Sequence record: OZ035771.1
Source: Phapecoctavirus DIJ07P2
DNA: 64,000 nt
Direction: 5' to 3' (one strand)
Notes under the pieces: generated by a model
The model's input: the letters and a program-made list of their open reading frames with translations, nothing else
Database searches by the model: none
Told to the model about the DNA's origin: nothing
Shown: one piece after another, positions 1 to 64,000 of the stretch
How the letters are laid out: every line of letters begins with the position of its first letter
Numbering within the stretch: the stretch's first letter is position 1
Made by a program: the position numbers and the translations under genes

Positions 1-49
1 TATTGCCAATAGTAGTGATCGCCGTATCAAAGAACAGAATAGCCGCAAT

Positions 50-265
50 GTGTTTACTATGAGACAAGTTCAAGTGTGGCAGTTCCCCACTGTGAAGCAG
101 TGTAAAAATTCAGAAAAGTATTGCAAAAAGGTGTTAGACACAGAAGCAGTGAGCAAATATGCTATGCCAGACGGCTACACAGAAACAGTGGAGCTATCTT
201 GTCTGGCATCAATACAAAACATTTATAAACTTTATGGTGGAATATTACAGGAGGAAACATGTTAG
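50..265 (+). CDS. hypothetical protein (weak; start unclear)
   Basis: 71-aa track ORF, no recognisable motif, overlaps next ORF. Confidence 0.3.
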   Translation: MFTMRQVQVWQFPTVKQCKNSEKYCKKVLDTEAVSKYAMPDGYTETVELSCLASIQNIYKLYGGILQEETC

Positions 266-624
266 TTGACGTTCAAATTATGCGCAACGAAAGAATGGAC
301 TTCTTTGAAGCAGTAGAGAAACATCTGATCAGATGGGACTATGAATTTGTTCCTGCTGGATGTGGACCAGTAGAGCATTTAGCGGAAGACGACGATGTAT
401 ACATGATCATTCGTCAAGTGTACCAGACAGACCAGTGTGAAGAAACTCCCGAACTGATTTTGTTTGAGTGTAAAGATCTTGCAAAATATTTTGACTATGG
501 CGGAAAAGAGGGTCATAATCTCTCCAGATACAATAAACGTCTACTTATCTTAGACTACATGCGGAACAATAAACACAAACTCATCGACGCAGACGCAGTT
601 TATGGCTACTGGTGGATGGATTAA
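259..624 (+). CDS. hypothetical protein
   Basis: 121-aa ORF; AGGAGG upstream of ATG. Confidence 0.55.
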   Translation: MLVDVQIMRNERMDFFEAVEKHLIRWDYEFVPAGCGPVEHLAEDDDVYMIIRQVYQTDQCEETPELILFECKDLAKYFDYGGKEGHNLSRYNKRLLILDYMRNNKHKLIDADAVYGYWWMD

Positions 625-637
625 CAAAGGAGAAACT

Positions 638-817
638 ATGGCACGTTTAGCAGACCATGAAATCTTTAAACCTATTCTGAACCACTATGATGAACTTAAA
701 GCAGTGTTGGATTGTTATAGAGAGGATGAAGAACGTTTGGAAGTCAATCTTAAGATAGTTCTGATGAAAGCTTTTCAAGACGGGCAAGCTAAAGTTTTAG
801 AAGGCATGAAAAAATGA
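638..817 (+). CDS. hypothetical small protein (59 aa)
   Basis: track ORF 602..817 trimmed to ATG 638 preceded by AAGGAG; stop overlaps next start. Confidence 0.5.
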   Translation: MARLADHEIFKPILNHYDELKAVLDCYREDEERLEVNLKIVLMKAFQDGQAKVLEGMKK

Positions 818-1356
818 GAATAACTGATGAATATGTATTCTTCTTTTCACATAAAGATGTGTTTAGTAATTGGTATATTGCACCCTTTACAGAAACTGAA
901 CCAGGTTACAATGAGACTTTCTGTTGTGTTGAGCAATATATGATGTGGCGTAAGGCTTTGCTGTTCAAGGATCATGCGATTGCAGCAGCTATCCTTGATC
1001 ACTCAACTATACGTGACAACGAGAGGAAACAAGCATACTACAAACGTATGGGTCGAGCGGTATCTGGTTTTAATAATGATATGTGGGAAGAGAACCGTGA
1101 GCGTATTGTTATGCGAGGTTTATGCTTGAAATATGTACAGAATCCAGATTTGTATGCAGACTTACACCTTTACCAATACAAAACGTTTGTTGAAGCAAGT
1201 CCTTACGATAAGGTTTACGGTATTGGAATGGGAATGTATGAACCAGGGGTGCTAAATCCGGTCAACTGGAAAGGGCAAAATCTTTTAGGTAAATATCATA
1301 ACAAACTGATCGAAATACTTTTCCCAGACAAAATACCGCAAAGACGATATTTGTGA
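814..1356 (+). CDS. NADAR (YbiA-like) domain protein
   Basis: N-terminal FFFSxxDxFSNWY and EQYMMWRKA motifs plus C-terminal YGIGMG...GQNLLGK resemble YbiA/NADAR proteins. Confidence 0.7.
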   Translation: MRITDEYVFFFSHKDVFSNWYIAPFTETEPGYNETFCCVEQYMMWRKALLFKDHAIAAAILDHSTIRDNERKQAYYKRMGRAVSGFNNDMWEENRERIVMRGLCLKYVQNPDLYADLHLYQYKTFVEASPYDKVYGIGMGMYEPGVLNPVNWKGQNLLGKYHNKLIEILFPDKIPQRRYL

Positions 1357-1412
1357 TATTTTAACTTTTTTCATTTTTAGAACAAAGGTGTCACTTTGTA
1401 GCACAGAAATAA

Positions 1413-1447
1413 GGCTCCTACAGCACCGTAGAGAGCCTATTATTTTG
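1413..1447 (+). terminator. rho-independent terminator after NADAR gene
   Basis: nested hairpin GGCTC-CTAC..GTAG-GAGCC followed by T-rich tract. Confidence 0.5.
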
Positions 1448-1598
1448 TCCTATACAAACCCTTGTCTTTTTCAGTTTGCATCACTAGGATTCGATCTGAG
1501 TGGGTTCCTGAAGGTCTGCCAATAAGATTAAAGGTTATCTCAAATTCCCACTACCTATTATCTCAAAAATCCCTCAAATTATTTAAACTTTTTAAGAA

Positions 1599-1784
1599 TT
1601 TACAAAAGTGAAAGTTGAAAACCAAAATTTAAAGTTTAGGAAAATTATCTTAAAATGTCAGATACAAAACAAAACTCAAAAGTCAAGGAAAATTTTAAAA
1701 ATTTTGCGCGCCCACAGTATTTAAAGTTTTTTTGCTTTTACAAAAATGAAAGTACAAAAGCAAAATTTAAAGTTTACAAAAATT
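1599..1784. repeat. two ~47-bp AT-rich direct repeats
   Basis: TTACAAAAGTGAAAGTTGAAAACCAAAATTTAAAGTTTAGGAAAATT (1599-1646) vs TTACAAAAATGAAAGTACAAAAGCAAAATTTAAAGTTTACAAAAATT (1737-1784). Confidence 0.55.
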
Positions 1785-1796
1785 TATGCAGATGGG

Positions 1797-1899
1797 AATG
1801 AGAAGAGTTCTCATATGGAAATGCAAATGATAATGATTCGCATTTAGGTTTATAAATGAGATTGATTCTTATTTGATAAGGTAAATGATAATCATTCTC
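1797..1899. promoter_or_regulatory. Fur-box-like operator cluster (two 19-mers plus a palindrome)
   Basis: GCAAATGATAATGATTCGC (1823-1841) and GTAAATGATAATCATTCTC (1881-1899) match GATAATGATAATCATTATC at 14/19 and 16/19; palindrome ATGAGAAgagTTCTCAT at ~1797-1814. Confidence 0.4.
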
Positions 1900-2161
1900 A
1901 TTTAGAGAATGACGCGCAGGGGCGGTGTTTGTCTCGCGCTCCCGTGTCCCCTCGCCATGTAATAAGAATAACAGATCCAGCCAGGAAAGCAAGCGATTAT
2001 TTTATCTTTACATTTCTTTACAAATATATAGCGCCCAGCCTACCGGCGATCAACCTTCCAACCAGCGCCCTGGTATGTTAGCCCCGCCTTTACGCCGTGG
2101 GGGTGGCGCTTCCTCTTCTGTATGTAAAACAGTATAAGCCCGATCCCTGGGCTTGTCAAGA

Positions 2162-2428
2162 TTATTTTTTGTTTTCTTGCCAGGTTAGGACACCTAGCCA
2201 AAAATGAATATCACCTTTTCCCCAATGTGGTATATTGCTTTCTTTCCCACCTTCACGCGCCCAGGTAAAACCGCCCGTGTAACTTTGTAATTGATAACTA
2301 TCCTCGACCTTATAATCTGATAGGTTGAGAACTGTTTCAACCTTTAAGCCCGTTGCGCTTGCTACCTGGTGCACCGTGCCGCCTTGCCAGCCCAATGAGT
2401 GCATAAGGTGTAATGTAGTATTTGTCAT
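2162..2428 (-). CDS. hypothetical protein in GC-rich island
   Basis: 88-aa minus ORF with AAGGG RBS-like sequence; local GC content visibly higher than surroundings. Confidence 0.35.
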   Translation of the reverse strand: MTNTTLHLMHSLGWQGGTVHQVASATGLKVETVLNLSDYKVEDSYQLQSYTGGFTWAREGGKESNIPHWGKGDIHFWLGVLTWQENKK

Positions 2429-2537
2429 GGTGTCGCCCTTTCTTTGTTGTGCGCCCTGGTTGGCGCGGTAGAAAGATGATAGCCCTTTCCTTTATATATA
2501 GCAAGCAAAAAGAAAATAAAAAAGATTGAAAAAGTGA

Positions 2538-2595
2538 TTGACGTTCGCCAGGTGGCGGCATAATATTTACCACGTAGGGCGGCAATGGTGCCGCT
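2538..2595 (+). promoter_or_regulatory. early promoter / 5' hairpin cassette 1
   Basis: -35 TTGACG 2538, 17-nt spacer, -10 TAATAT 2561, CACGTAGGGCGG box, stem GCGGC/GCCGC 2578-2595. Confidence 0.6.
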
Positions 2596-2615
2596 CATTA
2601 TTTGGAATTAAGATC

Positions 2616-2813
2616 ATGGCAACATTGCACATTGTGGCGAAAGCTGGACAAATCAACGTAGTAGTAAACGGTTTTACTGAGTTCAGTCATCCCCAGGATG
2701 ATCATGAAACGGTTTTATCTTTCATTGATTCACTGTTAGAAATGGGAGTCATTACAGAAGACCAGCACGCTACAAAATGCAAACGCGTTAATCAGATTGC
2801 AGGAATAGAATAA
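2616..2813 (+). CDS. hypothetical small protein (65 aa)
   Basis: track ORF 2538..2813 trimmed to ATG 2616 downstream of the cassette. Confidence 0.55.
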   Translation: MATLHIVAKAGQINVVVNGFTEFSHPQDDHETVLSFIDSLLEMGVITEDQHATKCKRVNQIAGIE

Positions 2814-2819
2814 AAAGTA

Positions 2820-2878
2820 TTGACAACAACCAACAACCTGATAAGATGTATCACATAAGGCGGGAAATGGTTTCCCGC
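2820..2878 (+). promoter_or_regulatory. early promoter / 5' hairpin cassette 2
   Basis: -35 TTGACA 2820, -10 TAAGAT 2842, CACATAAGGCGGG box, stem GCGGGA/TCCCGC 2860-2878. Confidence 0.6.
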
Positions 2879-2902
2879 TCACAACAGAAGAGAGAAATCA
2901 TC

Positions 2903-3175
2903 ATGGCATCATATAGCGCAACAATGATCGTAGCTGGTACCACTGGTAAACCTATGAGCGGTGGCGGATCTTTCGCTAATATTAATATTGATGGGCGTTT
3001 ATCCCTGGACGCAGCGATCACCGTGGCGCGGGAAACATTTAAGAAAGAATGTGATTTCAACAAGCAAGATTATTTAGGTTTTGCTATTGAAAAAACGGCG
3101 CGTTTTGTTGATTATAAAAGTCCGAAAATGGTTGATACTACACTAAAAGCGCAAGATGTAGCCTTTTTGCTTTAA
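2903..3175 (+). CDS. hypothetical small protein (90 aa)
   Basis: ATG 2903 after conserved ACAACAGAAGAGAGAAATCATC leader; track ORF 2846..3175 trimmed. Confidence 0.6.
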   Translation: MASYSATMIVAGTTGKPMSGGGSFANINIDGRLSLDAAITVARETFKKECDFNKQDYLGFAIEKTARFVDYKSPKMVDTTLKAQDVAFLL

Positions 3176-3178
3176 GGC

Positions 3179-3233
3179 TTGACATTAACGAATAATTTGT
3201 TAATATGTTACATAAAGCGGGAACTATTCCCGC
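3179..3233 (+). promoter_or_regulatory. early promoter / 5' hairpin cassette 3
   Basis: -35 TTGACA 3179, -10 TAATAT 3201, stem GCGGGA/TCCCGC 3217-3233. Confidence 0.55.
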
Positions 3234-3251
3234 TATTTGTAAGGTGGTAGA

Positions 3252-3509
3252 ATGTTTTACATCAAATTAAAAGGTCACGTGATCGCGTTCAAGGATAACG
3301 CTTTTTACAGATTAGCAAAATATGCGTTAATACATCCCCATTATGTTTATATAAGGGGGCGTGATGAAATAAATATCTTTGATCAAACAACATGCGAGAA
3401 CATCGAGATCCGCAAGGTTGGCGTACGTGACTATCGTACATCTTTCTACCCTTGCAAGGATTCAGCAAGTCTTTTTAAAGTATGCCAATTGTTGAAAAAA
3501 GGTGGTTAA
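3252..3509 (+). CDS. hypothetical protein (85 aa)
   Basis: track ORF; GGTGG RBS. Confidence 0.6.
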   Translation: MFYIKLKGHVIAFKDNAFYRLAKYALIHPHYVYIRGRDEINIFDQTTCENIEIRKVGVRDYRTSFYPCKDSASLFKVCQLLKKGG

Positions 3510-3510
3510 T

Positions 3511-4068
3511 ATGGGCCGCGAATATGTGATCCAGTCTTGGGTAAAACATGAAGCAGATGATCCGCGCATCATTCCTGATTATCTTGTCGATGAATCCACG
3601 GGCTATAGCGGGGAGCAAATAGGTAACAGATTAGCACGTAGTAACGGCAACGTAAAAGCGCGTTATGTGCGCCCTGGCTGGCTGGCAAATGGTAACGCTG
3701 ATTTATCCAGTGCGGAAGATGCGAGCGACGGCGCGAAAGATAATCCTTTGTACAAAGTTGATCCGGCTTTTCGTGTCCTGGATGAATACCCCAGCAAGAT
3801 AGCGGCGCTCGATCAGGCCCTGGAAAGTAAGCGCATCACCTGGACCGCTTACAACATGGCAAAAAACGTACTTGATGGTAAATTGATTCAAGCTGAAAGA
3901 AAATTAGCCAAAATTGCAGCCATAGCCCAGGAGGAAGACGAGGAGACAACGGAAGAGGAAGAGTACGAAGAGATCCCGCCGTTGTTGTGTGTTGATGCTT
4001 TTCCTGATTATCAGCCGACAGAGGAAGAAAAAAGGATCGCACTAGAAAACTTTGAAAATAGTCTTTGA
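3511..4068 (+). CDS. hypothetical protein with acidic C-terminus (185 aa)
   Basis: track ORF 3502..4068 trimmed to ATG 3511 (AAGGTGG 5 nt upstream); C-terminal EEDEETTEEEEYEE. Confidence 0.55.
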   Translation: MGREYVIQSWVKHEADDPRIIPDYLVDESTGYSGEQIGNRLARSNGNVKARYVRPGWLANGNADLSSAEDASDGAKDNPLYKVDPAFRVLDEYPSKIAALDQALESKRITWTAYNMAKNVLDGKLIQAERKLAKIAAIAQEEDEETTEEEEYEEIPPLLCVDAFPDYQPTEEEKRIALENFENSL

Positions 4069-4122
4069 CATATCGCCGCCACTGGCATAATATTTACCAC
4101 GTAGGGCGGCAATGGTGCCGCT
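4065..4122 (+). promoter_or_regulatory. early promoter / 5' hairpin cassette 4
   Basis: -35 TTGACA 4065 overlapping previous stop, -10 TAATAT 4088, stem GCGGC/GCCGC. Confidence 0.6.
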
Positions 4123-4150
4123 CATAGTGAAATTATGCAAGAGGCTTACA

Positions 4151-4246
4151 ATGATTAATAAAGGAAATAGCTTGACGGTTGGAACGATTAACGCTATCAT
4201 TCTCGCCGTTCCATTTTGGGTTGTAGTAGCGGCTATTATTTTCTAA
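4151..4246 (+). CDS. hydrophobic micro-protein (31 aa, single TM helix)
   Basis: ATG 4151 after AGAGG; MINKGNSLTVGTINAIILAVPFWVVVAAIIF; below 60-aa track cutoff. Confidence 0.45.
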   Translation: MINKGNSLTVGTINAIILAVPFWVVVAAIIF

Positions 4247-4255
4247 AAAATATTC

Positions 4256-4316
4256 TTGACAACGTTTTTTAATCTGATAAGATGTATCACATAGGGCGGC
4301 GGAATACTTCCCCGCC
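4256..4316 (+). promoter_or_regulatory. early promoter / 5' hairpin cassette 5
   Basis: -35 TTGACA 4256, -10 TAAGAT 4278, stem GGCGGCGG/CCCCGCC. Confidence 0.6.
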
Positions 4317-4337
4317 AAAACAAAAAAGGGTAACACA

Positions 4338-4700
4338 ATGAGCAAGCAAATCAATACTATCATGTTTAATCTGGTATCTTTCCGCGATGATATGAAAAAT
4401 TTACCACGTGAAACGGTTGATATTCATGTTTCAGCTTATCGCGCCCTTATTGACATGTTACCGCTAAAACGTGATCAACATGCCGCTAATATGATGCTTA
4501 ATGCTATGCTTAAAAAGATGATTCAAACGGATCTCACCCTGGCATATGAGTATCAAGGGCGCTTATATGCAAATTACAACAGAGCGGTACCTGGTCTGGG
4601 AAGTACTGAAGAGTTGCACGGCTTAAACCTGGATCAAAACACTTGGGATAGTATGCGCCGCGTTATGGTATGGGCCGAAAGCGGTAAAATTTACGAATAA
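4338..4700 (+). CDS. hypothetical protein (120 aa)
   Basis: track ORF directly downstream of cassette 5. Confidence 0.6.
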   Translation: MSKQINTIMFNLVSFRDDMKNLPRETVDIHVSAYRALIDMLPLKRDQHAANMMLNAMLKKMIQTDLTLAYEYQGRLYANYNRAVPGLGSTEELHGLNLDQNTWDSMRRVMVWAESGKIYE

Positions 4701-4706
4701 AAACGG

Positions 4707-4763
4707 TTGACACTGTTTTTTATTCTGGTATAGTTTATCACGTAGGGCGGCAATGGTGCCGCC
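4707..4763 (+). promoter_or_regulatory. early promoter / 5' hairpin cassette 6
   Basis: -35 TTGACA 4707, -10 TATAGT 4729, stem GCGGC/GCCGC. Confidence 0.6.
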
Positions 4764-4783
4764 AACAATAAAAGGTTAACATC

Positions 4784-4963
4784 ATGACCATCATTGCAAA
4801 AACTGAGATTATAGGTTTAGATTCGATCCTCCTGGCTTATGAGGAAACTTTAAAAATGTATGTAGTGACCTATGGTGATTATGTGCGTGAATACGAATAC
4901 ATTGATCTTGCTTTCGAATGTTACATTCGCCAGGTCAATAAAGCCTATAACGATTATCGTTAA
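4784..4963 (+). CDS. hypothetical micro-protein (59 aa)
   Basis: ATG 4784 after AAAGG; 60 codons; below track cutoff. Confidence 0.5.
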   Translation: MTIIAKTEIIGLDSILLAYEETLKMYVVTYGDYVREYEYIDLAFECYIRQVNKAYNDYR

Positions 4964-4982
4964 AAGTTTTAGTCTTATACTA

Positions 4983-5034
4983 TTGACAATGAGTGATAGT
5001 ATAAGCATAATAACTTTTATCGGGAATACTTCCC
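4983..5034 (+). promoter_or_regulatory. early promoter / weak hairpin cassette 7
   Basis: -35 TTGACA 4983; short stem GGGAA/TTCCC 5021-5034. Confidence 0.45.
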
Positions 5035-5059
5035 ACTAACCAAAAAAGAGAGTAATATC

Positions 5060-5425
5060 ATGGCTATTAATATCAATGTTTCCTCTTATGCTACCCTGGC
5101 TGACACGGCTAAAATTGAATTATCCAGCATTGAGGCGGTGCATATTAGCGCCCGTCGTTGGTTTCAACAGTCCTACGGTAACACATATTTTTCTTTAATG
5201 GTTGACGTTGAGATCGGCGGTAAACTGATCGAGGTGGTTAACGTTCCGTTTCAATATGGTTATGGTGATCATTTTGATACCGTCGCCCTGGAAGAATTTA
5301 GCAAGGTTATTAATATGGAAGGTAAAGAGTTTTCACGCGGCGCGTATCTTTCCCGTTTTTGCCGTGATAATGGGATCACTGTATACAGTCATGCGAGCGA
5401 TGTTAAACGTAAAAAAGATTTATAA
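5060..5425 (+). CDS. hypothetical protein (121 aa)
   Basis: track ORF; conserved leader and ATG-GCT start. Confidence 0.6.
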   Translation: MAININVSSYATLADTAKIELSSIEAVHISARRWFQQSYGNTYFSLMVDVEIGGKLIEVVNVPFQYGYGDHFDTVALEEFSKVINMEGKEFSRGAYLSRFCRDNGITVYSHASDVKRKKDL

Positions 5426-5431
5426 AAAGCA

Positions 5432-5490
5432 TTGACAGCACGAATAAAAAGAGTAAACTGTATTACATAGAGAGCGGGAACACTTCCCGC
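5432..5490 (+). promoter_or_regulatory. early promoter / 5' hairpin cassette 8
   Basis: -35 TTGACA 5432, -10 TAAACT ~5455, stem GCGGGAA/TTCCCGC. Confidence 0.55.
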
Positions 5491-5515
5491 CTCACTGAAA
5501 AAAGAGATTAACATC

Positions 5516-5755
5516 ATGGCTAAATCAAAAATGTTCTTAGGTCACAAAAATAAAACTCATTGGAATGTAAGCCTTTGGATTAATAACGATGAATCGTTAT
5601 ATCGGTTGGCGAAAGAATTTATCGCCGCTAATACTAATCGTAATGATGCTGCCCGTGATATGATGTTATTCCTGGAACAAACTGGACAAGATAAAACTCC
5701 AGACGGTTTCAAGTATAGCACTACAGCGATCCGCGCCGCGATGGTTGGAATGTAA
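5516..5755 (+). CDS. hypothetical protein (79 aa)
   Basis: track ORF. Confidence 0.6.
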   Translation: MAKSKMFLGHKNKTHWNVSLWINNDESLYRLAKEFIAANTNRNDAARDMMLFLEQTGQDKTPDGFKYSTTAIRAAMVGM

Positions 5756-5768
5756 AGGAGATATAAAA

Positions 5769-5849
5769 ATGAAACATCGTTCTACCTATCTAACAAAACG
5801 TTTTAGCTTAGATCATAAATTGGGCTATTACGGAAGAAATAGAAAATAA
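5769..5849 (+). CDS. possible micro-ORF (26 aa)
   Basis: ATG 5769 with strong AAGGAG 7 nt upstream. Confidence 0.3.
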   Translation: MKHRSTYLTKRFSLDHKLGYYGRNRK

Positions 5850-5850
5850 T

Positions 5851-5910
5851 TTGACAACGTTTAAAATTAGTGTAAGATGTATCACATAGGGCGGGAAGTG
5901 GTTTCCCGCC
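5851..5910 (+). promoter_or_regulatory. early promoter / 5' hairpin cassette 9
   Basis: -35 TTGACA 5851, -10 TAAGAT 5873, stem GCGGGAA/TTCCCGC. Confidence 0.6.
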
Positions 5911-5932
5911 AACAACAGAGAGATTAAAGATT

Positions 5933-6160
5933 ATGGCTATCAATATTGTTCGCGTATCCGGCACCGTTGGCACTTCCCAAGTTATTGCAGTTGTAACAAA
6001 CAAAAAGATTAATGATGTATGTGAAAGCTTGAATAAGTGGGCTATTGTTAATTTTGGGGAATATGCAAGCGTCGAGTACATCGAATCCTACCAGGTGCCA
6101 ACCATCAGCCTAACCGATCTCAACGTTGATCGCTTGTTGTGCCTGGATGAATTAATCTGA
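5933..6160 (+). CDS. hypothetical protein (75 aa)
   Basis: track ORF. Confidence 0.6.
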   Translation: MAINIVRVSGTVGTSQVIAVVTNKKINDVCESLNKWAIVNFGEYASVEYIESYQVPTISLTDLNVDRLLCLDELI

Positions 6161-6170
6161 AAAAAGATTG

Positions 6171-6227
6171 TTGACACCGGAAAGAAAAAGAGTAGAATAT
6201 ATTACATAGGGCGGCAATGGTGCCGCT
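6171..6227 (+). promoter_or_regulatory. early promoter / 5' hairpin cassette 10
   Basis: -35 TTGACA 6171, -10 TAGAAT 6194, stem GCGGC/GCCGC. Confidence 0.6.
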
Positions 6228-6251
6228 CACAACAGAAGAGAGATTATCACG

Positions 6252-6467
6252 ATGGCTAATATCCGCACTTTACTGAAAAATGCAAGTCAAGTTTTATTTT
6301 CAGATGATGAGTATTTCAATAAAGACATTACAGGCGTGAAAAATTTAAAAGACGTGAAGGATGTTATCGGTATTCGTGGATCTTTACGTAAAGGTGACTA
6401 CTATGGTAACAAGGTGCAATATAAACTGTCAAAGGATTACAATTTTACTTTGACAATTATTTCATAA
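6252..6467 (+). CDS. hypothetical protein (71 aa)
   Basis: track ORF. Confidence 0.6.
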   Translation: MANIRTLLKNASQVLFSDDEYFNKDITGVKNLKDVKDVIGIRGSLRKGDYYGNKVQYKLSKDYNFTLTIIS

Positions 6468-6473
6468 AACCGC

Positions 6474-6536
6474 TTGCAATACTGCAAAAATAAAGTAAAC
6501 TGTATTCATCAAGGCGGTGGAATAGCCAACCGCCTA
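6474..6536 (+). promoter_or_regulatory. early promoter / 5' hairpin cassette 11
   Basis: -35 TTGCAA 6474, -10 TAAACT ~6497, stem AGGCGGT/ACCGCCT. Confidence 0.5.
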
Positions 6537-6558
6537 ACAAAGAGAAGAGGAAAACATC

Positions 6559-6726
6559 ATGATCACTTTCGCTACCCGTGAAGCCGCTCGCAACGTTGCA
6601 CGTAAAGTTAACGCCGCCAACCTGGGCGCTACGCTTAAAGCTCCGGTAAAAGATGAATCAGGCAAATGGATCTTCCCTGGTCTGCGTCATGCTGACAAGT
6701 TAGGTACTTTAAGCCTTAAAAAATAA
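6559..6726 (+). CDS. hypothetical basic micro-protein (55 aa)
   Basis: ATG 6559 after AGAGGAAAAC leader; below track cutoff. Confidence 0.5.
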   Translation: MITFATREAARNVARKVNAANLGATLKAPVKDESGKWIFPGLRHADKLGTLSLKK

Positions 6727-6729
6727 TCG

Positions 6730-6766
6730 TTGACTTTTCGTTATAGCGCCTTACAATGGGCGCTAT
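6730..6766 (+). promoter_or_regulatory. early promoter / hairpin cassette 12 (-10 inside the loop)
   Basis: -35 TTGACT 6730, -10 TACAAT 6752 lying in the loop of stem TAGCGCC/GGCGCTA. Confidence 0.45.
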
Positions 6767-6801
6767 AGAGAAGAGAAACCACTACTAACAAGGAAACCAT
6801 T

Positions 6802-7023
6802 ATGATCACTTTCGCTATTGTCGCCGTTGTTGCTGGTCAAGTTTACGTAAATGAGACATTTACTACAGAAGACAAGGCAGCAGGAGATATAACCGCCGTT
6901 TACAATGAGTGCAAGGCAGTAGAAAGGATGTTAGCGCCTTGTATGCTAATGAGTGAACGCCAGGACGGAATAACAGTATTTACTAACATTGGAACAGGGT
7001 ACCAAATGGTAGTAACAAAATAA
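6802..7023 (+). CDS. hypothetical protein (73 aa)
   Basis: track ORF. Confidence 0.55.
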   Translation: MITFAIVAVVAGQVYVNETFTTEDKAAGDITAVYNECKAVERMLAPCMLMSERQDGITVFTNIGTGYQMVVTK

Positions 7024-7026
7024 AGC

Positions 7027-7083
7027 TTGACACCGATTTAATTTTTAGTAAACTGTTACACGTAGGGCGGGAATAGTTCCCGC
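7027..7083 (+). promoter_or_regulatory. early promoter / 5' hairpin cassette 13
   Basis: -35 TTGACA 7027, -10 TAAACT 7049, stem GCGGGA/TCCCGC 7067-7083. Confidence 0.6.
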
Positions 7084-7102
7084 TCAAAAAGAGAGAAAGA
7101 TC

Positions 7103-7456
7103 ATGAAAGCACAAAATGCAATTAAAGAGTACATCCTTGCCGCTATCGGTTTTAATGATTACGGTATTACAACAGAAAAAGAGAAGATCGCGGAATTGAT
7201 GCGCCGTTTTAATTCCGAGTACTGGTACCCTGATAACCAATCACGTTTTAATTATAGTATTGTTAAAGCACTTGCATCATGGTTACAAGGTTTGCCATCA
7301 GATATTAATATCGCTTTCGAATATTGGGAAGTGGATCGCTTGTTAACATCCTGGGGATACATTAAAGAGAATAGCAGCGATGATAAAATCCAACGAGAAA
7401 GGGAAAATTATTGGCTTTATATTGCAGGCGTGATCCTTGCTTGCTCTTATGAATGA
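7103..7456 (+). CDS. hypothetical protein (117 aa)
   Basis: track ORF. Confidence 0.6.
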   Translation: MKAQNAIKEYILAAIGFNDYGITTEKEKIAELMRRFNSEYWYPDNQSRFNYSIVKALASWLQGLPSDINIAFEYWEVDRLLTSWGYIKENSSDDKIQRERENYWLYIAGVILACSYE

Positions 7457-7462
7457 TAAACC

Positions 7463-7516
7463 TTGACAATTTTACAAAACAGTTTAAATTAACAATATAG
7501 CGGCAATGGTGCCGCT
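7463..7516 (+). promoter_or_regulatory. early promoter / 5' hairpin cassette 14
   Basis: -35 TTGACA 7463; stem AGCGGC/GCCGCT 7499-7516. Confidence 0.5.
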
Positions 7517-7535
7517 CATATAAAGAGGAAACAAA

Positions 7536-7682
7536 ATGAATACATCTAATCGCGCAGAAAAAATTCAATCTTCCAAGATCCGCAAGGCCTGGAACGAGGA
7601 AGTGATCCGCAAAGGCGACAAGCGTAATAAAACAAAGCGCGGGAAGAGTGACAAATATAATTGGATGGATTTAGAGGATTAA
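7536..7682 (+). CDS. basic micro-protein (48 aa)
   Basis: ATG 7536 after AAGAGGAAAC; lysine/arginine-rich; below track cutoff. Confidence 0.5.
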   Translation: MNTSNRAEKIQSSKIRKAWNEEVIRKGDKRNKTKRGKSDKYNWMDLED

Positions 7683-7688
7683 CATAAC

Positions 7689-7716
7689 AAGGGCGCACCA
7701 AGCGCCCTTTCTTTTT
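7689..7716 (+). terminator. rho-independent terminator (conserved hairpin type, copy 1)
   Basis: AAGGGCGCACCAAGCGCCCTT followed by TCTTTTT. Confidence 0.6.
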
Positions 7717-7737
7717 ATATGCAGAGGATAAACAAAG

Positions 7738-7923
7738 ATGACTTTAAACGAGCTTAAAACAGCCTACAACGCAACATTAAAAATAGCCGTGCGTTACCGT
7801 GATGCGTATGGTTTTATCGCGCAGGGCGTGATCCTGGGCTTTTCTGACGATGGTTTGATCTATGTTGATGCACATCACAACAAGGTTAAACCTGAAAACG
7901 TCATTAATATAAAATATCTTTAA
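7738..7923 (+). CDS. hypothetical protein (61 aa)
   Basis: track ORF; AGAGGA RBS. Confidence 0.5.
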   Translation: MTLNELKTAYNATLKIAVRYRDAYGFIAQGVILGFSDDGLIYVDAHHNKVKPENVINIKYL

Positions 7924-7929
7924 AAATGG

Positions 7930-7988
7930 TTGACACCATAACCGGACCTGTTAAACTGTATTACATCAGGCGGGGAATAGTTCCCCAC
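7930..7988 (+). promoter_or_regulatory. early promoter / 5' hairpin cassette 15
   Basis: -35 TTGACA 7930, -10 TAAACT 7952, stem GGGG/CCCC. Confidence 0.5.
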
Positions 7989-8008
7989 CATACAAAAAGG
8001 TAAATATT

Positions 8009-8215
8009 ATGATCACCGCAAAACAAGAAAAAATCATTATCGACGTTGCAGCCGTTGCCGCTATCGCTATTATTGGATCTTATTATGATACCCGTTTCCC
8101 GTCGGCTATGCATGAGGTCGCCGCCGTTGCATCAGTTGGCGTACTGTTTTACGTTGGTAAACGCTATTTATCACCAATGATTAACAAGCTGACACCGTGG
8201 AAAAATAAAGGTTGA
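8009..8215 (+). CDS. small membrane protein (68 aa)
   Basis: track ORF; hydrophobic stretches. Confidence 0.55.
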   Translation: MITAKQEKIIIDVAAVAAIAIIGSYYDTRFPSAMHEVAAVASVGVLFYVGKRYLSPMINKLTPWKNKG

Positions 8216-8266
8216 TCCTGTTTTACATTATGTTATAGTTATCGTGTAGGGCGGCAATGGTGCCGC
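8212..8266 (+). promoter_or_regulatory. early promoter / 5' hairpin cassette 16
   Basis: -35 TTGATC 8212, -10 TATAGT 8234, stem GGCGGC/GCCGC. Confidence 0.5.
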
Positions 8267-8286
8267 GCCCCTTTGAGGATGCAATC

Positions 8287-8571
8287 ATGAGTAAAGCTAA
8301 CACCGTGCTAATGTTTTCCCTGATTAATGATCTCGCTTACTTGTCCAACATGACGCAGGAGGGTAACACATTAACGGCAACATTCACCAATAAGCTTGAC
8401 CGAGTGATCATCGTCTCACTGAAAACAGTTAGTAAAGGCTTTTACTTGTTAGCTTATCATTGTATCACTGATACCGATGAGACAAGCCAGGACTATAGCG
8501 CCCCTTTCCCTGAATCAATGGCACGGGAGATCATCGCCGCCGTTGTAAATGATGGTTTGTTTACTGCATAA
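8287..8571 (+). CDS. hypothetical protein (94 aa)
   Basis: track ORF 8257..8571 trimmed to ATG 8287. Confidence 0.55.
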   Translation: MSKANTVLMFSLINDLAYLSNMTQEGNTLTATFTNKLDRVIIVSLKTVSKGFYLLAYHCITDTDETSQDYSAPFPESMAREIIAAVVNDGLFTA

Positions 8572-8589
8572 AATAATTTAGAAAAAGGC

Positions 8590-8646
8590 TTGCAATCATT
8601 TTGAGATAGTGTATATTTAATTCATAGGGCGGCGGGAATAGTTCCC
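8590..8646 (+). promoter_or_regulatory. early promoter / 5' hairpin cassette 17
   Basis: -35 TTGCAA 8590, -10 TATATT 8612, stem GGGAA/TTCCC. Confidence 0.45.
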
Positions 8647-8669
8647 AAAGCAAACGAGAGGATTACACG

Positions 8670-8789
8670 ATGAGCAAGTACACAGTAGAATACACGGTAG
8701 AGAATCCGGCAGTATCCGAAGGTAAAAAGATGACATTTACCATCAGTATAATCGCTTTCGTTGTCACTATCTTATCAATCATCTTATAA
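8670..8789 (+). CDS. hydrophobic micro-protein (39 aa)
   Basis: ATG 8670 after GAGAGG; C-terminal TM segment; below track cutoff. Confidence 0.45.
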   Translation: MSKYTVEYTVENPAVSEGKKMTFTISIIAFVVTILSIIL

Positions 8790-8799
8790 GGTGCACACC

Positions 8800-8961
8800 A
8801 TGAAAACAACAGATATTATCAAAGAGATCGCCCTTGCCGCTGGCGTTGAGATCGAGGAAGTGATCGCGCTCAATCTTACAGAAAACGATCTGCGCAACTA
8901 TGAAGCGGAAAGCGTGAAAGCAAGTGGCGCGGTCCTGGCATATAATCCGGCTAACAAATAG
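8800..8961 (+). CDS. hypothetical micro-protein (53 aa)
   Basis: track ORF 8761..8961 trimmed to ATG 8800. Confidence 0.45.
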   Translation: MKTTDIIKEIALAAGVEIEEVIALNLTENDLRNYEAESVKASGAVLAYNPANK

Positions 8962-8962
8962 T

Positions 8963-9017
8963 TTGACAAGCTGAATCAACCTGATAAGATGTATCACATA
9001 GGGGCGACAAGCGCCCC
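8963..9017 (+). promoter_or_regulatory. early promoter / 5' hairpin cassette 18
   Basis: -35 TTGACA 8963, -10 TAAGAT 8985, stem GGGGCG/CGCCCC. Confidence 0.6.
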
Positions 9018-9038
9018 GCCTAACAGAGAGATAGAATC

Positions 9039-9317
9039 ATGACCATCGCCAAATTATCCGCCGAAGAAATCGAACAAGTGCTAACTACTAACCTGGAACA
9101 ATGGAAACGTGAGGCAGATATACAATCAGCACAATGGCTTAACGAGAAGTTAACACCGGATGATCTGAGTAAGATTATAGATCCTCAATTCTACGAAGAT
9201 ATTCACGACACCGTTTTAAGCGTCGAGGATGTACTTGATAAGCATTATATTGCTACTGATTTGCAGGTTTACGGGCGTAAAAACTTTATTACTATTCACG
9301 ACATTTACAATAACTAA
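9039..9317 (+). CDS. hypothetical protein (92 aa)
   Basis: track ORF. Confidence 0.6.
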   Translation: MTIAKLSAEEIEQVLTTNLEQWKREADIQSAQWLNEKLTPDDLSKIIDPQFYEDIHDTVLSVEDVLDKHYIATDLQVYGRKNFITIHDIYNN

Positions 9318-9325
9318 GGGATAAC

Positions 9326-9454
9326 ATGAATCCGAAAGATATGCAAGCATGGAAAGGGTACGACGATCTAAGCGCCTTGCGCAATAAGTCAAGCCGTAAC
9401 CTTAGACGGTTAGAAGCAAAGAAAAAGAAAAAACAGTTTGACAAGTCCGCTTAA
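9326..9454 (+). CDS. basic micro-protein (42 aa)
   Basis: ATG 9326 after TAAGGGATAAC; end overlaps next promoter; below track cutoff. Confidence 0.4.
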   Translation: MNPKDMQAWKGYDDLSALRNKSSRNLRRLEAKKKKKQFDKSA

Positions 9455-9494
9455 TCTGGTAAAGTGTATCTCGTAGGGCGGCAATGATGCCGCT
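9438..9494 (+). promoter_or_regulatory. early promoter / 5' hairpin cassette 19
   Basis: -35 TTGACA 9438, -10 TAAAGT 9460, stem GGCGGC/GCCGC (loop AATGAT). Confidence 0.55.
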
Positions 9495-9514
9495 CACAAG
9501 AAGAGAGAAAAATC

Positions 9515-9799
9515 ATGAAGATCACAAAAAGCCTAACTAATTATGCAGCACGTCGCGGATTATGCTTAACCGTTGAAAACTCAGGGAAAGAAGACTTTTT
9601 GTGTTTTTGGGAGCTTGAAAATGATTGCGAGTGGATGTTTTCTTATTCTATCTGCGAAGATCAAAACGGTTGTTTGTTAACCTGGCGCGGTAATATCTAT
9701 TTACCGGAAGAAATTAAAGAAGAGTTACCAGGTACGATCATGACAGAGAGACAGCTTAAGGAAGTGATCAATTTTGTAGGGCAAAACATTAAAAAATAA
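9515..9799 (+). CDS. hypothetical protein (94 aa)
   Basis: track ORF. Confidence 0.6.
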   Translation: MKITKSLTNYAARRGLCLTVENSGKEDFLCFWELENDCEWMFSYSICEDQNGCLLTWRGNIYLPEEIKEELPGTIMTERQLKEVINFVGQNIKK

Positions 9800-9800
9800 T

Positions 9801-9862
9801 TTGACAGCACGCAAACAACGTAGTAAAGTTTACCACATAGGGCGGCGGAATGGTCCACCGCT
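9801..9862 (+). promoter_or_regulatory. early promoter / 5' hairpin cassette 20
   Basis: -35 TTGACA 9801; CACATAGGGCGG box; GC stem ~9841-9862. Confidence 0.55.
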
Positions 9863-9884
9863 CACAACAGAAGAGAAACAAATC

Positions 9885-10055
9885 ATGATCCCGACTATGT
9901 TTTATGTATCGCGCAAAGGTCACAATATTTTTTGGTCTGAAGATTTAAATGAAGCCATGACGTTTGCCCGTGATCGTGTTGCTATCGGTGGCGTTAACAT
10001 CACCGTAACCGATGAAAATGGCATTGAATACTATAACGGCGACGATGAAGAGTAA
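9885..10055 (+). CDS. hypothetical micro-protein (56 aa)
   Basis: track ORF 9801..10055 trimmed to ATG 9885. Confidence 0.5.
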   Translation: MIPTMFYVSRKGHNIFWSEDLNEAMTFARDRVAIGGVNITVTDENGIEYYNGDDEE

Positions 10056-10062
10056 TTAATAA

Positions 10063-10082
10063 GGCGGGGAATACTTCCCGCC
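10063..10082 (+). other. orphan GC hairpin of the cassette type, no promoter
   Basis: GGCGGGGAATACTTCCCGCC directly after a stop codon with no -35/-10 upstream. Confidence 0.5.
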
Positions 10083-10121
10083 ACGCAGTGAATTTTCCGT
10101 TTGGGAAGTAAAAAATAAATC

Positions 10122-10182
10122 TTGACGATAATTTGTTATCTGATAGAATGTATTTCGTAGGGCGGGGCAATAAGGCAAGCCC
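10122..10182 (+). promoter_or_regulatory. early promoter / 5' hairpin cassette 21
   Basis: -35 TTGACG 10122, -10 TAGAAT 10144, TCGTAGGGCGG box. Confidence 0.55.
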
Positions 10183-10199
10183 ACAAAGAGGAAAATAAA

Positions 10200-10568
10200 A
10201 TGAGCAAATCAGCAATTAAAGCACTTGAAAAAGCACAAGAAGTGATCGCAACGTCAACCACTGGCGCAAAGGTTAATCTCGTTTGTTATCTGACAGATGA
10301 AACTATCCGTAAAAATTGGCGTAATGCTGATTTACTGGCTTGCTTATTGATTAATAGTGTCGCTAATGCTTTCCAGTGTGAAACAGCCGAGAGCCTGGAG
10401 GAAAACTTGTTTGATAATATGGATCAAGCCATTGAAACCTATATACAATCAAACCTGGATAGCTGGAACAGTAAAACATGGCCCGACAATTTACGCGATA
10501 CAACTGATCAACTGATCCGCCTTGCCCTGATGGTTGAACGCGATAACGTTTACAACAGCACAAAGTAA
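10200..10568 (+). CDS. hypothetical protein (122 aa)
   Basis: track ORF. Confidence 0.6.
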   Translation: MSKSAIKALEKAQEVIATSTTGAKVNLVCYLTDETIRKNWRNADLLACLLINSVANAFQCETAESLEENLFDNMDQAIETYIQSNLDSWNSKTWPDNLRDTTDQLIRLALMVERDNVYNSTK

Positions 10569-10576
10569 GATTATAC

Positions 10577-10598
10577 AAGGGCGCACTAAGCGCCCTTT
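10577..10598 (+). terminator. terminator-like hairpin (conserved type, copy 2)
   Basis: AAGGGCGCACTAAGCGCCCTT; weak T-tract. Confidence 0.4.
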
Positions 10599-10632
10599 AA
10601 CGTAAAGAAATGTAAATAATGCGCTATCCCTA

Positions 10633-10668
10633 TTGACAGGGGATCGGCGTTATATTATATTTAACTTA
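10633..10668 (+). promoter_or_regulatory. sigma70-like promoter without hairpin
   Basis: TTGACA 10633, 17-nt spacer, TATATT. Confidence 0.45.
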
Positions 10669-10706
10669 CTGGCAGCAAACAACGAAACGAAACAAAGGAC
10701 AACATC

Positions 10707-11126
10707 ATGAACATTAAATCAAATAATCCAGCTTACTCCTTCGATAACGCTTTTTGTCACGGTAGCGCCGCCAAAGGCTTCGAAATCGATGGTAAATTGG
10801 TTATCGTGAACGTTGACGGGGAAGAGGTTGCAGTGTATCCGGTAAACGATGTTAAAAGCCGTTTACAATGCCGCATGGATGTTACCGCATATCAGCTTGA
10901 TCCGGTCCGTGTAGTTGCCCTGGTATTAGAGGAAGAGATCAAAGCAATGCATCACAGTAATAAGTTTATTGGTGACGCGCAGGATAATATGAACGTTTGC
11001 CGCCATAAAGTTAATGAAGCATTGAAAGAATGCGGTTTTAAGGATCTGATGATTAAACGTGATGAAAAATTCCGCTTTCGTAATGACCTGGCAAACCGGA
11101 TCTACTCAATCTATGAAGCTTTATAA
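10707..11126 (+). CDS. hypothetical protein (139 aa)
   Basis: track ORF. Confidence 0.6.
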   Translation: MNIKSNNPAYSFDNAFCHGSAAKGFEIDGKLVIVNVDGEEVAVYPVNDVKSRLQCRMDVTAYQLDPVRVVALVLEEEIKAMHHSNKFIGDAQDNMNVCRHKVNEALKECGFKDLMIKRDEKFRFRNDLANRIYSIYEAL

Positions 11127-11139
11127 TCGACAACAAAAC

Positions 11140-11169
11140 AAGGGGCGCACAAAGCGCCCTTTCTTTTTG
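11140..11169 (+). terminator. rho-independent terminator (conserved type, copy 3)
   Basis: AAGGGGCGCACAAAGCGCCCTT followed by TCTTTTTG. Confidence 0.6.
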
Positions 11170-11199
11170 CCCGAACAATGTTGATAGCTTTCGCCTATG

Positions 11200-11680
11200 A
11201 AAAACCGACACAGAACAAAACTGAATAAATCGCGGTATCGAGCTAATCAACCAGCAAACGAATAACCATACCTCCCAGGGTTACAGGCTGTTAGAGAGCC
11301 ATTTAGAGCGGTTAAAATCGATCAACAACCAACAACAAACCATCAAAAACACCCTTTTACCTCCTTTCTAGTGCAATGATAACCATTATCATCTACCCAT
11401 GATTATCTATGCAATATAAGCGCATAATTATAATGTTGATAATAGTTCGCAACAACTAACCAACAAACAACATAAAACAATAAGCAAACTAATCATAATC
11501 AAAGGAATAATAGCAAGATGATTGATAACGACAAACAATCGAACCATGATGAATACTAAGCAAGATAACGATAACACGACAAAACAACCAACTAACGAAC
11601 AATAACAAACGAAACCATTAAAATAATAACTATTAGCAAAATAGTGCCTGAATGAAATCATTACAAAACGAATCATTCAC
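11200..11680. repeat. A+C-rich, strand-asymmetric low-complexity tract
   Basis: plus strand dominated by CAA/ACA/AAC repeats with very few G; no credible ORF. Confidence 0.5.
11372..11390. promoter_or_regulatory. Fur-box-like 19-mer
   Basis: TGCAATGATAACCATTATC; 3' 15 nt match Fur consensus at 14/15. Confidence 0.35.
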
Positions 11681-11699
11681 AGAGTCATCATTAGCACGC

Positions 11700-12060
11700 T
11701 ATGCCGGACACATAGCGAGCTAATAATAAGCCAACTACACCCCAACAATCATAACCATCGGTGACGGTTATTTCTTGTTACTGCGTAGCTTGCAATAATT
11801 GCAAGCGTAATGACGCTTACACTTATTGCGCTGGCTTATTATTAGCATTATATGTAATTACCAAGATCATAACATTAGCGCAATAACAATAGTCATTGTA
11901 ATAATTACATGAGTTATCACTATCGTTCAGTGTGATCATCATTAGCACAGTGAATAATTGCACGTAGCAACATGAGCGAATAGCGACAGGTTGCATAGTG
12001 TGCACATAGTGTATAAACATACAAGAAAATAAAGGCTAATCTTTTGGGGGCGAATACTAT
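11700..12060. repeat. cluster of palindromes and inverted repeats
   Basis: GCTAATAATAAGCC (11718) / GGCTTATTATTAGC (11838); CTTGCAAT-A-ATTGCAAG; AGCGT-AATG-ACGCT; ACAAT-AGTC-ATTGT; ATAGTGT direct repeat. Confidence 0.5.
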
Positions 12061-12150
12061 CGCGTAGCGATATGTTGAGCACCTTCTCTTAAACGTAAAT
12101 AAAATCAGAAAATTCTTGATTTATTTTAGTTTTTATGTTAATAAACGTTT

Positions 12151-12169
12151 AAATAATAATCATTCTCAT
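12151..12169. promoter_or_regulatory. Fur-box-like 19-mer
   Basis: AAATAATAATCATTCTCAT, 14/19 to Fur consensus. Confidence 0.3.
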
Positions 12170-12328
12170 ATAAATAATAGTCTGCTTGTCATGAGCGGGA
12201 TTAGTTGACAATGTTCCGTCATATGATGAAGTTGCCAAGCCATTGATAAATAAGTGTTTGTGTGATTTATAATCAGGTGGCCCACCTTGTCGCTATGTTG
12301 GCATGAGCCTTGCATAAGTCATTGAATA

Positions 12329-12350
12329 CGAATGATAATTATTCTCATTC
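12329..12350. promoter_or_regulatory. Fur-box-like palindrome
   Basis: CGAATGATAATTATTCTCATTC, near-perfect palindrome, 14/19 to Fur consensus. Confidence 0.35.
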
Positions 12351-12690
12351 GCATGATATTTGGGAATTGTCGCTGCGTGGACCTGACGGCCCGAAAATTC
12401 GCGTTAAGCACTTCTTACGTATACGCCATGATTTTTGCCATATGATATTGATTCTATTAGATATTCTTGCCATTATTGCCATGAAACATGGTGTCCCGAA
12501 ATAATCTCTCCCCGTAGATATTTTGGGTTACTTTTTATACAAGAGTGGGGTGTCAAAAATAATCAGTATATATGGGATAATTGATAGGAATCCCCTATGA
12601 TAATTCGATTGTAATTCCCTAAGATTGATCGTATGATGTTGGTGATTGATGATTGCCATGAAAGATGGCTAACGATGAGAGGAGATTGTC

Positions 12691-13065
12691 ATGCAAGAGA
12701 GTAAAAATGTTCCGTTGAGTAGTGCAACATTGCTTCGCTTCTATAAAGCATGGATTGCCAACTATCCTGCAATGAATCGCACAACGAGTGGCTTATGTGG
12801 TTGTCTGGTAGATTATGTAAATGATTTTGTTGGTGAGACAACTAGAGAAGAAGATAGAAGATGGCGGGATAGTTTGTTGGACCGTTTGAAATATGAAATG
12901 AGGAAACAATTTACATGTGCAGGGCTGGACTATAATCTTCCGTTCAATGCAGATTGCATGGATTACCTTTCAGAGTGTATAAACTTGGCGTGTCATACCA
13001 ACACGTTACGTCTTCAGTGGGTGAAAGACAGAATTGAAGATGCAAATAATGCTTGCATTGAATAA
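12691..13065 (+). CDS. hypothetical protein, paralog family A
   Basis: motifs GLCGCL and LRLQWVKDRIEDA shared with 13796, 16543 and 17800 genes. Confidence 0.55.
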   Translation: MQESKNVPLSSATLLRFYKAWIANYPAMNRTTSGLCGCLVDYVNDFVGETTREEDRRWRDSLLDRLKYEMRKQFTCAGLDYNLPFNADCMDYLSECINLACHTNTLRLQWVKDRIEDANNACIE

Positions 13066-13114
13066 AGATGTTTGTATAATGGATGACATAACAGATAGCC
13101 AATGAGGAGATGAA

Positions 13115-13324
13115 ATGAAGAATTTGAAAACTGTCACAATGTTCTTGACTAATCCTACACGTGTGCAAGCACTGGCTAAAGCCAGCCGTGTAGCTGTAGA
13201 ATTCCAAAACTTTAAGCCGTCCGTTGTGACAGGCAGTGAAACGTGTGTTATCGATTTCATTAACGAATACTTCCGAGGGAATCCGGTTGGTCGTTACTTT
13301 ATTAAGGGTCTGAAGGATGCATAA
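13115..13324 (+). CDS. hypothetical protein (69 aa)
   Basis: track ORF; GAGGAG RBS. Confidence 0.5.
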   Translation: MKNLKTVTMFLTNPTRVQALAKASRVAVEFQNFKPSVVTGSETCVIDFINEYFRGNPVGRYFIKGLKDA

Positions 13325-13547
13325 CATGAAACGCATGAAAATTCGTATTGAGAATGATGGTGGTTATAAAGGATTGGCACATGCAAAATTTCCACTTGTG
13401 TTGGAAGCTACGGTGGAATACAGTGGGCTTGCTCATGTGCGATTCTCGAAGATGATGGAAGTGCAGGAATGGTTTTGGGACGAGATAGATGCACGAGAAG
13501 GAGAAGATTATGTTTTCTTTCCTCACGAATATAACATTGTCTATTAA
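13317..13547 (+). CDS. hypothetical protein (76 aa)
   Basis: track ORF, overlapping start/stop. Confidence 0.5.
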   Translation: MHNMKRMKIRIENDGGYKGLAHAKFPLVLEATVEYSGLAHVRFSKMMEVQEWFWDEIDAREGEDYVFFPHEYNIVY

Positions 13548-13550
13548 AGG

Positions 13551-13799
13551 TTGTGTGCAATGATCACACCACAACAGAATGAAGCAGCAATGGATCTTCT
13601 TGATAGTTTGTATTTCGATAATTGGTACTCTGAATGTGAATGGATGAATATGCAAACTCTGAAAGAGAAGACAAAAGCGTTGATTACAGTAGATCAATTT
13701 CTTGCAGAGACGGAAAGAATGAATTATGATATGGCATCTCGCGCACGACGCGTTTCCATTTTCAATAAAATGTTAGCATTATGGGGAGGTAGAAAATGA
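13551..13799 (+). CDS. hypothetical protein (82 aa)
   Basis: track ORF. Confidence 0.5.
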   Translation: MCAMITPQQNEAAMDLLDSLYFDNWYSECEWMNMQTLKEKTKALITVDQFLAETERMNYDMASRARRVSIFNKMLALWGGRK

Positions 13800-14023
13800 G
13801 ACAATTCACTATACTGGAAGCACATGTGCAATGTGTTGCAGATTATGTCAAAGAACATTCAAGTTTGTTGGATGTAACCTGTGCAGTGCAAAATGATGTA
13901 GGTATTGTCTGTGTGCAACATATCCTATCTGAAACTCGTTACGAAGTATTCCGTGCTACCTTGTTTGGATGTGATCGTGTGAACTGGGTAAAAGAACGTG
14001 TAGCAGAAGAAATAATTGGTTGA
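13796..14023 (+). CDS. hypothetical protein, paralog family A (short form)
   Basis: C-terminal CDRVNWVKERVAEE motif. Confidence 0.5.
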   Translation: MRQFTILEAHVQCVADYVKEHSSLLDVTCAVQNDVGIVCVQHILSETRYEVFRATLFGCDRVNWVKERVAEEIIG

Positions 14024-14077
14024 CAGAAGGATCTGTCTTTGTCATAATCATCTCATCGAAACAGAGAGGAGAAAATC

Positions 14078-14491
14078 ATGAAAAAGTTTATTTGCACCCG
14101 TTCCACTAACAGTGATATCCTTGTAGGTAAGGTTATCAAAGGAGAACTCTTCCATGCAAACGGTAAGAAATATATTCTGCTGAAAGATTCTTTCAACGGG
14201 GAATATCCGCGCTGCACTTTCTTCAATTACAACACTCCATTTGCTTTAGAAGGAGATGCTTGGGAATGGGCTGAACTCAATCCTTGTTGTGAGGAAGAAG
14301 AATCTATGTTCTTAGGTTTAAACGTTTACCGTGTAGATTACACCATGTGCGGAGCGGAACATTCTGTTCGCGTAGAAGCCGAATCCAAACTACAAGCACC
14401 TTTCAAGGCAGGATTGACTTTGGGTCATTGTTTGGCAAACATTGAAGATGTTGTGATCCAAAGAGTTGTTTTAGAGAAAGAGGCTATTTGA
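14078..14491 (+). CDS. hypothetical protein (137 aa)
   Basis: track ORF; GAGAGGAG RBS. Confidence 0.55.
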   Translation: MKKFICTRSTNSDILVGKVIKGELFHANGKKYILLKDSFNGEYPRCTFFNYNTPFALEGDAWEWAELNPCCEEEESMFLGLNVYRVDYTMCGAEHSVRVEAESKLQAPFKAGLTLGHCLANIEDVVIQRVVLEKEAI

Positions 14492-14545
14492 CAGAAGACG
14501 GTACAATATTTAAAATATAAAGATTAACCACAAAAGGAGAGAAAC

Positions 14546-14845
14546 ATGCAAGTTGAAGACCTGATCAAGATTCTGAATAAAGCCAAAGAGAAGGGTGCTA
14601 TCAAAGACTGGAAACGTGAAACAAGTGAAGATTTATCTCATTGTTGTCGAGAATTTTACATTGAAGGTATTGCTAACGATCATTATACTATTGAATGGTA
14701 TATTAACTTAATGACTCTTAAACACGGTTCATTTGAGGTTTGGTTTGATGACATTGATGTAAATGGTTTTCATCCTGGCTATAAAATCGCTATGCAGTTA
14801 TCTTATCGTAGAGAAGTTGTAGCACATTTGGGTTTACATAACTAA
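14546..14845 (+). CDS. hypothetical protein (99 aa)
   Basis: track ORF; AAAGGAGAG RBS. Confidence 0.55.
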   Translation: MQVEDLIKILNKAKEKGAIKDWKRETSEDLSHCCREFYIEGIANDHYTIEWYINLMTLKHGSFEVWFDDIDVNGFHPGYKIAMQLSYRREVVAHLGLHN

Positions 14846-14855
14846 GGAGAAAAGA

Positions 14856-15179
14856 ATGCAAGCAGTTGTTAACGAAGCTATTATGAACTTATCCTTCTTG
14901 TTAGCTGGTTTAGGAGGTGTTCTCATAGGTTTGGCTCTTATCTGGTGTATTCGTCGATTAATCGGGTACCGACAAAAAGGTGTTTCATGTTTTGTATCTT
15001 ACAATTTTACAACTGCTTACAGCAATGAGGTTGGATCTGGTAATGCTCAAGCATTTTTACCAACATATCCTCCTACGGTGGAGGATATTCGAAACTTGGA
15101 AGTAGAACTTATGGGACTAAGTGATAACTATACATCTCTCGTTATTCAAAATATTTTTCGACTAAAACAGGAGGCGTGA
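14856..15179 (+). CDS. membrane protein (107 aa)
   Basis: TM helix LSFLLAGLGGVLIGLALIWCI. Confidence 0.5.
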   Translation: MQAVVNEAIMNLSFLLAGLGGVLIGLALIWCIRRLIGYRQKGVSCFVSYNFTTAYSNEVGSGNAQAFLPTYPPTVEDIRNLEVELMGLSDNYTSLVIQNIFRLKQEA

Positions 15180-15392
15180 ATGAAGGCACATTACCCTCAT
15201 CCCTTTGATCCTAAAAACAAAGCCGTAATTCTTCGTCAGTGGCAACGGGTTTGTCGTACTAAATGTCCAATTAATAGCCAACACAATGTGGACAAGGATT
15301 ATCTTGGGACATTTGTTGAATACACTTACATAGACAAAAACAAGCGTAAACAACATGTCGAGGAATACTGCTTAAAAGTAGAATGGCTGTAA
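15180..15392 (+). CDS. hypothetical protein (70 aa)
   Basis: track ORF, ATGA overlap with previous gene. Confidence 0.45.
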   Translation: MKAHYPHPFDPKNKAVILRQWQRVCRTKCPINSQHNVDKDYLGTFVEYTYIDKNKRKQHVEEYCLKVEWL

Positions 15393-15404
15393 ATAATAAA
15401 TACC

Positions 15405-15433
15405 TTGACAAGTGTTTATTCGTTTTGTAAAGT
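15405..15433 (+). promoter_or_regulatory. sigma70-like promoter upstream of recombinase
   Basis: TTGACA 15405, 17-nt spacer, TAAAGT. Confidence 0.4.
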
Positions 15434-15462
15434 GAGAATACAGCAATGGTTTAGGAGTGGTT

Positions 15463-16134
15463 ATGAAAAAGTTTGTTGTTTACAGTCGTCTTTCTAAACA
15501 GAAAAAAGGTGAGGCACAATATGGTATGGAGAGCCAAGAGAACGATATCCGTTACTTCTTAGACTCTGTGCCTGATGCTGAAGTTATTGGTCAATTTTCT
15601 GAATACTATTCGGGTAAGGGCGATTGGAAGCAACGTAAGGAACTGGTTAAAGCGGTTGAAATGTGTAAAGCTACCGGAGCAACTTTATTGGTAGCTAAAG
15701 TTGACCGCTTGGGTCGTAACAACGCATCCGTAGCAACTCTTCTAGAAATGATTGATGTTAAGATAGCCATCATGCCAGACGCAGATAAAATGGTTATACA
15801 GCTTCTGTCTGTTCTGGCTGAACAAGAAGTTAGAGGTATTGCTGATCGTATTAAAAAGGGTCTTGCTGTAGCAAAAAGCAAAGGTGTTTTATTAGGCAGT
15901 GCTAATCCTAAAACTGCTGCTGCACGTAGAAAAGGAAAAATGGAATACAATTCTGTTAAAGCAGACGCTTTTGCAGAGACATTTCGTGAACGCTTGGAGA
16001 TCCTTAGAGATTTAAATACACCTTACAAAACTATTGCTGAAAAATTCAATAGTAAGAAAATAGCAACAGCACGTGGTGGTAAATGGGATGCTAAAACTGT
16101 TTCTCGTTTGTGTGCCAGACTTAACATTAAATAG
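15463..16134 (+). CDS. serine recombinase (resolvase/invertase family)
   Basis: YSRLSK nucleophile context, VDRLGRN motif, VLAEQEVRGIADRIKKG helix; track ORF 15457 trimmed to ATG 15463 after AGGAG. Confidence 0.65.
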   Translation: MKKFVVYSRLSKQKKGEAQYGMESQENDIRYFLDSVPDAEVIGQFSEYYSGKGDWKQRKELVKAVEMCKATGATLLVAKVDRLGRNNASVATLLEMIDVKIAIMPDADKMVIQLLSVLAEQEVRGIADRIKKGLAVAKSKGVLLGSANPKTAAARRKGKMEYNSVKADAFAETFRERLEILRDLNTPYKTIAEKFNSKKIATARGGKWDAKTVSRLCARLNIK

Positions 16135-16142
16135 GAGAGGAT

Positions 16143-16565
16143 ATGAAACAAGAAAATGAATCTGTAGATCACTTAATCATGCTGTCAGCCCTTTTTGCCG
16201 GATGGGACGTATTTTTTGAAAATTTATTCAATTCTGCTACAGATGGTTCCGATTTTATGCGGCAGTTTAAACGACGAACTGTTGAGGACTATGCTTTCTA
16301 TTCAGGTCGGATTGAAAAAGGTTACGAAGATACAAATACAACACTCACCATTAAAGTTTTAGATGTGATGTTTAGTGTTATAGATGCTATCGACGAAAGT
16401 CTTCCGATCCTAGACAATTGTAATACGAAAGCCTATGTTTACAAAATAGCTCGTGCTTATGTGTCTGCAAACAGTTGTCTTCTTTCCACCCAGATTGCCG
16501 TGAACAATCTTGCCAACTTGTTTGACGAAGGAGAAACTTTTTATGACAATCGATTTGAAGTGTAA
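16143..16565 (+). CDS. hypothetical protein (140 aa)
   Basis: track ORF. Confidence 0.5.
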   Translation: MKQENESVDHLIMLSALFAGWDVFFENLFNSATDGSDFMRQFKRRTVEDYAFYSGRIEKGYEDTNTTLTIKVLDVMFSVIDAIDESLPILDNCNTKAYVYKIARAYVSANSCLLSTQIAVNNLANLFDEGETFYDNRFEV

Positions 16566-16908
16566 GAGGATTCTTTTAGATTTCTATAATAATTGGTTAG
16601 AACACCTCCGTCTCTTTCCAAGAGAAAGTGGTTACGCTGATGTTGGCTTATGCCGAGGTCTGCGTATGTATATAAGTGATGAATTTCGGGCCGAGCATTC
16701 TTTAGCATATTCTGTTTATGGTATGCAATTAGCCAGTTTTGAAAACGCTGGCTTAGATACAACTTTCCCATTTAACACAGCAAAATCTTTTGAGCAAGAG
16801 TGTAAGGAAAAACGTTGCATGTTTAATGAAAAACGTGTACAGTGGGTTAAGGATCGAGTTAAACAACTGGAACAAGAGTTGGATTTCTTTTATGACGAGG
16901 CAGAATAA
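16543..16908 (+). CDS. hypothetical protein, paralog family A
   Basis: GLCRGL and EKRVQWVKDRVKQLEQ motifs; track ORF 16510 trimmed to ATG 16543 (GAAGGAG RBS). Confidence 0.5.
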   Translation: MTIDLKCKRILLDFYNNWLEHLRLFPRESGYADVGLCRGLRMYISDEFRAEHSLAYSVYGMQLASFENAGLDTTFPFNTAKSFEQECKEKRCMFNEKRVQWVKDRVKQLEQELDFFYDEAE

Positions 16909-17180
16909 TGGATAGACAAACCTTAAAAACAATGGCAGATGCTACTAATTCCCCGTACTTTGAAAAAGTAAGTAAATTGGTAGTTCAAGCCGCAGAGGAA
17001 GGATATTATAACATAAACATCCACAACCCAAATCTTATACTAGAAATGCCAAGTGATAAGAAGATACAAGAGAGTATCTGTGAAGGTATTGTTAGTTACT
17101 GGCGCGAGCGTGGGTGTGGTGCAAACATGGCTTTAGACAGTGCAAACATTGTAAGATATATAAATATTTCTTGGGGATGA
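16908..17180 (+). CDS. hypothetical protein (90 aa)
   Basis: track ORF. Confidence 0.5.
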   Translation: MDRQTLKTMADATNSPYFEKVSKLVVQAAEEGYYNINIHNPNLILEMPSDKKIQESICEGIVSYWRERGCGANMALDSANIVRYINISWG

Positions 17181-17184
17181 TTTT

Positions 17185-17796
17185 ATGATTCAATGCACTC
17201 ATATCCAAATTACTTGGAGAGATGAACTTTACCATTTGGGACAATTTACTGTAGGGGAAACATACCTTGTCATTAAACATAATCCTAACATCGCAAACTT
17301 TGACAGGATGGTTCTTGTTGAGGACGATCTAGGTCAAACTTATTCTTTAGATCTAAAATATCCGTTTTCTTACGGCTACGATTGGATCGTTACTTTTGAA
17401 GACGTGGAGGAAAATAAAACAATGAACGAAAAAAATTCTTGGTATTATCGTTGTGAACTGCCGCCAGTAGGTGAAAAGGTTATCTTTGTTCCTGATTTGG
17501 AAAGATATTCTTGGGACAGTTCTTATTCTGTTCCTAAAGAAGGCACCGAAGTTGAAGTTATTGCACATCGCACAACTTCGCATGGTAACGATGTAGCAGT
17601 TGTTTTCTGGGATGATGAAGGCGCTGCTTGTGCAGGTGGCTTTGTTGCAGGTAATTTTGAACCGCTGCCAGATCCTTTGAAGGAGGCAATTTTAGGCGTA
17701 GCTTCTTTTGGACTCTCTTACACATCTGCACAAGAGATCGTAGAAGGTATTTTAAACGGTACCGTTCCAAACGAAATTTTTAAACAGATTAAATAA
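17185..17796 (+). CDS. hypothetical protein (203 aa)
   Basis: track ORF. Confidence 0.55.
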   Translation: MIQCTHIQITWRDELYHLGQFTVGETYLVIKHNPNIANFDRMVLVEDDLGQTYSLDLKYPFSYGYDWIVTFEDVEENKTMNEKNSWYYRCELPPVGEKVIFVPDLERYSWDSSYSVPKEGTEVEVIAHRTTSHGNDVAVVFWDDEGAACAGGFVAGNFEPLPDPLKEAILGVASFGLSYTSAQEIVEGILNGTVPNEIFKQIK

Positions 17797-17799
17797 TAG

Positions 17800-18208
17800 T
17801 TGCACCCCGTTCTGCGGGGTGTTATTGTATACGTAAAGGAGGCGCTAATGTATTACACTGAAGACTACATATTGTATAACTTTTTTAAAGGCTGGTTGAA
17901 ATGGGCTGAACAAGCTCCTGTCGGAGATTGTGTTTTTCCTTGGGATTCTCGTCAAGGTTTGTGTCGTTGTTTGGAAGATTGGCTTATAACCACAAACTAC
18001 AACTCAGAAACTAAGAAATCTACATCACAGAGACTAAAAAATGTTATTTGAAGAAGATGGTTTAGATCCGATTTATCCTTTCGGTGAGGAAAGTTTCCAC
18101 AATGGTCTTTTCCTTGGCACTCAACATTATGATAAAGATCGTGTAGATTGGGTAAAAGAAAAGGTAGCACAGTATGAATGGGGGTTAAGAATTATCACCG
18201 CTGGTTAG
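17800..18208 (+). pseudogene. paralog family A member split by a frameshift in an A6 run (or sequencing indel)
   Basis: GLCRCL motif in ORF 17800..18051, LDPIYPFGEE and DRVDWVKEKV motifs in the next frame (18041..18208); junction at CTAAAAAATG 18034-18043. Confidence 0.45.
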
Positions 18209-18378
18209 AAAGCTATCTTAAGAAATGCGAACTTGGTGTTCCAGGTTATACTTACGACACGGACGAGATTCTTGATGAAATGGAAGTTTGGTTTAAAGAG
18301 CCTCGTGAACTATTGGCAAATATTCTAATGGCTTGGGATGGTACGGCACAAAGCATCGAAGGAGGTAGAAATGAGTAA
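18178..18378 (+). CDS. hypothetical protein (66 aa; weak)
   Basis: track ORF overlapping the end of the frameshifted gene. Confidence 0.3.
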   Translation: MGVKNYHRWLESYLKKCELGVPGYTYDTDEILDEMEVWFKEPRELLANILMAWDGTAQSIEGGRNE

Positions 18379-18504
18379 GAAATTGTTTAATATTCGTGAG
18401 AATCGTGATGGATCGTTCTCTGTAGTCAATGAATTTAACGTTTCGGTTGGGACTTTTATTACTAAACGTCAAGCAGAACAAGTAAGAGATACTTTAAACA
18501 AGTA
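18370..18504 (+). CDS. hypothetical micro-protein (44 aa)
   Basis: ATG after GGAGGTAGAA; below track cutoff. Confidence 0.4.
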
Positions 18505-18522
18505 AGTTTTTAAGGGGGACTT

Positions 18523-18942
18523 ATGTTAGGTAAGATCAAAGCTTTTTTCAAACGTGTTATTGAAGGAAGTCCAACAGAAGGTGCATTAGGAAGATCCCTA
18601 ACAGGAGAACCACTTGCCATAATTTCTATCAGTCGGCATGGTGGATATTCCATTCGACAAACACCTTTAGGTATAAAAGGTAGTATGCTTTCTTGGACAA
18701 TATCTCAAGTTGGTGATAACAGGCTTGCAGCTATAGCATTGCTTCGTGGGGAGTATGACTATTGTTTATCAGCATCTTGTAAAAAGCACCTTATAGAGCA
18801 CATTAGAGACAGAGTAGAAAGAGAAGGCGGATACTTCTTCGAAACTAAGAGAAACCAACAAGGGACTCTTGACTTCACTAAGGTTTACTGGGACAATCAT
18901 ACTCGTCAAACTGTTGAACAAATTCTGGAGGAAAGATGTTAA
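18523..18942 (+). CDS. hypothetical protein (139 aa)
   Basis: track ORF; AAGGGGGA RBS. Confidence 0.55.
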   Translation: MLGKIKAFFKRVIEGSPTEGALGRSLTGEPLAIISISRHGGYSIRQTPLGIKGSMLSWTISQVGDNRLAAIALLRGEYDYCLSASCKKHLIEHIRDRVEREGGYFFETKRNQQGTLDFTKVYWDNHTRQTVEQILEERC

Positions 18943-19145
18943 AAGCTTTTGCTATATACTCTACTGTAGGATTCTTTTATTGGATTATAGTTATTGTTGG
19001 ATGTTGGTTAGGTTCTTGTGTTGTAATGGGAGAATGGTTAACATACAATGTATTTGAATGGGATGTAGTTTGTAGATCATTACTTGTTATATGGACTGTT
19101 ATTGTTTGTTGGATAACTGTTAGTCTAACATTGGATCTATACTGA
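18936..19145 (+). CDS. small membrane protein (69 aa)
   Basis: two hydrophobic helices, Cys/Trp-rich. Confidence 0.45.
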   Translation: MLKAFAIYSTVGFFYWIIVIVGCWLGSCVVMGEWLTYNVFEWDVVCRSLLVIWTVIVCWITVSLTLDLY

Positions 19146-19438
19146 TTAATAGATGGTAGATAGATGATCATAGTTTATCTACCTTCACTTACGTTTCATA
19201 CCTCACTATCGTGAGTAACATGAAACATTATTATATAGAAATCTACTACTCGCTATCGCTCGTAAACATATGTTTAGGGTACCATATTTTTTTGAAAAAG
19301 TCAATGCTGATTCACCTATCAATTATCTGTTTAAGATAAGTCTTACCTATCAATCTAAGTCTTAACTAGTATTGCACCTATAGTAAGACTATTCCTATAG
19401 TTATTAACCCTCTTCTTCTGTAGAATGTAATTAGATCC
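19146..19438. repeat. hairpins and iteron-like short repeats upstream of the 19506 operon
   Basis: GGTAGATA..TATCTACC hairpin; GTTTCAT..CCTCAC-tatc-GTGAG..ATGAAAC nested hairpin; ACCTAT(C)AAT x2, CCTATAG x2, AAGTCTTA/TAAGACT inverted. Confidence 0.45.
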
Positions 19439-19467
19439 TTGACAAACTCACAAAACTTGTGTTACAT
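19439..19467 (+). promoter_or_regulatory. sigma70-like promoter
   Basis: TTGACA 19439, 17-nt spacer, TTACAT. Confidence 0.45.
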
Positions 19468-19505
19468 TGTGTCTCACAGGTGAATAATACCGAACAGGAG
19501 GAAGA

Positions 19506-19721
19506 ATGAGTTCCAATTTTCTATACAAAGCAAAAGATTCACGAGATGGAGAGAACCATTGGTGGTTGATCACAGAAGATGGTGTTATCATCCTACCGTG
19601 GGACGGAGAGACGAAAGTTCAAATATTAGAGAAAGTAAAAGGTGTTAGTTTTAATGTTAGTCATGACATAACAACTTTCAAAGCTTTTGCTATGAATCCT
19701 AGTCTTGTTGCTGAATGGTAA
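19506..19721 (+). CDS. hypothetical protein (71 aa)
   Basis: track ORF; AGGAGGAAGA RBS. Confidence 0.55.
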   Translation: MSSNFLYKAKDSRDGENHWWLITEDGVIILPWDGETKVQILEKVKGVSFNVSHDITTFKAFAMNPSLVAEW

Positions 19722-19953
19722 TCCAGGAGAAAATATGACTAAAATGTATGCAGCCGTTGATAAGCTGGATGGGTCTGATTCTGTTTTTATTTTGAATAAA
19801 ATGGGTGTCTTAGTTTATGCCCGAACTTCTCAAAACATAGAACACCAAGTGGAAGCAGCACAAATTTTAGAGCAAATAACCCCTCCATACCTATACTCAA
19901 ATGTTGAGCGTTTTAACGATGCACTTGGTTTGACGTTAATAGCGGAATGGTAA
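19705..19953 (+). CDS. hypothetical protein (82 aa)
   Basis: track ORF. Confidence 0.5.
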   Translation: MLLNGNPGENMTKMYAAVDKLDGSDSVFILNKMGVLVYARTSQNIEHQVEAAQILEQITPPYLYSNVERFNDALGLTLIAEW

Positions 19954-20153
19954 TAATGGCGAAAATGTTGGAAATTGATAATGTCGTAACAATCACTACG
20001 TCCATACCTTGTCCTCCTATGCCTTGCCCCTATTGTGGTGGTGCAGGATATGTTATGGCGGATGTAGGTCAAATTTACGAGTGTAACCCGTGCAAAACCA
20101 CAGGCTATATCGAAATAGAATCAGAGGAGAAACACTATGAGCCAAAACGCTAA
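19947..20153 (+). CDS. zinc-finger micro-protein (68 aa)
   Basis: CPYCGGAGY...CNPCKTTGY, CxxCxGxG-type repeats. Confidence 0.5.
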   Translation: MVIMAKMLEIDNVVTITTSIPCPPMPCPYCGGAGYVMADVGQIYECNPCKTTGYIEIESEEKHYEPKR

Positions 20154-20586
20154 AGAAAAAGAAGTAATCACGGTAATCCGTCAGATGGAAGGTGCCGAAA
20201 ACAATGCTTTTGTTACTAAGATTCTTCTTAATATCTTTGAAGATATTATTTTAAACAATCCTGGTCATAAAGATTATCAGTATGATGTTATGATGGGTGC
20301 TTTGCTTGAGATTAACAAAAACACTTTTGCTGAATATGAGCAACACATGCTTTTACCAGAGGAAGATCAGGATTATTTGTTATCTGGTGCTTTAAGTGCA
20401 CAAGAAAATTTCTACCACGTTCTTAATATGGCTTATGCAGATGAACTTGCTGTTTCCCTTGAAGAGCGTATTCAAATGGTTCGTGATGTGATGAATGAAC
20501 AAATCCAAGAAGTTGAAGACTTGGTAGCAGAACCTTTAGCAGAAATTCGTGCAGCTATTGAAAAACAAAAAGGAACTCAATCATGA
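20137..20586 (+). CDS. hypothetical protein (149 aa)
   Basis: track ORF. Confidence 0.5.
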   Translation: MSQNAKEKEVITVIRQMEGAENNAFVTKILLNIFEDIILNNPGHKDYQYDVMMGALLEINKNTFAEYEQHMLLPEEDQDYLLSGALSAQENFYHVLNMAYADELAVSLEERIQMVRDVMNEQIQEVEDLVAEPLAEIRAAIEKQKGTQS

Positions 20587-20750
20587 TGCAAGTAGGTGAT
20601 GTGGTTTGCCTTAAAGGTGCAAACAAACAAATGACAGTAATAGAAAGTTATGGTGAATCTTGTAAAGTAACTTGGTTCGATGAAAACGGGGAATTGCAAC
20701 ACGCCATATTCGATCAAAAAGCTTTGAGGAAGGTTGAAGAAAAAGAATGA
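20583..20750 (+). CDS. small conserved-type protein (55 aa)
   Basis: ATGA-overlapped ORF MMQVGDVVCLKGANKQMTV...WFDENGELQ; below track cutoff. Confidence 0.45.
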   Translation: MMQVGDVVCLKGANKQMTVIESYGESCKVTWFDENGELQHAIFDQKALRKVEEKE

Positions 20751-21010
20751 GCCATCCGTCAATATTTTTCTGTTTTGTAGATCTTGAAAACGAGTCTTTA
20801 ATCGTTGATAGTGAGGGTTACTTCACTTATTGGGAATCCGAGCACGAAACTATAAGCGTAGTGAAAGAAATTATGCAAACTAATCCAAACCTACCAGCAC
20901 ATAAGTACGGTATTGCAAAAGTGTTTGTTACTAAAACAGAGTACACAAAAGAGCGAAGCACTTTGTATCATAATATTGAAGTGATTCACTATTTCAAAGA
21001 TGTTATTTAG
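20747..21010 (+). CDS. hypothetical protein (87 aa)
   Basis: track ORF. Confidence 0.5.
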   Translation: MSHPSIFFCFVDLENESLIVDSEGYFTYWESEHETISVVKEIMQTNPNLPAHKYGIAKVFVTKTEYTKERSTLYHNIEVIHYFKDVI

Positions 21011-21018
21011 GAGGTTAT

Positions 21019-21627
21019 ATGGAAGAGAAGATTTGGGATGGTAAAGATCCTTTAGAAGTGGGACATGTAGCACGTGTCAAAAAATCTACTACAGGCCCTG
21101 GTTTTTCTGGTTCGTATCATATACCAGAAGAGGGTCAGCACGTTACAATTTTGGCTCGTGACAAACAAAACGGAGCAACGCCTGTGTGGATTGTTCGTTG
21201 GTATGACAAAGATCTTAACATTTGCTTGTCACCTATTATGGCTCATTTGCTGGAAGCCCCTTGCTCTGAAGAAGCTCTCATTTTTGTTTCGGCTTTTCAG
21301 AAAGCCACAGGTTTAACATTAGATGCAAAAGATGTGCAAAAAGCATTTGACATTATTCAGGAAGACAACGATACTACATCTAACGACGAACTGGTTGAAG
21401 TTACAATCTTATCTTCAGCAGATATTCGAGAGATTGATAATTGTGATTTTCCAATCACATTTAAAATGTCACAGAAAGACGTGCAGTCATCTGGAAGTTG
21501 TTTTGGTATACCTCGTTGGTTTTTTGATTCTATCAAAAATTCTACTACAGAGGGATCAGATTATGATCAAGATGACATGCTTTGGTTCTTAAAAAACCGA
21601 GAGATTGTTCTCTCACCACTTAAGTAA
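21019..21627 (+). CDS. hypothetical protein (202 aa)
   Basis: track ORF; GGAGG RBS. Confidence 0.55.
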   Translation: MEEKIWDGKDPLEVGHVARVKKSTTGPGFSGSYHIPEEGQHVTILARDKQNGATPVWIVRWYDKDLNICLSPIMAHLLEAPCSEEALIFVSAFQKATGLTLDAKDVQKAFDIIQEDNDTTSNDELVEVTILSSADIREIDNCDFPITFKMSQKDVQSSGSCFGIPRWFFDSIKNSTTEGSDYDQDDMLWFLKNREIVLSPLK

Positions 21628-21636
21628 GGAGAAATA

Positions 21637-21738
21637 ATGGTTTCATTTATCGTAGGTGTAGTTGTAGGCTATCTTATTAACAAATATCAAGACGTTATCA
21701 CGGCAAAAGTAAAAGACATTTTAGACTCATCTAAATAA
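21637..21738 (+). CDS. hydrophobic micro-protein (33 aa)
   Basis: ATG 21637 after TAAGGAGAAATA; MVSFIVGVVVGYLINKYQ... Confidence 0.4.
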   Translation: MVSFIVGVVVGYLINKYQDVITAKVKDILDSSK

Positions 21739-21747
21739 TCTATCAAA

Positions 21748-21775
21748 GCTGCATCTTCAATAGGTGCAGCCTTTT
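21748..21775 (+). terminator. terminator-like hairpin
   Basis: GCTGCA..TGCAGC stem followed by CTTTT. Confidence 0.4.
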
Positions 21776-21790
21776 AAAAGGAGATACGGC

Positions 21791-21964
21791 ATGACTAAAC
21801 GCACTGATTTTAAATGTATGCATTGTGGGAAATCTTTTGGGGATCATCAAGCTCGCACATTCAATTGTCCACGTAAAGGTCGCGGAAATTTTAAAGGTTT
21901 TAATACCGCACATGTTTATTCTCCAGATTACGATAAACCAGAAGAAGAAAAATTTGTTATTTAA
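21791..21964 (+). CDS. zinc-ribbon micro-protein (57 aa)
   Basis: track ORF 21764 trimmed to ATG 21791 (AAAGGAG RBS); CMHCGK...FNCPRKG. Confidence 0.5.
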   Translation: MTKRTDFKCMHCGKSFGDHQARTFNCPRKGRGNFKGFNTAHVYSPDYDKPEEEKFVI

Positions 21965-21976
21965 TAAGGAGGTAAT

Positions 21977-22258
21977 ATGGAACTCGTTCAAGAACTGTAT
22001 AATGCTTTAGGAGCAAAAGGAAAAGATTGGCCCGAACATGCGCTTATTGCTATAAGAGACTCCGATGGTGAGATTAAGTTTTCAAGCGTAAGTAAAGAGC
22101 ACATTGTACAAACAAAACTGGGTATTTATATGCGTGGAACTTATTGCTTATTCAACACCAGAATGGTAGAAGCCCCTGTTATCGAGGATGGAACAAAAGG
22201 TTGCCCCACAATCGTAACAAAAGCTGAATATGAGAAGTTTTTCTACGCTAAGGCTTGA
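21977..22258 (+). CDS. hypothetical protein (93 aa)
   Basis: track ORF; AAGGAGG RBS. Confidence 0.55.
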   Translation: MELVQELYNALGAKGKDWPEHALIAIRDSDGEIKFSSVSKEHIVQTKLGIYMRGTYCLFNTRMVEAPVIEDGTKGCPTIVTKAEYEKFFYAKA

Positions 22259-22302
22259 CACAGAAACAATACTATAGGATAGTGATTCTATCGTAGCAAT
22301 AG

Positions 22303-22325
22303 AACCCGCTTCGGCGGGTTTTTTC
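22303..22325 (+). terminator. rho-independent terminator
   Basis: AACCCGC-ttcg-GCGGGTT followed by TTTTT. Confidence 0.7.
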
Positions 22326-22349
22326 ATATCTGTAGCAATAGGAGGTCGT

Positions 22350-22580
22350 GTGTTAAATAAAATCGAAGAAGGTTGTATGGCATTTTTGGTAGATAACCCG
22401 TTTCCGTTTATGGTTAAGATCCACATAGGAGAGTATTTAGGTAATGACGAATGGGATTGTAGTATCAATAGTGAAATGCACCACTACCAACCAACAATCC
22501 TTAAGACGGATCAAATGGCGCGTATTACAGTAGAGGATGAATTGATTATTGAGTTATACGAGAGAGCACTACACAAGTAA
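22350..22580 (+). CDS. hypothetical protein (76 aa; GTG start)
   Basis: track ORF; AGGAGG 4 nt upstream of GTG. Confidence 0.4.
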   Translation: MLNKIEEGCMAFLVDNPFPFMVKIHIGEYLGNDEWDCSINSEMHHYQPTILKTDQMARITVEDELIIELYERALHK

Positions 22581-22623
22581 GCTAGAACCCACCTAAATCA
22601 AACAGAGACGCTCTAAAATAGGA

Positions 22624-22650
22624 AAGGCACCCAAGTGGGTGCCTTTATTT
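22624..22650. terminator. bidirectional terminator between convergent modules
   Basis: AAGGCACCC-aagt-GGGTGCCTT with A-tract upstream and T-tract downstream. Confidence 0.65.
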
Positions 22651-22922
22651 TATTCTTCGTTAGATTGCGTTTCAGACGCGTTAAATTCGGTTTCAGTACA
22701 ACTTGCTAGGTAACTTATGTTTTGCATCACTACAACTACAGGTGTTTTAAGTTTATCTTCTAGCCCAGCAGCCACTTGAGCCAAGGCATTATCAATATTT
22801 GATTTCCTAACACCTGTTCCATGCCCTGTTGCCAAGTAAAGATTACCTTCCCCTTTTTGTGTAGCATTAGCAAAGTAGTAAACGTAATGTGCAAGGTAGT
22901 AATCACGGATTTCTTCAGTCAT
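22650..22922 (-). CDS. hypothetical protein (90 aa)
   Basis: track ORF. Confidence 0.45.
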   Translation of the reverse strand: MTEEIRDYYLAHYVYYFANATQKGEGNLYLATGHGTGVRKSNIDNALAQVAAGLEDKLKTPVVVVMQNISYLASCTETEFNASETQSNEE

Positions 22923-22965
22923 TTTATTCTCCTAATAAGAAAGGGGCCGAAGCCCCTTGAGTGGT

Positions 22966-23766
22966 TTATTTGTTTAAATGGTCTTCAACCATTTTGATAA
23001 AGCCTTCATCACTGAAGACTGTTCCTGCTTTCTCTCGGTAGACAAGCACTCCACGTTCTTCGTAGAGAGTTTGTTCTACAAAATTCAAACCTGGGTTAAC
23101 TACAACCATCTTAACCCCAATATTCAGGGCAGGGAAGAGTTCCCAGTTGAAGTTGATTACTTGGTTAGAGCAGCCTACAACGATAACCATATCTTGTGAT
23201 GTTAGTTGATCCAGTTTGTGATACATGTCTGTGTAGAGCGGTGCATTCTCACCAAAAAACACCACATTAGGCTTCACATATTTGTAATCGTCTACATCAA
23301 TAGCTGCGTAACCCACATCTTTGATAATTTTGTTATCAACAACAACTTCTGGCAAGAAACCATGAACGTGCAATATTTCTTCTCTATCGATTCCAGCGCG
23401 TTCTAATAGATCGTCAACGTTAGTAGTGATGTTAATAATCCTTTCTGCACCGTATTTTTCGAACCATTCTCCAATCTGAAGATGTGCTGGATTCGGGTCA
23501 ACTTTCTCTAATTCCACGCGACGTTTATTGTAGAAGTCGTGAGTTTTACGGTAGAGGTTATATCCTTCCACATCTAAGCCACCCATAGCATCAGGAATAC
23601 CCTGTTCTTGCTGATAACCGGCACGGAAGTTGAAAATGTCACAAACCTCAGAAAGATCATAAGAAGACCATAACGCCTCCCCTGAAGAAGTATCTGTTCT
23701 AAAAGCTGGGATACCGCTATCCACAGATAGTCCTGCGCCAGTTATGAATATGACTCTACGCGGCAT
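22966..23766 (-). CDS. Sir2-family protein (no zinc ribbon)
   Basis: GAGLSVDSGIPAFR, TTNVDDL, HG, VVFFGE motifs; no CxxC...CxxC module. Confidence 0.7.
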   Translation of the reverse strand: MPRRVIFITGAGLSVDSGIPAFRTDTSSGEALWSSYDLSEVCDIFNFRAGYQQEQGIPDAMGGLDVEGYNLYRKTHDFYNKRRVELEKVDPNPAHLQIGEWFEKYGAERIINITTNVDDLLERAGIDREEILHVHGFLPEVVVDNKIIKDVGYAAIDVDDYKYVKPNVVFFGENAPLYTDMYHKLDQLTSQDMVIVVGCSNQVINFNWELFPALNIGVKMVVVNPGLNFVEQTLYEERGVLVYREKAGTVFSDEGFIKMVEDHLNK

Positions 23767-24496
23767 AAATCTCCTCCTTATATTTTTCGCAAATGCTTTT
23801 ATTTGCAGGTTTATATTTTTCTTTCATCACCTTCAATCTTAGCTTCTCCAGAGCTATAGCACATCTCTCTGGATCGTTGAAACCATATTTGCAATACGTG
23901 GTCTTGTCAAACACAAACTTGAAAAAGAATGTTCTCTCTCTTGTTGCCACAAACACACAACTTAATCCTGAAGTGTTATCTATACGCTTCTTTTCTTTTT
24001 TGATATAAGATCCTTTCAAAATTTCTTGTTTTGCTAAAGCTCTAGCTACAATAGCTTCCTCTTTAGTTTTGAAACCTGAAACAGAGAAAGTTTCTTGGTT
24101 GTAGTTTATAACCCAAAGAAAAACACCATCCTTTTCATAAATACCTTCTAACCCATCCACATGTCTATTATTATTATTTAATAAATAGTTACTATCTAAT
24201 AAATTACTTTCCGCATTATTAAGTTTATTGCCGTCGTCATGGTCTATAACATCTGGACAGTAATTATGGTACATTTTAAAACAAACTCTGTGCTCCAAGT
24301 ATACAATACCATCTATTTTGACATGAGAGTAACCAACTTTATCAATAGTCCCTGCAATCTTCCCTGCGTATCTGCTATTCCACCTTTTGTTCTCTTTTGT
24401 TGTAGAAGGTTTAGGTTTCCAAACAAGACGACCATTCTCCACACTAAACCTTGATAACAAGTAATCTCTATCTGGTAAGGGTTTTCGTTCTATCAT
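23756..24496 (-). CDS. HNH homing endonuclease with AP2-like DNA-binding domain
   Basis: YLEHRVCFKMYHNYCPDVIDHDDGNKLNNAESNL HNH motif; GFKTKEEAIVARA AP2-like segment. Confidence 0.75.
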   Translation of the reverse strand: MIERKPLPDRDYLLSRFSVENGRLVWKPKPSTTKENKRWNSRYAGKIAGTIDKVGYSHVKIDGIVYLEHRVCFKMYHNYCPDVIDHDDGNKLNNAESNLLDSNYLLNNNNRHVDGLEGIYEKDGVFLWVINYNQETFSVSGFKTKEEAIVARALAKQEILKGSYIKKEKKRIDNTSGLSCVFVATRERTFFFKFVFDKTTYCKYGFNDPERCAIALEKLRLKVMKEKYKPANKSICEKYKEEIYAA

Positions 24497-24981
24497 TCAC
24501 CCTCGTCCTCCTCAAATGGATCATAAGAATCATATTCGTAAGTATCATCTTCTGAAAATTCTACTTCAAAGTAAATATCAAACTCTGCAAACAAACGTAG
24601 AATGTTGGACATGCTGTAATAGTTATCATAAGCTTCCTCTGCTTCATAGTAGAGGCGTAGCAAACGTTCAGCTTCTTCATCTTCTACCCATTTATGATCG
24701 ACATAGACAGAAGCAGCGTAGGTATTGTAGGCTTGTTCCCGAATATCGACAAGATTTCGGCTCAACAGTTCAGGGAAGTCCTTATAATTTACATTCAGTC
24801 TTCCGCATAACCACAAAGCAATATCATGCCAATCTGCATCCATACCACTAAAGCAACTTGCTTCTTCTCCAAAAGAAGCTTCTCCTAAATCACCACTAAT
24901 ACGAACAACATTAGATGAATTATAGCCACACGTTTCACAATCAGAGTAACTATTATGCACATTGATATTTACTTGAAACAT
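24493..24981 (-). CDS. highly acidic hypothetical protein (162 aa)
   Basis: Asp/Glu-rich throughout, C-terminus DDTYEYDSYDPFEEDEGE. Confidence 0.5.
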   Translation of the reverse strand: MFQVNINVHNSYSDCETCGYNSSNVVRISGDLGEASFGEEASCFSGMDADWHDIALWLCGRLNVNYKDFPELLSRNLVDIREQAYNTYAASVYVDHKWVEDEEAERLLRLYYEAEEAYDNYYSMSNILRLFAEFDIYFEVEFSEDDTYEYDSYDPFEEDEGE

Positions 24982-25039
24982 ATTCCCTCCTATAAAAGAA
25001 AAGCCCCCTGAAACAGGAGGCTTTGTTCAGATGTTGGCA

Positions 25040-25690
25040 CTATACCAGACTTTGTAGGTATTTGTCAAGGGCTTCTTGATCACCTTGGCAAACATAGCAA
25101 CGAAAGTCTTTAACAGATGGTACTTTATTCTCATCCCAGTCCCACATTATATTACCTTTGTAACGTGAACTAGGGAAGTCGAAAAATGCTGTATGGGTGA
25201 TGTGGTGTGGACCGCCCCAAACCTCTGTAAAGGTGAACTGCGGATACGCTACCTTCACCGCCTCCATAAACCAAGCTTTACGAATCAAAGCATTGTTGAT
25301 AAAATGCGCGTGACGTTCCATTTCTTCCCAGTTCTTCCACACACTTTTCTCGTCAAGGGAGAATACAAGATCCTCTTCAATATACAAGCCATCTTCGCAT
25401 TCATCAAAATCTGCCTCAAGACCTCCTACAGGTTCGTCGAGTCTAACACCATCAAAAGCAGAATATACCCACCAACCATCTTCCAGTAAGGCTTTGATAG
25501 GGACGAAGCCTTTATCAGCATATTGATCGAATTGTTTGACACGGTGGCTTGTGCAGTCTTCAAACTCACATTCTAAACGATATGCACCTTTTCGACGAGC
25601 CTCAAGACCGTGTGTACTGAAAATAACAACACTTCCTTCACCATCATTACGATCTACTTGATAAGCAACCACTGGTTTTGAATTTGACAT
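25040..25690 (-). CDS. hypothetical protein (216 aa) abutting MTase-like gene
   Basis: track ORF; start overlaps stop of 25690..26373. Confidence 0.5.
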   Translation of the reverse strand: MSNSKPVVAYQVDRNDGEGSVVIFSTHGLEARRKGAYRLECEFEDCTSHRVKQFDQYADKGFVPIKALLEDGWWVYSAFDGVRLDEPVGGLEADFDECEDGLYIEEDLVFSLDEKSVWKNWEEMERHAHFINNALIRKAWFMEAVKVAYPQFTFTEVWGGPHHITHTAFFDFPSSRYKGNIMWDWDENKVPSVKDFRCYVCQGDQEALDKYLQSLV

Positions 25691-26373
25691 TATTTCTCCT
25701 TATCTAGAAGATTGTTAGACAAAAACACTGCACGAGCAAAACCACGTGCGGTTAGTGATCTAAGTTGTTTTGTTTTTGCACTAGCTCCACCTAAGCTTTT
25801 CCAACCCCAGAAGCAGCCTATATGATCTACTGGTTTCTTCACTGGTTGAACAAAACCATTGCCGTGCCAAATACAAGTTTTCTTTGTATACCCATCACGG
25901 GTAGGCATTTTAGGATGAAAGCTTCCTTCCTCTTCAAACAAATACCCACCATACTCATAAGGATCAAAGTAAAAATCTGGTTTACGCCATAAGGTTGAAA
26001 GTTTACCTACTGGGTTCTCAATCATCCAAGGAACATTATATTTGTTACCCAAAGCTTCCACTACACGAATATTAGCTAAAGCTTCATCTAATTCCTCTGT
26101 GCTACGTTCGTGTTTGCTACCACTACCTGCTAACATAGTGCAAGGTGGAAATCCAAAAATAATATCGGGTTTAGGTATTCCATGATCTTCAGGGTTGAAT
26201 GTAGAATCTATCCAAGCATTCACATAGGTTATGTTTGGGTGCTCCATCCTAACCTCGTATTTACCGTGATCCCCTTCATCAGCGTTTACACAAAAACACT
26301 TGTGACCTGCTTCGGCATAACGTAACACCATGATCCCAGATCCGTCAAACATAGACAAAACTGTTTTACTCAT
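25690..26373 (-). CDS. compact C5-cytosine methyltransferase-like protein
   Basis: motif I-like LSMFDGSG, motif IV-like FGFPPC, motif VI-like ENPVG; track ORF trimmed to ATG 26373. Confidence 0.45.
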   Translation of the reverse strand: MSKTVLSMFDGSGIMVLRYAEAGHKCFCVNADEGDHGKYEVRMEHPNITYVNAWIDSTFNPEDHGIPKPDIIFGFPPCTMLAGSGSKHERSTEELDEALANIRVVEALGNKYNVPWMIENPVGKLSTLWRKPDFYFDPYEYGGYLFEEEGSFHPKMPTRDGYTKKTCIWHGNGFVQPVKKPVDHIGCFWGWKSLGGASAKTKQLRSLTARGFARAVFLSNNLLDKEK

Positions 26374-26764
26374 TACCCCTCCATTCAAGACAAGCCATAA
26401 CTTTACGCCAATCACTTTCTGTTAGGAAGATCTGTTCTGAACTGATCCACAAATCTAAATCTTCTACATCTGGAAGGCGGTAGCGTAACTCCAAGAGATC
26501 ATGTTCTTCAGGAGAAATGTATCCCAAATGTTCTGCCATATCGTGGAACCAAGCCCAACCGTGCATATTTTTAACTACATGCTCTCGTTGCGTCATGACT
26601 TTACGTTTCAGTCCAAACCAAGAAGTGATTACCACTTTACTCTCTCGGAGACGTTTGTCAATAGCCACTGTTTCTTTTTCGATACTCAACAACTTCACTC
26701 TTGCTTTGTTGAGATCCGCATGTGTTACTTTGAAGTAACTTTGTGACTGATCACACCAACCCAT
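26366..26764 (-). CDS. hypothetical protein (132 aa)
   Basis: track ORF. Confidence 0.45.
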   Translation of the reverse strand: MGWCDQSQSYFKVTHADLNKARVKLLSIEKETVAIDKRLRESKVVITSWFGLKRKVMTQREHVVKNMHGWAWFHDMAEHLGYISPEEHDLLELRYRLPDVEDLDLWISSEQIFLTESDWRKVMACLEWRGNE

Positions 26765-26765
26765 A

Positions 26766-27437
26766 TCAATAACCTCCTTCGTAAGGTTTCACCTTAGCCC
26801 TATCATAATATAACATCTCTGCCTCCTTCCGTTTACGAATAGCTTCTTCTTTACTGTTACCATAGTATAAACTAATATGCTCTCCATTGACTCGGATGTA
26901 TGCAATCCATTTGCCCCTATCTTTTCTGTATTTTACCCCACAAATACCGGATAGATTATCTTTCCTTAGTTTTTGATCATAAGATTGCATTGCGAGTGAA
27001 GCCCACTCACAGGTTTCTTTGCTATAAACATCAGCAGAATTAATTCTGTTTAAGGTTGTGTTTTGTGGTCTACTACCCATATCCTCAACGAAATTCAAAA
27101 AACCTAAGTCCCCCTTCTCTAACCATCTACAGCATACAGAAACTCCACTACCTCCATACTTAGGATAATTCGGTGAGTTCTCATTGGTGCACCTGTCTAT
27201 CATGGCATTGTAGGAATTATATGTATATCTATCCTCAATGAACTTGTAATGGTAACGCTCACAACCACAAGATTTAGTTTTACCAGATTTTAATCTTTCG
27301 GCTGTAGTAACAAACTTCTCACCGCAATGACAAATACAATTCCATTTTGTAGATCGTCCAGTCTCCTTAATTGCTACATCAAGAACTGTTATACCATTGA
27401 ATACCATTCCAGACAGGTTTTCTAATTTCCTCCCCAT
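26766..27437 (-). CDS. homing-endonuclease-like protein with AP2 domains
   Basis: Cys cluster WNCICHCG..KSCGC, VSVCCRW segment, GVKYRKDRGKWIAYIRVNGEHISLYYGNSKEEA AP2 module; start trimmed to ATG 27437. Confidence 0.55.
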   Translation of the reverse strand: MGRKLENLSGMVFNGITVLDVAIKETGRSTKWNCICHCGEKFVTTAERLKSGKTKSCGCERYHYKFIEDRYTYNSYNAMIDRCTNENSPNYPKYGGSGVSVCCRWLEKGDLGFLNFVEDMGSRPQNTTLNRINSADVYSKETCEWASLAMQSYDQKLRKDNLSGICGVKYRKDRGKWIAYIRVNGEHISLYYGNSKEEAIRKRKEAEMLYYDRAKVKPYEGGY

Positions 27438-27438
27438 A

Positions 27439-28374
27439 CTATTCCTCAAAAGGTTTAAGTAAGTGTTTATTAGCGTGGAATCTTTTGATGTAATCATCTT
27501 CTCCCATACTTTCATAAAGCTTCATCACGACATGGAAGGATTCATAGGCATATTCACGAAACCAACCACTAGTGATAGATGTGCAAACTTTAGATAAAGC
27601 CATCATAAAACTTTGCTTAGGTGTTGGACCTCCGATCTCTTCACCGAAAGGAATTTGTGAACGTTCCAAAGCCAAAACACACGCTTCTTCATAAACACCT
27701 AACAGGCGCACATGTTTTGGTTGAGCAAAAAACTTTTCTTTGCTGGTCATAACTTCACTTCCATCTTTCATATAAGATTTATATGCTGGAGCATCCATTA
27801 CCGCGATTGCTTCATGGATAGAATCATGATCATAAACATACGGAACCTCATCACCTTTAAAGAAGTCTTTACTTTTTACGTTTAAGTTCGGATGAGAGTA
27901 AGTGTATGTTTCTTTCTCACGCAACTCATAAATACTCTTAAGATTTTCTGGGATCTTTGCGCCCAGTGACCGCATGAAATGAATATCTTTCATAGTTTTA
28001 AAGAAGTGAGGACTATCCTTTTTAAAACGATGACTCATTTTAAGAAGGTAGAGCACATCTAAAGGAGCAACAACATGTCCAGCGTAAGTTCGACGAACAT
28101 CATCAGAATCTTCACAATAACTAATCAAAGCTTCTGTGCTATCTCCTTGAGAAGCAATATCGTATTCCAAATGTGCACCAGCTATCATTTTGACGTGGCC
28201 TTTGTTCCCTTTACGTTCTACAAGTTCAACAAACTCGTCTTGAGAGAACATTTTTGATAATTCTTCCCACTCTTGTTCTGTACAGAGATAATCTAAATCT
28301 ACACAAGGGCGATACAAGTCTTTTCCCATGTCCATAGCATGAATTTGTAATGCACGGCTACCAATTAACACCAT
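27439..28374 (-). CDS. hypothetical protein with possible nucleotidyltransferase-like motif
   Basis: N-terminal LIGSRAL...VDLDY resembles hG[GS]...DxD of Pol-beta-type NTases but spacing is atypical. Confidence 0.4.
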   Translation of the reverse strand: MVLIGSRALQIHAMDMGKDLYRPCVDLDYLCTEQEWEELSKMFSQDEFVELVERKGNKGHVKMIAGAHLEYDIASQGDSTEALISYCEDSDDVRRTYAGHVVAPLDVLYLLKMSHRFKKDSPHFFKTMKDIHFMRSLGAKIPENLKSIYELREKETYTYSHPNLNVKSKDFFKGDEVPYVYDHDSIHEAIAVMDAPAYKSYMKDGSEVMTSKEKFFAQPKHVRLLGVYEEACVLALERSQIPFGEEIGGPTPKQSFMMALSKVCTSITSGWFREYAYESFHVVMKLYESMGEDDYIKRFHANKHLLKPFEE

Positions 28375-28464
28375 AATATTTCTCCTCTATTGGTTGATAG
28401 GTTAAGTTTATCAAGCTTCCAGATTTCTGTCAATAAAAAACCCGCCGAAGCGGGTTATTATTTA

Positions 28465-28737
28465 CTAACACATTGAGGAAGAAGAGATCCAAACACCTCT
28501 TGTGGTTAAACCATTTTCATCCAACTCTACACCATAATCTTCACAAATGAAATCAATATAGTGATCTGCGGCTGGCGTTCCTGTAGGGTAATAAGTTTCT
28601 CCGTTACCGTAGTCACCTATCCAAGCTTGTTCCTGAAACTGTTCACAAAGTTCTTCGATTTCCTTACGAAACTTTCTTTGTGCTTGTTCCATCTCTTTAA
28701 CTTTCTTTTTTATCAGCAGTTCGCCTTCAGACTCCAC
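28465..28737 (-). CDS. small acidic protein, paralog family B
   Basis: C-terminus RGVWISSSSMC. Confidence 0.5.
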   Translation of the reverse strand: MESEGELLIKKKVKEMEQAQRKFRKEIEELCEQFQEQAWIGDYGNGETYYPTGTPAADHYIDFICEDYGVELDENGLTTRGVWISSSSMC

Positions 28738-28746
28738 AATCTCTCC

Positions 28747-29007
28747 TTAACAGCTACTACTGTGCCAAACGCCTTGAGAATTAACGACGAAACCATCATC
28801 ACCTTCACCATAACAAGAAGAGGATTGCCAATCTTCAAAACAGATTGCGTTATCTTCTAAACTAAGACCAAAACCAGCATCTTCAGCTTCTTTTGTAAGT
28901 TCGTCCACTAAAGCCATAATAGCTTGGGCTTTTTCAGTTAATTCTTCAACATTACGATCACTCATTAGTATTTCTCCTCCGGTTGGAAAACTGAACGACA
29001 AGCCCAC
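28747..29007 (-). CDS. small acidic protein, paralog family B (two motif copies)
   Basis: internal EDWQSSSC and C-terminal QGVWHSSSC. Confidence 0.5.
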   Translation of the reverse strand: MGLSFSFPTGGEILMSDRNVEELTEKAQAIMALVDELTKEAEDAGFGLSLEDNAICFEDWQSSSCYGEGDDGFVVNSQGVWHSSSC

Positions 29008-29279
29008 ATACTAGCTTCTTTTAAATGTTTAATAGCACAACGGATTTGATCAATACGCTCGTATGCAACATCTAATTCTTTTTCTGTGCCGTCAAAAGAC
29101 CCATGATATGCTTCACAATACTCTTCCTCTAAAGCTTTGAAGATTAAACCTAAACGCTCTTCTGCATCTTTAATAGCGTTAACCTTGCCAATCTTATCGT
29201 CAGTATGCGCCTTATAACCTTTGATATCTTCGATTCCCACTTTACCTCCTATTAACAACTTAAAGAAGATGGATGCCAA
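28965..29279 (-). CDS. hypothetical protein (104 aa)
   Basis: track ORF. Confidence 0.4.
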   Translation of the reverse strand: MASIFFKLLIGGKVGIEDIKGYKAHTDDKIGKVNAIKDAEERLGLIFKALEEEYCEAYHGSFDGTEKELDVAYERIDQIRCAIKHLKEASMWACRSVFQPEEKY

Positions 29280-29449
29280 TTTGTCCCAGTATTCTCATTT
29301 TCATCTTCTGGATCATAATAACCACCCATCCCATATTCAGGGGAGAAACGGAAACCTTCTCCAGTCTCGTCTGCTAACTGCTCTGCTTCCGCTAAAGCAT
29401 CATAAGCTGCTTTTACGGCTTCTTCTACTGTTTTAAACTTGGTCGTCAT
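29252..29449 (-). CDS. small acidic protein, paralog family B
   Basis: C-terminus TNWHPSSLSC. Confidence 0.5.
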   Translation of the reverse strand: MTTKFKTVEEAVKAAYDALAEAEQLADETGEGFRFSPEYGMGGYYDPEDENENTGTNWHPSSLSC

Positions 29450-29723
29450 AAAATTTCTCCTCTCCTAAAGACATGGTGACATGAAATGCACGATATGTAA
29501 ATTCGTTGTCCGTTGTATTTGAATAAAACTCAAATTGAACAACACCGTCTTGAGAAGACAAATACATGCCAATTTGAACTGTACCTTCTGGTACTAGGTA
29601 AGCATACTCTGGGCGTAGTGTTACATTGTAAAAATAAAGTTCACCAACACCCATTTCATCCCAAGCTTCCCAAGCGGTAACGAAGTTACTTTCAAAACTT
29701 GTTACTGATCCGAACTCTGCCAT
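29433..29723 (-). CDS. hypothetical protein (96 aa)
   Basis: track ORF. Confidence 0.45.
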   Translation of the reverse strand: MAEFGSVTSFESNFVTAWEAWDEMGVGELYFYNVTLRPEYAYLVPEGTVQIGMYLSSQDGVVQFEFYSNTTDNEFTYRAFHVTMSLGEEKFYDDQV

Positions 29724-30214
29724 AAAACCTCCTCAATTTTGTAGTTTGACTCCATCTCCAACACATTTCCACGAACGTCTCTCCGAAGAAAGGCATAAGC
29801 TTTATTAGGTATTGTAGACTCATATTTAACCATATCTGGCACAGCAAAAGATACTACTACTCCTGCTGGGCTTCTGTCAAGAGCCTTATTAATATTTCTA
29901 AGGATATCGTTAGCCAAGATTTCTGCCAATTCTCCAAGAACAGTTTCTGTTATATCTTTATATCCCATTAAGTATTTGTTGATATCTTTCATCTCCGTAT
30001 TGTTCAGAGTATAGTCCAAAGGATAGAAATTCAAAGCGGAGTCACTTTTATGTGTCCACATGAAATGCACCCGATCCGAGCAGAATCGTAACCCTCTTTG
30101 AAGAATATCTTCTACAACAGGCAGAATTTCTTTTGTCACATCATTAACCATGTTGTAATCTAAGATTTCTGCCAAGTTTGTTCTTTGTTCACCACGTTTA
30201 CGTTTAGGAATCAC
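29702..30214 (-). CDS. hypothetical protein (170 aa)
   Basis: track ORF. Confidence 0.5.
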   Translation of the reverse strand: MIPKRKRGEQRTNLAEILDYNMVNDVTKEILPVVEDILQRGLRFCSDRVHFMWTHKSDSALNFYPLDYTLNNTEMKDINKYLMGYKDITETVLGELAEILANDILRNINKALDRSPAGVVVSFAVPDMVKYESTIPNKAYAFLRRDVRGNVLEMESNYKIEEVLWQSSDQ

Positions 30215-30809
30215 TTGTTATTGCCCTCATTACCAAAGGTCGTAGAAAATCGTAAATCTCTTGTTTTGTTTTCCCACGAATGTTTAAACAAGGAACATTA
30301 TTGGCTTTAGCTATCTTCCAAGCCGTAGCTGTTCCACCTTTTGCATCTCCATGTTTATCAGTATTAGCACAAGCCAACAAGAAACATGATGGAGCAGGAT
30401 TCTCCAAATCTCTACCTAACACTTGATGCACATTACGTTGGTGCAATTTTCTAGCACCCTGCTTAAGCTTTTCATAGGCTGGGTGAACATCTTTGATCCA
30501 TTGCACAGAGATAGCATAGTTCATTGTATCTGGTTTTGCAAGAACAATAACATCCCCTGGAATCTGATTACCTTTGAAATTTTCCCAAGGAACATAAATC
30601 TCCTTGTTAGTAGGATTTTCAGACTCTTGGACACCTGTTTCAAAAGCAGAATCACTACCCTCTGCCTTCCCAGACCTTAATTTAAACCCAAGGTTTGAAA
30701 GCCATTTCCCTATGCCTACCATCAAAGCCCACTCTTCTTCGGATATGTCTCTACTTCCAACTCCCGTATAGAACAGTTCTGCCATAATCACCTCAACAAG
30801 TAATTTCAA
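30204..30809 (-). CDS. Rossmann-like (DprA/SLOG-type) nucleotide-binding protein
   Basis: GVGSRDIS ... RSGKAEGSDSAFETG pattern resembling the GxGxR / SGxAxGxD signature. Confidence 0.4.
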   Translation of the reverse strand: MKLLVEVIMAELFYTGVGSRDISEEEWALMVGIGKWLSNLGFKLRSGKAEGSDSAFETGVQESENPTNKEIYVPWENFKGNQIPGDVIVLAKPDTMNYAISVQWIKDVHPAYEKLKQGARKLHQRNVHQVLGRDLENPAPSCFLLACANTDKHGDAKGGTATAWKIAKANNVPCLNIRGKTKQEIYDFLRPLVMRAITSDS

Positions 30810-31101
30810 AAGGTGTATAGGGTTCCGTATTTCTCATGATCCAAGGACTGCTAGGATTGCTCGGATCATAAGGACCAAAAGGTTTTATGGTAGGTTGTGT
30901 TTCTTTCTTCTGAATCTCTTCAAAAATACGACGAAGTTCAGAATATTCTTGATCCACCATAAGATTCGGTGCATCTGATTCTACAGCTTGCAGATTATCT
31001 TCCTTAAAAAGAATCTCACGAACAAGATTAACATCTTCTGTTTCTAAGATAACTTCTTTACGGATATTGCCTACACTTTGAATAATTGTAATCTTATACA
31101 T
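30793..31101 (-). CDS. hypothetical protein (102 aa)
   Basis: track ORF. Confidence 0.45.
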   Translation of the reverse strand: MYKITIIQSVGNIRKEVILETEDVNLVREILFKEDNLQAVESDAPNLMVDQEYSELRRIFEEIQKKETQPTIKPFGPYDPSNPSSPWIMRNTEPYTPFEITC

Positions 31102-31844
31102 TAATCCTCCTCAAGAGTTGAATAAAATTGAAGACCACCGTCCATATCGAAATAAGCAAATGTTAAGTTATTATTGAACACAGATCCAGTATCCATATAA
31201 ACACGATTCGCATTGATAATAGGTGTTTTTACATAAGAGTGTCCATGAAACACATAGTCCACACCCATCACAACAGGAAGTTTCATTCCCTCTTTAGCAC
31301 AGTCCACCATATCTCTGTCCCACATAAGTGCTTCAGCAAAACGGTTTTCCTGTGTTTTTGTCATCTTCAAAGTGTATTCTGGAATATCTGTTACAGGGAG
31401 ATATTCCAAAGAAGATGGATACCCACCATGAATAAACGCAAGTTTCATGCCTCTGTAGTTAACAATGAGAACAACAGGTAAATCTTCTGTCATCATTGCT
31501 AAGGCTGTAGCTCCTTCTTCACCACATTCTTCAAGGACTGTATATCCTCCATTTTGATACCAACACTCGAAGTAGCTACGATCTCCTTCCAGCATAGCTT
31601 TAATCATCATGTCTTCATGATTTCCACGAATAGCATAGCGATTGTGTTTACGAGTAAATTCTAAAACACAACGAAAGTTTTGCTTTCCACGGTCAGTAAG
31701 ATCTCCTAAAGATACAACTACATCTGTATCTCGGATACCTAACTTTGCCTTTCCTTTTTCATACAAATTATAACAACCGTGCAGATCTCCAATTATAAAA
31801 AGATCTTGATCGCTTTTAACAGTAATTTCTCTATGTATGATCAC
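31101..31844 (-). CDS. Ser/Thr protein phosphatase (PPP / lambda-phosphatase family)
   Basis: GDLHG, GDLTDRG, GNHE metallophosphatase motifs. Confidence 0.8.
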   Translation of the reverse strand: MIIHREITVKSDQDLFIIGDLHGCYNLYEKGKAKLGIRDTDVVVSLGDLTDRGKQNFRCVLEFTRKHNRYAIRGNHEDMMIKAMLEGDRSYFECWYQNGGYTVLEECGEEGATALAMMTEDLPVVLIVNYRGMKLAFIHGGYPSSLEYLPVTDIPEYTLKMTKTQENRFAEALMWDRDMVDCAKEGMKLPVVMGVDYVFHGHSYVKTPIINANRVYMDTGSVFNNNLTFAYFDMDGGLQFYSTLEED

Positions 31845-32170
31845 TTATCCTCCTCAAAATCTAAGAAAATAAAAATATTCACCTTTCCTTCAATCTTTTG
31901 TTCTAAAACAAGATCGGCAAATTCTGCATAAGCTTTCTCTTCAACTTTTTCAATATGCTCTGCGGCATCTTTAAAAGGTGTATCCCCATCCACCTTTACT
32001 AATAAGAAAAGAGATCGCATTTCGACGCTTTTACTGTTACGAGGAAGGAAATCTACAGCTTCAACAATTCTCCAACCCAAATAGCCAGGAGTTTTATGAA
32101 TCTCCCCTAAATGCTTTTCTAAGATTTTACGACCCTCGTCGATAAGGGCTTGTTCTGTAGTAATTTCCAT
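31841..32170 (-). CDS. hypothetical protein (109 aa)
   Basis: track ORF. Confidence 0.5.
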   Translation of the reverse strand: MEITTEQALIDEGRKILEKHLGEIHKTPGYLGWRIVEAVDFLPRNSKSVEMRSLFLLVKVDGDTPFKDAAEHIEKVEEKAYAEFADLVLEQKIEGKVNIFIFLDFEEDK

Positions 32171-32180
32171 TCCTTCCTCC

Positions 32181-32771
32181 TCAAATTATTAACGAAACCG
32201 CATGACTAAATTTTGGTTCAGATATAACCTCTGCTACAGTCACATATGTATCGTGCAGCCAAAAAGATTCTACTCTACAAACACAAATACCGTTGATAAT
32301 GAAATCTACACAGGCTTTATTATTTTCGCACACTTGTTGTCTATAAACAACCCCTAAAGAGTCATAAAGTGATCTCACTGTTGCTACCATTTCATCTGTT
32401 TCATCTTCGTGCGAAACAAAGAAAACGAATACAGACAAGTTGTTAGCGAAAGTACTGCTATTCTCTACTTCAACCGACTTACAAGGTAAAAAGGAGTAAT
32501 ATTTACCGTTAGGTATCAATTTCGCCTCAACCTGGTTAAGTATGCTTTGAGATGGTTTTGTTACATAAAAAAGATTTTCTGTTGGGTTTTCAACATTACT
32601 CCTTACTATGCAACGAGTGGGGTTCGAAGGATCAAAAACATGATCGAAATCGACACACACAGGTAAGTTAACAACTTTAAACTTTTTGCTAAGAATGCTT
32701 ACTGCGGTAAAAATCAAACCAGCGTTTATTTTGCCAGTGAAAGTTGAACGCATAACTACTCCTCGGATCAT
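32181..32771 (-). CDS. hypothetical protein (196 aa)
   Basis: track ORF. Confidence 0.45.
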   Translation of the reverse strand: MIRGVVMRSTFTGKINAGLIFTAVSILSKKFKVVNLPVCVDFDHVFDPSNPTRCIVRSNVENPTENLFYVTKPSQSILNQVEAKLIPNGKYYSFLPCKSVEVENSSTFANNLSVFVFFVSHEDETDEMVATVRSLYDSLGVVYRQQVCENNKACVDFIINGICVCRVESFWLHDTYVTVAEVISEPKFSHAVSLII

Positions 32772-32962
32772 TCTACCAAAGAGAATTCCGCCTCTTCCAG
32801 GTAGATTACAGACCTTGTTGCATGATATTTAACGCTCCAGAAATTACCTTCGCGCCGTAAAAGTATCTCATTCACATCAAGATTACTTAGAAAAACCATA
32901 TAACTTAAAGCTTGTTGACGCGTTGAGAATTGTTTCTCTAAAAGTTCTTCTCCGCTCTGCAT
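32768..32962 (-). CDS. hypothetical protein (64 aa)
   Basis: track ORF. Confidence 0.4.
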   Translation of the reverse strand: MQSGEELLEKQFSTRQQALSYMVFLSNLDVNEILLRREGNFWSVKYHATRSVIYLEEAEFSLVE

Positions 32963-33210
32963 AATCCCTCCTTAAAAATACTCCCTCCGAGAAGGGAGTA
33001 TAAGTATATCACGTAGTTGTTATGTTGTCTTCTTGGATACCAGAATCCACTTCTGCAAACATATCTTCTGCACTGTAATTATTTCCAGTCCAGCGTGATA
33101 GAAGGATAGCACCAATCTCTTTTGCATGAGATTCAGACTCCGCATAAACGTTAGTCCCAGTGTCACCTTTTTCTTTTCATGTGCATAAATGCAGTAATAA
33201 TTGTAAGCCA

Positions 33211-33447
33211 TTAGTCTTCCCAGTCATTGTTCTCGGTAGAGTGAACCAAAGCTCGCACGATGCCGCCATAGTCTACTGCTTGGTTTGCAGCATGTTCGGC
33301 ATAAACTTCAATAGCTTTTTTGAAGAAAAGAGCAGTAGCTGCTTCAATATTATCCATTTCACCCTCTACATCAGTAGAAAGTGAAAGGTTGAGGCTTTCA
33401 TCTACTTCATCAAAATCAATAGCCACTGTCATAATTAGTTTACCCAT
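33211..33447 (-). CDS. hypothetical acidic protein (78 aa)
   Basis: track ORF. Confidence 0.4.
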   Translation of the reverse strand: MGKLIMTVAIDFDEVDESLNLSLSTDVEGEMDNIEAATALFFKKAIEVYAEHAANQAVDYGGIVRALVHSTENNDWED

Positions 33448-33459
33448 AGTTCACACTCC

Positions 33460-33969
33460 TTAAACAAAATAAAATGGTTGAGAGAGGCCCAAACGATTCT
33501 TTGGGTCGTATACATACCAAGCGTATGCTGTCTTATCTGTTCCACCTGCAACAAACGAAGGCCGTTCTGAAAGAACTATAAGGTTTGTCGGTGGATTCTT
33601 TTGATGGAACTCTCGTCGTTTCTTTGACTCCAAGAAGCCCAACCGAAGAAGATAAATACAAACATCCGCCTCTTTTAAGCTCTTTTCCAAGAACTCCATT
33701 GCTAACTTAAATGGAGGGTTTGTGATTATAATGTCGGGACGATTTTCCCACTCGTGACTAAAATAATCCTTACCTTCTTCAAGTTCACAATATTCTGAAC
33801 CTTCAGGAAAATGGCGATAAATCGCTTCAGCTTCACCTCTGCAAGGTTCTGCAAAAACCCAACCTTCTTCCTTTAGATTTTTGAAATCTATAACACTAAA
33901 CAAACTATTGATTGCTTTTTGCGGTGTAGGATAATAATCGCTCGTTGGGCGATCATAATCTAATGCCAT
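33460..33969 (-). CDS. small methyltransferase-like protein (NPPF motif)
   Basis: DIIITNPPF catalytic-type tetrapeptide as in N6-adenine / amino-MTases. Confidence 0.5.
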   Translation of the reverse strand: MALDYDRPTSDYYPTPQKAINSLFSVIDFKNLKEEGWVFAEPCRGEAEAIYRHFPEGSEYCELEEGKDYFSHEWENRPDIIITNPPFKLAMEFLEKSLKEADVCIYLLRLGFLESKKRREFHQKNPPTNLIVLSERPSFVAGGTDKTAYAWYVYDPKNRLGLSQPFYFV

Positions 33970-34387
33970 CTAAAATCTCCTCTTTTGTAATATTATCCAA
34001 CTCTTTAAAAGATGAAATCTCGTTTAATAATCCTATTTGATCAGCCTCTAGAGGATAAGTGTTTTTATCTGTTTTTCTAGACAAAATATCCTCAACAAAC
34101 TTATCAATAGCCAAAGAAGAATCATAAAATTTTAAAAGTTGGTAATCCATAGGAGATATTTTGTCATCTCTTAGAAATATTTCTAACATGTTTTCAGGAG
34201 TATCGTGGTTTAGTTTATGTTCACCAAAAATATTAACTTCGTAAACATCTTTGCCAAACCAACGTTTCTTCTTTTCAACAGTATAGGTTTTTGCCACCAG
34301 ACCATCTAAACAGTTTCTTGCCCTCTTACATGTTTGACGGTAAGAGTGGATAGCGCCTTCAACAAACTTAGCAGGAACTTGTAACAT
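33953..34387 (-). CDS. hypothetical protein (144 aa)
   Basis: track ORF. Confidence 0.45.
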   Translation of the reverse strand: MLQVPAKFVEGAIHSYRQTCKRARNCLDGLVAKTYTVEKKKRWFGKDVYEVNIFGEHKLNHDTPENMLEIFLRDDKISPMDYQLLKFYDSSLAIDKFVEDILSRKTDKNTYPLEADQIGLLNEISSFKELDNITKEEILDGIRL

Positions 34388-34432
34388 TATTAATCTCCTA
34401 TGTTTAAGAAATGCCCCCGAAGGGGCAGTTTG

Positions 34433-35125
34433 TTAAATAGCGGTTCCTTCGAAATCCGCCACATTTACGAGATTAATATTTTCAGATTTAGAAGTCAAGT
34501 TGTTTTCTGCAACAGATTTTTCTTCAGTATCCGCCTCGTTACCTGCCACGTTACGAGGTTCTTCTTCACCGTAGGGATTACCGAATTTCAAAAGATTGAT
34601 TAATTCTTCTTTGGAGAAGTTTTCTAAATCATCGTCTGTTAATTCAATAATCTCGTCTTGTTCTTCAATAAATGTTTCACCACCAGAAAAAGCATCTCGC
34701 TTTTTAGCTACTTCCATAGCTTGTTCTGGTGTTGCCCCTGCATCAAGAGCAGCTAAAGCAAAGTCTGACCCACTTCCTACTGCATAATATTCTTCATCAA
34801 TCGGATATGCACGTGTTGGATTGTTACCTTCGTGCAGGAAAATACGTCCGTCTGGATGAACAACAAGCGCAATAAACTCTTCATCTTCTTTATCTGGATC
34901 AGAATGAATCATCAAACCAGGGACAGCATCACGTGCTGCTTCGCACTGTAGGTTTTGTTCAAACCATTGAAAGAAAGAAAGCACGGAGGTCAGACGACCA
35001 GCACCACCTACAAGGTAATCTCCAATTTTTCGGACCTTTTTGAAATTAATAGAATCTACACGTCCGCCAAAAGTTACCTTACCATCACTCAAAATCTTAT
35101 TCTTGGTTGCAATAATTGTCGTCAC
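34433..35125 (-). CDS. HslV-like (proteasome beta-type) peptidase with long acidic C-terminal tail
   Basis: N-terminus MTTIIATKN (Thr right after Met), GGAG and GSGSDFALAA motifs; ~70-aa Glu/Asp-rich extension. Confidence 0.65.
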   Translation of the reverse strand: MTTIIATKNKILSDGKVTFGGRVDSINFKKVRKIGDYLVGGAGRLTSVLSFFQWFEQNLQCEAARDAVPGLMIHSDPDKEDEEFIALVVHPDGRIFLHEGNNPTRAYPIDEEYYAVGSGSDFALAALDAGATPEQAMEVAKKRDAFSGGETFIEEQDEIIELTDDDLENFSKEELINLLKFGNPYGEEEPRNVAGNEADTEEKSVAENNLTSKSENINLVNVADFEGTAI

Positions 35126-35628
35126 TATTCTTCCTCCTCTGTTAATGTTTTAAGAACCGCTTTCCCGCCATTCACATATTTGCAGATGTATTCTATCGCA
35201 CGTAGTGTCTCTTTGTCAACAAAAATTTGATCAGACGTTGCGAGCGGGTTATTAAGAAGATCACTGCAATCACGAACAAGCAGTGCTTTCTTATTAAACA
35301 AATTACTTAAGAACAGTAACTTCGCCTCTTCTTCTGTTATGTGCAGAAGGCTAGGATCGGAGCCAGCTATTCCTATTATACAATCAAACAAGCTTTCTTT
35401 ACTATCAGAAAGTTCTTGAAAATGGTTTAAAAGCCAATCTTCTCCTAGACACCAACATTTAAACATTTCCAGTTTATCTCGGAGGGTCATATTCTCTAAA
35501 GTAAGAGCAATCTCTTTTTCAATATGGTTTACACAAATTTGACGAAATTCGTTAGGTTTTACGAGTCCCGTTTGATAGCACTCATCTATACCACTTCTTC
35601 CGATAGCTATTGTTGCTACACCCATCAA
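35125..35628 (-). CDS. hypothetical protein (167 aa)
   Basis: track ORF. Confidence 0.45.
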   Translation of the reverse strand: MMGVATIAIGRSGIDECYQTGLVKPNEFRQICVNHIEKEIALTLENMTLRDKLEMFKCWCLGEDWLLNHFQELSDSKESLFDCIIGIAGSDPSLLHITEEEAKLLFLSNLFNKKALLVRDCSDLLNNPLATSDQIFVDKETLRAIEYICKYVNGGKAVLKTLTEEEE

Positions 35629-35660
35629 TCCTCCTTATAAATGGCTTCCCTGCCACGTTA

Positions 35661-36470
35661 TTAAATAAACACTTCAGTAATCAGTTTAGACAAACGTCCA
35701 CGTTTATTATCGTCCGTTGTCAGTTCAACATATCCAATAAAATCTACAATTGGCTCACGAACACCTTCTTCATTTTCTGGATATAAAAGTTCCAAAATTT
35801 GATGCAGACCATTGCTACGTTTTTTAATTGCATATGTCTGGCGAACATCGCCTAATACAATAACATGCGTATTAATACCTGCACGTTCAATAAGAAGTTT
35901 AAGTGTTTCTGTTGACATAAGTTGTGCTTCGTCAATAATGACAATTGTATTATCCAGGGTAGCTCCCAACAAATAGTTAGGAATATTCAATTCGATCTTA
36001 CCTGATCCAATATCATTTTCCAATTTATTGGCTGTCATGAATTGCTGGAAAATACGTTTTGTAGATTCGTAGTGTGCTGCTAGTTTATCTGTTTTATCCC
36101 CAGACAAGAAACCAATCTGGTCATCTCCGACTTCAGTAGGGTTCTTGATAAAAAGTAGTTTACGGAAGTCTCCTGAACGAAGCATCTGCAAAGCTTTCCA
36201 TAAAGCAACAGAGGTTTTACCAGTCCCTGCCGGAGCATTTACAACAGTCAGATCATTCCAAATCATGCTTTGAACAATCTTATTTTGGTCCCCTTCAGGC
36301 ATAAATTCATCTAAACGGTAATCGTCATTACCTACCGCTTTTGCTGCATAACGGCTTTCAATCTTTGCTGAATTAGCCAGTTTCTGCCGTTGTGTTTTAG
36401 CTGCGGTTTTATTTCCCATAGTAGCACTCCTTTTAGAAGGGGCCGAAGCCCCTTTATTAGTTGTAAGCAT
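35661..36470 (-). CDS. phoH: PhoH-like ATPase
   Basis: Walker A NAPAGTGKTS, Walker B IIDEAQ. Confidence 0.8.
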   Translation of the reverse strand: MLTTNKGASAPSKRSATMGNKTAAKTQRQKLANSAKIESRYAAKAVGNDDYRLDEFMPEGDQNKIVQSMIWNDLTVVNAPAGTGKTSVALWKALQMLRSGDFRKLLFIKNPTEVGDDQIGFLSGDKTDKLAAHYESTKRIFQQFMTANKLENDIGSGKIELNIPNYLLGATLDNTIVIIDEAQLMSTETLKLLIERAGINTHVIVLGDVRQTYAIKKRSNGLHQILELLYPENEEGVREPIVDFIGYVELTTDDNKRGRLSKLITEVFI

Positions 36471-36957
36471 CTAAAGTTCCAGAAGTCAGAACTTTAATTA
36501 CTCGTTCAGCACGGTTTGGCGTCTGGCTATACCATCGGCTTTTACGCATGTTTTTACCTGCTTGAGTATAATATGCATTGCTGATTAAAGTCAAGCTATT
36601 TTTAAACCCTTCAGCACCTTTTAACCCCAACTGGAAAACCATGTTGATTATTCCCAATTTACGAGTATCACTCACCTTATCATAGATTGGTGATAAGATA
36701 GCACTGTTTTTTATGTCTCTCTTCACTTTTGCAACATCGTCAGCAAAGATTTGACGGGCTTCTTTTTCTGTGATAACTCCATTGGTCTTACGACCAAGGA
36801 GATTATCTAAGATTTGAATAGCCTTTGCTTTATCTTTTATTTTAGTCAGAAGGTGTCCTATGCCGACTGTCCAATAACCAAGATGGTCTTGATAAACAGT
36901 AAGCTTCAGTCCTTCATCGACTCGTAGCATATCAAACTCATCTACTACTTTAGCCAT
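36457..36957 (-). CDS. T4-type lysozyme (endolysin)
   Basis: LRVDEGLKLTVYQDHLGYWTVGIGHLL and KSRWYSQTPNRAERVI closely resemble T4 gene e lysozyme. Confidence 0.85.
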   Translation of the reverse strand: MAKVVDEFDMLRVDEGLKLTVYQDHLGYWTVGIGHLLTKIKDKAKAIQILDNLLGRKTNGVITEKEARQIFADDVAKVKRDIKNSAILSPIYDKVSDTRKLGIINMVFQLGLKGAEGFKNSLTLISNAYYTQAGKNMRKSRWYSQTPNRAERVIKVLTSGTLDAYN

Positions 36958-36964
36958 TTACTTC

Positions 36965-37114
36965 CTATTCGTCATCTCCTACTCCGTGATCCAACTCGTT
37001 AAACAACAGGTGTTCTGGAGAAGTTTCACGTTTTGGTTTCGTTTTCTTTATGTTGGACTTCAGCTCATTTGCCAAAGCACGAGAAAAGATCTTACGTTTC
37101 TGTTTACTTTTCAT
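36965..37114 (-). CDS. basic micro-protein (49 aa)
   Basis: ATG 5 nt after glutaredoxin stop, GGAG RBS; MKSKQKRKIFSRALANELK... Confidence 0.4.
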   Translation of the reverse strand: MKSKQKRKIFSRALANELKSNIKKTKPKRETSPEHLLFNELDHGVGDDE

Positions 37115-37119
37115 AATTG

Positions 37120-37380
37120 TTACTCCGCAATTTGAGCCATGAGATCACGCAGTTCGGTAAAACCGCCTACGTATGTTACCTCCCCGTTCACTTCAGACAG
37201 AATTTGTGGAAATGTGCGTGGAGGAACTCCGGTAAGATCAACAACTGTTTTAGTCATTGATTCTAAATCGTAGTCTTGGTCAAGACTTAAATATTCAAAC
37301 TGTTTATTGCGCATGGTTAATAGTTGTTTTGACATTTCGCAAAATTGACAGTTAGGTTTACCAAAAATTACAAATTCCAT
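37120..37380 (-). CDS. glutaredoxin (NrdH/NrdC-like)
   Basis: CQFC active site in an 86-aa thioredoxin-fold-sized protein next to RNR genes. Confidence 0.7.
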   Translation of the reverse strand: MEFVIFGKPNCQFCEMSKQLLTMRNKQFEYLSLDQDYDLESMTKTVVDLTGVPPRTFPQILSEVNGEVTYVGGFTELRDLMAQIAE

Positions 37381-38222
37381 TACCTCTCCTTATTAAGTAA
37401 TACTGCTAAAGACCGTTCAATACCTTTATTTAAATCTGATTTTGTAAGATAGTGACTGGTTACTAATTGTGACTTCACCGGACGTGCTGCTGGAGCATTA
37501 TAGGTTGAAGCTGATACCGCCGATATCTTAACAGGTTCTGGCATCTGTGTCAAGATCTTTTCCGCAAACTCCGCCCAAGAAATAAGATGGCTTCCTGCAA
37601 AATGGTAAGTCTTTACAGATCTTGACCAACCTGTTTTTAATACTTCAAAAATAGCTTCTGCTAAATCTGGGGCATATGTTGGACAAGAGAACTGATCAGC
37701 AACAATAATAAAATCACGTTGTCCATCATTATAGCGAGACAACATGGTTTTTAGAAAGTTATTTCCAAATTCACTATATACAGACGCTGTTCGAATAATA
37801 TATGCGTTTGGGTTAACTCCTCGCACCATTTTTTCACCGAGTTCTTTCGTATACCCATAATTGTTTATCGGGTTAGGTGTAGTGTCTTCAAAAATAGGAT
37901 GAGAATAATTAAAAATATAGTCTGTAGAAATATGCACAAAATCAATTTTAAGTTTGCTGCACACTGCCGCAATATTTGCAGGGCCATAGGCATTAACAGC
38001 CAAAGCAGTAGCAAAATCCTGTTCTGCTTTATCTACAGCCGTATAAGCAGCGCAATTAATAACACCATCTACATAATCTTCAACAATAGCGTTTCGCACA
38101 GCTTCAAAATTTGTAATATCTACACGTTCTTTAGGATAAATTAAAGACACATTTGAAGGAGCCACTTTACGTAAAGCTTGTCCCAGTTGTCCATTACCAC
38201 CCAATACCAGATATGTTAGCAT
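37380..38222 (-). CDS. rmlD: dTDP-4-dehydrorhamnose reductase-like
   Basis: N-terminal LVLGGNGQLG Rossmann motif, 280 aa, translationally coupled to the RmlC-like gene. Confidence 0.7.
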   Translation of the reverse strand: MLTYLVLGGNGQLGQALRKVAPSNVSLIYPKERVDITNFEAVRNAIVEDYVDGVINCAAYTAVDKAEQDFATALAVNAYGPANIAAVCSKLKIDFVHISTDYIFNYSHPIFEDTTPNPINNYGYTKELGEKMVRGVNPNAYIIRTASVYSEFGNNFLKTMLSRYNDGQRDFIIVADQFSCPTYAPDLAEAIFEVLKTGWSRSVKTYHFAGSHLISWAEFAEKILTQMPEPVKISAVSASTYNAPAARPVKSQLVTSHYLTKSDLNKGIERSLAVLLNKER

Positions 38223-38782
38223 ACACCCTCGCTACGTAGCTGTTGAAAAGACTTAGCCATTGCATCTTTTGTTGATAAGATAGGTTTAAAATCTTCGTCA
38301 AAAATCATATCGAAGCCCCAATCAATCCCTATATCAGGATCATCCCAACGTAAACTTTGTTCGCTGGAAGGGTCGTATGGAGTTGTGCATTTGTATTCGA
38401 AGATAGCATCCATACTCAACACTATAAAACCATGCGCCAAACCAGGTGGAAGCCAGAACTGTGTATGGTGTCGTGCACGAAGAACAACACCGTCCCAAGC
38501 ACCGTAAGTAGGACTATCTTTACGTAGGTCTACAGCGAAATCCAATACTTCCCCACTTACACAACGAACAAGCTTACCTTGCGGATTATTTGTTTGAAAG
38601 TGCATTCCTCGCAAAACACCGAAGTTTGATTTAGACATGTTATCTTGAACGAAAGTTTGTCTACCGATGATATCTTCGTATTTTTGTTCATTATATGTTT
38701 CTAAAAAGAAACCACGATCATCTTTATAAACGTCTGGTTTGATAATTACCGCACCTTCAATTTTTGTTTTTTCTACTTTCAT
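38216..38782 (-). CDS. rmlC: dTDP-4-dehydrorhamnose 3,5-epimerase-like
   Basis: RGFFLETY ... VLRGMHFQ ... GKLVRCVSGEVLDFAVDLR ... WLPPGLAHGF; start trimmed to ATG 38782 (GGAGAG RBS). Confidence 0.8.
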   Translation of the reverse strand: MKVEKTKIEGAVIIKPDVYKDDRGFFLETYNEQKYEDIIGRQTFVQDNMSKSNFGVLRGMHFQTNNPQGKLVRCVSGEVLDFAVDLRKDSPTYGAWDGVVLRARHHTQFWLPPGLAHGFIVLSMDAIFEYKCTTPYDPSSEQSLRWDDPDIGIDWGFDMIFDEDFKPILSTKDAMAKSFQQLRSEGVC

Positions 38783-38926
38783 TTTCTCTCCGCTAATTTG
38801 AGTAGGTATTGCCCGTACTCTGTTTTCTTCAGTGAGTTTCCATGATATACCAAAGTCTCTAAAGAAATCCACCCTTTTTTGAAAGCAATTTCTTCCAGGC
38901 ACGCAATCTTCAACCCTTGACGGTTC

Positions 38927-39847
38927 TCAATAGTTTGCACTCCAACCCAGTTCAGACTCTATCTTAGAAGGATTGATTTCATAACGCAAGTCATGCCCTT
39001 TACGATCTTCAACAAAAGTTATCAAGTTGGAAGAAGGGTAGGTTCCTGCTTCTGGATGTACAGCATCCATGTAGTCACAAACCATATAGATGATCTCCAT
39101 ATTGGTTTTGGGATTACGTGTTCCCACATTATACGTTTTACCTGGTTCTCCACCTGTTGCCACTTGAAGAATAGCTCGCGCATGATCCTCAACAAAAAGC
39201 CAGTCTCGCACCTGATCGCCTTTACCATACACCGGAATCTCTTTATTCGTCAAGATACTTGTGATGATTTTTGGGATCAGCTTTTCTGGATGTTGATAGG
39301 GTCCAAAGTTATTGGAGCAGTTGGTTATCACAACAGGCAAATCGTAGGTACGGTGCCAAGCTTTCACAAGATGGTCAGATGCTGCCTTAGACGCACTGTA
39401 TGGGCTTGAAGGGGCATAAGCTGTCTCTTCGGTAAAGGGAACGCCAGAGTCTGCCATATCGCCGTACACTTCGTCTGTGGAGACGTGTACGAACATCTTC
39501 AGTTTATTCTTTGGGAGGAGCCTTGCAGCTTCCAATAAATTGTATGTACCAATAATATTGGAGTCGATGAAAACTCGTGGATTCTTGATAGAATTATCCA
39601 CATGACTCTCTGCCGCTAAGTGAATGATGAAATCGGGATTGCACTCTACTACTAAACTTTTTACTTGGGCTTCGTTTGCCAAATCTGTCATGCTTAGTTT
39701 AACGTGAGTGATATCGCCTACATTCTCAATATCTGCTGCATAGCTCATCTTATCAACGACAAAAACTTCGTTATTAGGATCTTGACAAAGAGAGCGCACC
39801 ACGGCACTCCCAATAAAACCAAGACCACCTGTTACCAGATAGCGCAT
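38927..39847 (-). CDS. rmlB: dTDP-glucose 4,6-dehydratase
   Basis: MRYLVTGGLGFIGSAVV, HLAAESHVD, YAPSSPYSASKAASDHL, YGKGDQVRDWLFVEDHA match RmlB/RffG-type enzymes. Confidence 0.85.
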   Translation of the reverse strand: MRYLVTGGLGFIGSAVVRSLCQDPNNEVFVVDKMSYAADIENVGDITHVKLSMTDLANEAQVKSLVVECNPDFIIHLAAESHVDNSIKNPRVFIDSNIIGTYNLLEAARLLPKNKLKMFVHVSTDEVYGDMADSGVPFTEETAYAPSSPYSASKAASDHLVKAWHRTYDLPVVITNCSNNFGPYQHPEKLIPKIITSILTNKEIPVYGKGDQVRDWLFVEDHARAILQVATGGEPGKTYNVGTRNPKTNMEIIYMVCDYMDAVHPEAGTYPSSNLITFVEDRKGHDLRYEINPSKIESELGWSANY

Positions 39848-39856
39848 CAGTTCTCC

Positions 39857-40183
39857 TTACCAGACGTTTTGTGATACTAATGTTTCAGTTTCAATATTAT
39901 ACTTATTAAGCAGTTCAAAATAGATCTCATTCGCTTTTTTATTTAAGCTTGTGAGGTCTATGGCACAAGCACCACAGCCGCTACACAGCTTGACACCGAA
40001 GACACAATCTTCAGGATCTGCATCGTACCACGGGGAAATGTTTTCCAAGCCCAAACCTTCGCAGAGAAACCAATTAAAGTCCCCATCGAACTGGTCTTCA
40101 ACTTGTGGGTCGTCTCCAAATATTTCTTTCCATTTATCATATGGTGCACCCTGTAACATACGCCATTCGATATCAATACCCAT
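39857..40183 (-). CDS. hypothetical protein (108 aa)
   Basis: track ORF. Confidence 0.45.
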   Translation of the reverse strand: MGIDIEWRMLQGAPYDKWKEIFGDDPQVEDQFDGDFNWFLCEGLGLENISPWYDADPEDCVFGVKLCSGCGACAIDLTSLNKKANEIYFELLNKYNIETETLVSQNVW

Positions 40184-40337
40184 TATTCATCTCCTCCTCT
40201 TCTTGAGCAGCTTTAATAATTGCTTCATAAATATCGTAAGCAATACCTCCACAACATCTAGCTTCGAAAGCTATTGCTTCTGCAATGTGATCTGTTAATT
40301 CTCGTGGAATGCGGACATACTCTTTTTCACTCTCCAT
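40173..40337 (-). CDS. possible micro-protein (54 aa)
   Basis: ATG overlapping neighbours; acidic C-terminus; below track cutoff. Confidence 0.3.
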   Translation of the reverse strand: MESEKEYVRIPRELTDHIAEAIAFEARCCGGIAYDIYEAIIKAAQEEEEMNNGY

Positions 40338-40479
40338 CTTCTACCTCCAACCCTTCTTTTTCAAAGACTACTACTCGCCCCTCACCATGACAATTCAGGC
40401 AAGGAAATGTTACCATAATTTCCACTTCCATTTGTCCAGTCCCACCACACACAGGACAAAAAATAAGTTTTTCAGCCAT
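40327..40479 (-). CDS. zinc-ribbon micro-protein (50 aa)
   Basis: CPVCGG...CLNCHG; TAATG overlap with upstream stop. Confidence 0.4.
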   Translation of the reverse strand: MAEKLIFCPVCGGTGQMEVEIMVTFPCLNCHGEGRVVVFEKEGLEVEDGE

Positions 40480-40688
40480 TATTCCTCCTTAATTATTTCA
40501 AACTTGGCAACACCATTTACAATAATATGACCACAAGACATAACTCCTAGCCAAGGATCGCCGTTTTTCTTCAGGCGTTTACCGAATACATCACAAAAAC
40601 CATTCTTCATTTCAGAGGCTTCATAAGAAGCCCCTTTATCAAAAACGTCTTTGAATGTGTCGATTATACCAACACATTTCAAAATCAT
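40479..40688 (-). CDS. hypothetical protein (69 aa)
   Basis: track ORF. Confidence 0.45.
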   Translation of the reverse strand: MILKCVGIIDTFKDVFDKGASYEASEMKNGFCDVFGKRLKKNGDPWLGVMSCGHIIVNGVAKFEIIKEE

Positions 40689-41773
40689 TCGAAGTCAAGC
40701 TCCTCATCATCAGAGAGATCTTTGTTAGCTGAATTTAATTTGTAGTTAGTTAACTGAATCTCTTGGGCTGCTGACTGAATCAAATCAGGATTCAACCATT
40801 TTTCCATCCAAGCTAAAGGACTATGTTTAGGTGCTTTAAACTTGGCTTTCATTTTCAATCGACGATAAATAGGAGCAGCATTGAAATAAACCCATTGTTT
40901 AGACAATTCGGCGTTAAGACCTACAATAAAACGCCCTTCACTAAACAGGTAGTCACACCACTGTTCCTCTTGTTCAACAACAGTGTCGAGAATCAAAGTC
41001 AACTCTTCGATATTGTCTTCGTAAATTTTACGCCAAATTGGGTCATGCATCAATGCATCAATTACAGCATAATCCATCTTAACATGCAAGATTTCATCTA
41101 GCATAATTTTCTGGATCAGTTTACAAGCTCCAACAAACAGTTGTTGTTCTGCCATAGCAAAAGTAGCAGAGAAGGAAGATATAAACTGAATACCTTCTAA
41201 CCCAATCAGGGCTACCATCCCTTTAAGAATCAGCAGTCGAAGTTCATCGTTAGCTTCAATCAATCCTAGAGCATACTTATGACCAGCTTCTTCCAACTGA
41301 CCCATGATATCAGCAATGATACCCATACGATTGAAAATTTTATCATTAATCATAATCTGATTGATGACTTCGATTGGATCTGGAGTACATTGACGGATTA
41401 TTTCAGAATACGTTAACGCATGGAGAACTTCCATTTCACTCTGCTTCATCATCATAGCACAGGCTTCATTGTTACTCAAGAATGGAGAGAACAAAGTGAT
41501 GATTGATTTTGCAAGAGAATCATTTTCCCATTGGAACGATAAGTTTTTAATCATAACATCATAGTTGTTTTTAGAACAAGCTACGAAATCTTTACGTGTC
41601 TGATCCAAGTTAACTTCGTTTTCATCCCAATCTTGTGCTTTTTGAAGTTTGTAGAGTTTGTGCATTTCTGGATAAGTCACGTTAACAGAATCAAAGATCC
41701 CTAATTGTTCCCCTAAAAATACTGGATATTTTCCTGTTTTGTAAACTTCATTGTGTAAATTAATTGCTGCCAT
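40685..41773 (-). CDS. nrdB: ribonucleotide reductase small (beta) subunit, class I
   Basis: 362 aa, ferritin-like helices with E/H clusters, ATGA-coupled to next gene. Confidence 0.85.
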   Translation of the reverse strand: MAAINLHNEVYKTGKYPVFLGEQLGIFDSVNVTYPEMHKLYKLQKAQDWDENEVNLDQTRKDFVACSKNNYDVMIKNLSFQWENDSLAKSIITLFSPFLSNNEACAMMMKQSEMEVLHALTYSEIIRQCTPDPIEVINQIMINDKIFNRMGIIADIMGQLEEAGHKYALGLIEANDELRLLILKGMVALIGLEGIQFISSFSATFAMAEQQLFVGACKLIQKIMLDEILHVKMDYAVIDALMHDPIWRKIYEDNIEELTLILDTVVEQEEQWCDYLFSEGRFIVGLNAELSKQWVYFNAAPIYRRLKMKAKFKAPKHSPLAWMEKWLNPDLIQSAAQEIQLTNYKLNSANKDLSDDEELDFE

Positions 41774-41818
41774 TTAAAATTCTCCTCGATAAAAAAGGGG
41801 GCCGAAGCCCCTTTATAT

Positions 41819-42475
41819 TTAGCCTCGAAACACTGTTTTTGTTTCAGCCAGATGCCAATAGAAATCCGCCTTGTTTACAAGAGTGTTGTACACCTCTTGA
41901 TAAAAATGTTCTTCCTCTTTGTAACGATCCGCTGTTTCCCTGATTGACTTAGCTTTATCCTTTAGCCAAGCGAAGTGTGCCTCTTCCTCTGTAGCGAAGT
42001 AACCTAAATGCTTACCTTTGCTCCCAGAAGCTTTGGCATAAATCTTACCATCTTTCCTAACATGTGCTCCTAGTAAGTATTTTCTTTCATACCTCTTAGC
42101 ATAACTTAAGAGTGTATTTATGTAAGGAGGAACAAACCTACAATATTCAGGACAGTAAACAGTATTTCCTTCAAGAACAAGATCTTTATCTAAAACAAAG
42201 CCTTCCACGTTATGTTCTTGATACCAGTTATCAAAGTTTGAAAAGGTGAACCAAGCATCACACACGGTAACATCTTTATAACCTGGTCTAATGTTTTCCA
42301 TACGATATGCGCGATTAAACATGCCTTTCCAAGCTGCATAGGAAGGATCTATGAATGTATTAACCCTTTTTCCATTGATAACACCACCTTCCCACAATCT
42401 ACGTTCAACATCCACAATCAAGGGGATTTCTCCCCTCTCTGTGAGAACGGTAACTTTACGTTTACCCTTCTTCAT
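41819..42475 (-). CDS. homing-endonuclease-like protein between nrdA and nrdB
   Basis: VTVCDAWFTFSNFDNWY and LGYFATEEEAHFAW segments shared with the 26766 protein. Confidence 0.5.
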   Translation of the reverse strand: MKKGKRKVTVLTERGEIPLIVDVERRLWEGGVINGKRVNTFIDPSYAAWKGMFNRAYRMENIRPGYKDVTVCDAWFTFSNFDNWYQEHNVEGFVLDKDLVLEGNTVYCPEYCRFVPPYINTLLSYAKRYERKYLLGAHVRKDGKIYAKASGSKGKHLGYFATEEEAHFAWLKDKAKSIRETADRYKEEEHFYQEVYNTLVNKADFYWHLAETKTVFRG

Positions 42476-42486
42476 CTGTTCTCCTA

Positions 42487-44730
42487 CTACATTTTACAGG
42501 CACTACACCCTTCGTCTTCAGAATCTTCTTGTGCTAAAGAATCTGCTGATTTTGTTCTACTGTTAAGATAATACAACGACTTGCCACCCAATCTAGCAAA
42601 ATTCAGAATAAACTGCATCTCGGCTTTCACTGATAAACGTCCACCTACCAATTTAGAATAATCTAGCCAAGAATCACAAGAAATTCCTTGGTCTGTAAAC
42701 TTGGTAAAGATACCATACATTTCTGCAAGGTCTTTAGCCGGAGTATCCCAGGCGGATTGGTAGAACATTTTCAGTTTTTCGTAGTCTGGAACAATAAATA
42801 ATACACTACCTTTCTGACTTTGTTTATACATAATAGTATCACGAACAGGGTACAGAGAGTTAGTAGTATTGCTTACCAAACTGCTGGACTCATTAGGTGC
42901 AATAGCAGCCAAGACACTATTACGGATACCACCTTGTTCAATGATTTCAGCACGTAAACCTTCCCAGTCCATTTTAAGATCAAAGTTACCGACACTATCT
43001 ACTGCTTTAGCATAGGTGTCAATCGGTAGCCAACCTTGAGGCCATTTGGTCTTATCGATCCATTCTGCATTACCTTTTTCCTTAGCCAGACGCAAAGAGG
43101 CTTTTGCCAACCAAAAGTAATGACGTTCTGCAAGTTCATGCATTAATTTTTTAGCATAATCATCTGAATAATTTACAAAATTACTTGCCAAGTAATGTGC
43201 TAAGTTTGTAATGCCTACACCAATAGATCTACGTGCTTTAGCAGTTATTTCGTTATGTTTAAATGGATAATCCATTGTTTCAATAACGTTGTCAATTGTC
43301 AATACAGTGTAGTATGCAACATCCTCATATTCTTCAGGTAATACACGACCAGCAACAATAGAAGATAAGAAACATAAAGCCAATTCTTGATCTTCTGTAT
43401 TTTCACCAGTAAAGAGATCCGGCATACTGTGAAAAGCTTTAGTTGGTAAGAAGATCTCTTGACACAGGTTTGATTGATACACCGTATCCAAGAAAGGTGT
43501 ATGGTTGTTAACGTTGTCAGCAAAGAACATGTAAATACGTCCTGTTTCTGCACGTTGAACAATAATCTCTGTCAGAAGATCACGAGCCTTAACAAATTTT
43601 TTCTTAATGCGACGTCGGCTTACTTTGTCATAAACTGCATCAAACTCTTCTTCACTTTTATACAAAGCTTCATAAAGTTCAGGAGCATCATCACAACTAA
43701 CTAACATCCAGTCTTCGTTTTTTGCTGCTCGACGCAAGAACGAACGGTTAACAACAATAGAATAATCCAGTTTGTCTACTCGTTTATCTATAGGTGTTGT
43801 TGGATTCTTCAGTCGAATCAGATCGTCGAAGTCTGGTTCAAGTATGGTAAAGGTAACTGTAGCACTACCTCCACGGCTTGCTTGCTTCGAAGCTCCAACA
43901 CTATCTTCCATCCATTTCAGATACGGAAGAAGACCACCGTGAATAATACGATTATTCTTAACACCTTGACCTGTGGCACGAGTTTGAAGATTAACACCAA
44001 TACCTGCGTTATTCAATGTATACTCATGAGCTAAGTAATTAGCAATGGCTAAAGATTCTGCCGTATCGTCTGCACGGAATAAACAACAAGACGCACTTCC
44101 TTTGATTGGAGTTCGTAGAGTCGTCAGATACGGCGATGGCAGATTAATCTTAAGATCGCTAACATAAGTATAAAGTTTTTTAATATCTTCTATACGGCGT
44201 TCTTTTGGTTGGATCTCCATAACCTTCATTGCGATACCAATGAAAAGAAACTGTGGAGACTCATGCACCACATCGTTTACTGCATCTCGAATAAGATATT
44301 TATCTACCATCTGACGTAAAACAGAATAACCATAAGTTAGATTTTTATTATGCTTTACAATCTTACCGATTTCTTTGATCTCTTCGTCAGTATAATCCAT
44401 TTTAGCCCAATGTCCACGTTCTACCATATCATGATAAAAGGTATTCAGTGAAGGGATACTGTGGTATCCCCCATGAGCCTGTTTGTAAATCATACCCAGA
44501 AGAAGTCTTCCTGCCATATCACTGTAAGCTTGTGTTTTCTTGTCAATACACGCTGCAATCATTGCTTTATGCAGATCACGTGTAGACACACCGTCATAAC
44601 ACCGCTTCACAGCTTCTAATTCAATTTCAGACCAGTTTAGTTTACCTGCTGCAAATTCAGACCACTTGCGAAGTTTTTCTGGATTAAACTCCTCTGTCTT
44701 ACCGTTAGATTTAGTTACAAAACGAATCAA
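42487..44730 (-). CDS. nrdA: ribonucleotide reductase large (alpha) subunit, class I
   Basis: 747 aa, NLCQEI catalytic region, C-terminal CSAC pair. Confidence 0.9.
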   Translation of the reverse strand: MIRFVTKSNGKTEEFNPEKLRKWSEFAAGKLNWSEIELEAVKRCYDGVSTRDLHKAMIAACIDKKTQAYSDMAGRLLLGMIYKQAHGGYHSIPSLNTFYHDMVERGHWAKMDYTDEEIKEIGKIVKHNKNLTYGYSVLRQMVDKYLIRDAVNDVVHESPQFLFIGIAMKVMEIQPKERRIEDIKKLYTYVSDLKINLPSPYLTTLRTPIKGSASCCLFRADDTAESLAIANYLAHEYTLNNAGIGVNLQTRATGQGVKNNRIIHGGLLPYLKWMEDSVGASKQASRGGSATVTFTILEPDFDDLIRLKNPTTPIDKRVDKLDYSIVVNRSFLRRAAKNEDWMLVSCDDAPELYEALYKSEEEFDAVYDKVSRRRIKKKFVKARDLLTEIIVQRAETGRIYMFFADNVNNHTPFLDTVYQSNLCQEIFLPTKAFHSMPDLFTGENTEDQELALCFLSSIVAGRVLPEEYEDVAYYTVLTIDNVIETMDYPFKHNEITAKARRSIGVGITNLAHYLASNFVNYSDDYAKKLMHELAERHYFWLAKASLRLAKEKGNAEWIDKTKWPQGWLPIDTYAKAVDSVGNFDLKMDWEGLRAEIIEQGGIRNSVLAAIAPNESSSLVSNTTNSLYPVRDTIMYKQSQKGSVLFIVPDYEKLKMFYQSAWDTPAKDLAEMYGIFTKFTDQGISCDSWLDYSKLVGGRLSVKAEMQFILNFARLGGKSLYYLNSRTKSADSLAQEDSEDEGCSACKM

Positions 44731-44746
44731 CTTCTCCTCCCTATTA

Positions 44747-45001
44747 TTAATGCATATTCAAAACATCTACATCATAACCGAACTTCATTTCATTAAAAAG
44801 TCCATTAGCATATAGAAAACCTTCAAAATGAGTTATGTCATCAAACCCTTTTGCTTTTGCTCGACGGTCTGCTTCTTGTCTTTTAGGAGATAAACGTTTT
44901 GAAGTGTCTAGAATTACAGTTACATTACAACCAACAGTTTCATCAAAATAGACTTCGATTTCACAGCCTTCATATTTATTATCAGTCATTGTCCCTCTCA
45001 T
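44747..45001 (-). CDS. hypothetical protein (84 aa)
   Basis: track ORF. Confidence 0.45.
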   Translation of the reverse strand: MRGTMTDNKYEGCEIEVYFDETVGCNVTVILDTSKRLSPKRQEADRRAKAKGFDDITHFEGFLYANGLFNEMKFGYDVDVLNMH

Positions 45002-45408
45002 TGATTAGCATCATCTGCTTTCGCAGGATCATAAGAGTTACCGAAATCATCCATCTTAATATGTGACGCACCCCAACCTGTAAATTCTTCATCACCAAAA
45101 TGAAAAATATCATTTTCTTGATAGATTCGTTTAAAACCACAATTAGGTGAAACAGGGAAAGTGAAAAGCGTTGTATTTGCAAACACTACTCGCTTATCGT
45201 TATTGCTTCGGATATTCACATTACGCTCAACAGAATAGTGTGAATCTTCAGCCATACCCAGCATTACAAGCGACGCTCTAATAATAGCATTTTGTTTCTC
45301 GTGTGGGATATTGCCATTGTGTTTATTTGATTCTAGTTTCCAGATAGGGGTAGACATTACAGTAGACATGCTTACGGTAGCCCAAGTTGTAGTATTTACT
45401 AATGACAT
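44998..45408 (-). CDS. hypothetical protein (136 aa)
   Basis: track ORF 44998..45441 trimmed to second ATG with AAGGAG RBS. Confidence 0.45.
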   Translation of the reverse strand: MSLVNTTTWATVSMSTVMSTPIWKLESNKHNGNIPHEKQNAIIRASLVMLGMAEDSHYSVERNVNIRSNNDKRVVFANTTLFTFPVSPNCGFKRIYQENDIFHFGDEEFTGWGASHIKMDDFGNSYDPAKADDANQ

Positions 45409-45507
45409 ATTTTCTCCTTCATTTTGAATGGGAGGACTCACCTCCTCCCAGTATTGTGCTATATTATACTAAAACTAATACTAAAGTCAATAACTATTTA
45501 AAACAGA

Positions 45508-46506
45508 TCACCATTTAGTATGATTTGTTAAAAGTTGACGATGTTGAATCCAGCCTTTGAAATTGCCAGACCAAAACTTACCATTACGATCTACATGGGT
45601 AATACCTGGCTCCCAAGAGTTAAAATCCCAGGGAGCATTGATAAACCAATCTTCAAAACAATTCTCTCCGTATTGTTCGCATGTTTCTTGCATTGGGGTG
45701 GCTTGATGTTCAAACGGAGAAGCATGAACCTTGCGCCCAGTCAGCAAACGACCATAGATATCTAAAGCTTTATCTTTAGTTGCATTTAAACGACGATAGC
45801 TAACCTGTGCACAACACGACGCTGAAATAGCTTTAGCTTCTTCCAAAGTAAGCATAACAACTTCTCCAGATTCGTCTTGAACACAGTATCCACCAAAAAC
45901 AAAATGATCATCACCTTCTGTGCCAATATTATCGTAGAAATGATCTACATAAGGTGTATGCCATTGTCCTGGTTCCAGCACTTCTGGTGTAGATTCTTCA
46001 TACTCTTTGTGCATCTCTTTAGCCAAAGCTTCGATAGTAGGATCAGCTTCTTTGTCATCACGTAGCCACCAGAAATTTTCATACTCTGTTGCTGTCAGAA
46101 CTGTTTTAATTCGTTGGAAAGGTTCCAGAAGACGGTTTGCAACTTGTTTGTGGTACCCTGCCAAAGAGAATTCTTCTGCGAAACGTGCTGCACTAAGCGC
46201 GGCAAGATCCCACCACTCTTGAGCAGTATAACCTGCATCAATAAGAGCGTCATGATCAACACCTTTATCCTGCATACCAGGTTGGTTAGCCCCAAAACGA
46301 TAAGGACGAGCAGGTTGATTTCGCACCATTTCAATCAGTGTTTTAACAGGTATAGCACGGCTAGAAGCAGCATTACGACTGAACAGGCGGTGAGTCATCA
46401 ATTCTGAATGAATAATACGTGGATATTCCAGTTCAAAAGTTACAATCTCTTTTCCGTCTTCAGTGATGGAATGCGCAATAATACTAGCCGAAATCTGTTT
46501 TGTCAT
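45508..46506 (-). CDS. thyX: flavin-dependent thymidylate synthase
   Basis: ELMTHRLFSRNAASSRAIP carries the RHRxxxxxS ThyX signature. Confidence 0.75.
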   Translation of the reverse strand: MTKQISASIIAHSITEDGKEIVTFELEYPRIIHSELMTHRLFSRNAASSRAIPVKTLIEMVRNQPARPYRFGANQPGMQDKGVDHDALIDAGYTAQEWWDLAALSAARFAEEFSLAGYHKQVANRLLEPFQRIKTVLTATEYENFWWLRDDKEADPTIEALAKEMHKEYEESTPEVLEPGQWHTPYVDHFYDNIGTEGDDHFVFGGYCVQDESGEVVMLTLEEAKAISASCCAQVSYRRLNATKDKALDIYGRLLTGRKVHASPFEHQATPMQETCEQYGENCFEDWFINAPWDFNSWEPGITHVDRNGKFWSGNFKGWIQHRQLLTNHTKW

Positions 46507-46515
46507 TTTTTCTCC

Positions 46516-47124
46516 TTAGTTTTTAAAATTGTTCAAAGTGTTAAAAACGTCCAAACATGTTAGCCACTGATCTTCTAAACCTGTGATCACAACATTTGGT
46601 TTTTTCTTTAGTTCTTCTAGATGGTTATCTTTATAAGGTGTATTAAAATATATTTTAACCACTTCATCTGGAAAATATAGTAGGTTATCAGCCCTGTCAT
46701 CTATTGCTATATCACAAGGCAATAAATATTTTTCTTTTGTAGCAAAAAAGCCGTTACCAGATCCTTTGCTAAAATCAATCGTATCTAATGTTCTTAAAAC
46801 ATGTTTATGCTTGGAACTCAAGTGACCACCTTTTGTCACACTTGCGATCAAAATATTGCTGCCTTTCCTTGAAACACACTTTAAGAAATCTGGCATACCT
46901 GTAACAAAACCCATTGTATCATAGAGATGAGGATTATCCAGGAATCCGTAAGGATCTATATTGAACTCCTCCCTGAAACCAGGGAAGTAGTTGGTAAGAT
47001 CGTAGTCTGCATTTTTTGTGAATGTGTCTATCTTAACACCAAGTCCACTAATCTTATTCAACCATTCTAACCAAGCAACATCTAATGGAGCCACAACTAA
47101 ATCCCAATCACATACGATCTGCAT
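46516..47124 (-). CDS. HAD-family hydrolase, putative 5'-deoxyribonucleotidase
   Basis: DxDxV motif (CDWDLV) near N-terminus and DD motif (IAIDDRADN). Confidence 0.5.
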   Translation of the reverse strand: MQIVCDWDLVVAPLDVAWLEWLNKISGLGVKIDTFTKNADYDLTNYFPGFREEFNIDPYGFLDNPHLYDTMGFVTGMPDFLKCVSRKGSNILIASVTKGGHLSSKHKHVLRTLDTIDFSKGSGNGFFATKEKYLLPCDIAIDDRADNLLYFPDEVVKIYFNTPYKDNHLEELKKKPNVVITGLEDQWLTCLDVFNTLNNFKN

Positions 47125-47160
47125 AAAACCTCCTCTCTCTTTTAGTATAGTTATCTTATA

Positions 47161-47736
47161 CTAACTTTCAATTTCCTGCAATAGGATTTTGACTATTTGT
47201 TTACGGCGTTTCGCTACTGTGCTTTCAGGTTCTATTTTACGCTTCTTCAACCAAGCTTTATCTTTCTTAGCTCTACACAAAGCTATCGCTTCTTTTTCAG
47301 CTTTCGCTTCTTCAAAAGATATACCTTGTTTGTCTGCATAAGCAAGAATAGAGTTGCACAATTTACAAACCATGCGCAAATCTTCTTCTTTCACATAGAT
47401 TAAACGGAAAACAAAAAGAGGAATATCATCAAAACATTGAAGTTGTTTTGCTGCGTGAATATGATCCACTTGGAAGTCTTTCATTCCTCCTCTATGTCCA
47501 CATATTTCGCACTCACAATTCCAAACTTGTTTTGGTTTTCCAGTTTTCTTGTCTATCATCACATTGCCGTCTTTATCTACTCGATCAACTTTAAAACGCC
47601 TTGCATTGATAACCTTAATTTTATTAGGGTGTCTCATCCATGCTTTTCTAAAACATCCCCTAAGATAAGTATAAAATTCAGCTTGTGTTTTCCAAGGTGT
47701 TCCTTCACCCCACATTATTTTTGGTTCACCTGCCAA
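47161..47736 (-). CDS. HNH endonuclease
   Basis: CECEICGHRGG...QVDHIHA...CKLCN. Confidence 0.7.
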   Translation of the reverse strand: MAGEPKIMWGEGTPWKTQAEFYTYLRGCFRKAWMRHPNKIKVINARRFKVDRVDKDGNVMIDKKTGKPKQVWNCECEICGHRGGMKDFQVDHIHAAKQLQCFDDIPLFVFRLIYVKEEDLRMVCKLCNSILAYADKQGISFEEAKAEKEAIALCRAKKDKAWLKKRKIEPESTVAKRRKQIVKILLQEIES

Positions 47737-47903
47737 TATTGCTCACCTTTTTAGCTGTATATTCCCCTGGTGGGATATTGTGTTTAAAAAACAAAAGGCG
47801 GTCTAACCCCGCCTTGCACATTGTTTCTGGAATAGTCAAAGTTAGTAAAAGTTTATCACCTTTTCGGTTGAATATTTTATAAACTTCTCCTGCTCCATAT
47901 TGT

Positions 47904-48305
47904 TTAGTATTGCTCGCCACTAATACGTTCCTTAAGTTGTTTAATAGCTTCAACTGCATCTACATAAGAAGAGTTATACATGTGTTTCAGTGCCACTCGG
48001 ATTAAAGGATCTTTTGTGAAGAAATCAATAAGAAGCATAGCTTGATCATGTTTAGCTGCATTTGTCATAGATGGATAATTTTCACGAACCATATACGTGC
48101 TATTTTGCATAAGGGTTCTTTCCAGTTCAATACAATGAATAGCTTTATCTAGGTTAATCTGACGTTCACCTTTAATACGTGTTGCGTATTTTGCCAATTT
48201 GCAAAAACAAGGTGTGCCACCAACCAAATAAGCTAGTTCAATAGGTTGCATTGCCATTTTTGTGTAGTGATCACCGTCAACCTGATTATCAAAAGCATTA
48301 GACAT
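47904..48305 (-). CDS. hypothetical protein (133 aa)
   Basis: track ORF. Confidence 0.45.
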   Translation of the reverse strand: MSNAFDNQVDGDHYTKMAMQPIELAYLVGGTPCFCKLAKYATRIKGERQINLDKAIHCIELERTLMQNSTYMVRENYPSMTNAAKHDQAMLLIDFFTKDPLIRVALKHMYNSSYVDAVEAIKQLKERISGEQY

Positions 48306-48570
48306 AATTTTCCTCCTGAATTCCTACTGCACCTTCTTCTGGGTAGTCTGCATAATAAGCTACCCTACCTTGATAGATAATATCACCATCGTCATTATAA
48401 ATTGCTGTATCTTCTTGGATTGTTATTTCAACGTCAAGAAGATCTGGATCTTTATTGATGGTATAGTTCAAACCTAACATTTCAAACAGTTCGAAAATTT
48501 CGTTACCTGTTAATGTAATGCTCATATTTCCTCCTTTTATTGTGGTTAGCAGAGTATACACTAATATCAA
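48298..48570 (-). CDS. hypothetical protein (90 aa)
   Basis: track ORF. Confidence 0.45.
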   Translation of the reverse strand: MILVYTLLTTIKGGNMSITLTGNEIFELFEMLGLNYTINKDPDLLDVEITIQEDTAIYNDDGDIIYQGRVAYYADYPEEGAVGIQEENYV

Positions 48571-48611
48571 ATTTTTGTCAATAAAAAAGGGAGCAAGAAG
48601 CTCCCTTATTA

Positions 48612-49571
48612 TTAGATTCCGATGATAGTTGCTGCTCGTTTATCCTTGGATCTGGTGTTTGCTCTACTACGTGACAAACCTCCGCAAGATTCACAACGAA
48701 TGATATCGAAAGAACTTACCGCAGTGTGGTATTGCTTACCAGTAACAACGTGAACGTGATCACTGCCACAACGAGAACAACGGACCTTCTCATCTGGATA
48801 ATAAGCGGATAAGTTAGGATGTTGTGGAATCCACGGAAGGATTTTCATATACAAATCACGGAGTGAAACAACATCACCATCATTGTAAATCTGCATACGT
48901 TCAAAAGCATCACGATCACCTTCACAACATGCTTTCCATAAAGGGAACCCCTCGTTATCCAGTTTTTCACTTTCTGTTTCGAAATATGCTCCCATTTCTT
49001 TAAGGGAGTTGGAAGGAAGTGCAAATTGTTTCTTAGCTGCCTTCAATGTATCAACAACTACATAGTTAGAAGGAGGAGCCATATCATGATATGCAAATCG
49101 TTGGTTAATATATGCACGGTCAAACTTGTATCCGTTGTGTGCCACAACTACATCTGCCTCATTTAGAAGGTTCCAAAGATCTTGGCAAAGCTCCCAATCA
49201 TCTGTATGATCAATATCAAAAAGAGGATAAGAAGATAAGTTCTTACCTTCCACTTCACCAGTATACAGGTCAGCAGAAGAGTAAGATAACAAATAACCCC
49301 TACGAATTACTTGATCTGGAGAAATGAAGGCTTTGAATCGACGGAAAGTATATGCAATCTCTGGTGCAGTTTCAACATCAATAATTTTAATAACTGGTTG
49401 TTTCTTTTTAACTGGCTCTTGTTTACTTGCTCCGAATCGTGCAAGGAAATCGTTCACTGTGCTTTTTCTTGTTGGACTACCTAAAACAATTGCTGCAATA
49501 TTGCGAGAAGACATACCCTCTGCACTCATACTAAGGATATCTGCTTTCTGCTCTTCTGTTAATCTGCTCAC
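48612..49571 (-). CDS. DnaQ-like 3'-5' exonuclease (DEDDy) with N-terminal HTH and C-terminal zinc ribbon
   Basis: Exo I IIDVETAP, Exo II VAHNGYKFD, Exo III YNDGD; CSRCGSD...CESCGG. Confidence 0.5.
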   Translation of the reverse strand: MSRLTEEQKADILSMSAEGMSSRNIAAIVLGSPTRKSTVNDFLARFGASKQEPVKKKQPVIKIIDVETAPEIAYTFRRFKAFISPDQVIRRGYLLSYSSADLYTGEVEGKNLSSYPLFDIDHTDDWELCQDLWNLLNEADVVVAHNGYKFDRAYINQRFAYHDMAPPSNYVVVDTLKAAKKQFALPSNSLKEMGAYFETESEKLDNEGFPLWKACCEGDRDAFERMQIYNDGDVVSLRDLYMKILPWIPQHPNLSAYYPDEKVRCSRCGSDHVHVVTGKQYHTAVSSFDIIRCESCGGLSRSRANTRSKDKRAATIIGI

Positions 49572-50257
49572 TCTTCCTCCTGTTGCGAGATGTATGACTG
49601 AAGCATACTCTCAAATGTTGTATCGTCATTATCCCAGCGTTTCATGTATACCAACTGGAAAATTGTTTCTATCCATTCGTCTGTTGTCATATGGACTTCT
49701 TCTCCATCCCAAGAAGTAAAATTAACACCATCTGGGAACCATGAGTAGTAAGTATCTTTAACTGTTTGGAAAAGCTCTGCTTGAGTTTTACAAGCTGAAA
49801 GAAGATTAAAACAAGTAATATCTCCAAACTTAATATCAAAATCTTGATAAGGTCGGATACTATCTGTTTTATCTCCCATTAGCATCTGATATGCTAACCA
49901 GTAACTGCCCCAACCTTTAACTTCTTTCTTTTTACCTTTATCTACGATCCATATATCGCCAATAGACTCGTCAATAAGAATTATATCTGGATTTTTAAAT
50001 ACTCCATCCTCTTTGTAGAAATTAAAAAGGATACTAGGAGTATGTAAACTATCTTTATCTATAGACACTACGATATAAGAAAATTTACCCGTCCTTTTAT
50101 AATCTTTATAACCTTGGAAACCATACTTCTCTAACTCATCATCAGCTTCTATTACAGTAACAACATCACCATTGTGGAACTCCACAAGATAATCTTTGGT
50201 TTCTGAAAGCTGAAGTGGTTTGATATCTAATCGTTCAGATTTATATTCTACAGGCAT
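49568..50257 (-). CDS. C-terminal part of an RNase H / 5'-3' exonuclease-like gene
   Basis: in-frame stop-free extension to ~50690 contains TIAAIDYDQIAFQAAS and GVIGVGKTF (H3TH-like); no canonical start in extension. Confidence 0.4.
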   Translation of the reverse strand: MPVEYKSERLDIKPLQLSETKDYLVEFHNGDVVTVIEADDELEKYGFQGYKDYKRTGKFSYIVVSIDKDSLHTPSILFNFYKEDGVFKNPDIILIDESIGDIWIVDKGKKKEVKGWGSYWLAYQMLMGDKTDSIRPYQDFDIKFGDITCFNLLSACKTQAELFQTVKDTYYSWFPDGVNFTSWDGEEVHMTTDEWIETIFQLVYMKRWDNDDTTFESMLQSYISQQEEE

Positions 50258-50698
50258 TTTGAAGGCGTGTCTGAAAGTTTTTCCTACGCCAATAACTCCG
50301 CAATATTTTTCTAAACGTAGATGTTTTAGAATACCTAAGACTTTTGTTTTAGCTGCTTGGAAGGTGTGTCCGATATCTTCTGGCGGGTATTGCTTATCAA
50401 TGATTTCGAACTCTTCCTTTGTGAAGGGACGTTTGTTTTTGGAGGCTCTTTCTGCATTTGTATCTCCTAGCCAACCTCCAATTTTAGTCTTGCTTTTACC
50501 CCAAAACTCTGTCTTATTTTTAAATTCCTTTTGAGCACCTGAAGGGATGTGCTTCGCAATGATTGTTCTTTTCTCTAATGCAGATGCTGCTTGGAAAGCG
50601 ATCTGATCATAATCAATTGCAGCTATTGTTTCTTCGTTGACATATAAATGAAGATCTTCAGGTTTAATTAAAATATAACCGCTAATATTTCCCCCTAA

Positions 50699-50908
50699 TT
50701 ATTCATCGTCATCCTCTGTTGAGAATGTTTTAGTATACGGACATTGACGACTTTTCGGGATTGCTATAACTTCATCTTGGTTAGCGTTAGAATAGTAGCA
50801 ATATTTTGTGTTGCCATTAACTTCAGAATCAGACAAGATTAAAGTAATTTGACCTGCTGCTACTGTGAAACTAAAAGCTAAAAGAACGACTGTCAGAATC
50901 TTTTTCAT
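50699..50908 (-). CDS. small secreted protein (signal peptide, two Cys)
   Basis: MKKILTVVLLAFSFTVAAGQ signal-peptide-like N-terminus; acidic C-terminus. Confidence 0.5.
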   Translation of the reverse strand: MKKILTVVLLAFSFTVAAGQITLILSDSEVNGNTKYCYYSNANQDEVIAIPKSRQCPYTKTFSTEDDDE

Positions 50909-50980
50909 AACGCCTCCTAAAAAGCCTACCTCATTAAGTAGGTAGGCATAATATCATAACTAATCCCGCAAGTCAAGAAC

Positions 50981-51859
50981 TTATTTAAGGATTGTTGCTT
51001 TGGTTAAATCTTCCATCAGACCTCGAATCTCATTGAAGCACAGAAGGACTGAAGCTTCAATACTACCTTCTTCGTCTGCAAAATATTTCGGAAAACGTAG
51101 TTTAGAAAGTTTAAACTCTTTATCCACTACAAAATCTACAACACCGTCATATTCAAGACCGATTGCAACAACATCTTTACCATCTTCTTTTAGTTCGACA
51201 GCTTTAGACTCGTATAGGGATTCTTTACTCCAAACAACAACGCCCTCGCTATCCTCCATTTTGATATAATTTCCGAGAGTAATACGATCTGCTTCGTGAT
51301 TCTCCAGCAATTCACCAAAACCTTTTACAATAGCTTCTTCGTGCACACTAAAACCTACCGAAGGGAAAGTCCCCAGAACGGAACGGAGGAAAGAAGTAAT
51401 CTCTTCTGCAACCTTTTTACTTCCATTAAGAACATAAAGAAGATTCGTAGTTTTATCCAAGACAACATAGTTAAAGAAATCTTCAGGTTCTGTTTCAGGC
51501 AATAGTGCAAATTCAATATCTTCCTTCATTGCTTTGACTACTTCTTTATCGACATAAAACTCTTTACCTTCGCTCTCCATGTCCTGACGCATTTCTTCTA
51601 GCCGTTCATTCAGAATACGTTTAACTTTCTTTTTATCTACCTTCTTCACAGATTGACCTACATTAAGCAGTTCAAGATCTGAGAACTCTTTTACAAATTT
51701 AGAGTCATCTTCGAAACGAACAAGACCGATAGTGTGTGACTGGGAGCCTTCTGCTGTTACAAATTCCAGAGGAATATCTGTAATGCTGTTAAGGGATGCT
51801 ACAGAAGCATTGTCACCAACAACCATAGGCAGAGCGGATTTAAAAGATTTTACAAACAT
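50981..51859 (-). CDS. hypothetical protein (292 aa)
   Basis: track ORF. Confidence 0.5.
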   Translation of the reverse strand: MFVKSFKSALPMVVGDNASVASLNSITDIPLEFVTAEGSQSHTIGLVRFEDDSKFVKEFSDLELLNVGQSVKKVDKKKVKRILNERLEEMRQDMESEGKEFYVDKEVVKAMKEDIEFALLPETEPEDFFNYVVLDKTTNLLYVLNGSKKVAEEITSFLRSVLGTFPSVGFSVHEEAIVKGFGELLENHEADRITLGNYIKMEDSEGVVVWSKESLYESKAVELKEDGKDVVAIGLEYDGVVDFVVDKEFKLSKLRFPKYFADEEGSIEASVLLCFNEIRGLMEDLTKATILK

Positions 51860-51915
51860 GTTTCCTCCTATTTAATACATCTCACATTACCGCCCGTAAA
51901 GGGCGGCTTACAACA

Positions 51916-52641
51916 TTACTTGTTAATAATACCTGCAATATTAGGTTTGACAAAGGTCGATGGTTTCATAATCTTACCTTTATCATCAAAGAACACATAC
52001 ACTTTCTGTTTTTCATTATAAACAGCATGAACACCAGTGTATGCCCCTTCTGGACGATTGGCATTTCGTTCTTCAATTGCAGCGCATTCTTGTGCAATGG
52101 CTGAATTGATATCCGAAGTTTTCCAAGTTTTCAGCAACTGTTGTTTAGTTGGATACTTGGAATCATTACTTTTCAATACCTCTTTAATAACTTTCTTTTC
52201 TGGATATTTTGAACGGATTAGAGTGTCACGAGACATACGCATAATACCAGCAGCCATTAGTGCCATTTGAACTGGCTCTGTAAATGTTTGTTCCAAAGCA
52301 TCGAAATCGGTATACACAGTTGGAGTAAAAACATCGCCTACAGCATAGTCCAAGAAATTCATCGTATGTTCTTCACCAAAGAACATGTAAGTCAGATAAC
52401 TGGATACTACAAAAATATCCGCTGCTGCATCCAAGAGTTCTACATGATCGTTTACTTTCGCGGCTGTTTCATACTCTTTAAGCTCTTCACGAACGAACCC
52501 GATTTGGGACATAAATAGCTCTTGAGTGAATTCAGGTTGTTCACCACCTCGTGCTTTGGCATTCCAATCAATTACGTGCTTTGCTGCATTTTTGAAAAAT
52601 TCAGTATCGAATTTAATATCTTTAAAAAAATTCTCGATCAT
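51916..52641 (-). CDS. hypothetical protein, possibly MazG-like NTP pyrophosphohydrolase
   Basis: REELKEYETAAKVNDHVELLDAAADI loosely resembles MazG acidic helix motifs. Confidence 0.35.
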   Translation of the reverse strand: MIENFFKDIKFDTEFFKNAAKHVIDWNAKARGGEQPEFTQELFMSQIGFVREELKEYETAAKVNDHVELLDAAADIFVVSSYLTYMFFGEEHTMNFLDYAVGDVFTPTVYTDFDALEQTFTEPVQMALMAAGIMRMSRDTLIRSKYPEKKVIKEVLKSNDSKYPTKQQLLKTWKTSDINSAIAQECAAIEERNANRPEGAYTGVHAVYNEKQKVYVFFDDKGKIMKPSTFVKPNIAGIINK

Positions 52642-52650
52642 TATAACTCC

Positions 52651-52911
52651 TTATTTAAAATAGCTTTCTAGAAAGTTGCTAATATTTACTACAGTCTCAC
52701 CCATGTAAATTCCTGCGAAACCGAAAACAAGCATACGTGGAATATTGAAATACCATTTATCCGCCGGAAAATATGCCAGAATTACAATAGCAATTGCTAT
52801 CAACATCATAAGAATTGTTGCTAAAATTATCATAAAAATGCCTCCAGGTATTTTGCACAATGATAAGCTAAGAAACAAGAAACTACCGCATACCCAACTC
52901 CAGACATACAT
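52651..52911 (-). CDS. small membrane protein (86 aa)
   Basis: three hydrophobic segments. Confidence 0.45.
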   Translation of the reverse strand: MYVWSWVCGSFLFLSLSLCKIPGGIFMIILATILMMLIAIAIVILAYFPADKWYFNIPRMLVFGFAGIYMGETVVNISNFLESYFK

Positions 52912-53033
52912 GAATCAATCGCAACACATATGGTTCTTTTCTTTGAATTCTTAGGAAAGTTTTCAGAAGCATTCATACAATAAAAAGAAAGCACACTGAA
53001 AACGATTAAAATGGCTAAGAACATTTTTCCTCC

Positions 53034-54161
53034 TTATTCTGCTGGTTCCCAAGTGCCTGGGATCATTTCTCGAATACGAACACCAACAGGTTTTGTTGGA
53101 ATACCTTCATCTGAAAATTCTTCATACTCTATTTCAACGAACTGATTAATCAAGGTAGAAGCATTCTCTGCTTTACGATAATTGATAGTCTCATGAGCAT
53201 CTTTACGCATTAAGAATTCGACTACTTTACCATTTTCCATCTCACCTGTCAACACTCCATCACCATTTTTATCACTTTTTGAATTTGTTACTTTAACTTC
53301 AAGGGTGTGGCGAGGCTTACGTTTAATAACGTCATAAGAACGTTTATCAAATTCGTAAACTCCGTGAGCATTACGATATACTACACCTTCAGCTTTCTCA
53401 AGTAAAGCTTTTTCATAGAAAGCATCAAACTGTTCTTGGTTTTCAATATACTCTGTATGAACTACGCAAATAAGCTCGTCAAGACCATAATCTTCAACTA
53501 CTGCCTTAAGAGCAGCAAGAACATCAACACGTTTTTCAAACGGTAGATCTGGAACTGGAATATCATATACGTAATAATTCAGCAAAGGTGTATTTGCATT
53601 ATGCTTCTTCCAGGCACTGTTAATTTGTTGCAGACTAAGGACACCTAACCCAGCAAACACTTCACCATCAAGAGGATGACCAACAACTTCACTAATAAAG
53701 TTTGGAATACCTTTCCAATGAGGTGGCAGGTTATACACTTCCCCAGCTTTTGATAAACACTCCCCTTTCATGTTAATCATAGAACGTAACCCGTTCAGTT
53801 TGTATTGTGCATAACCAGGGAACACAACCCTTTCAGGATAATCTTTATAATCCTGGCATTTCATTGGTGTAGAAGGAACATGGTTTTCAGCTTCTTCTTT
53901 TGTTTTATAATAGCCATTCTTTAACTGTTTTGTCCATTTGGCAAAAGCTTCAAGTTCAGCTTGTTCTTCTGGTGTTGTTTCATTGGAACGACCGATGTTT
54001 TTTGCTTCTGCTGTATAAGATTTTTCTGTGATTTTTCCACCTACCCTTCCATGAGCTACAGTAACAACTGCACCATCTGTATACACTGTCCACTGTTTAA
54101 GTTTTCCTTTTGAATCTTTACCATACAGTGTTTGATTTGTTTGTTGCATTAGTCCTCCCAT
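53034..54161 (-). CDS. ATP-dependent DNA ligase
   Basis: motif I KLNGLR, motif III DGEVFA, motif IV EGVVYR, motif V VIKRK. Confidence 0.7.
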   Translation of the reverse strand: MGGLMQQTNQTLYGKDSKGKLKQWTVYTDGAVVTVAHGRVGGKITEKSYTAEAKNIGRSNETTPEEQAELEAFAKWTKQLKNGYYKTKEEAENHVPSTPMKCQDYKDYPERVVFPGYAQYKLNGLRSMINMKGECLSKAGEVYNLPPHWKGIPNFISEVVGHPLDGEVFAGLGVLSLQQINSAWKKHNANTPLLNYYVYDIPVPDLPFEKRVDVLAALKAVVEDYGLDELICVVHTEYIENQEQFDAFYEKALLEKAEGVVYRNAHGVYEFDKRSYDVIKRKPRHTLEVKVTNSKSDKNGDGVLTGEMENGKVVEFLMRKDAHETINYRKAENASTLINQFVEIEYEEFSDEGIPTKPVGVRIREMIPGTWEPAE

Positions 54162-54370
54162 TTAAAAACTGAAATTTTCAATCTGTTACACACTTCATCC
54201 AAATCTGCGTCGAGTAACGTTGTAGATGTTGCCAACATATAATCAATGCTTGTGAAACCTTGCCCTTTGGCATAGTCAAGCATATCTTCATACATATCTT
54301 CAAGATCACCGTCATCAAAAGTAGCTAGAAAATCCTCGTCCCCGCTACGAACATAAAATGCAGTACTCAT
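54149..54370 (-). CDS. hypothetical acidic protein (73 aa)
   Basis: track ORF. Confidence 0.4.
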   Translation of the reverse strand: MSTAFYVRSGDEDFLATFDDGDLEDMYEDMLDYAKGQGFTSIDYMLATSTTLLDADLDEVCNRLKISVFKWED

Positions 54371-54558
54371 TCATCTTCATCCCAAGATTCAAAAGCACAA
54401 CAATCATCGGTTTCTATAATACCGACACGTCCACAGGTATTGCAAGTGATTTTATCCCCGTAGAATAAATAATTTTTATCACCCTCTGTGTTTACAGTTA
54501 TGTCATTACTACCACAAGGGCAAGTCAGCCAACCAACAACAACGATATCTTTTTTCAT
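54367..54558 (-). CDS. zinc-ribbon protein (63 aa)
   Basis: CPCGSND...CNTCGRVG. Confidence 0.45.
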   Translation of the reverse strand: MKKDIVVVGWLTCPCGSNDITVNTEGDKNYLFYGDKITCNTCGRVGIIETDDCCAFESWDEDE

Positions 54559-54567
54559 AATCCCTCC

Positions 54568-54894
54568 TTAAGCATTCAGTTCGTTGTTGAGTTCGTAAAT
54601 CTCTTCTTGAAGAGAATCGATCTCTTCCTCCAAACGGGAGATCTCTTCTTTTAGATATACCATTTCAGATTCTTTCTCTTCTAACTCATTTTCAAATTTT
54701 ACTTTATTCGCCTCATTTTCATAATGGAGTTCAGCGTAATCATCGCGCATTTGTTCAATAAGATGAATCAGAGACAAGATGTAATTATCTCCCGTTTCAT
54801 CACGCCACTCTTCACCGTGGCGGAGAACGGTAATTCGTCCAGTATCTTCATCTAAAATTGTCTCATATTTACGATCATCTGTATAAATCTGCAT
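54568..54894 (-). CDS. coiled-coil protein (108 aa)
   Basis: heptad-like EELEEKESEMVYLKEEISRLEEEIDSLQEEIYEL. Confidence 0.45.
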   Translation of the reverse strand: MQIYTDDRKYETILDEDTGRITVLRHGEEWRDETGDNYILSLIHLIEQMRDDYAELHYENEANKVKFENELEEKESEMVYLKEEISRLEEEIDSLQEEIYELNNELNA

Positions 54895-54903
54895 TATTAC
54901 TCC

Positions 54904-55308
54904 TTATTGAAGTTTAAGTGAACCACGAAGACGTTTCTCTTGCTGATCACGAATATATTGTGGAACCTCGTGAATTGAATCATTACCGTGCCTATTTTCA
55001 ACAACTAAAGAGATAACTTGATAACCAAACTCTTCAGCAAGAGTTAGATAAGGTTTAAGTTCTTTCTCTGTGGTTGAAGTGTTAGAAACAATAATCTTGT
55101 TAAGATTAGATGCCATAGCATCACGAACAATATTCTGACACCATGCGTGTGCTTTACCTACATTTTCTGGCTTCCAATCGTAAACACCACTTTCTGTGTA
55201 ATGATATTGATCTGCCTCACAGATAGGCCAATAACCTTCAGAAATAATTTCTGCTACCGTAGATTTACCAGCACCTGAAACGCCACGTAAAATGATAAGT
55301 TGTTTCAT
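54904..55308 (-). CDS. P-loop kinase (polynucleotide-kinase-like)
   Basis: Walker A GVSGAGKST at N-terminus, 134 aa, adjacent to ligase and phosphoesterase. Confidence 0.55.
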   Translation of the reverse strand: MKQLIILRGVSGAGKSTVAEIISEGYWPICEADQYHYTESGVYDWKPENVGKAHAWCQNIVRDAMASNLNKIIVSNTSTTEKELKPYLTLAEEFGYQVISLVVENRHGNDSIHEVPQYIRDQQEKRLRGSLKLQ

Positions 55309-56241
55309 TTATCCTCCAAAGAAGTTTTCGATTTTTTCACGTCGCTCCTGCTGATTTAAAGCAGCCCATTGAGTCTTCGTAAAATTATTTCGAATCCATT
55401 CTAACAAAGCGTAATATTCTTCGTCAACAATTTGTTTGGCATTTTTTGGATTATCCCAAATCAGATCCCACTTTTTATCTCCACCACGCATAAGAAACTT
55501 CTTAGTAAGATAGTGTGGTGATTTAATTTTTAAAAGTAAGTTGAACGGATAGTTTGTTTCACGAACTACAAACCCTTCGTGTTTACAATGTTTAGACATT
55601 TCAACAACATCTGAAAACTTAACCATTGGATGAACTTCAGGACGCTTAAATTTGGTGACAGAAGCAATTCCATCAAGAGCACCTTCAGGTAACATAAAAC
55701 TTGTCCCATCAGGATTTTGAATTCTGGCACCAATTAAGTATGCACCTGGTTCTTCTTCGACAATATGCGGATCAGAAGGATCACAGATTTCAAACAGGAA
55801 AGTTGCTTTTGCACTCTCTGCCCATTTGATGAAATGTTCTATGTCATCGCACTCTGAAACAATATGATTCTTTGCAATACTTGCAAAATCTGATTCAAGG
55901 CTTCCTGTTGTCGATACAATAAGTTGACCTTTATATACACCTACAGAGGCCATAAAACCATTTACTTTACGAACCACATCTACAAGTTCATCCGCTGGTA
56001 GATCTGTGCCATTCTCAAAACGATTAAAAATCTTAGTGAAAGGCCAAATAACAACATTGTCATCAGCATCAACAACGATTCCGCGACATTCTAGAAGACG
56101 AGAATCAATGTTCCATAGGTTATCCCAGAAAACTTTGTTCTTATACTTAAGAACAGATAGACCAGAATACTCTCCTTCTTTATATGTTTTCTTATGAACT
56201 AAACCTTTTTCAACCAAATCGTCGCAATTAAATTTAGTCAC
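55309..56241 (-). CDS. RNA-ligase-like nucleotidyltransferase
   Basis: motif I KVNG, motif IV EGFVVR, motif V LKIK; second ligase in region, beside kinase and phosphoesterase. Confidence 0.55.
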   Translation of the reverse strand: MTKFNCDDLVEKGLVHKKTYKEGEYSGLSVLKYKNKVFWDNLWNIDSRLLECRGIVVDADDNVVIWPFTKIFNRFENGTDLPADELVDVVRKVNGFMASVGVYKGQLIVSTTGSLESDFASIAKNHIVSECDDIEHFIKWAESAKATFLFEICDPSDPHIVEEEPGAYLIGARIQNPDGTSFMLPEGALDGIASVTKFKRPEVHPMVKFSDVVEMSKHCKHEGFVVRETNYPFNLLLKIKSPHYLTKKFLMRGGDKKWDLIWDNPKNAKQIVDEEYYALLEWIRNNFTKTQWAALNQQERREKIENFFGG

Positions 56242-56242
56242 A

Positions 56243-56794
56243 TTACTCTCCTTTGATTATTTTGTGATGGTCTACAGTTACGATATCTCGTTTACTCATC
56301 ATAGAAATTATCTCATCAAAATGTAAGATTTTTCCGTGTGCATCCCAACCCACATCTAACATTTTACCATAAGCTTCATCAGGGAAAGATCCGTGGGAAT
56401 GCCCGTGTAGCATGATTGATCCACGACCTTGTTTATTCCAGGAGGCTATAGGGTAATGGCTTAAGACGAAGAACAGCTTCTGATATTTCACTTCGTCATA
56501 ATACACCACTTCTCCATACTCTGCAAGCACTTCTCGGTGTTTGCTGTAATCATGGTTCCCAACACAATAAGTGATATCCCCTTGGAGGCGGGAAGCAATC
56601 TTACGGGTATCTTCTTCAGTCCCGAAACAGAAGTCACCCAAATGCCACATCTTGACACCTGGACTCGTAGCGCATTTATTCCATGCTTCGATCAGTGCTT
56701 CTGTCATGTGGTCCATATCTTCCCACGGTCGATATTCAGGAGCAAACTCTCGTATACGTTTGTGCATAAAATGCAAATCACTTGTAATAAACAT
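56243..56794 (-). CDS. calcineurin-like metallophosphoesterase
   Basis: DLHFMH, GDFCFG, GNHD, GHSHG motifs. Confidence 0.75.
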   Translation of the reverse strand: MFITSDLHFMHKRIREFAPEYRPWEDMDHMTEALIEAWNKCATSPGVKMWHLGDFCFGTEEDTRKIASRLQGDITYCVGNHDYSKHREVLAEYGEVVYYDEVKYQKLFFVLSHYPIASWNKQGRGSIMLHGHSHGSFPDEAYGKMLDVGWDAHGKILHFDEIISMMSKRDIVTVDHHKIIKGE

Positions 56795-57150
56795 TAGTAT
56801 AATCCCTCGCTAAATAGGTCACGATCATGACCATTACGTTCGTAGTCAATCTGGTCTGCGTGTTTTGCAATAATGTATGCATCTTCACGACTCCACCAAT
56901 TGTAGTATTGATCAATAAAACCTTGATTGTTTGGAAGACAATGCACTTTATCAAGTACACCTGCTTCTTTCAATACATTCAATTGTGCAGATAATACAGG
57001 ATTTGCATGTCGAACACAAGGAATAATTAACTCTTCACCATTATTCAAAATATACTTATTTGCAGCACAGACGATAACACGTTGCGCATAATGACCCTCA
57101 CCCATCCAGGTAAGAGGTTGGTAACAAATGTTGTTTTCAATACCACTCAT
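56794..57150 (-). CDS. hypothetical protein (118 aa)
   Basis: track ORF. Confidence 0.45.
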   Translation of the reverse strand: MSGIENNICYQPLTWMGEGHYAQRVIVCAANKYILNNGEELIIPCVRHANPVLSAQLNVLKEAGVLDKVHCLPNNQGFIDQYYNWWSREDAYIIAKHADQIDYERNGHDRDLFSEGLY

Positions 57151-57309
57151 TGTTTCCTAATCCTCCTCTCTTAAGTTATCCTCGAAAAAACTAGTATCTG
57201 GAAGTAAAAGATCATTACTTGTGTCGGGCCAATCCTCTTCTTCTCGGTAGATAAAGTAACCTTCGTCCTCTTCTTGTTCCGACCAAACCGAATGATGCAT
57301 GTTCTCTCC

Positions 57310-57666
57310 TTAATAGTGCACACGAATCATTTTAATACCATAACGCAGCATGGATTCTTTTGCAAGCATGAATTTATCCCCAGCGGCGGGATTAGAAGTA
57401 TGCACGAAAATGGTAGGTGAACCAAAGCAAGGTTTACCAAATGCCAGAAGTTCTTCCAGGCACAGGAAAACATCATACCCATCTTGGTCAGAATCTTCAC
57501 CCAAATCGTTGTCAAAATGCCACTCGTCTACAAAACGATAACCCTTCTGCACCTCATTCATGTAGCGAGAGGCAAGAAGTTCCTGTGATGTTTTAAACCA
57601 GATTGCATCTGGACAACCATAATCTTTTGGATCACGTAAATCATCAAGCCAAATAATAGTACCCAT
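57310..57666 (-). CDS. hypothetical protein (118 aa)
   Basis: track ORF. Confidence 0.45.
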   Translation of the reverse strand: MGTIIWLDDLRDPKDYGCPDAIWFKTSQELLASRYMNEVQKGYRFVDEWHFDNDLGEDSDQDGYDVFLCLEELLAFGKPCFGSPTIFVHTSNPAAGDKFMLAKESMLRYGIKMIRVHY

Positions 57667-57676
57667 ATAACCTCCT

Positions 57677-58147
57677 CTAAGCTGGCATGATTAAAAAAGA
57701 ACTCTCCACTTCAAAATGCCAATCATCTACAAGCCCTGATTCCCAATCCTTCTCTTCATGGAAAGAGCAAATCCAACGGTACATACCTGGCGGTGTATTC
57801 TCAACATCTTCTGGCAACCCGTAGTCCAAAGCTGTCAAACCGTTCTCTGTAAAACTAGGATGGAGATTAGGAGCTTTCAATACAGAAACCCTGCCTCCAA
57901 CATCTACAGCCACAATCCACTCTGTCATGTATGGGCTGTCATATTGAGGTTCATCAGAACCTACCTCAACAGCCTCTGTGCGTAAGATGATAATAGCCTG
58001 CTCTGTGATTGGGGCTTTGACAATATACCCGTGATCCTCAAAAAGATCGATAACCTCGAACTCATCGCCGTTTTCGACACCATAACTCTTATTCAAAGAG
58101 ATAAACTTCGGGTTATCATCGTAAGCTTTAGTTACTTTAATTCTCAT
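57677..58147 (-). CDS. hypothetical protein (156 aa)
   Basis: track ORF. Confidence 0.5.
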   Translation of the reverse strand: MRIKVTKAYDDNPKFISLNKSYGVENGDEFEVIDLFEDHGYIVKAPITEQAIIILRTEAVEVGSDEPQYDSPYMTEWIVAVDVGGRVSVLKAPNLHPSFTENGLTALDYGLPEDVENTPPGMYRWICSFHEEKDWESGLVDDWHFEVESSFLIMPA

Positions 58148-58368
58148 TTTTCCTCCTTCACTTTAACCTCAAATTCTACAGGCTTACCCTCAATGTAAAA
58201 ACAATGATACTCTGCCTTATCATCCTCATCACGAGGCCAAGTTACCAAGGAGTTATAGCAATCTTCTGGTGCTTTGAAGATGGTTTTAGTCTCCACAGTA
58301 ACATTCCCATTAAGTGTTGCCAATACCACCCACCCAGCTACAGGGATCATAGTGCCTCCACTTTCCAC
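58144..58368 (-). CDS. hypothetical protein (74 aa)
   Basis: track ORF. Confidence 0.45.
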   Translation of the reverse strand: MESGGTMIPVAGWVVLATLNGNVTVETKTIFKAPEDCYNSLVTWPRDEDDKAEYHCFYIEGKPVEFEVKVKEEK

Positions 58369-58529
58369 GTTTTACCCTTATCAACCAAGGTCTTTGCTAC
58401 AGCATACTCCTTCCCATTAACAAGGAAATAATAAACGATAAAAGATTTCCCGATTGTTACTGTCTTAGTAACCTCTACACGTTTAACACCTTGCATGTAT
58501 TTTGCCTTACCGGAATAGAGTAAAATCAT
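58347..58529 (-). CDS. hypothetical protein (60 aa)
   Basis: track ORF. Confidence 0.4.
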   Translation of the reverse strand: MILLYSGKAKYMQGVKRVEVTKTVTIGKSFIVYYFLVNGKEYAVAKTLVDKGKTWKVEAL

Positions 58530-58807
58530 TTTGCATTCCTCTTGTTGTTGATAACATCCATAGTAGTATATGGTTTATTAGTGCCATGATACTCCAGAAT
58601 CATTGGAGATCCTTCTTGCACTACTTCAAAGATACCATAAACAGAACTTTCAGCAAATACCATTTGCTTCGTACCTTCATCGTTTACAACGAGAGAAAAC
58701 TTCTTGCCTGTTCCGTTGAGGATCTCATATTTCTTTCCAACAGTAAATAATCCAGAGTACCACTCACTATCTGTTGCTTTTACACACTTCAGGAAAGTCT
58801 TGATCAT
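58526..58807 (-). CDS. hypothetical protein (93 aa)
   Basis: track ORF. Confidence 0.45.
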   Translation of the reverse strand: MIKTFLKCVKATDSEWYSGLFTVGKKYEILNGTGKKFSLVVNDEGTKQMVFAESSVYGIFEVVQEGSPMILEYHGTNKPYTTMDVINNKRNAK

Positions 58808-59157
58808 TTCTTTTTGCTCCTCTTTTTAGATTTCTCATACAAACCTAACACAGCAGCTTCTTTTGCACAAGTAGGAACTGAAGTCATTCCTCTTCGTTTT
58901 GCTTCTGGTAGTTGCAAAGTCCATATTCCCCACCAATAAATTTGGTCTGCCGTGAGTGGTTCAGCCATTGGATCTGCCTCCTGCTCCTCAAGACGTTGCA
59001 ACGCTTCTTCAATCTTCTCGATTGGTGTGTCAAAGACGAATGCCTCCGTATCAAATTTATCTTTCTTAGGAACTGATTTGGCTACTTTGAGAACCTCGTT
59101 TTTCGGTTTCTTAGTAACGTTCTTTGGCTTTGATAACTTCTTCGGTGTTTTCGCCAC
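58804..59157 (-). CDS. lysine-rich protein, possibly nucleic-acid-binding
   Basis: N- and C-terminal KK-rich tails (MAKTPKKLSKPKNVTKKPK ... KSKKRSKKK). Confidence 0.45.
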   Translation of the reverse strand: MAKTPKKLSKPKNVTKKPKNEVLKVAKSVPKKDKFDTEAFVFDTPIEKIEEALQRLEEQEADPMAEPLTADQIYWWGIWTLQLPEAKRRGMTSVPTCAKEAAVLGLYEKSKKRSKKK

Positions 59158-59350
59158 TTACTACCTCCATACGATCTAAAAAGTCATTCACAAATCTCCA
59201 GTAACGTTGACCTGTTCTAAGATCTTCATAGATAACCACAGGATCAAACACTTTAGATATTCCGGCAGGTTTTGGAAATTCCACTACCGTATATAAACCA
59301 CCTTTTGCTACACAAGAATAGGTTACGCCTGTAATTGGATAGTTGCTCAT
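59111..59350 (-). CDS. hypothetical protein (79 aa)
   Basis: track ORF. Confidence 0.4.
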   Translation of the reverse strand: MSNYPITGVTYSCVAKGGLYTVVEFPKPAGISKVFDPVVIYEDLRTGQRYWRFVNDFLDRMEVVSGENTEEVIKAKERY

Positions 59351-59541
59351 TTCTTTACGTACTCCATGATTGGGGTATGGTCGCCAGTAAGCGTAACACG
59401 GCTGTAGGACACATCTTGTGTCTTCAATGTATCAATCCACTCTAAGAAGTGTTCTTTCGCTTCTGTGTAGTTCTGTGTGCCTTTAACAACGTGTATACCA
59501 TCTAGCGTTACACGGAATACCATTTGAATAACGTCTTTCAT
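59347..59541 (-). CDS. hypothetical protein (64 aa)
   Basis: track ORF. Confidence 0.45.
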   Translation of the reverse strand: MKDVIQMVFRVTLDGIHVVKGTQNYTEAKEHFLEWIDTLKTQDVSYSRVTLTGDHTPIMEYVKK

Positions 59542-59637
59542 TTCTTACCTCCTTTGTTGTCAAAGTAGCTTACCAGAACATCGTGAACCACACACATGGC
59601 AAAAATCAGAACAATTGTTGCCAGGATTGGGTTCTCA

Positions 59638-59961
59638 CTAATTAGTGCTATCATCTTTAACCACCTCCAATTGCCTTTCGAGTTTAACTTTGTTTGAGAA
59701 CTGATAATGACACAACTTACATTGCATGTCAACAATCTGATCGTGATTTAACCCTACAATTTTAACTTCCTTTGCACCATCCCACTCCAAATACTCAAAA
59801 CCATCCAAATGATTACTCTTGTCCAACAGGAATGCTATCTGCTGCCATTCAATCTGAATATCATTTAAATGATATGCTGCACAGAAGATATCCTCGTAGT
59901 AAAAGACGATCATTGTCATTGCTTCGTCCAGCACAACTACCTCTTGTCTTGTAAATCTCAT
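59638..59961 (-). CDS. hypothetical protein (107 aa), first gene of minus-strand module
   Basis: AGGAGG RBS upstream of ATG 59961. Confidence 0.55.
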   Translation of the reverse strand: MRFTRQEVVVLDEAMTMIVFYYEDIFCAAYHLNDIQIEWQQIAFLLDKSNHLDGFEYLEWDGAKEVKIVGLNHDQIVDMQCKLCHYQFSNKVKLERQLEVVKDDSTN

Positions 59962-60215
59962 TCTAGCCTCCTAAACGCGTCTCTGACGCACTTTTTATAT
60001 ATAAGATGATAAATCACCTTACCTAGTAAGTGAACTTGCTCTACGAGCCTCTTATGAAGCTTATGTTATAGGCTATACTATTGCTACCTATTTAAGCAAG
60101 GTTTTTTGCACAAAGAAAATAATTTTTAATAAAACTCTTGACTTTTGTGTTCGAAGTATGCTACCCTAGAAATCTATTAACGAGCGCAGCGAGTTAAGGT
60201 TTTAGGTTGTTGATG

Positions 60216-60250
60216 TAGTACTCTGTACTCAAGTACTGTACTCCGTACTA
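60216..60250. repeat. GTACT iteron array (5 copies in 35 bp)
   Basis: tAGTACTctGTACTcaAGTACTGTACTccGTACTag. Confidence 0.6.
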
Positions 60251-60297
60251 GATTAATAATTATTAAATATTAATAATAAATAATTATTAGATCTAAC
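60249..60297. repeat. AT-only near-palindrome (~48 bp)
   Basis: TAGATTAATAATTATTAAATATTAATAATAAATAATTATTAGATCTA. Confidence 0.55.
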
Positions 60298-60443
60298 AAA
60301 CAGGTACAGTGTATCAGAACTGGTACGTACAGATCAACTTCTATCAATTAAAAATAAAATAATAAATTATTATAAATAATACTTGATCTATAGATTAGTA
60401 TGAAGTACAGTACGGAACATCTTAACAAGAATGGAGGTGTGCA

Positions 60444-60629
60444 ATGATTAGTGAGAATCCGTGCAAATGGCATCATGTGCCTATTAAAGATTGTATGTCT
60501 TGTAATCCACGTTCTATTTATAACATTGCATCTTATGATGATGACAATGTGTTAGACGATGATGAAGGCTGGGAGGATTTAGATTGGACTGGTTATGAAA
60601 CCAAAAAGGATAAAATTATTCCTAGTTGA
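60444..60629 (+). CDS. hypothetical protein (61 aa)
   Basis: track ORF; GGAGG RBS. Confidence 0.5.
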   Translation: MISENPCKWHHVPIKDCMSCNPRSIYNIASYDDDNVLDDDEGWEDLDWTGYETKKDKIIPS

Positions 60630-60658
60630 CTTAAGATATCCTTCGTGCTAAACTAGAA

Positions 60659-60919
60659 GTGAGGAGATGCCGATCACTCCCCATTTGGGGGTTCGAAGGA
60701 TATATGCAAAATAGCTTTTATTTTAGGTGCCGTGCTTGTAATAGGCATTTGACAAACCACTCCAGACGTGATAAAAATGGAGTCATCAAGGAATCAGACC
60801 TCTGTTCTATTTGCACAGGTTTGGCTTTTGATGATAGTCCCGAAAGGGTTTATCAGCATCAATATATAACAGACGTTCTCGTATCAAACTTGGTAGAGGA
60901 CGAACAACTAACAGATTAG
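60659..60919 (+). CDS. hypothetical Cys-rich protein (86 aa)
   Basis: track ORF; CRACNRH...CSICTG. Confidence 0.45.
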   Translation: MRRCRSLPIWGFEGYMQNSFYFRCRACNRHLTNHSRRDKNGVIKESDLCSICTGLAFDDSPERVYQHQYITDVLVSNLVEDEQLTD

Positions 60920-60927
60920 GAGGAACA

Positions 60928-61176
60928 ATGTCTCTATTAGAAAAACACGTGTTTGAAGATGGTAACGGCAATGCAGTTTTTCTTTTCCATCCAGAAAAAT
61001 ACACATCTGAAAACAATGGTACAACTTCTATTGTAATCACTAAAGATGTTAAAGTTATTGATTTCTTGGCTCTGATGCGAGAGATGGATCTTGAAATTAA
61101 TACTTTTAACGCAGAAGCTTTGGTTGTTGCTCTTCTGGAAAAGAAAGATAGTGAAGAAGTAGCAGAATACGCTTAA
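60928..61176 (+). CDS. hypothetical protein (82 aa)
   Basis: track ORF; AGGAGGAACA RBS. Confidence 0.55.
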   Translation: MSLLEKHVFEDGNGNAVFLFHPEKYTSENNGTTSIVITKDVKVIDFLALMREMDLEINTFNAEALVVALLEKKDSEEVAEYA

Positions 61177-61183
61177 ATAACTA

Positions 61184-61220
61184 TTGACAAACGTATCCTT
61201 CATATGTTAGGATACGTTCA
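61184..61220 (+). promoter_or_regulatory. promoter overlapped by a 9-bp inverted-repeat operator
   Basis: TTGACA 61184 followed by ACGTATCCT-tcatatgtt-AGGATACGT. Confidence 0.45.
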
Positions 61221-61226
61221 TCAAGT

Positions 61227-61417
61227 GTGGTAACAGGGTCGTTGACTTTTGTTAAGAGGGGCTTGCACTGCGGATAGTGTTAGAGACTACTTCTTCAGAG
61301 GTTAGCTACCAAAGAGGAAAAGGAATAGTCTCGGCTCAAGAACTTTTACGCTGAAAGTTGGGCTTGGTCTTAGAGAATGTAGCGGTTCTCTACAATCGTC
61401 AGCGTCTCTGTTACCAC
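61227..61417 (+). ncRNA. candidate structured leader / ncRNA upstream of first tRNA
   Basis: perfect 10-bp terminal inverted repeat GTGGTAACAG (61227) / CTGTTACCAC (61408) enclosing ~170 nt with internal inverted repeats; no ORF. Confidence 0.3.
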
Positions 61418-61423
61418 ATTTAT

Positions 61424-61498
61424 GGCCCTGTAGCTCAATGGGAGAGCTGTCGGCTCATAACCGATAGGTAGCTGGATCGAAACCAGCCAGGGCCACCA
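61424..61498 (+). tRNA. tRNA-Met (CAT) or Ile2
   Basis: acceptor GGCCCTG/CAGGGCC, anticodon loop CTCATAA, T-arm GCTGG-ATCGAAA-CCAGC, A73, CCA encoded. Confidence 0.75.
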
Positions 61499-61500
61499 AC

Positions 61501-61575
61501 GTCTTTATGGTGTAATGGATAGCACAGGAGTCTTCTAAACTCTTAGTCAAGGTTCGATTCCTTGTAAAGACACCA
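61501..61575 (+). tRNA. tRNA-Arg (TCT)
   Basis: acceptor GTCTTTA/TAAAGAC, anticodon loop CTTCTAA, T-loop TTCGATT. Confidence 0.75.
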
Positions 61576-61771
61576 GAACATTTTAACATGAATTAGCTCA
61601 AGTGATTTGAACCCACTACTGATCATGGTGGCAGAGAATGAGGCAAGTATGTCAGACATTATAAACAAAGGCCACGGTTATATTAGAAGACATAAATGCT
61701 CGAAGAGCACTGTTCGTGGAGAACGGGGGTTGGTGGAGTCACCATTCATGGTAAAATGTTTTAAAAAACTA

Positions 61772-61800
61772 TTGACAACAAGCATTATTTTATGTTAGAT
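61772..61800 (+). promoter_or_regulatory. sigma70-like promoter for downstream tRNAs
   Basis: TTGACA 61772, 17-nt spacer, TTAGAT. Confidence 0.45.
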
Positions 61801-61809
61801 TATAAGTAT

Positions 61810-61900
61810 GGAAGGGCAAATCGACGTGGCGACGAAAACGGTCTTGAAAACCGCCGAGCTTGAAAGAGCCTTGGGAGTTCGACTCTCCCTCCTTCCGCCA
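61810..61900 (+). tRNA. tRNA-Ser (TGA)
   Basis: anticodon arm CGGTCTTGAAAACCG identical to enterobacterial tRNA-Ser(UGA); long variable arm; T-arm GGGAG-TTCGACT-CTCCC. Confidence 0.75.
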
Positions 61901-61905
61901 GATTA

Positions 61906-61991
61906 GGTAGATTGGTGAAATGGTAGCCACGACAGTTTGCTAAACTGTAGTCGGAAACGGCGTGTAGGTTCGAGTCCTACATCTACCGCCA
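61906..61991 (+). tRNA. tRNA-Ser (GCT)
   Basis: acceptor GGTAGAT/ATCTACC, anticodon loop TTGCTAA, long variable arm. Confidence 0.7.
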
Positions 61992-62121
61992 AGTTCTTTT
62001 TAATGTAGCTTACTTTAGCAGAGTAAATCTTCGGCAAGTGGCGGTAACCACTTTACCGATAACTCATAGTTAGTGGTGTGAACACTGGCTATTTTAAAAA
62101 GAATTTAAATATTAGTATTTA

Positions 62122-62209
62122 GGTGAGTTAATTCCGTAGGGGTAGCGGGGCAGACTGTAAATCTGTTATCATTGCGATTCGGGTGGTTCGACTCCATCAC
62201 TCACCACCA
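62122..62209 (+). tRNA. tRNA-Tyr (GTA)
   Basis: acceptor GGTGAGT/ACTCACC, anticodon arm GCAGA-CTGTAAA-TCTGT, long variable arm, A73. Confidence 0.7.
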
Positions 62210-62215
62210 AATTAA

Positions 62216-62301
62216 GATGAGTTGGCTGAATGGTTTAAGCGGCGGACTGTTAATCCGTGTTCGAAAGAACAATATAGGTTCGAATCCTATACTCATCGCC
62301 A
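62216..62301 (+). tRNA. type-II tRNA with Asn anticodon GTT
   Basis: acceptor GATGAGT/ACTCATC, anticodon arm GCGGA-CTGTTAA-TCCGT, 15-nt variable region, G73. Confidence 0.55.
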
Positions 62302-62308
62302 GAATTAT

Positions 62309-62385
62309 GGACTTGTAGAGTTAAGGTAAACCCCCAGTCGCCAATAGGCTTCTGGAATTGCAGGTATCGAATCCTGCCGAGTCCC
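62309..62385 (+). ncRNA. tRNA-like element without canonical anticodon arm
   Basis: acceptor-like GGACTTG/CGAGTCC and T-arm GCAGG-TATCGAAT-CCTGC, but no 5-7-5 anticodon stem-loop and no encoded CCA. Confidence 0.3.
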
Positions 62386-62391
62386 AGCATT

Positions 62392-62466
62392 GCTCCTATA
62401 GTATAATGGCTATTACAACGGTTTTGTAATCCGTGGATCTCTGTTCGATTCAGTGTGGGAGCACCA
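62392..62466 (+). tRNA. tRNA-Thr (TGT)
   Basis: acceptor GCTCCTA/TGGGAGC, anticodon loop TTTGTAA, T-loop TTCGATT, A73. Confidence 0.7.
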
Positions 62467-62741
62467 ACACAACATTAAGAGCACTGTGATTGATCGTCGT
62501 ATCCTGTGCACAAGGTCTGCTCGAAAGACAGTGTTCTTAGTATTGTGTTGATCACAAAAAGAGTCACCCGAAACTTGACCGGAGTAGGGTTGGATGGGGC
62601 AAAATGAGAAGCGGCTCTCCCATCGACAGCAACGAAGAATAATATTTGACTTTGGTTTTGTATTATTTTAAGTTAGCTTACCGAACGTAGGGCTAGTCAC
62701 CCAAAGGGATACTCGTCACTGTCCCACCTATTAAATAACTA

Positions 62742-62771
62742 TTGACATTCGATAGTAAAATGTAGTATAGT
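62742..62771 (+). promoter_or_regulatory. sigma70-like promoter for downstream tRNAs
   Basis: TTGACA 62742, 18-nt spacer, TATAGT. Confidence 0.45.
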
Positions 62772-62788
62772 AAATATATATATACAAA

Positions 62789-62865
62789 GCGTTATTAGTG
62801 TTAGCGGTTCAGCATCCCGTCCTTCCAAGTCGGTGGCATCGGTTCGAATCCGATATAACGCTCCA
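62789..62865 (+). tRNA. tRNA-Gly (TCC)
   Basis: acceptor GCGTTAT/ATAACGC, anticodon loop CTTCCAA, T-arm ATCGG-TTCGAAT-CCGAT, U73. Confidence 0.7.
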
Positions 62866-62963
62866 AATTATTTAATAAAGGGTTGCCAGAAAACTTTCTC
62901 TTTTACTAATGGTTTTCTCTTTCTCTCACACCTCTTCTGGTTGCCCTTCATTAAATGATTTAT

Positions 62964-63039
62964 TGGTTTGTAGTGTAGTCCGGTAGCACACGACACTTTG
63001 ACTGTCGTAGGTTTGGTTCAAATCCAGACAGACCAGCCA
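62964..63039 (+). tRNA. tRNA-Gln (TTG)
   Basis: anticodon arm CGACA-CTTTGAC-TGTCG, T-loop TTCAAAT, G73. Confidence 0.7.
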
Positions 63040-63083
63040 TATAACAAAGGTGAGTCACTACCTTAAGTGCGAAGTTAAAATAT

Positions 63084-63160
63084 ACAGCCTTTAGCTCAAC
63101 CTGGTAGAGTGCATCGTTTGGGGCGATGAAGTTAAAAGTTCGAATCTTTTAAGGCTGACC
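63084..63160 (+). tRNA. tRNA-Pro (TGG)
   Basis: C1:G72 acceptor CAGCCTT/AAGGCTG, anticodon arm CATCG-TTTGGGG-CGATG, T-loop TTCGAAT, A73. Confidence 0.75.
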
Positions 63161-63235
63161 AAATTACAATTCCATGCGTCTGACAAAAGGTTAGTCGGTA
63201 TAAGACGTGGGATTTAATACTTATAAGGAGGACTT

Positions 63236-63577
63236 ATGTATAAATGTAGCCATTGTGGTGAAGAAGATCCGCAAAAGTTCTACGGTCATAAGAAATCTAT
63301 TTGTGGTTATTGTCATAATAAGTATACAATAGACTTAGGACAACAGAAAAAGAAGTATGCTCGTGATAAGTTAGGTGGTAAGTGTGTTTCCTGCGGTTAC
63401 GATAAATATCAGGAAGCTTTAGATATACACCATCTTGATCCGACAATAAAAGACCGGAGTTTCGCATCCATGCGTGGGTGGTCGCTTAAGAGGATTGATA
63501 AAGAGATAGAGAACTGCATCTTACTATGTAAGAACTGTCATTCAGCTTTCCATTCTGGTCATGATATTACTTGGTAG
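63236..63577 (+). CDS. HNH endonuclease within tRNA cluster
   Basis: CSHCG...CGYCH...DIHHLDP...CKNCH; AAGGAGG RBS. Confidence 0.75.
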   Translation: MYKCSHCGEEDPQKFYGHKKSICGYCHNKYTIDLGQQKKKYARDKLGGKCVSCGYDKYQEALDIHHLDPTIKDRSFASMRGWSLKRIDKEIENCILLCKNCHSAFHSGHDITW

Positions 63578-63591
63578 TAATACTAATTAAA

Positions 63592-63665
63592 TGTTTCGTA
63601 GTTCAATGGTAGAACCCACGACTGATAATCGTGAGACACAAGTTCGATTCTTGTCGAAACAACCA
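63592..63665 (+). tRNA. tRNA-Ile (GAT)
   Basis: acceptor TGTTTCG/CGAAACA, anticodon arm CACGA-CTGATAA-TCGTG, T-loop TTCGATT, A73. Confidence 0.7.
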
Positions 63666-63667
63666 GT

Positions 63668-63737
63668 TTCCCGTTAGACTTACAGGATAAGAGATCCACA
63701 ATTTATTGTGACGCTGGTTCGAATCCAGCACGGGATA
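63668..63737 (+). ncRNA. tRNA-like element with degenerate anticodon arm
   Basis: T-arm GCTGG-TTCGAAT-CCAGC and acceptor-like TTCCCGT/ACGGGAT (1-72 mismatch), middle forms CACAA-ttta-TTGTG instead of an anticodon arm. Confidence 0.3.
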
Positions 63738-63742
63738 CATAA

Positions 63743-63821
63743 TAGCGGGATAGAGGAGTCTGGTCGTCCTCGCCAGTTTCATATGCTGGAGATCATTGGT
63801 TCAAATCCAATTCCCGCCTCC
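63743..63821 (+). tRNA. tRNA with CAT anticodon (second Met/Ile2-type)
   Basis: anticodon arm CCAGT-TTCATAT-GCTGG, T-arm ATTGG-TTCAAAT-CCAAT, A1-C72 mismatch, U73. Confidence 0.6.
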
Positions 63822-63936
63822 AAATATCGCTTGCCAGCGGTATCTTTGAAGACCTTGCCTGGTTCCTTCTAAGATGGAGGGGTGCGACTCCTTAACGCAC
63901 AATCATAATAAAACATTTCAAATTAACAGTATTTAT

Positions 63937-63960
63937 TGGCCTCCTTATTGGAGGCTTTTT
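63937..63960 (+). terminator. rho-independent terminator
   Basis: GGCCTCC-ttatt-GGAGGC followed by TTTTT. Confidence 0.7.
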
Positions 63961-64000
63961 GCTATCTATTGAATAAAACTTGACTTATTATTTTTTATAT

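What the first reader, a model, noticed from the sequence alone, without database searches (positions are those of the whole stretch)
2538..10182. At least 20 copies of a promoter / conserved box / covarying 5' hairpin / RBS cassette
Roughly every 200-400 bp the same module recurs: -35 TTGACA, 16-17 nt spacer, a -10 (TAAGAT, TAATAT, TATAGT or TAAACT), then the conserved box (T)AYCACRTAGGGCGG leading into a GC hairpin placed about +5 to +25 from the predicted start, then a conserved ACAACAGAAGAGAGAAATCATC-like leader and ATG-GCN. The stems differ in sequence but stay paired (GGCGGC/GCCGC, GCGGGA/TCCCGC, GGGGCG/CGCCCC, AGGCGGT/ACCGCCT), which is compensatory covariation and argues for a selected structure. 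This resembles the promoter-early stem-loop (PeSL) cassettes described for T4-type phages, but here it is far denser and carries an extra conserved box. Plausible roles are 5'-end mRNA stabilisation, a recognition site for a phage or host factor, or a mobile regulatory cassette.
Basis: partly seen in the sequence, partly recalled or inferred. Interest (0 to 1): 0.8.

Follow-up and report, generated by a model that had tools for sequence, protein, structure and literature searches.

The report
Shuffling promoter–hairpin cassettes in a coliphage
A 7.7-kb stretch of this phAPEC8-like coliphage carries 21 copies of a ready-made "strong promoter, small RNA hairpin, ribosome-binding leader" unit, one per small unknown gene. 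Related phages have swapped genes and hairpins at these units, much like the PeSL cassettes of T4-type phages but with the hairpin inside the transcript.

Summary
Between 2538 and 10202 there are 21 near-consensus sigma-70 promoters, all on the + strand and each in front of a small ORFan. Nineteen are followed by a GC stem-loop and an unpaired A-rich leader. The box CRTAGGGCGG occurs 13 times against 1.6 expected. A covariance model finds copies only in this stretch of the 64-kb window, and only in one 10.6-kb stretch of a 150-kb relative.

The window is a Phapecoctavirus. The same architecture occurs in Justusliebigvirus and, with a diverged box, in Vequintavirus.

Comparison with six close relatives shows that 21 of 25 indel or replacement breakpoints fall inside cassettes. 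It also shows chimeric cassettes, and different hairpins behind the same promoter and gene. This is the PeSL ("promoter-early stem-loop") behaviour of T4-type phages.

The geometry differs from PeSLs. Here the stem starts 10–11 nt after the -10, at about +4 of the RNA, and lacks a U-tract. In RB49 it mostly lies inside the promoter spacer.

Covariation is real but thin: two or three variable pairs, plus whole-hairpin replacements.

Verdict: a new variant of a known kind. The recombination role is well supported. The RNA-level role (a 5'-proximal stabilising structure rather than a terminator) is inferred.

The parts
2538..2618 (+). Cassette 1: -35 TTGACG, 17 nt, TAATAT; hairpin 2577-2596; ATG 2616
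   Evidence: (z -3.3)
2820..2905 (+). Cassette 2: TTGACA-16-TAAGAT; hairpin 2858-2880; ATG 2903
   Evidence: Five different hairpins sit at this gene across 7 phages
3179..3254 (+). Cassette 3: TTGACA-16-TAATAT; hairpin 3215-3235 (loop inverted relative to relatives); ATG 3252
4065..4153 (+). Cassette 4: TTGACA-17-TAATAT; hairpin 4104-4123; ATG 4151
4256..4340 (+). Cassette 5: TTGACA-16-TAAGAT; hairpin 4294-4317; ATG 4338
4707..4786 (+). Cassette 6: TTGACA-16-TATAGT; hairpin 4745-4764; ATG 4784
   Evidence: Crossover partner in the ECO340P2 deletion
4983..5062 (+). Cassette 7 (variant, no box): TTGACA-17-CATAAT; short hairpin 5022-5034; ATG 5060
   Evidence: Replaced by a cassette-6-type unit in L005/L006
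5432..5518 (+). Cassette 8: TTGACA-16-TAAACT; hairpin 5472-5492 (extendable 5468-5495); ATG 5516
   Evidence: z -4.5
5851..5935 (+). Cassette 9: TTGACA-16-TAAGAT; hairpin 5889-5911; ATG 5933
   Evidence: Three hairpin variants among relatives
6171..6254 (+). Cassette 10: TTGACA-16-TAGAAT; hairpin 6209-6228; ATG 6252
   Evidence: Left half of the chimeric cassette in nepoznato
6474..6561 (+). Cassette 11: TTGCAA-16-TAAACT; hairpin 6512-6535; ATG 6559
   Evidence: z -4.0. Right half of the chimeric cassette in nepoznato
6730..6804 (+). Cassette 12 (variant): TTGACT-16-TACAAT with hairpin 6742-6767 spanning the -10 (RB49-PeSL-like geometry); UTR unstructured; ATG 6802
7027..7105 (+). Cassette 13: TTGACA-16-TAAACT; hairpin 7065-7085; ATG 7103. 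The whole cassette is absent in nepoznato
   Evidence: (z -5.2)
7463..7538 (+). Cassette 14: TTGACA-16-TAAATT; hairpin 7498-7517; ATG 7536
7930..8011 (+). Cassette 15: TTGACA-16-TAAACT; hairpin 7968-7990; ATG 8009
8212..8289 (+). Cassette 16: TTGATC-16-TATAGT; hairpin 8249-8268; ATG 8287
8590..8672 (+). Cassette 17 (partly degenerate): TTGCAA-16-TATATT; box intact, inner hairpin 8634-8646 only; ATG 8670
8963..9041 (+). Cassette 18: TTGACA-16-TAAGAT; unrelated hairpin GGGGCG/CGCCCC 9001-9017; ATG 9039. The unit 'cassette + gene 9039-9317' is absent in three relatives
9438..9517 (+). Cassette 19: TTGACA-16-TAAAGT; hairpin 9476-9495; ATG 9515
   Evidence: z -4.1
9801..9887 (+). Cassette 20: TTGACA-17-TAAAGT; hairpin 9840-9863; ATG 9885
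   Evidence: z -4.3
10063..10082 (+). Promoter-less hairpin just after the stop codon of gene 9885-10055. Synteny with relatives breaks inside it. In four relatives the same site holds a hairpin + leader + RBS with no promoter
   Evidence: R2 hit 10052-10091
10122..10202 (+). Cassette 21: TTGACG-16-TAGAAT; box intact, weak/degenerate hairpin 10160-10182; ATG 10200
7689..7709 (.). Canonical bidirectional intrinsic terminator inside the array (context: what a real terminator looks like here)
   Evidence: 7 T in the 8 nt after the stem
10577..10598 (+). Terminator-like hairpin. Left partner of the terminator-to-terminator recombination that removes promoter 10633 + gene 10707-11126 in nepoznato
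11140..11162 (+). Canonical terminator, right partner of the same event

Best explanation
These are modular early-gene expression cassettes of the PeSL type, in a phage lineage where they have not been described (Stephanstirmvirinae, with relatives in Vequintavirinae).

Each unit supplies four things to one small ORFan gene:
- a strong host sigma-70 promoter with an A-rich upstream region
- a start-site context C-R-T-A
- a transcribed GC stem-loop beginning about 3-5 nt from the predicted 5' end
- an unpaired A-rich leader with the ribosome-binding site

Because about 20 near-identical units lie in tandem, they act as substrates for homologous recombination and gene conversion. These events delete, insert and replace genes, and swap the hairpin module between cassettes. 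This part is shown by comparative sequence evidence.

The hairpin itself most likely works at the RNA level as a generic, sequence-independent 5'-proximal structure that limits 5'-end-dependent decay (RppH/RNase E access) of the short early mRNAs. On read-through transcripts it would give the upstream segment a structured 3' end. It is probably not a transcription terminator. This part is inferred.
For: Promoters and layout:
- 21 near-consensus promoters, one per gene, all on the coding strand.
- No RNA polymerase gene is annotated in the 150-kb relative.
- Copies are confined to one ORFan array, both in the window and in a whole related genome.

Recombination:
- 21 of 25 breakpoints against six relatives lie in cassettes, which cover 32.7% of the array (p = 1.8e-7).
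- There are chimeric cassettes, crossovers at matching offsets, and loss of a whole unit from stop codon to next RBS.
- The same promoter and gene carry 3-5 different, well-formed hairpins in different phages.

RNA-level structure:
- Stable hairpins with a free leader.
- The sense strand folds better in 15 of 19 copies, owing to G.U pairs.
- 90-95% of cells are paired against 77-88% in shuffles, and slid registers collapse.
- The stem base is fixed relative to the promoter (sd 1.1 nt), more tightly than to the ATG (sd 2.7 nt).
- The same offset (10-11 nt after the -10) holds in three genera even where the box has diverged.
- There is a conserved pyrimidine at predicted +2, where RppH prefers a purine (PMC8833179).

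Not a terminator:
- A mean of 1.1 T in the 8 nt after the stem, against 7, 4 and 7 for the array's own terminators.
Against: - No transcription start site, half-life or termination data exist for this phage group (literature).
- With R as +1, about 3 nt are unpaired. RppH and RNase E already work with 2 and prefer 3 or more, so protection would be partial.
- RNase E scanning readily bypasses a simple stem-loop (PMC9943677), which weakens an internal-barrier role.
- Some promoters in the same genomes work without any hairpin (c6730, 10633, 14488; many in EmilHeitz).
- A promoter-less copy exists, so 5'-end protection of primary transcripts cannot be the only role.
- All intergenic DNA in the array is cassette. 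Enrichment of breakpoints there is therefore partly what purifying selection on ORFs alone would give.
- Covariation rests on few independent events.
Confidence: 0.55

Rival explanations
1. The stem-loop is a transcription attenuator or terminator for read-through from upstream promoters, as proposed and reporter-tested for RB49 PeSLs. It would insulate each ORFan unit.
For: A PeSL stem-loop reduced lacZ expression like rrnB T1 in RB49 (PMC2839356). The hairpins are GC-rich and stable. One copy (2577-2596) passes a terminator-like scan. A promoter-less copy sits right after a stop codon.
Against: Nineteen of 20 hairpins lack a T-run (mean 1.1 T in 8 nt), while the array's real terminators have 7, 4 and 7. 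The hairpin lies inside the cassette's own transcript, so an efficient terminator would kill its own promoter's output. In RB49 the stem-loop mostly lies in the promoter spacer, with the -10 acting as the U-rich tail; that geometry is absent here except in c6730.
Confidence: 0.15
2. The element acts only at the DNA level. The palindrome would be a recombination or template-switch hot spot (or a structure-specific recombination site) that keeps the ORFan array plastic. The RNA hairpin would be a by-product.
For: Breakpoints fall in and next to hairpins, including the orphan one. Hairpins are swapped between cassettes. There is an exact loop inversion at c3179. An RB49 mini-circle crossover was mapped to a stem-loop loop.
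Against: Crossovers occur at many offsets (-10 region, box, leader, ATG). That pattern fits homology-driven exchange rather than site-specific exchange. The stem has a fixed distance to the promoter in three genera. G.U asymmetry favours the sense strand. No recombinase is associated with the array.
Confidence: 0.12
3. The box plus hairpin is a recognition site for a phage or host factor. It could be an operator overlapping +1 that shuts off early promoters, or an RNA tag bound by a regulator or nuclease that coordinately controls the early ORFan mRNAs.
For: C-R-T-A-GGGCGG is much more conserved (1-2 bits) than the promoter spacer (0.1-0.5 bits) among paralogs. It overlaps the predicted start, where operators often lie. 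About 20 genes would be co-regulated.
Against: The box decays in Vequintavirus while the hairpin persists. Loops and inner stems are freely interchangeable, which argues against sequence-specific recognition. C-R is what a start site needs, and GGGCGG is half of the stem. No candidate factor was identified: the T4 Srd search was negative and there is no Rfam match.
Confidence: 0.13
4. The hairpin has no function. It is a passenger of a cassette that spreads by duplication and gene conversion.
For: The core stem is sequence-invariant among detectable copies. Some copies are degenerate (c4983, c8590, c10122), and single stem-breaking substitutions occur in relatives.
Against: Unrelated hairpins occupy the same position (GGGGCG/CGCCCC here; GGGGGGCAACAAGCCCCACC and others in EmilHeitz). 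Compensatory C-G/G-C and G.U/G-C/A-U changes occur. The structure is retained across three genera.
Confidence: 0.05

Closest known systems
PeSL (promoter-early stem-loop) cassettes of T4-type phages RB49/phi1, T4/PST, KVP40/nt-1 (Arbiol et al. 2010, PMC2839356; Comeau et al. 2014, PMC4122927)
   Same: A/T-rich region with the upstream stop codon, a near-consensus sigma-70 promoter, a GC stem-loop, and SD plus start codon. The cassettes cluster in an ORFan-rich hyperplastic region. Indels and replacements between close relatives break at the cassettes, and chimeric cassettes occur.
   Different: The phage lineage is different (Stephanstirmvirinae/Vequintavirinae, not Straboviridae) and the sequences are unrelated. 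The stem-loop has one fixed position, about +4 to +25 of the cassette's own transcript. PeSL stem-loops lie upstream of or at the start site, mostly in the promoter spacer. There is no U-rich tail, so a terminator role is unlikely. The hairpin module is itself exchanged between cassettes.
5'-terminal stabilising stem-loops of E. coli mRNAs (ompA, papA; Emory 1992, Bouvet & Belasco 1992, Arnold 1998, as cited in PMC3997798). From memory, also the 5' stem-loop of the T7 gene 10 leader used in pET vectors
   Same: A stable hairpin close to the 5' end followed by an unstructured leader and RBS. The sequence is interchangeable provided a stem forms.
   Different: The start site is only predicted. 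About 3-5 nt would be unpaired, which is borderline for blocking RppH/RNase E. There are no half-life data. A promoter-less intercistronic copy exists.
Intrinsic (Rho-independent) terminators
   Same: GC-rich hairpin of 6-9 bp in intergenic DNA.
   Different: No T-run in 19 of 20 copies. The hairpin is located downstream of the cassette's own promoter. Canonical terminators with a different stem (GGGCGC...GCGCCC + T-run) are used in the same array.
Integron attC / gene-cassette arrays (structural analogy only; from established knowledge)
   Same: A tandem array of small genes separated by imperfect palindromes whose structure is better conserved than their sequence. Gene content varies between close relatives.
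   Different: Each unit here has its own promoter. No integrase is present. Crossover points are spread over the whole cassette, as expected for homologous rather than site-specific exchange.

Membership tests
PeSL cassettes (T4-type phages) | Near-consensus sigma-70-type early promoter | tested here: met
   TTGACA (at most 1 mismatch), 16-17 nt, TAnnnT in 21 copies; many score 10-11 of 12. Activity not tested.
PeSL cassettes (T4-type phages) | A/T-rich region containing the upstream stop codon just 5' of the -35 | tested here: met
   An A-run is conserved upstream of the -35 (1.2-1.4 bits); stop codons lie within about 20 nt.
PeSL cassettes (T4-type phages) | Stable stem-loop inside the cassette | tested here: met
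   19 of 21 copies; dG -11 to -15 kcal/mol for most; z-scores -2.3 to -5.2.
PeSL cassettes (T4-type phages) | Stem-loop placed upstream of or at the transcription start (five subclasses: upstream of -35, over -35, in the spacer, over -10, or just before +1) | tested here: not met
   The same script was run on both phages. In RB49, hairpins lie mostly at -24..-5 relative to the end of the -10. In the window, 16 of 18 lie at +10..+33; only c6730 spans the -10.
PeSL cassettes (T4-type phages) | Shine-Dalgarno sequence and start codon at the 3' end | tested here: met
   A GAG/AGG-rich motif 6-12 nt before the ATG in all copies.
PeSL cassettes (T4-type phages) | Concentrated in hyperplastic, ORFan-rich regions | tested here: met
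   All model hits lie in one 7.7-kb (window) or 10.6-kb (tuntematon) array. Ten of 10 products have unknown function.
PeSL cassettes (T4-type phages) | Indels and replacements between close relatives break at the cassettes | tested here: met
   21 of 25 breakpoints fall in cassettes (p = 1.8e-7). Chimeric junctions were read directly. Caveat: all non-coding DNA in the array is cassette.
PeSL cassettes (T4-type phages) | Stem-loop acts as a terminator/attenuator in vivo | not testable with these tools
   The sequence argues against it: a mean of 1.1 T in the 8 nt after the stem.
PeSL cassettes (T4-type phages) | Formation of cassette mini-circles | not testable with these tools
   Needs inverse PCR on infected cells or virion DNA.
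PeSL cassettes (T4-type phages) | Sequence homology to RB49/phi1-type PeSLs | tested here: not met
   RB49 stem-loops read AGGGGATC...GATCCCCT inside the spacer. Here the stems read GGGCGG...CCGCTC after the -10. The phage family is also different.
5'-terminal stabilising stem-loop (ompA/papA type) | Hairpin within a very few unpaired nucleotides of the RNA 5' end | tested here: inconclusive
   The stem base is 10-11 nt after the -10. The predicted +1 is the conserved purine 3 nt before the stem (18 of 19 copies R, preceded by C in 15 of 19), giving about 3 unpaired nt (5 if the upstream CA is used). The start site is not mapped.
5'-terminal stabilising stem-loop (ompA/papA type) | Effect depends on structure, not sequence | tested here: inconclusive
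   Hairpins are interchangeable in front of the same gene, and stems are kept by compensatory changes. This is consistent with the feature but is not a functional test.
5'-terminal stabilising stem-loop (ompA/papA type) | Prolongs mRNA half-life in an RNase E/RppH-dependent way | not testable with these tools
   No transcriptome or decay data were found for this phage group.
Intrinsic terminator | U-tract immediately after a GC hairpin | tested here: not met
   Only 1 of 20 hairpins has at least 5 T in the next 8 nt.
Any Rfam family | Match to a curated covariance model | tested here: not met
   At gathering threshold only tRNAs match. The permissive scan of 2400-10400 gives only one chance-level miRNA hit.
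Lambda-type nut site (boxA + boxB) | boxA consensus (CGCTCTTA-like) followed by a boxB hairpin, one or two per operon | tested here: not met
   The linear box is C-R-T-A-GGGCGG with no boxA-like sequence. There are about 20 copies, one per gene. The boxA consensus is taken from established knowledge.

The most novel reading that the evidence does not exclude
The transcribed C-R-U-A box plus stem-loop is a common RNA 'address tag' read by a phage-encoded (or hijacked host) factor. That factor would coordinately control the roughly 20 early ORFan messages, for example by timed shut-off, protection from a phage-induced RNA decay programme, or translation control. Cassette exchange would then automatically enrol any newly acquired gene in the regulon.
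Probability: 0.12. Interest if true: 0.7.

Novelty: new variant of a known kind. Interest (0 to 1): 0.5.

Why it matters
- It extends PeSL-style "regulatory cassette shuffling", so far described for T4-type phages, to an unrelated group of large coliphages that is widely used in phage-therapy collections (phAPEC8-, phi92- and rV5-like). This suggests a general solution for plugging new ORFans into an early expression programme.
- The different geometry, with the hairpin transcribed and no U-tract, separates the recombination role from the terminator role originally proposed. It also gives a natural series of about 20 promoter/5'-hairpin/RBS units, with interchangeable hairpins, for testing how 5'-proximal structure affects mRNA fate during infection.
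- In practice these units are unannotated in every GenBank record examined. They mark early genes and likely hot spots of gene gain and loss.

Tried and rejected
- MAFFT alignment of the copies could not register the 3' arms. I replaced it with an N-padded hand-registered alignment and with model-fitted alignments.
- Rfam at gathering and permissive thresholds gave nothing relevant.
- Other TAGGGCGG-like sites in the window (496, 11304, 20054, 23234, 51899) are chance matches, not cassettes.
- T4 Srd-like RNase E activator as a rationale for 5' protection: the rV5 paper mentions a Srd homolog, but tblastn of T4 Srd against the window, the whole tuntematon genome, and the alia and EmilHeitz loci found nothing (best E = 3.8).
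- Resemblance of the box to the T7-class promoter core (TCAC-TATAGGG against TCAC-ATAGGG): rejected as coincidence. The box always lies 7-8 nt after a strong sigma-70 -10, and no RNA polymerase gene is annotated in the 150-kb relative.
- Site-specific (attC-like) recombination: disfavoured, because crossover points are spread from the -10 to the ATG.
- An IMG/VR scan for the promoter-proximal box returned only 6 contigs, too few for a larger unbiased hairpin sample.
- Literature searches on Phapecoctavirus, Stephanstirmvirinae and Vequintavirinae promoters and transcriptomes found only promoter/terminator counts. There was no description of this cassette and no start-site data.
- The ORF-poor stretch after the array (11.16-12.69 kb) showed no notable repeats or composition shift and was dropped.

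Full report
**What is there.**
Reading 2000-11000 directly and scanning mechanically shows 21 units on the + strand. Their -35 hexamers start at 2538, 2820, 3179, 4065, 4256, 4707, 4983, 5432, 5851, 6171, 6474, 6730, 7027, 7463, 7930, 8212, 8590, 8963, 9438, 9801 and 10122.

Each unit has, in order:
- an A-rich run
- TTGACA (at most one mismatch)
- a 16-17-nt spacer
- a TAnnnT -10, often preceded by TG
- about 10 nt ending in C-R-T-A
- a GC stem-loop
- an A-rich leader (43% A, 14% T) with a GAG/AGG-type ribosome-binding site
- the ATG of a small ORF, 72-86 nt after the -35

Nineteen units have a hairpin in the predicted 5' UTR. The rest of the leader is predicted unpaired in almost every copy. 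Fifteen of 20 UTRs are matched by at most 5 of 200 dinucleotide shuffles.

The exceptions are:
- c6730, whose hairpin (6742-6767) spans the -10
- c4983 and c8590, which have only a short inner stem
- c10122, which is degenerate

A promoter-less hairpin lies at 10063-10082, right after a stop codon.

**More than chance.**
CRTAGGGCGG (at most 1 mismatch) occurs 13 times against 1.56 +/- 1.31 expected. All 13 are on the + strand within 2573-10165. A covariance model seeded on seven copies finds 113 matches in the window plus six related loci, every one on the coding strand. The window matches all lie within 2567-10190. A broader model gives the same result and also picks up the orphan hairpin; its only other window match is one weak minus-strand hit (E = 0.9) on the palindrome at 3216-3234. 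In the complete 150-kb genome of the close relative tuntematon, all 19 matches lie in one 10.6-kb stretch on one strand.

**What genome this is.**
The region is about 95% identical to Phapecoctavirus genomes (tuntematon, Mt1B1_P17, Ro121c4YLVW and others). These are phAPEC8-like myoviruses of about 150 kb in the Stephanstirmvirinae. No record examined annotates the cassettes. The genes are all 'hypothetical', and ten products tested here match only families of unknown function. No RNA polymerase gene is annotated in the relative, which is consistent with host sigma-70 promoters.

A single cassette finds homologs across Phapecoctavirus and Justusliebigvirus, and partial matches in Vequintavirus. 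By direct scan, alia (Justusliebigvirus) has about 13 such units and EmilHeitz (Vequintavirus) has at least six. In EmilHeitz the box has diverged (ACACAAAAGGCGGG, AATCAAAGGGGGG, CTTGAAGGGGC), yet a GC hairpin remains at the same place.

**Structure and covariation.**
MAFFT could not register the 3' arms. I therefore built a hand-registered, N-padded alignment, checked each row against the window, and confirmed that the tool returned it unchanged. On it:
- 89.8% of cells pair, against 76.6 +/- 1.8 in shuffles (0 of 500 shuffles reach the observed value)
- 8 of 11 pairs show two-sided changes
- slid registers fall to 37-57%

This alignment was fitted by me, and the rows are paralogs.

On the model-fitted alignments the picture is more sober:
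- The central G-C, C-G, G-C, G-C pairs never vary.
- Real variation is at one inner pair (C-G 24 : G-C 23).
- The second outer pair varies as G.U 24 / G-C 19 / A-U 9.
- Cell-level measures exceed all shuffles, but the count of pairs with two-sided change does not.

So compensatory change exists but reflects few independent events.

Three observations add weight:
- The sense strand folds better than the antisense in 15 of 19 copies, because of G.U pairs.
- Entirely different hairpins occupy the same slot: GGGGCG/CGCCCC in c8963, and several others in EmilHeitz.
- The stem base is fixed relative to the promoter (sd 1.1 nt) more tightly than relative to the ATG (sd 2.7 nt). It lies 10-11 nt after the -10 in three genera.

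**The box.**
Anchored on the stem base, the four preceding positions are C (15/19), R (18/19; A 11, G 7), T (17/19) and A (18/19). The promoter spacer carries only 0.1-0.5 bits. A pyrimidine-purine step 7-8 nt after the -10 is where a sigma-70 start is expected (established knowledge). The RNA would therefore begin R-U-A followed by the stem.

**Recombination.**
Collinear BLAST chains of the window against six relatives give 14 non-redundant indel or replacement events. Of the 25 breakpoints inside the array, 21 fall within cassettes, which cover 32.7% of it (binomial p = 1.8e-7).

The junction sequences show the following:
- In nepoznato, gene 6252-6467 is missing. The single remaining cassette has the left half of c6171 and the right half of c6474.
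- In ECO340P2, gene 4784-4963 is missing, with the crossover in the shared CATCATG leader.
- Cassette 7027 itself is absent in nepoznato.
- The unit 'cassette 8963 + gene 9039-9317' is inserted exactly between a stop codon and the next RBS, relative to three relatives.
- The unit 'promoter 10633 + gene 10707-11126' is lost in nepoznato between two near-identical terminators, leaving a chimeric terminator.

The same gene with the same promoter also carries different hairpins in different phages. There are five variants before the gene at 2903 and three before the gene at 5933. Each variant matches the hairpin of some other cassette, so this is gene conversion of the hairpin module between the conserved box and the conserved leader.

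Two points qualify these results. Because all non-coding DNA in the array is cassette, part of the breakpoint enrichment would arise from selection against broken ORFs alone. In the other direction, the chimeric junctions and matched offsets show homology-driven exchange. The spread of crossover points, from the -10 to the ATG, argues against a site-specific mechanism.

**Comparison with PeSLs.**
Arbiol et al. 2010 (PMC2839356) and Comeau et al. 2014 (PMC4122927) define PeSLs as follows:
- an A/T-rich region, a sigma-70-like early promoter, a stem-loop, and SD/ATG
- concentration in hyperplastic ORFan regions
- mediation of modular shuffling and mini-circle formation
- five subclasses of stem-loop position, all upstream of or at the start site
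- terminator-like activity of the stem-loop in a lacZ assay

I ran the same script on RB49's hyperplastic region and on this window. In RB49 the stem-loop is mostly at -24..-5 relative to the end of the -10. That puts it in the spacer, with the -10 serving as a U-rich tail for upstream transcripts. In this window 16 of 18 hairpins are at +10..+33.

The cassette hairpins have on average 1.1 T in the following 8 nt. The array's own terminators (7689-7709, 10577-10598, 11140-11162) have 7, 4 and 7.

The element therefore behaves like a PeSL in evolution. It fails the positional feature, shows no sequence homology, and is unlikely to share the terminator function.

**How it most likely works.**
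Shown:
- The cassettes are tandem, highly similar units confined to one ORFan array.
- They are the sites where relatives differ by gene gain, loss and replacement.
- The hairpins are exchangeable modules.

Inferred:
- Each unit is an independent early transcription unit read by host RNA polymerase.
- The hairpin acts in the sense RNA near the 5' end.

The most likely RNA-level role is to limit 5'-end-dependent decay. RppH and RNase E need at least two unpaired 5' nucleotides and prefer three or more, and RppH prefers a purine at position 2 (PMC8833179). Here about 3 nt would be unpaired, with a conserved U at +2, so protection would be partial.

Two findings caution against a simple story. 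RNase E scanning bypasses simple stem-loops (PMC9943677). In four relatives a hairpin + leader + RBS sits between two genes with no promoter. This suggests a second role on polycistronic RNA, for example as a 3'-end structure after processing.

The rivals cannot be excluded without experiments. They are an attenuator, a purely DNA-level palindrome, a factor-binding site, and a passenger element. They are weighted in the rivals section.

**Novelty and verdict.**
No paper found on these phage groups describes the cassette or maps transcription starts. It is best classed as a new variant of a known kind: PeSL-like cassettes in a different phage lineage, with a transcribed, non-terminator hairpin at a fixed 5'-proximal position and with hairpin-module swapping. 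The finding is real and neat, of moderate interest to phage genomics and RNA biology, but not categorically new.

Noticed in passing
window 3219-3231 (cassette 3 hairpin): The loop and closing pairs read GGGAACTATTCCC here but GGGAATAGTTCCC in all six relatives. These are exact reverse complements, so the hairpin tip is inverted. This is the kind of change expected from template switching at a palindrome.
   Followed up: partly
window minus strand, -35 at 51953, 50976, 45490, 34498, 25068: Elsewhere in the window, promoter-like sites on the minus strand are also followed by a 5'-UTR hairpin and then a strong SD. Their sequences are unrelated to the array cassette. Two of them (25068, 50976) have a T-run, so a terminator-like hairpin sits right after a promoter.
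   Followed up: no
window 10063-10082 and L001 9262-9306, L002 9161-9205: A hairpin + leader + RBS with no promoter lies between two genes in four relatives. In the window the downstream gene has been replaced, and synteny breaks inside the hairpin.
   Followed up: partly
window 5756-5842: An 87-nt insert with a tiny ORF (5771-5848, SD AAGGAG) lies between a stop codon and cassette 5851. It is absent from five of six relatives. Its left boundary is not in a cassette.
   Followed up: no
window 10577-11162: A self-contained unit (promoter 10633 without hairpin, gene 10707-11126) is bounded by two near-identical terminators. It is missing in phage nepoznato, which has a chimeric terminator instead. 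So terminators also serve as recombination substrates.
   Followed up: yes
window about 11160-12690: An ORF-poor stretch of about 1.5 kb follows the array. Matching CDS-free gaps exist in tuntematon (4291-5891) and alia (locus 12300-14121), and the rV5 paper mentions a 'non-coding' box. No notable repeats or composition shift were seen.
   Followed up: partly
window 61424-63819: A cluster of 11 tRNA genes on the + strand.
   Followed up: no
window box, e.g. 2842-2863: The box plus -10 (TAAGATGTATCACATAGGGCGG) resembles the core of T7-class phage-polymerase promoters (TCACTATAGGG) with one base missing. No polymerase gene is annotated in the relative, so I judged this a coincidence.
   Followed up: partly

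What the first reader, a model, noticed from the sequence alone, without database searches (positions are those of the whole stretch)
2616..11126. About 30 micro-proteins (26-190 aa), each with its own promoter cassette, several invisible to the 60-aa ORF track
Each cassette drives a single tiny ORF. Several with good RBS and cassette context fall below the track cutoff: 4151-4246 (31 aa, TM), 4784-4963 (59 aa), 5769-5849 (26 aa), 6559-6726 (55 aa), 7536-7682 (48 aa, basic), 8670-8789 (39 aa, TM), 9326-9454 (42 aa). None carries a motif I recognise. One-promoter-per-small-gene organisation at the start of an early module is where host-takeover and anti-defence proteins are usually found.
Basis: partly seen in the sequence, partly recalled or inferred. 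Interest (0 to 1): 0.7.

Follow-up and report, generated by a model that had tools for sequence, protein, structure and literature searches.

The report
Early small-gene cassette array of coliphage
This stretch of a phAPEC8-like E. coli phage holds 27 real but uncharacterised small genes packed behind 22 copies of one promoter-plus-hairpin cassette; the layout is a known kind and mostly already annotated, except for a strongly conserved 26-residue peptide that most public annotations miss.

Summary
The window is a Phapecoctavirus (phAPEC8-like, Stephanstirmvirinae), about 96% identical to Escherichia phage Mt1B1_P17. Region 2616-11126 holds 27 plus-strand ORFs (26-185 aa) served by 22 repeated cassettes: A-rich tract, consensus sigma-70 promoter, GC hairpin 1-5 nt after the predicted transcript start, purine-rich ribosome-binding site. 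A strict composite scan finds 13 cassettes against 0.02 expected.

Five ORFs have no cassette of their own.

All seven sub-60-aa ORFs lie at the stated coordinates, and six are already annotated as hypothetical proteins in RefSeq relatives. Most ORFs show purifying selection (dN/dS about 0.05-0.3).

The 26-aa ORF 5769-5849 is unannotated in most genomes. It shows 11 synonymous against 2 conservative replacement changes versus a Klebsiella phage (p = 7e-7).

Two proteins have Pfam families: T7 gp1.1 (7536-7682) and DUF7249 (5516-5755). Nothing matches a known anti-defence or takeover protein.

Gene content is mosaic across four E. coli myovirus lineages, and breakpoints fall in the cassettes. 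This matches the PeSL cassettes of T4-type phages, with the hairpin moved downstream of the -10 box.

Verdict: a real, ordinary early accessory module. The takeover or anti-defence role is plausible but untested.

The parts
2538..2615 (+). cassette 1: TTGACG-17-TAATAT, hairpin GGGCGGCA/TGCCGCTC, SD
   Evidence: shares 42 identical nt with cassette 4065
2616..2813 (+). ORF 65 aa, phrog_23268
   Evidence: dN/dS 0.05
2820..2902 (+). cassette 2
2903..3175 (+). ORF 90 aa, phrog_8099
   Evidence: dN/dS 0.08-0.10
3179..3251 (+). cassette 3 (serves two ORFs)
3252..3509 (+). ORF 85 aa, phrog_17947
3511..4068 (+). ORF 185 aa, acidic C-terminus, no own cassette (start 1 nt after the upstream stop), phrog_16605
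   Evidence: dN/dS 0.08-0.09; no PDB relative
4065..4150 (+). cassette 4
4151..4246 (+). ORF 31 aa, single hydrophobic helix (residues 15-31)
   Evidence: in 108 phage records at 50-100% identity, including phi92; dN/dS 0.24-0.59; no PHROG or Pfam hit
4256..4337 (+). cassette 5
4338..4700 (+). ORF 120 aa, phrog_7352
4707..4783 (+). cassette 6
4784..4963 (+). ORF 59 aa, phrog_9374; predicted four strands plus a C-terminal helix
4983..5059 (+). cassette 7 (weak hairpin, -5.5 kcal/mol)
5060..5425 (+). ORF 121 aa, phrog_6246
5432..5515 (+). cassette 8 (serves two ORFs)
5516..5755 (+). ORF 79 aa, Pfam DUF7249 (PF23907), phrog_871
5769..5849 (+). ORF 26 aa, basic peptide MKHRSTYLTKRFSLDHKLGYYGRNRK; SD AAGGAG; no own cassette
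   Evidence: 36 phage records, mostly unannotated; 11 synonymous vs 2 replacement changes against Klebsiella phage phi1_175008, p = 7e-7; the exact 26-aa sequence is absent from a 15-billion-protein collection
5851..5932 (+). cassette 9
5933..6160 (+). ORF 75 aa, phrog_13850
6171..6251 (+). cassette 10
6252..6467 (+). ORF 71 aa, phrog_12266; a divergent allele (70%) in the closest relatives
6474..6558 (+). cassette 11 (-35 box TTGCAA)
6559..6726 (+). ORF 55 aa, basic, phrog_13689
   Evidence: dN/dS 0.05-0.08; 20 clusters; AF2 pLDDT 74.5, no fold match
6730..6801 (+). cassette 12; its hairpin encloses the -10 box (classical PeSL position)
6802..7023 (+). ORF 73 aa, hydrophobic N-terminus, phrog_25390
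7027..7102 (+). cassette 13
7103..7456 (+). ORF 117 aa, phrog_11100
7463..7535 (+). cassette 14
7536..7682 (+). ORF 48 aa, basic, Pfam PF08200 (T7 gp1.1 family)
   Evidence: 49.8 bits, cutoff 21; T7 gp1.1 itself scores 53.5 bits; shared NKTKR...W motif
7689..7709 (+). intrinsic terminator (8-bp stem, then a T run)
7738..7923 (+). ORF 61 aa, no own cassette, phrog_25271
7930..8008 (+). cassette 15
8009..8215 (+). ORF 68 aa, hydrophobic segments, phrog_30003
8212..8286 (+). cassette 16 (-35 box TTGATC)
8287..8571 (+). ORF 94 aa, phrog_10737
8590..8669 (+). cassette 17 (-35 box TTGCAA; serves two ORFs)
8670..8789 (+). ORF 39 aa, C-terminal hydrophobic helix, phrog_10979 'membrane protein'
8800..8961 (+). 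ORF 53 aa, no own cassette, phrog_35944
8963..9038 (+). cassette 18 (serves two ORFs)
9039..9317 (+). ORF 92 aa, phrog_14947; 45% allele in the closest relatives, 88% in jumbo phage A4
9326..9454 (+). ORF 42 aa, basic, no own cassette, runs into the next -35 box; weakest coding evidence
   Evidence: phrog_31652 (36-aa profile); relatives stop at codon 37; lengths 36-43 aa in public records
9438..9514 (+). cassette 19
9515..9799 (+). ORF 94 aa, phrog_6147
9801..9884 (+). cassette 20
9885..10055 (+). ORF 56 aa, phrog_20874
   Evidence: 4 synonymous, 0 replacement changes
10063..10082 (+). orphan cassette-type hairpin without a promoter, at an indel junction
10122..10199 (+). cassette 21
10200..10568 (+). 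ORF 122 aa, phrog_15368
10577..10597 (+). terminator-type hairpin AAGGGCGC-N5-GCGCCCTT with a weak T tract
   Evidence: read from the sequence
10633..10706 (+). cassette 22: promoter only, no hairpin
10707..11126 (+). ORF 139 aa, phrog_12277; 90% identical in Vequintavirinae
11140..11162 (+). strong intrinsic terminator that closes the module

Best explanation
This is the hyperplastic early accessory-gene module of a phAPEC8-like coliphage. It holds 27 genuine small protein-coding genes behind 22 copies of one compact regulatory cassette. Each cassette begins 1-19 nt after the upstream stop codon in most cases.

A cassette consists of an A-rich UP-like tract, a near-consensus sigma-70 promoter, a 5-10 bp GC hairpin, a purine-rich ribosome-binding site and the ATG.

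Shown here: the cassettes, the reality of the genes, and their mosaic distribution with breakpoints inside cassettes.

Inferred:
1. The unmodified host RNA polymerase fires these promoters immediately after DNA entry, giving mostly mono- or bicistronic early mRNAs.
2. The hairpin lies 1-5 nt from the predicted 5' end. It therefore acts mainly as a 5'-terminal stem-loop that protects the short mRNAs from 5'-end-dependent RNase E/RppH decay. This is the mechanism established for the ompA 5' UTR. It may also attenuate read-through from upstream cassettes.
3. The cassettes share exact tracts of 15-42 nt. These give recombination substrates that insert, delete and swap single-gene units within and between phage lineages, as proposed for PeSL cassettes.
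4. The proteins are dispensable, host-directed effectors such as membrane micro-proteins, basic peptides and small folded domains. Their individual targets are unknown.
For: - Identity of the phage.
- ORFs and ribosome-binding sites.
- Cassettes. The strict composite scan gave 13 observed against 0.02 expected, all on the plus strand.
- Hairpins: 20 of 22 cassettes, -5.5 to -15.3 kcal/mol, median z -3.5, with 1-5 unpaired nt at the predicted 5' end. Only 1 of 20 is followed by a T run.
- A-rich upstream tracts: 75% AT against 59% for the region. The upstream stop lies 1-19 nt before the -35 box in most cassettes.
- Coding evidence: dN/dS about 0.05-0.3 for most ORFs. The 26-aa ORF shows 11 synonymous against 2 replacement changes. 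The 59-aa protein folds at pLDDT 95. Antisense ORFs are broken in relatives.
- Mosaic content: genes are shared patchily with Justusliebigvirus, Vequintavirinae and Asteriusvirus. The same cassette architecture occurs in all of them.
- Breakpoints: synteny breaks against four relatives fall mostly inside cassettes. Cassettes share exact tracts of 15-42 nt.
- Precedent: PeSL cassettes in T4-type phages (PMC2839356, PMC4122927).
Against: - There are no expression data of any kind, so promoter activity, transcript starts and translation are all predicted.
- The transcript start is assumed to lie 7 nt after the -10 box.
- In RB49 the PeSL stem-loop behaved as a strong terminator (PMC2839356), so a terminator or attenuator role here is not excluded.
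- No protein matched a known host-takeover or anti-defence family.
- Coding evidence is thin for 9326-9454 and absent for 8800-8961 in the loci I held, although the latter ranges from 83 to 100% identity across 64 records.
Confidence: 0.72

Rival explanations
1. The hairpins act mainly as transcription attenuators or terminators, as shown for one RB49 PeSL. They insulate each gene from read-through out of upstream cassettes and are not mRNA stabilisers.
For: - The PeSL211/210 stem-loop reduced lacZ expression as strongly as the rrnB T1 terminator (PMC2839356).
- Only three canonical terminators exist in 8.5 kb. Without attenuation, promoter input would accumulate along the array.
- Cassette 6730 has its hairpin around the -10 box, the classical PeSL position.
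Against: - 19 of 20 hairpins lack a following T run.
- They sit downstream of their own promoter, so they would also act on the transcript they head.
- The fixed position 1-5 nt from the predicted 5' end is what a 5' stabiliser needs. A terminator has no such requirement.
Confidence: 0.3
2. Several of the sub-60-aa ORFs are chance reading frames in spacer or UTR sequence and are not translated. The true gene count is lower.
For: - 9326-9454 has only 2 synonymous differences in my loci, a variable stop (36-43 aa forms) and a low-complexity lysine run, and it overlaps the next -35 box.
- 8800-8961 showed no informative substitutions in the loci I held.
- 4151-4246 has a relaxed dN/dS of 0.24-0.59 from few changes.
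Against: - Six of the seven listed ORFs keep their frame and length in diverged relatives.
- The 26-aa ORF has saturated synonymous change with 92% amino-acid identity.
- The 59-, 55- and 48-aa ORFs have dN/dS of at most 0.26, a Pfam family, or a confident fold.
- Antisense ORFs of comparable or greater length are broken in relatives.
Confidence: 0.1
3. The module is not mainly anti-defence or host shut-off. It is a mixed bag of superinfection-exclusion factors, membrane or lysis-timing modifiers and selfish, nearly neutral cassettes kept by recombination.
For: - At least three products are predicted membrane micro-proteins: 4151, 8009 and 8670.
- There was no hit to any known anti-defence family.
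- Presence and absence vary even between 96%-identical phages.
Against: - Purifying selection on nearly all genes argues against neutrality.
- Sharing across four lineages that infect the same host suggests host-specific benefit.
- Nothing here separates exclusion or membrane roles from counter-defence.
Confidence: 0.3

Closest known systems
PeSL (promoter-early stem-loop) cassettes in the hyperplastic regions of T4-type phages (Arbiol et al. 2010, PMC2839356; Comeau et al. 2014, PMC4122927)
   Same: - A repeated intergenic unit of about 80-100 bp: AT-rich tract, consensus sigma-70 promoter, GC stem-loop, Shine-Dalgarno site and start codon.
- Preferential association with small ORFans.
- Indels and replacements between close relatives are bounded by the cassettes.
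   Different: - The host phage is a Stephanstirmvirinae myovirus, not a T4-type phage.
- In 19 of the 20 cassettes that have a hairpin, it lies downstream of the -10 box, at the predicted 5' end of the transcript. In RB49/phi1 it lies mostly between -35 and -10 or over the -10 box.
- The hairpin sequence family (GGGCGGCA..TGCCGC, GGCGGGAA..TTCCCGCC) is different.
- Terminator activity and mini-circle formation have not been tested here.
Early regions of rV5-like phages (Vequintavirinae) and Certrevirus: sigma-70 promoters concentrated among short hypothetical ORFs (PMC3606486, PMC7344957)
   Same: - Large virulent enterobacterial myoviruses without their own RNA polymerase, with consensus E. 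coli promoters clustered in a block of short unknown genes.
- Some of the genes are true homologues of those here: ORFs 4338, 4784, 5516 and 10707 are 69-91% identical in FFH2 or A5-4.
   Different: Those papers list promoters and terminators separately. In the text I read they do not describe a composite promoter-hairpin cassette or cassette-bounded shuffling.
T7 gene 1.1 product (Pfam PF08200) and other small early T7/T4 proteins
   Same: ORF 7536-7682 passes the PF08200 gathering threshold and shares the NKTKR...W motif with T7 gp1.1. Both are basic peptides of about 45 aa from early or middle regions.
   Different: - T7 gp1.1 has no known function, so the match gives a family name but no mechanism.
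- Pairwise BLASTP against T7 gp1.1 is not significant.
   Same: A stable hairpin with no more than a few unpaired nucleotides at the 5' end of the transcript, ahead of the ribosome-binding site.
   Different: The resemblance is purely positional. No half-life data exist for these transcripts.

Membership tests
PeSL cassettes (T4-type phages) | Consensus sigma-70 early promoter in a repeated intergenic motif | tested here: met
   22 sites; 15 have a perfect TTGACA, the spacer is 16-17 nt, and several have an extended -10 TG
PeSL cassettes (T4-type phages) | Stable GC-rich stem-loop within the same motif | tested here: met
   20 of 22 cassettes, -5.5 to -15.3 kcal/mol, median z -3.5 against shuffles
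PeSL cassettes (T4-type phages) | [quoted passage not shown] | tested here: not met
   Only cassette 6730 has this as its main hairpin. Cassettes 2538 and 4065 have an extra spacer hairpin. The other hairpins start about 10 nt after the -10 box
PeSL cassettes (T4-type phages) | AT-rich tract upstream of the -35 box; SD and start codon at the 3' end | tested here: met
   75% AT in the 20 nt upstream, against 59% for the region; SD and ATG in all 22
PeSL cassettes (T4-type phages) | Cassettes flank ORFans and mark indel or replacement breakpoints between related phages | tested here: met
   Most HSP ends against Mt1B1_P17, tuntematon, KMB37 and cardinal lie inside cassettes; mosaic gene table
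PeSL cassettes (T4-type phages) | Stem-loop terminates transcription; recombination between cassettes yields mini-circles | not testable with these tools
   Needs reporter assays and inverse PCR on infected cells
PeSL cassettes (T4-type phages) | Carried by a T4-type (Tevenvirinae-like) genome | tested here: not met
   The window is a Phapecoctavirus, Stephanstirmvirinae
Pfam PF08200 Phage_1_1 (ORF 7536-7682) | HMM score above the gathering threshold over the full model | tested here: met
   49.8 bits against a cutoff of 21, model positions 2-40 of 40; T7 gp1.1 itself scores 53.5 bits. Caveat: basic, low-complexity sequence; pairwise BLASTP is not significant
Pfam PF23907 DUF7249 (ORF 5516-5755) | HMM score above the gathering threshold | tested here: met
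   44.4 bits against a cutoff of 27; all 120 listed homologues carry PF23907
Known phage anti-defence / host-takeover protein families (Ocr, Arn, Dmd, Stp, AsiA, anti-CRISPRs and similar) | Detectable sequence similarity to a characterised member | tested here: not met
   - No such hit for any of the 27 proteins in Pfam, PHROGs or NCBIfam.
- None in PDB sequences for the 7 proteins tried.
- tblastn of the 26-aa peptide at E up to 10 found no T4 locus.
AP2 / integrase-arm-type DNA-binding fold (ORF 4784-4963) | Three- or four-stranded antiparallel sheet packed by a C-terminal helix, with a basic DNA-contacting sheet face | tested here: inconclusive

The most novel reading that the evidence does not exclude
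The promoter-plus-5'-hairpin cassette is a common exchange currency. It lets at least four unrelated E. coli myovirus lineages (Phapecoctavirus, Justusliebigvirus, Vequintavirinae, Asteriusvirus jumbo phages) trade single-gene early effectors. Within this pool, the unannotated 26-aa basic peptide (5769-5849) is a new effector that binds a highly conserved host component. It is always paired with the DUF7249 gene and is more conserved than any neighbouring gene between E. coli and Klebsiella phages.
Probability: 0.3. Interest if true: 0.6.

Novelty: new member of a known kind. Interest (0 to 1): 0.35.

Why it matters
The region is a compact catalogue of 27 selected but uncharacterised early proteins from a phage group widely used in therapy work. 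It is a sensible place to screen for host-takeover or counter-defence activities.

Two points go beyond routine annotation:
- A 26-residue peptide under very strong purifying selection is absent from most public annotations and from a 15-billion-protein collection.
- A PeSL-like cassette with a 5'-terminal hairpin marks recombination junctions and recurs in four coliphage lineages. This could explain how such genes move between them.

Neither point changes current concepts. Both can be tested directly.

Tried and rejected
- Family and structure searches. PHROGs placed 25 of 27 proteins in families, 24 of unknown function and one labelled only 'membrane protein'. Pfam gave two families, both of unknown function. 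NCBIfam gave nothing. PDB sequence searches for seven proteins gave nothing significant.
- Resemblance of the 26-aa peptide to T4 Stp (also 26 aa; Stp sequence recalled from memory). tblastn at E up to 10 found no T4 locus, so this is an analogy of size only.
- Searching for the 26-aa peptide beyond Stephanstirmvirinae. The query is too short for the search for homologous proteins and the search for related loci. I fetched 79 IMG/VR loci holding the neighbouring DUF7249 gene instead. Only one Stephanstirmvirinae-like contig carried the peptide.
- Formal covariation test of the hairpin. MAFFT misaligned the 3' arms because stem lengths differ. I relied on per-sequence folds and on visibly different stems that keep pairing.
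- Literature. I found no transcriptomic, proteomic or functional study of this module in Stephanstirmvirinae, and no mention of PeSLs outside T4-type phages.
- Generic promoter scan. It is only modestly enriched (36 found against 24.8 expected). The signal lies in the high-scoring, same-strand, composite sites.

Full report
WHAT THE WINDOW IS

Megablast of 2616-11126 finds 258 phage records. The best are Escherichia phage Mt1B1_P17 and tuntematon (genus Phapecoctavirus, subfamily Stephanstirmvirinae) at about 96% identity over 96% of the query. The rest of the window matches the same phage group: ribonucleotide reductase, dTDP-sugar genes and a tRNA cluster.

In the RefSeq record NC_052662 the homologous stretch carries 35 annotated genes. 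All are 'hypothetical protein' except one 'membrane protein'.

CHECKING THE OBSERVATION

I defined 27 plus-strand ORFs of 26-185 aa between 2616 and 11126, each preceded by a purine-rich ribosome-binding site. Two further ones were not listed: 8800-8961 (53 aa) and 9885-10055 (56 aa).

There are 22 promoter cassettes:
- 15 have a perfect TTGACA.
- The spacer is 16-17 nt.
- The -10 boxes are of the types TAAGAT, TAAACT, TATAGT and TAATAT.
- Several carry an extended -10 TG.

Twenty cassettes carry a GC hairpin of -5.5 to -15.3 kcal/mol (median z -3.5 against shuffles). The hairpin begins 1-5 nt after a transcript start assumed 7 nt downstream of the -10 box. Cassette 6730 has its hairpin around the -10 box instead. 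Cassette 10633 has none.

The 20 nt upstream of the -35 box are 75% A+T, against 59% for the region. The upstream stop codon lies only 1-19 nt before the -35 box in most cases.

A strict composite scan (promoter, perfect hairpin, ATG) finds 13 sites, all on the plus strand and all inside the region. The mean in 100 dinucleotide-preserving shuffles is 0.02. The array is therefore real and far beyond chance.

'One cassette per ORF' is only approximate. Five ORFs are second genes or follow a terminator: 3511-4068, 5769-5849, 7738-7923, 8800-8961 and 9326-9454.

ARE THE SMALL ORFS GENES?

I fetched eight related loci and later a Klebsiella Stephanstirmvirinae locus. I computed Nei-Gojobori dN/dS against them. 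Nearly all ORFs keep their frame and length and give dN/dS of about 0.05-0.3.

Results for the sub-60-aa set:

| ORF | Size | Evidence |
|---|---|---|
| 4784-4963 | 59 aa | dN/dS 0.09-0.26 in four phage lineages; 27 of 30 protein clusters are 59 aa; AlphaFold model at pLDDT 95.2 with four strands and a C-terminal helix |
| 6559-6726 | 55 aa | dN/dS 0.05-0.08 |
| 7536-7682 | 48 aa | Passes Pfam PF08200, the T7 gene 1.1 family, at 49.8 bits; T7 gp1.1 itself scores 53.5 bits |
| 4151-4246 | 31 aa | Hydrophobic; present in 108 phage records at 50-100% identity, including phi92 |
| 8670-8789 | 39 aa | C-terminal hydrophobic helix; 63 records, down to 49% identity in a Salmonella phage |
| 9326-9454 | 42 aa | Weakest case: very few substitutions, a stop at codon 37 in most relatives, public versions of 36-43 aa |

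As a negative control, antisense ORFs of at least 60 aa acquire stops or indels in the more diverged relatives. Examples are 3703-3891, 4133-4363 and 5803-6081.

THE 26-RESIDUE PEPTIDE

ORF 5769-5849 encodes MKHRSTYLTKRFSLDHKLGYYGRNRK. It lies 13 nt after the DUF7249 gene and has an AAGGAG ribosome-binding site.

- tblastn finds it in 36 records. 35 are Stephanstirmvirinae-type records; the remaining hit is not significant (65% identity, E = 1). Under most hits no feature is annotated.
- The exact 26-aa sequence is not in a 15-billion-protein collection. Only a 34-aa TTG-start version from one GenBank record is there.
- Against Klebsiella phage phi1_175008 the 78 nt differ at 11 synonymous codons but only 2 conservative replacements (F12Y, R25K). 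That is 11.0 of 14.8 synonymous sites against 2.0 of 63.2 non-synonymous sites (binomial p = 7e-7).
- Its 92% identity contrasts with 45-71% for the neighbouring genes in the same pair of phages, and synonymous sites are saturated. The conservation is therefore selection on the peptide, not recent transfer.
- It is absent from Mt1B1_P17 and tuntematon as a clean indel. It is also absent from other phages that carry the DUF7249 gene.

WHAT THE PROTEINS ARE

- PHROGs places 25 of 27 in families. 24 are of unknown function and one is labelled only 'membrane protein'.
- Pfam adds only PF08200 and DUF7249.
- NCBIfam adds nothing.
- PDB sequence searches add nothing.

The 55-aa protein gave no fold match.

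Three or four products are predicted membrane micro-proteins.

DUF7249 homologues also occur near the ends of contigs of about 43 kb and as gene 3 of Escherichia phage PGT2. T7 gene 1.1 lies in the T7 early-to-middle region. This fits an early accessory gene pool. No protein resembles a characterised takeover or anti-defence factor.

EVOLUTIONARY BEHAVIOUR

Gene content is mosaic.
- Some genes are 96-100% identical in Phapecoctavirus relatives while their neighbours are replaced by 45-70% alleles (6252-6467, 9039-9317).
- Others are shared with Justusliebigvirus, Vequintavirinae (A5-4, FFH2) or the 355-kb Asteriusvirus jumbo phage A4.
- The same cassette architecture, with lineage-specific sequence flavours, occurs in all of these.
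- Alignment breakpoints against four relatives fall mostly inside cassettes.
- An orphan hairpin at 10063-10082 sits where relatives carry about 2.6 kb of extra small genes.
- Cassettes share exact tracts of 15-42 nt.

COMPARISON WITH WHAT IS KNOWN

This is the behaviour described for PeSL (promoter-early stem-loop) cassettes in the hyperplastic regions of T4-type phages (PMC2839356, PMC4122927). There are two differences.
- The phage is not T4-type.
- The hairpin lies downstream of the -10 box, at the predicted 5' end of the mRNA, rather than within or over the promoter.

Papers on rV5-like and Certrevirus relatives note sigma-70 promoters clustered among short hypothetical ORFs (PMC3606486, PMC7344957). 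In the library I could search, I found no description of the composite cassette or of this module for Stephanstirmvirinae.

MECHANISM

Shown: the cassettes, the genes, selection on them, and cassette-bounded mosaicism.

Inferred:
- Early transcription by the unmodified host polymerase.
- The hairpin acts as a 5'-terminal stabiliser against 5'-end-dependent decay. Its position fits and 19 of 20 hairpins lack a T run. The ompA precedent is from my own knowledge.
- The hairpin may also attenuate read-through.
- Recombination between cassettes moves single-gene units.
- The proteins have host-directed accessory roles.

VERDICT

It describes an ordinary, largely annotated early ORFan module of a well-sampled phage group, organised like a PeSL array.

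The takeover or anti-defence reading is reasonable but untested.

The strongly constrained, mostly unannotated 26-aa peptide and the cross-lineage 5'-hairpin cassette are the two points worth an experiment.

Noticed in passing
window 11170-12690: An ORF-free, A-rich stretch of about 1.5 kb follows the module's closing terminator. The start of the Mt1B1_P17 GenBank record maps to about window 12370, and the rV5 paper also draws a 'non-coding' box. It may be a genome end or a replication origin.
   Followed up: no
window 1388-2160: The divergent intergenic region upstream of the module holds several repeats: TRF arrays at 1535-1583 and 1825-1906, and two copies of a TTTACAAAA..GTGAAAGT..CAAAATTTAAAGTTT unit at 1599 and 1737.
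   Followed up: no
window 10063-10082: A cassette-type hairpin (GGCGGGGAATACTTCCCGCC) has no promoter. It sits exactly at the junction where Mt1B1_P17 and tuntematon carry about 2.6 kb of additional small genes, so it looks like a recombination scar.
   Followed up: partly
window 6559-6573 and 6802-6816: Two neighbouring, otherwise unrelated ORFs share their first 15 nt (ATGATCACTTTCGCT). Many ORFs start ATGGC or ATGA after 'ATC'. Cassette homology seems to extend into the first codons.
   Followed up: partly
public records MG065650, MG065653, MG065659, MG065682 (hits H59, H63, H69, H160): Records labelled 'Campylobacter phage' match this E. coli phage group and rV5-like phages at 72-95%. They are probably mislabelled or contaminated.
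   Followed up: no
window 6252-6467; L008 5550-5762: The 70-71-aa homologues of this ORF are annotated 'phosphoribosylpyrophosphate synthetase' in several GenBank records. That is far too short for the enzyme and is probably a propagated annotation error.
   Followed up: no
window 5516-5755; loci L010-L088: The DUF7249 protein family is widespread. There are 341 clusters. IMG/VR contigs of about 40-45 kb often carry it within a few kb of a contig end, and it is gene 3 of Escherichia phage PGT2. This suggests an early gene shared with T7-like podophages.
   Followed up: partly
window 45490 and 50976 (minus strand): Two further consensus promoters are followed by a 5' hairpin and an ATG, outside the module, in the minus-strand nucleotide-metabolism block.
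   Followed up: no
window 61424-63822: A cluster of 10 tRNA genes by ARAGORN, with an eleventh by Rfam at 62122-62206.
   Followed up: no
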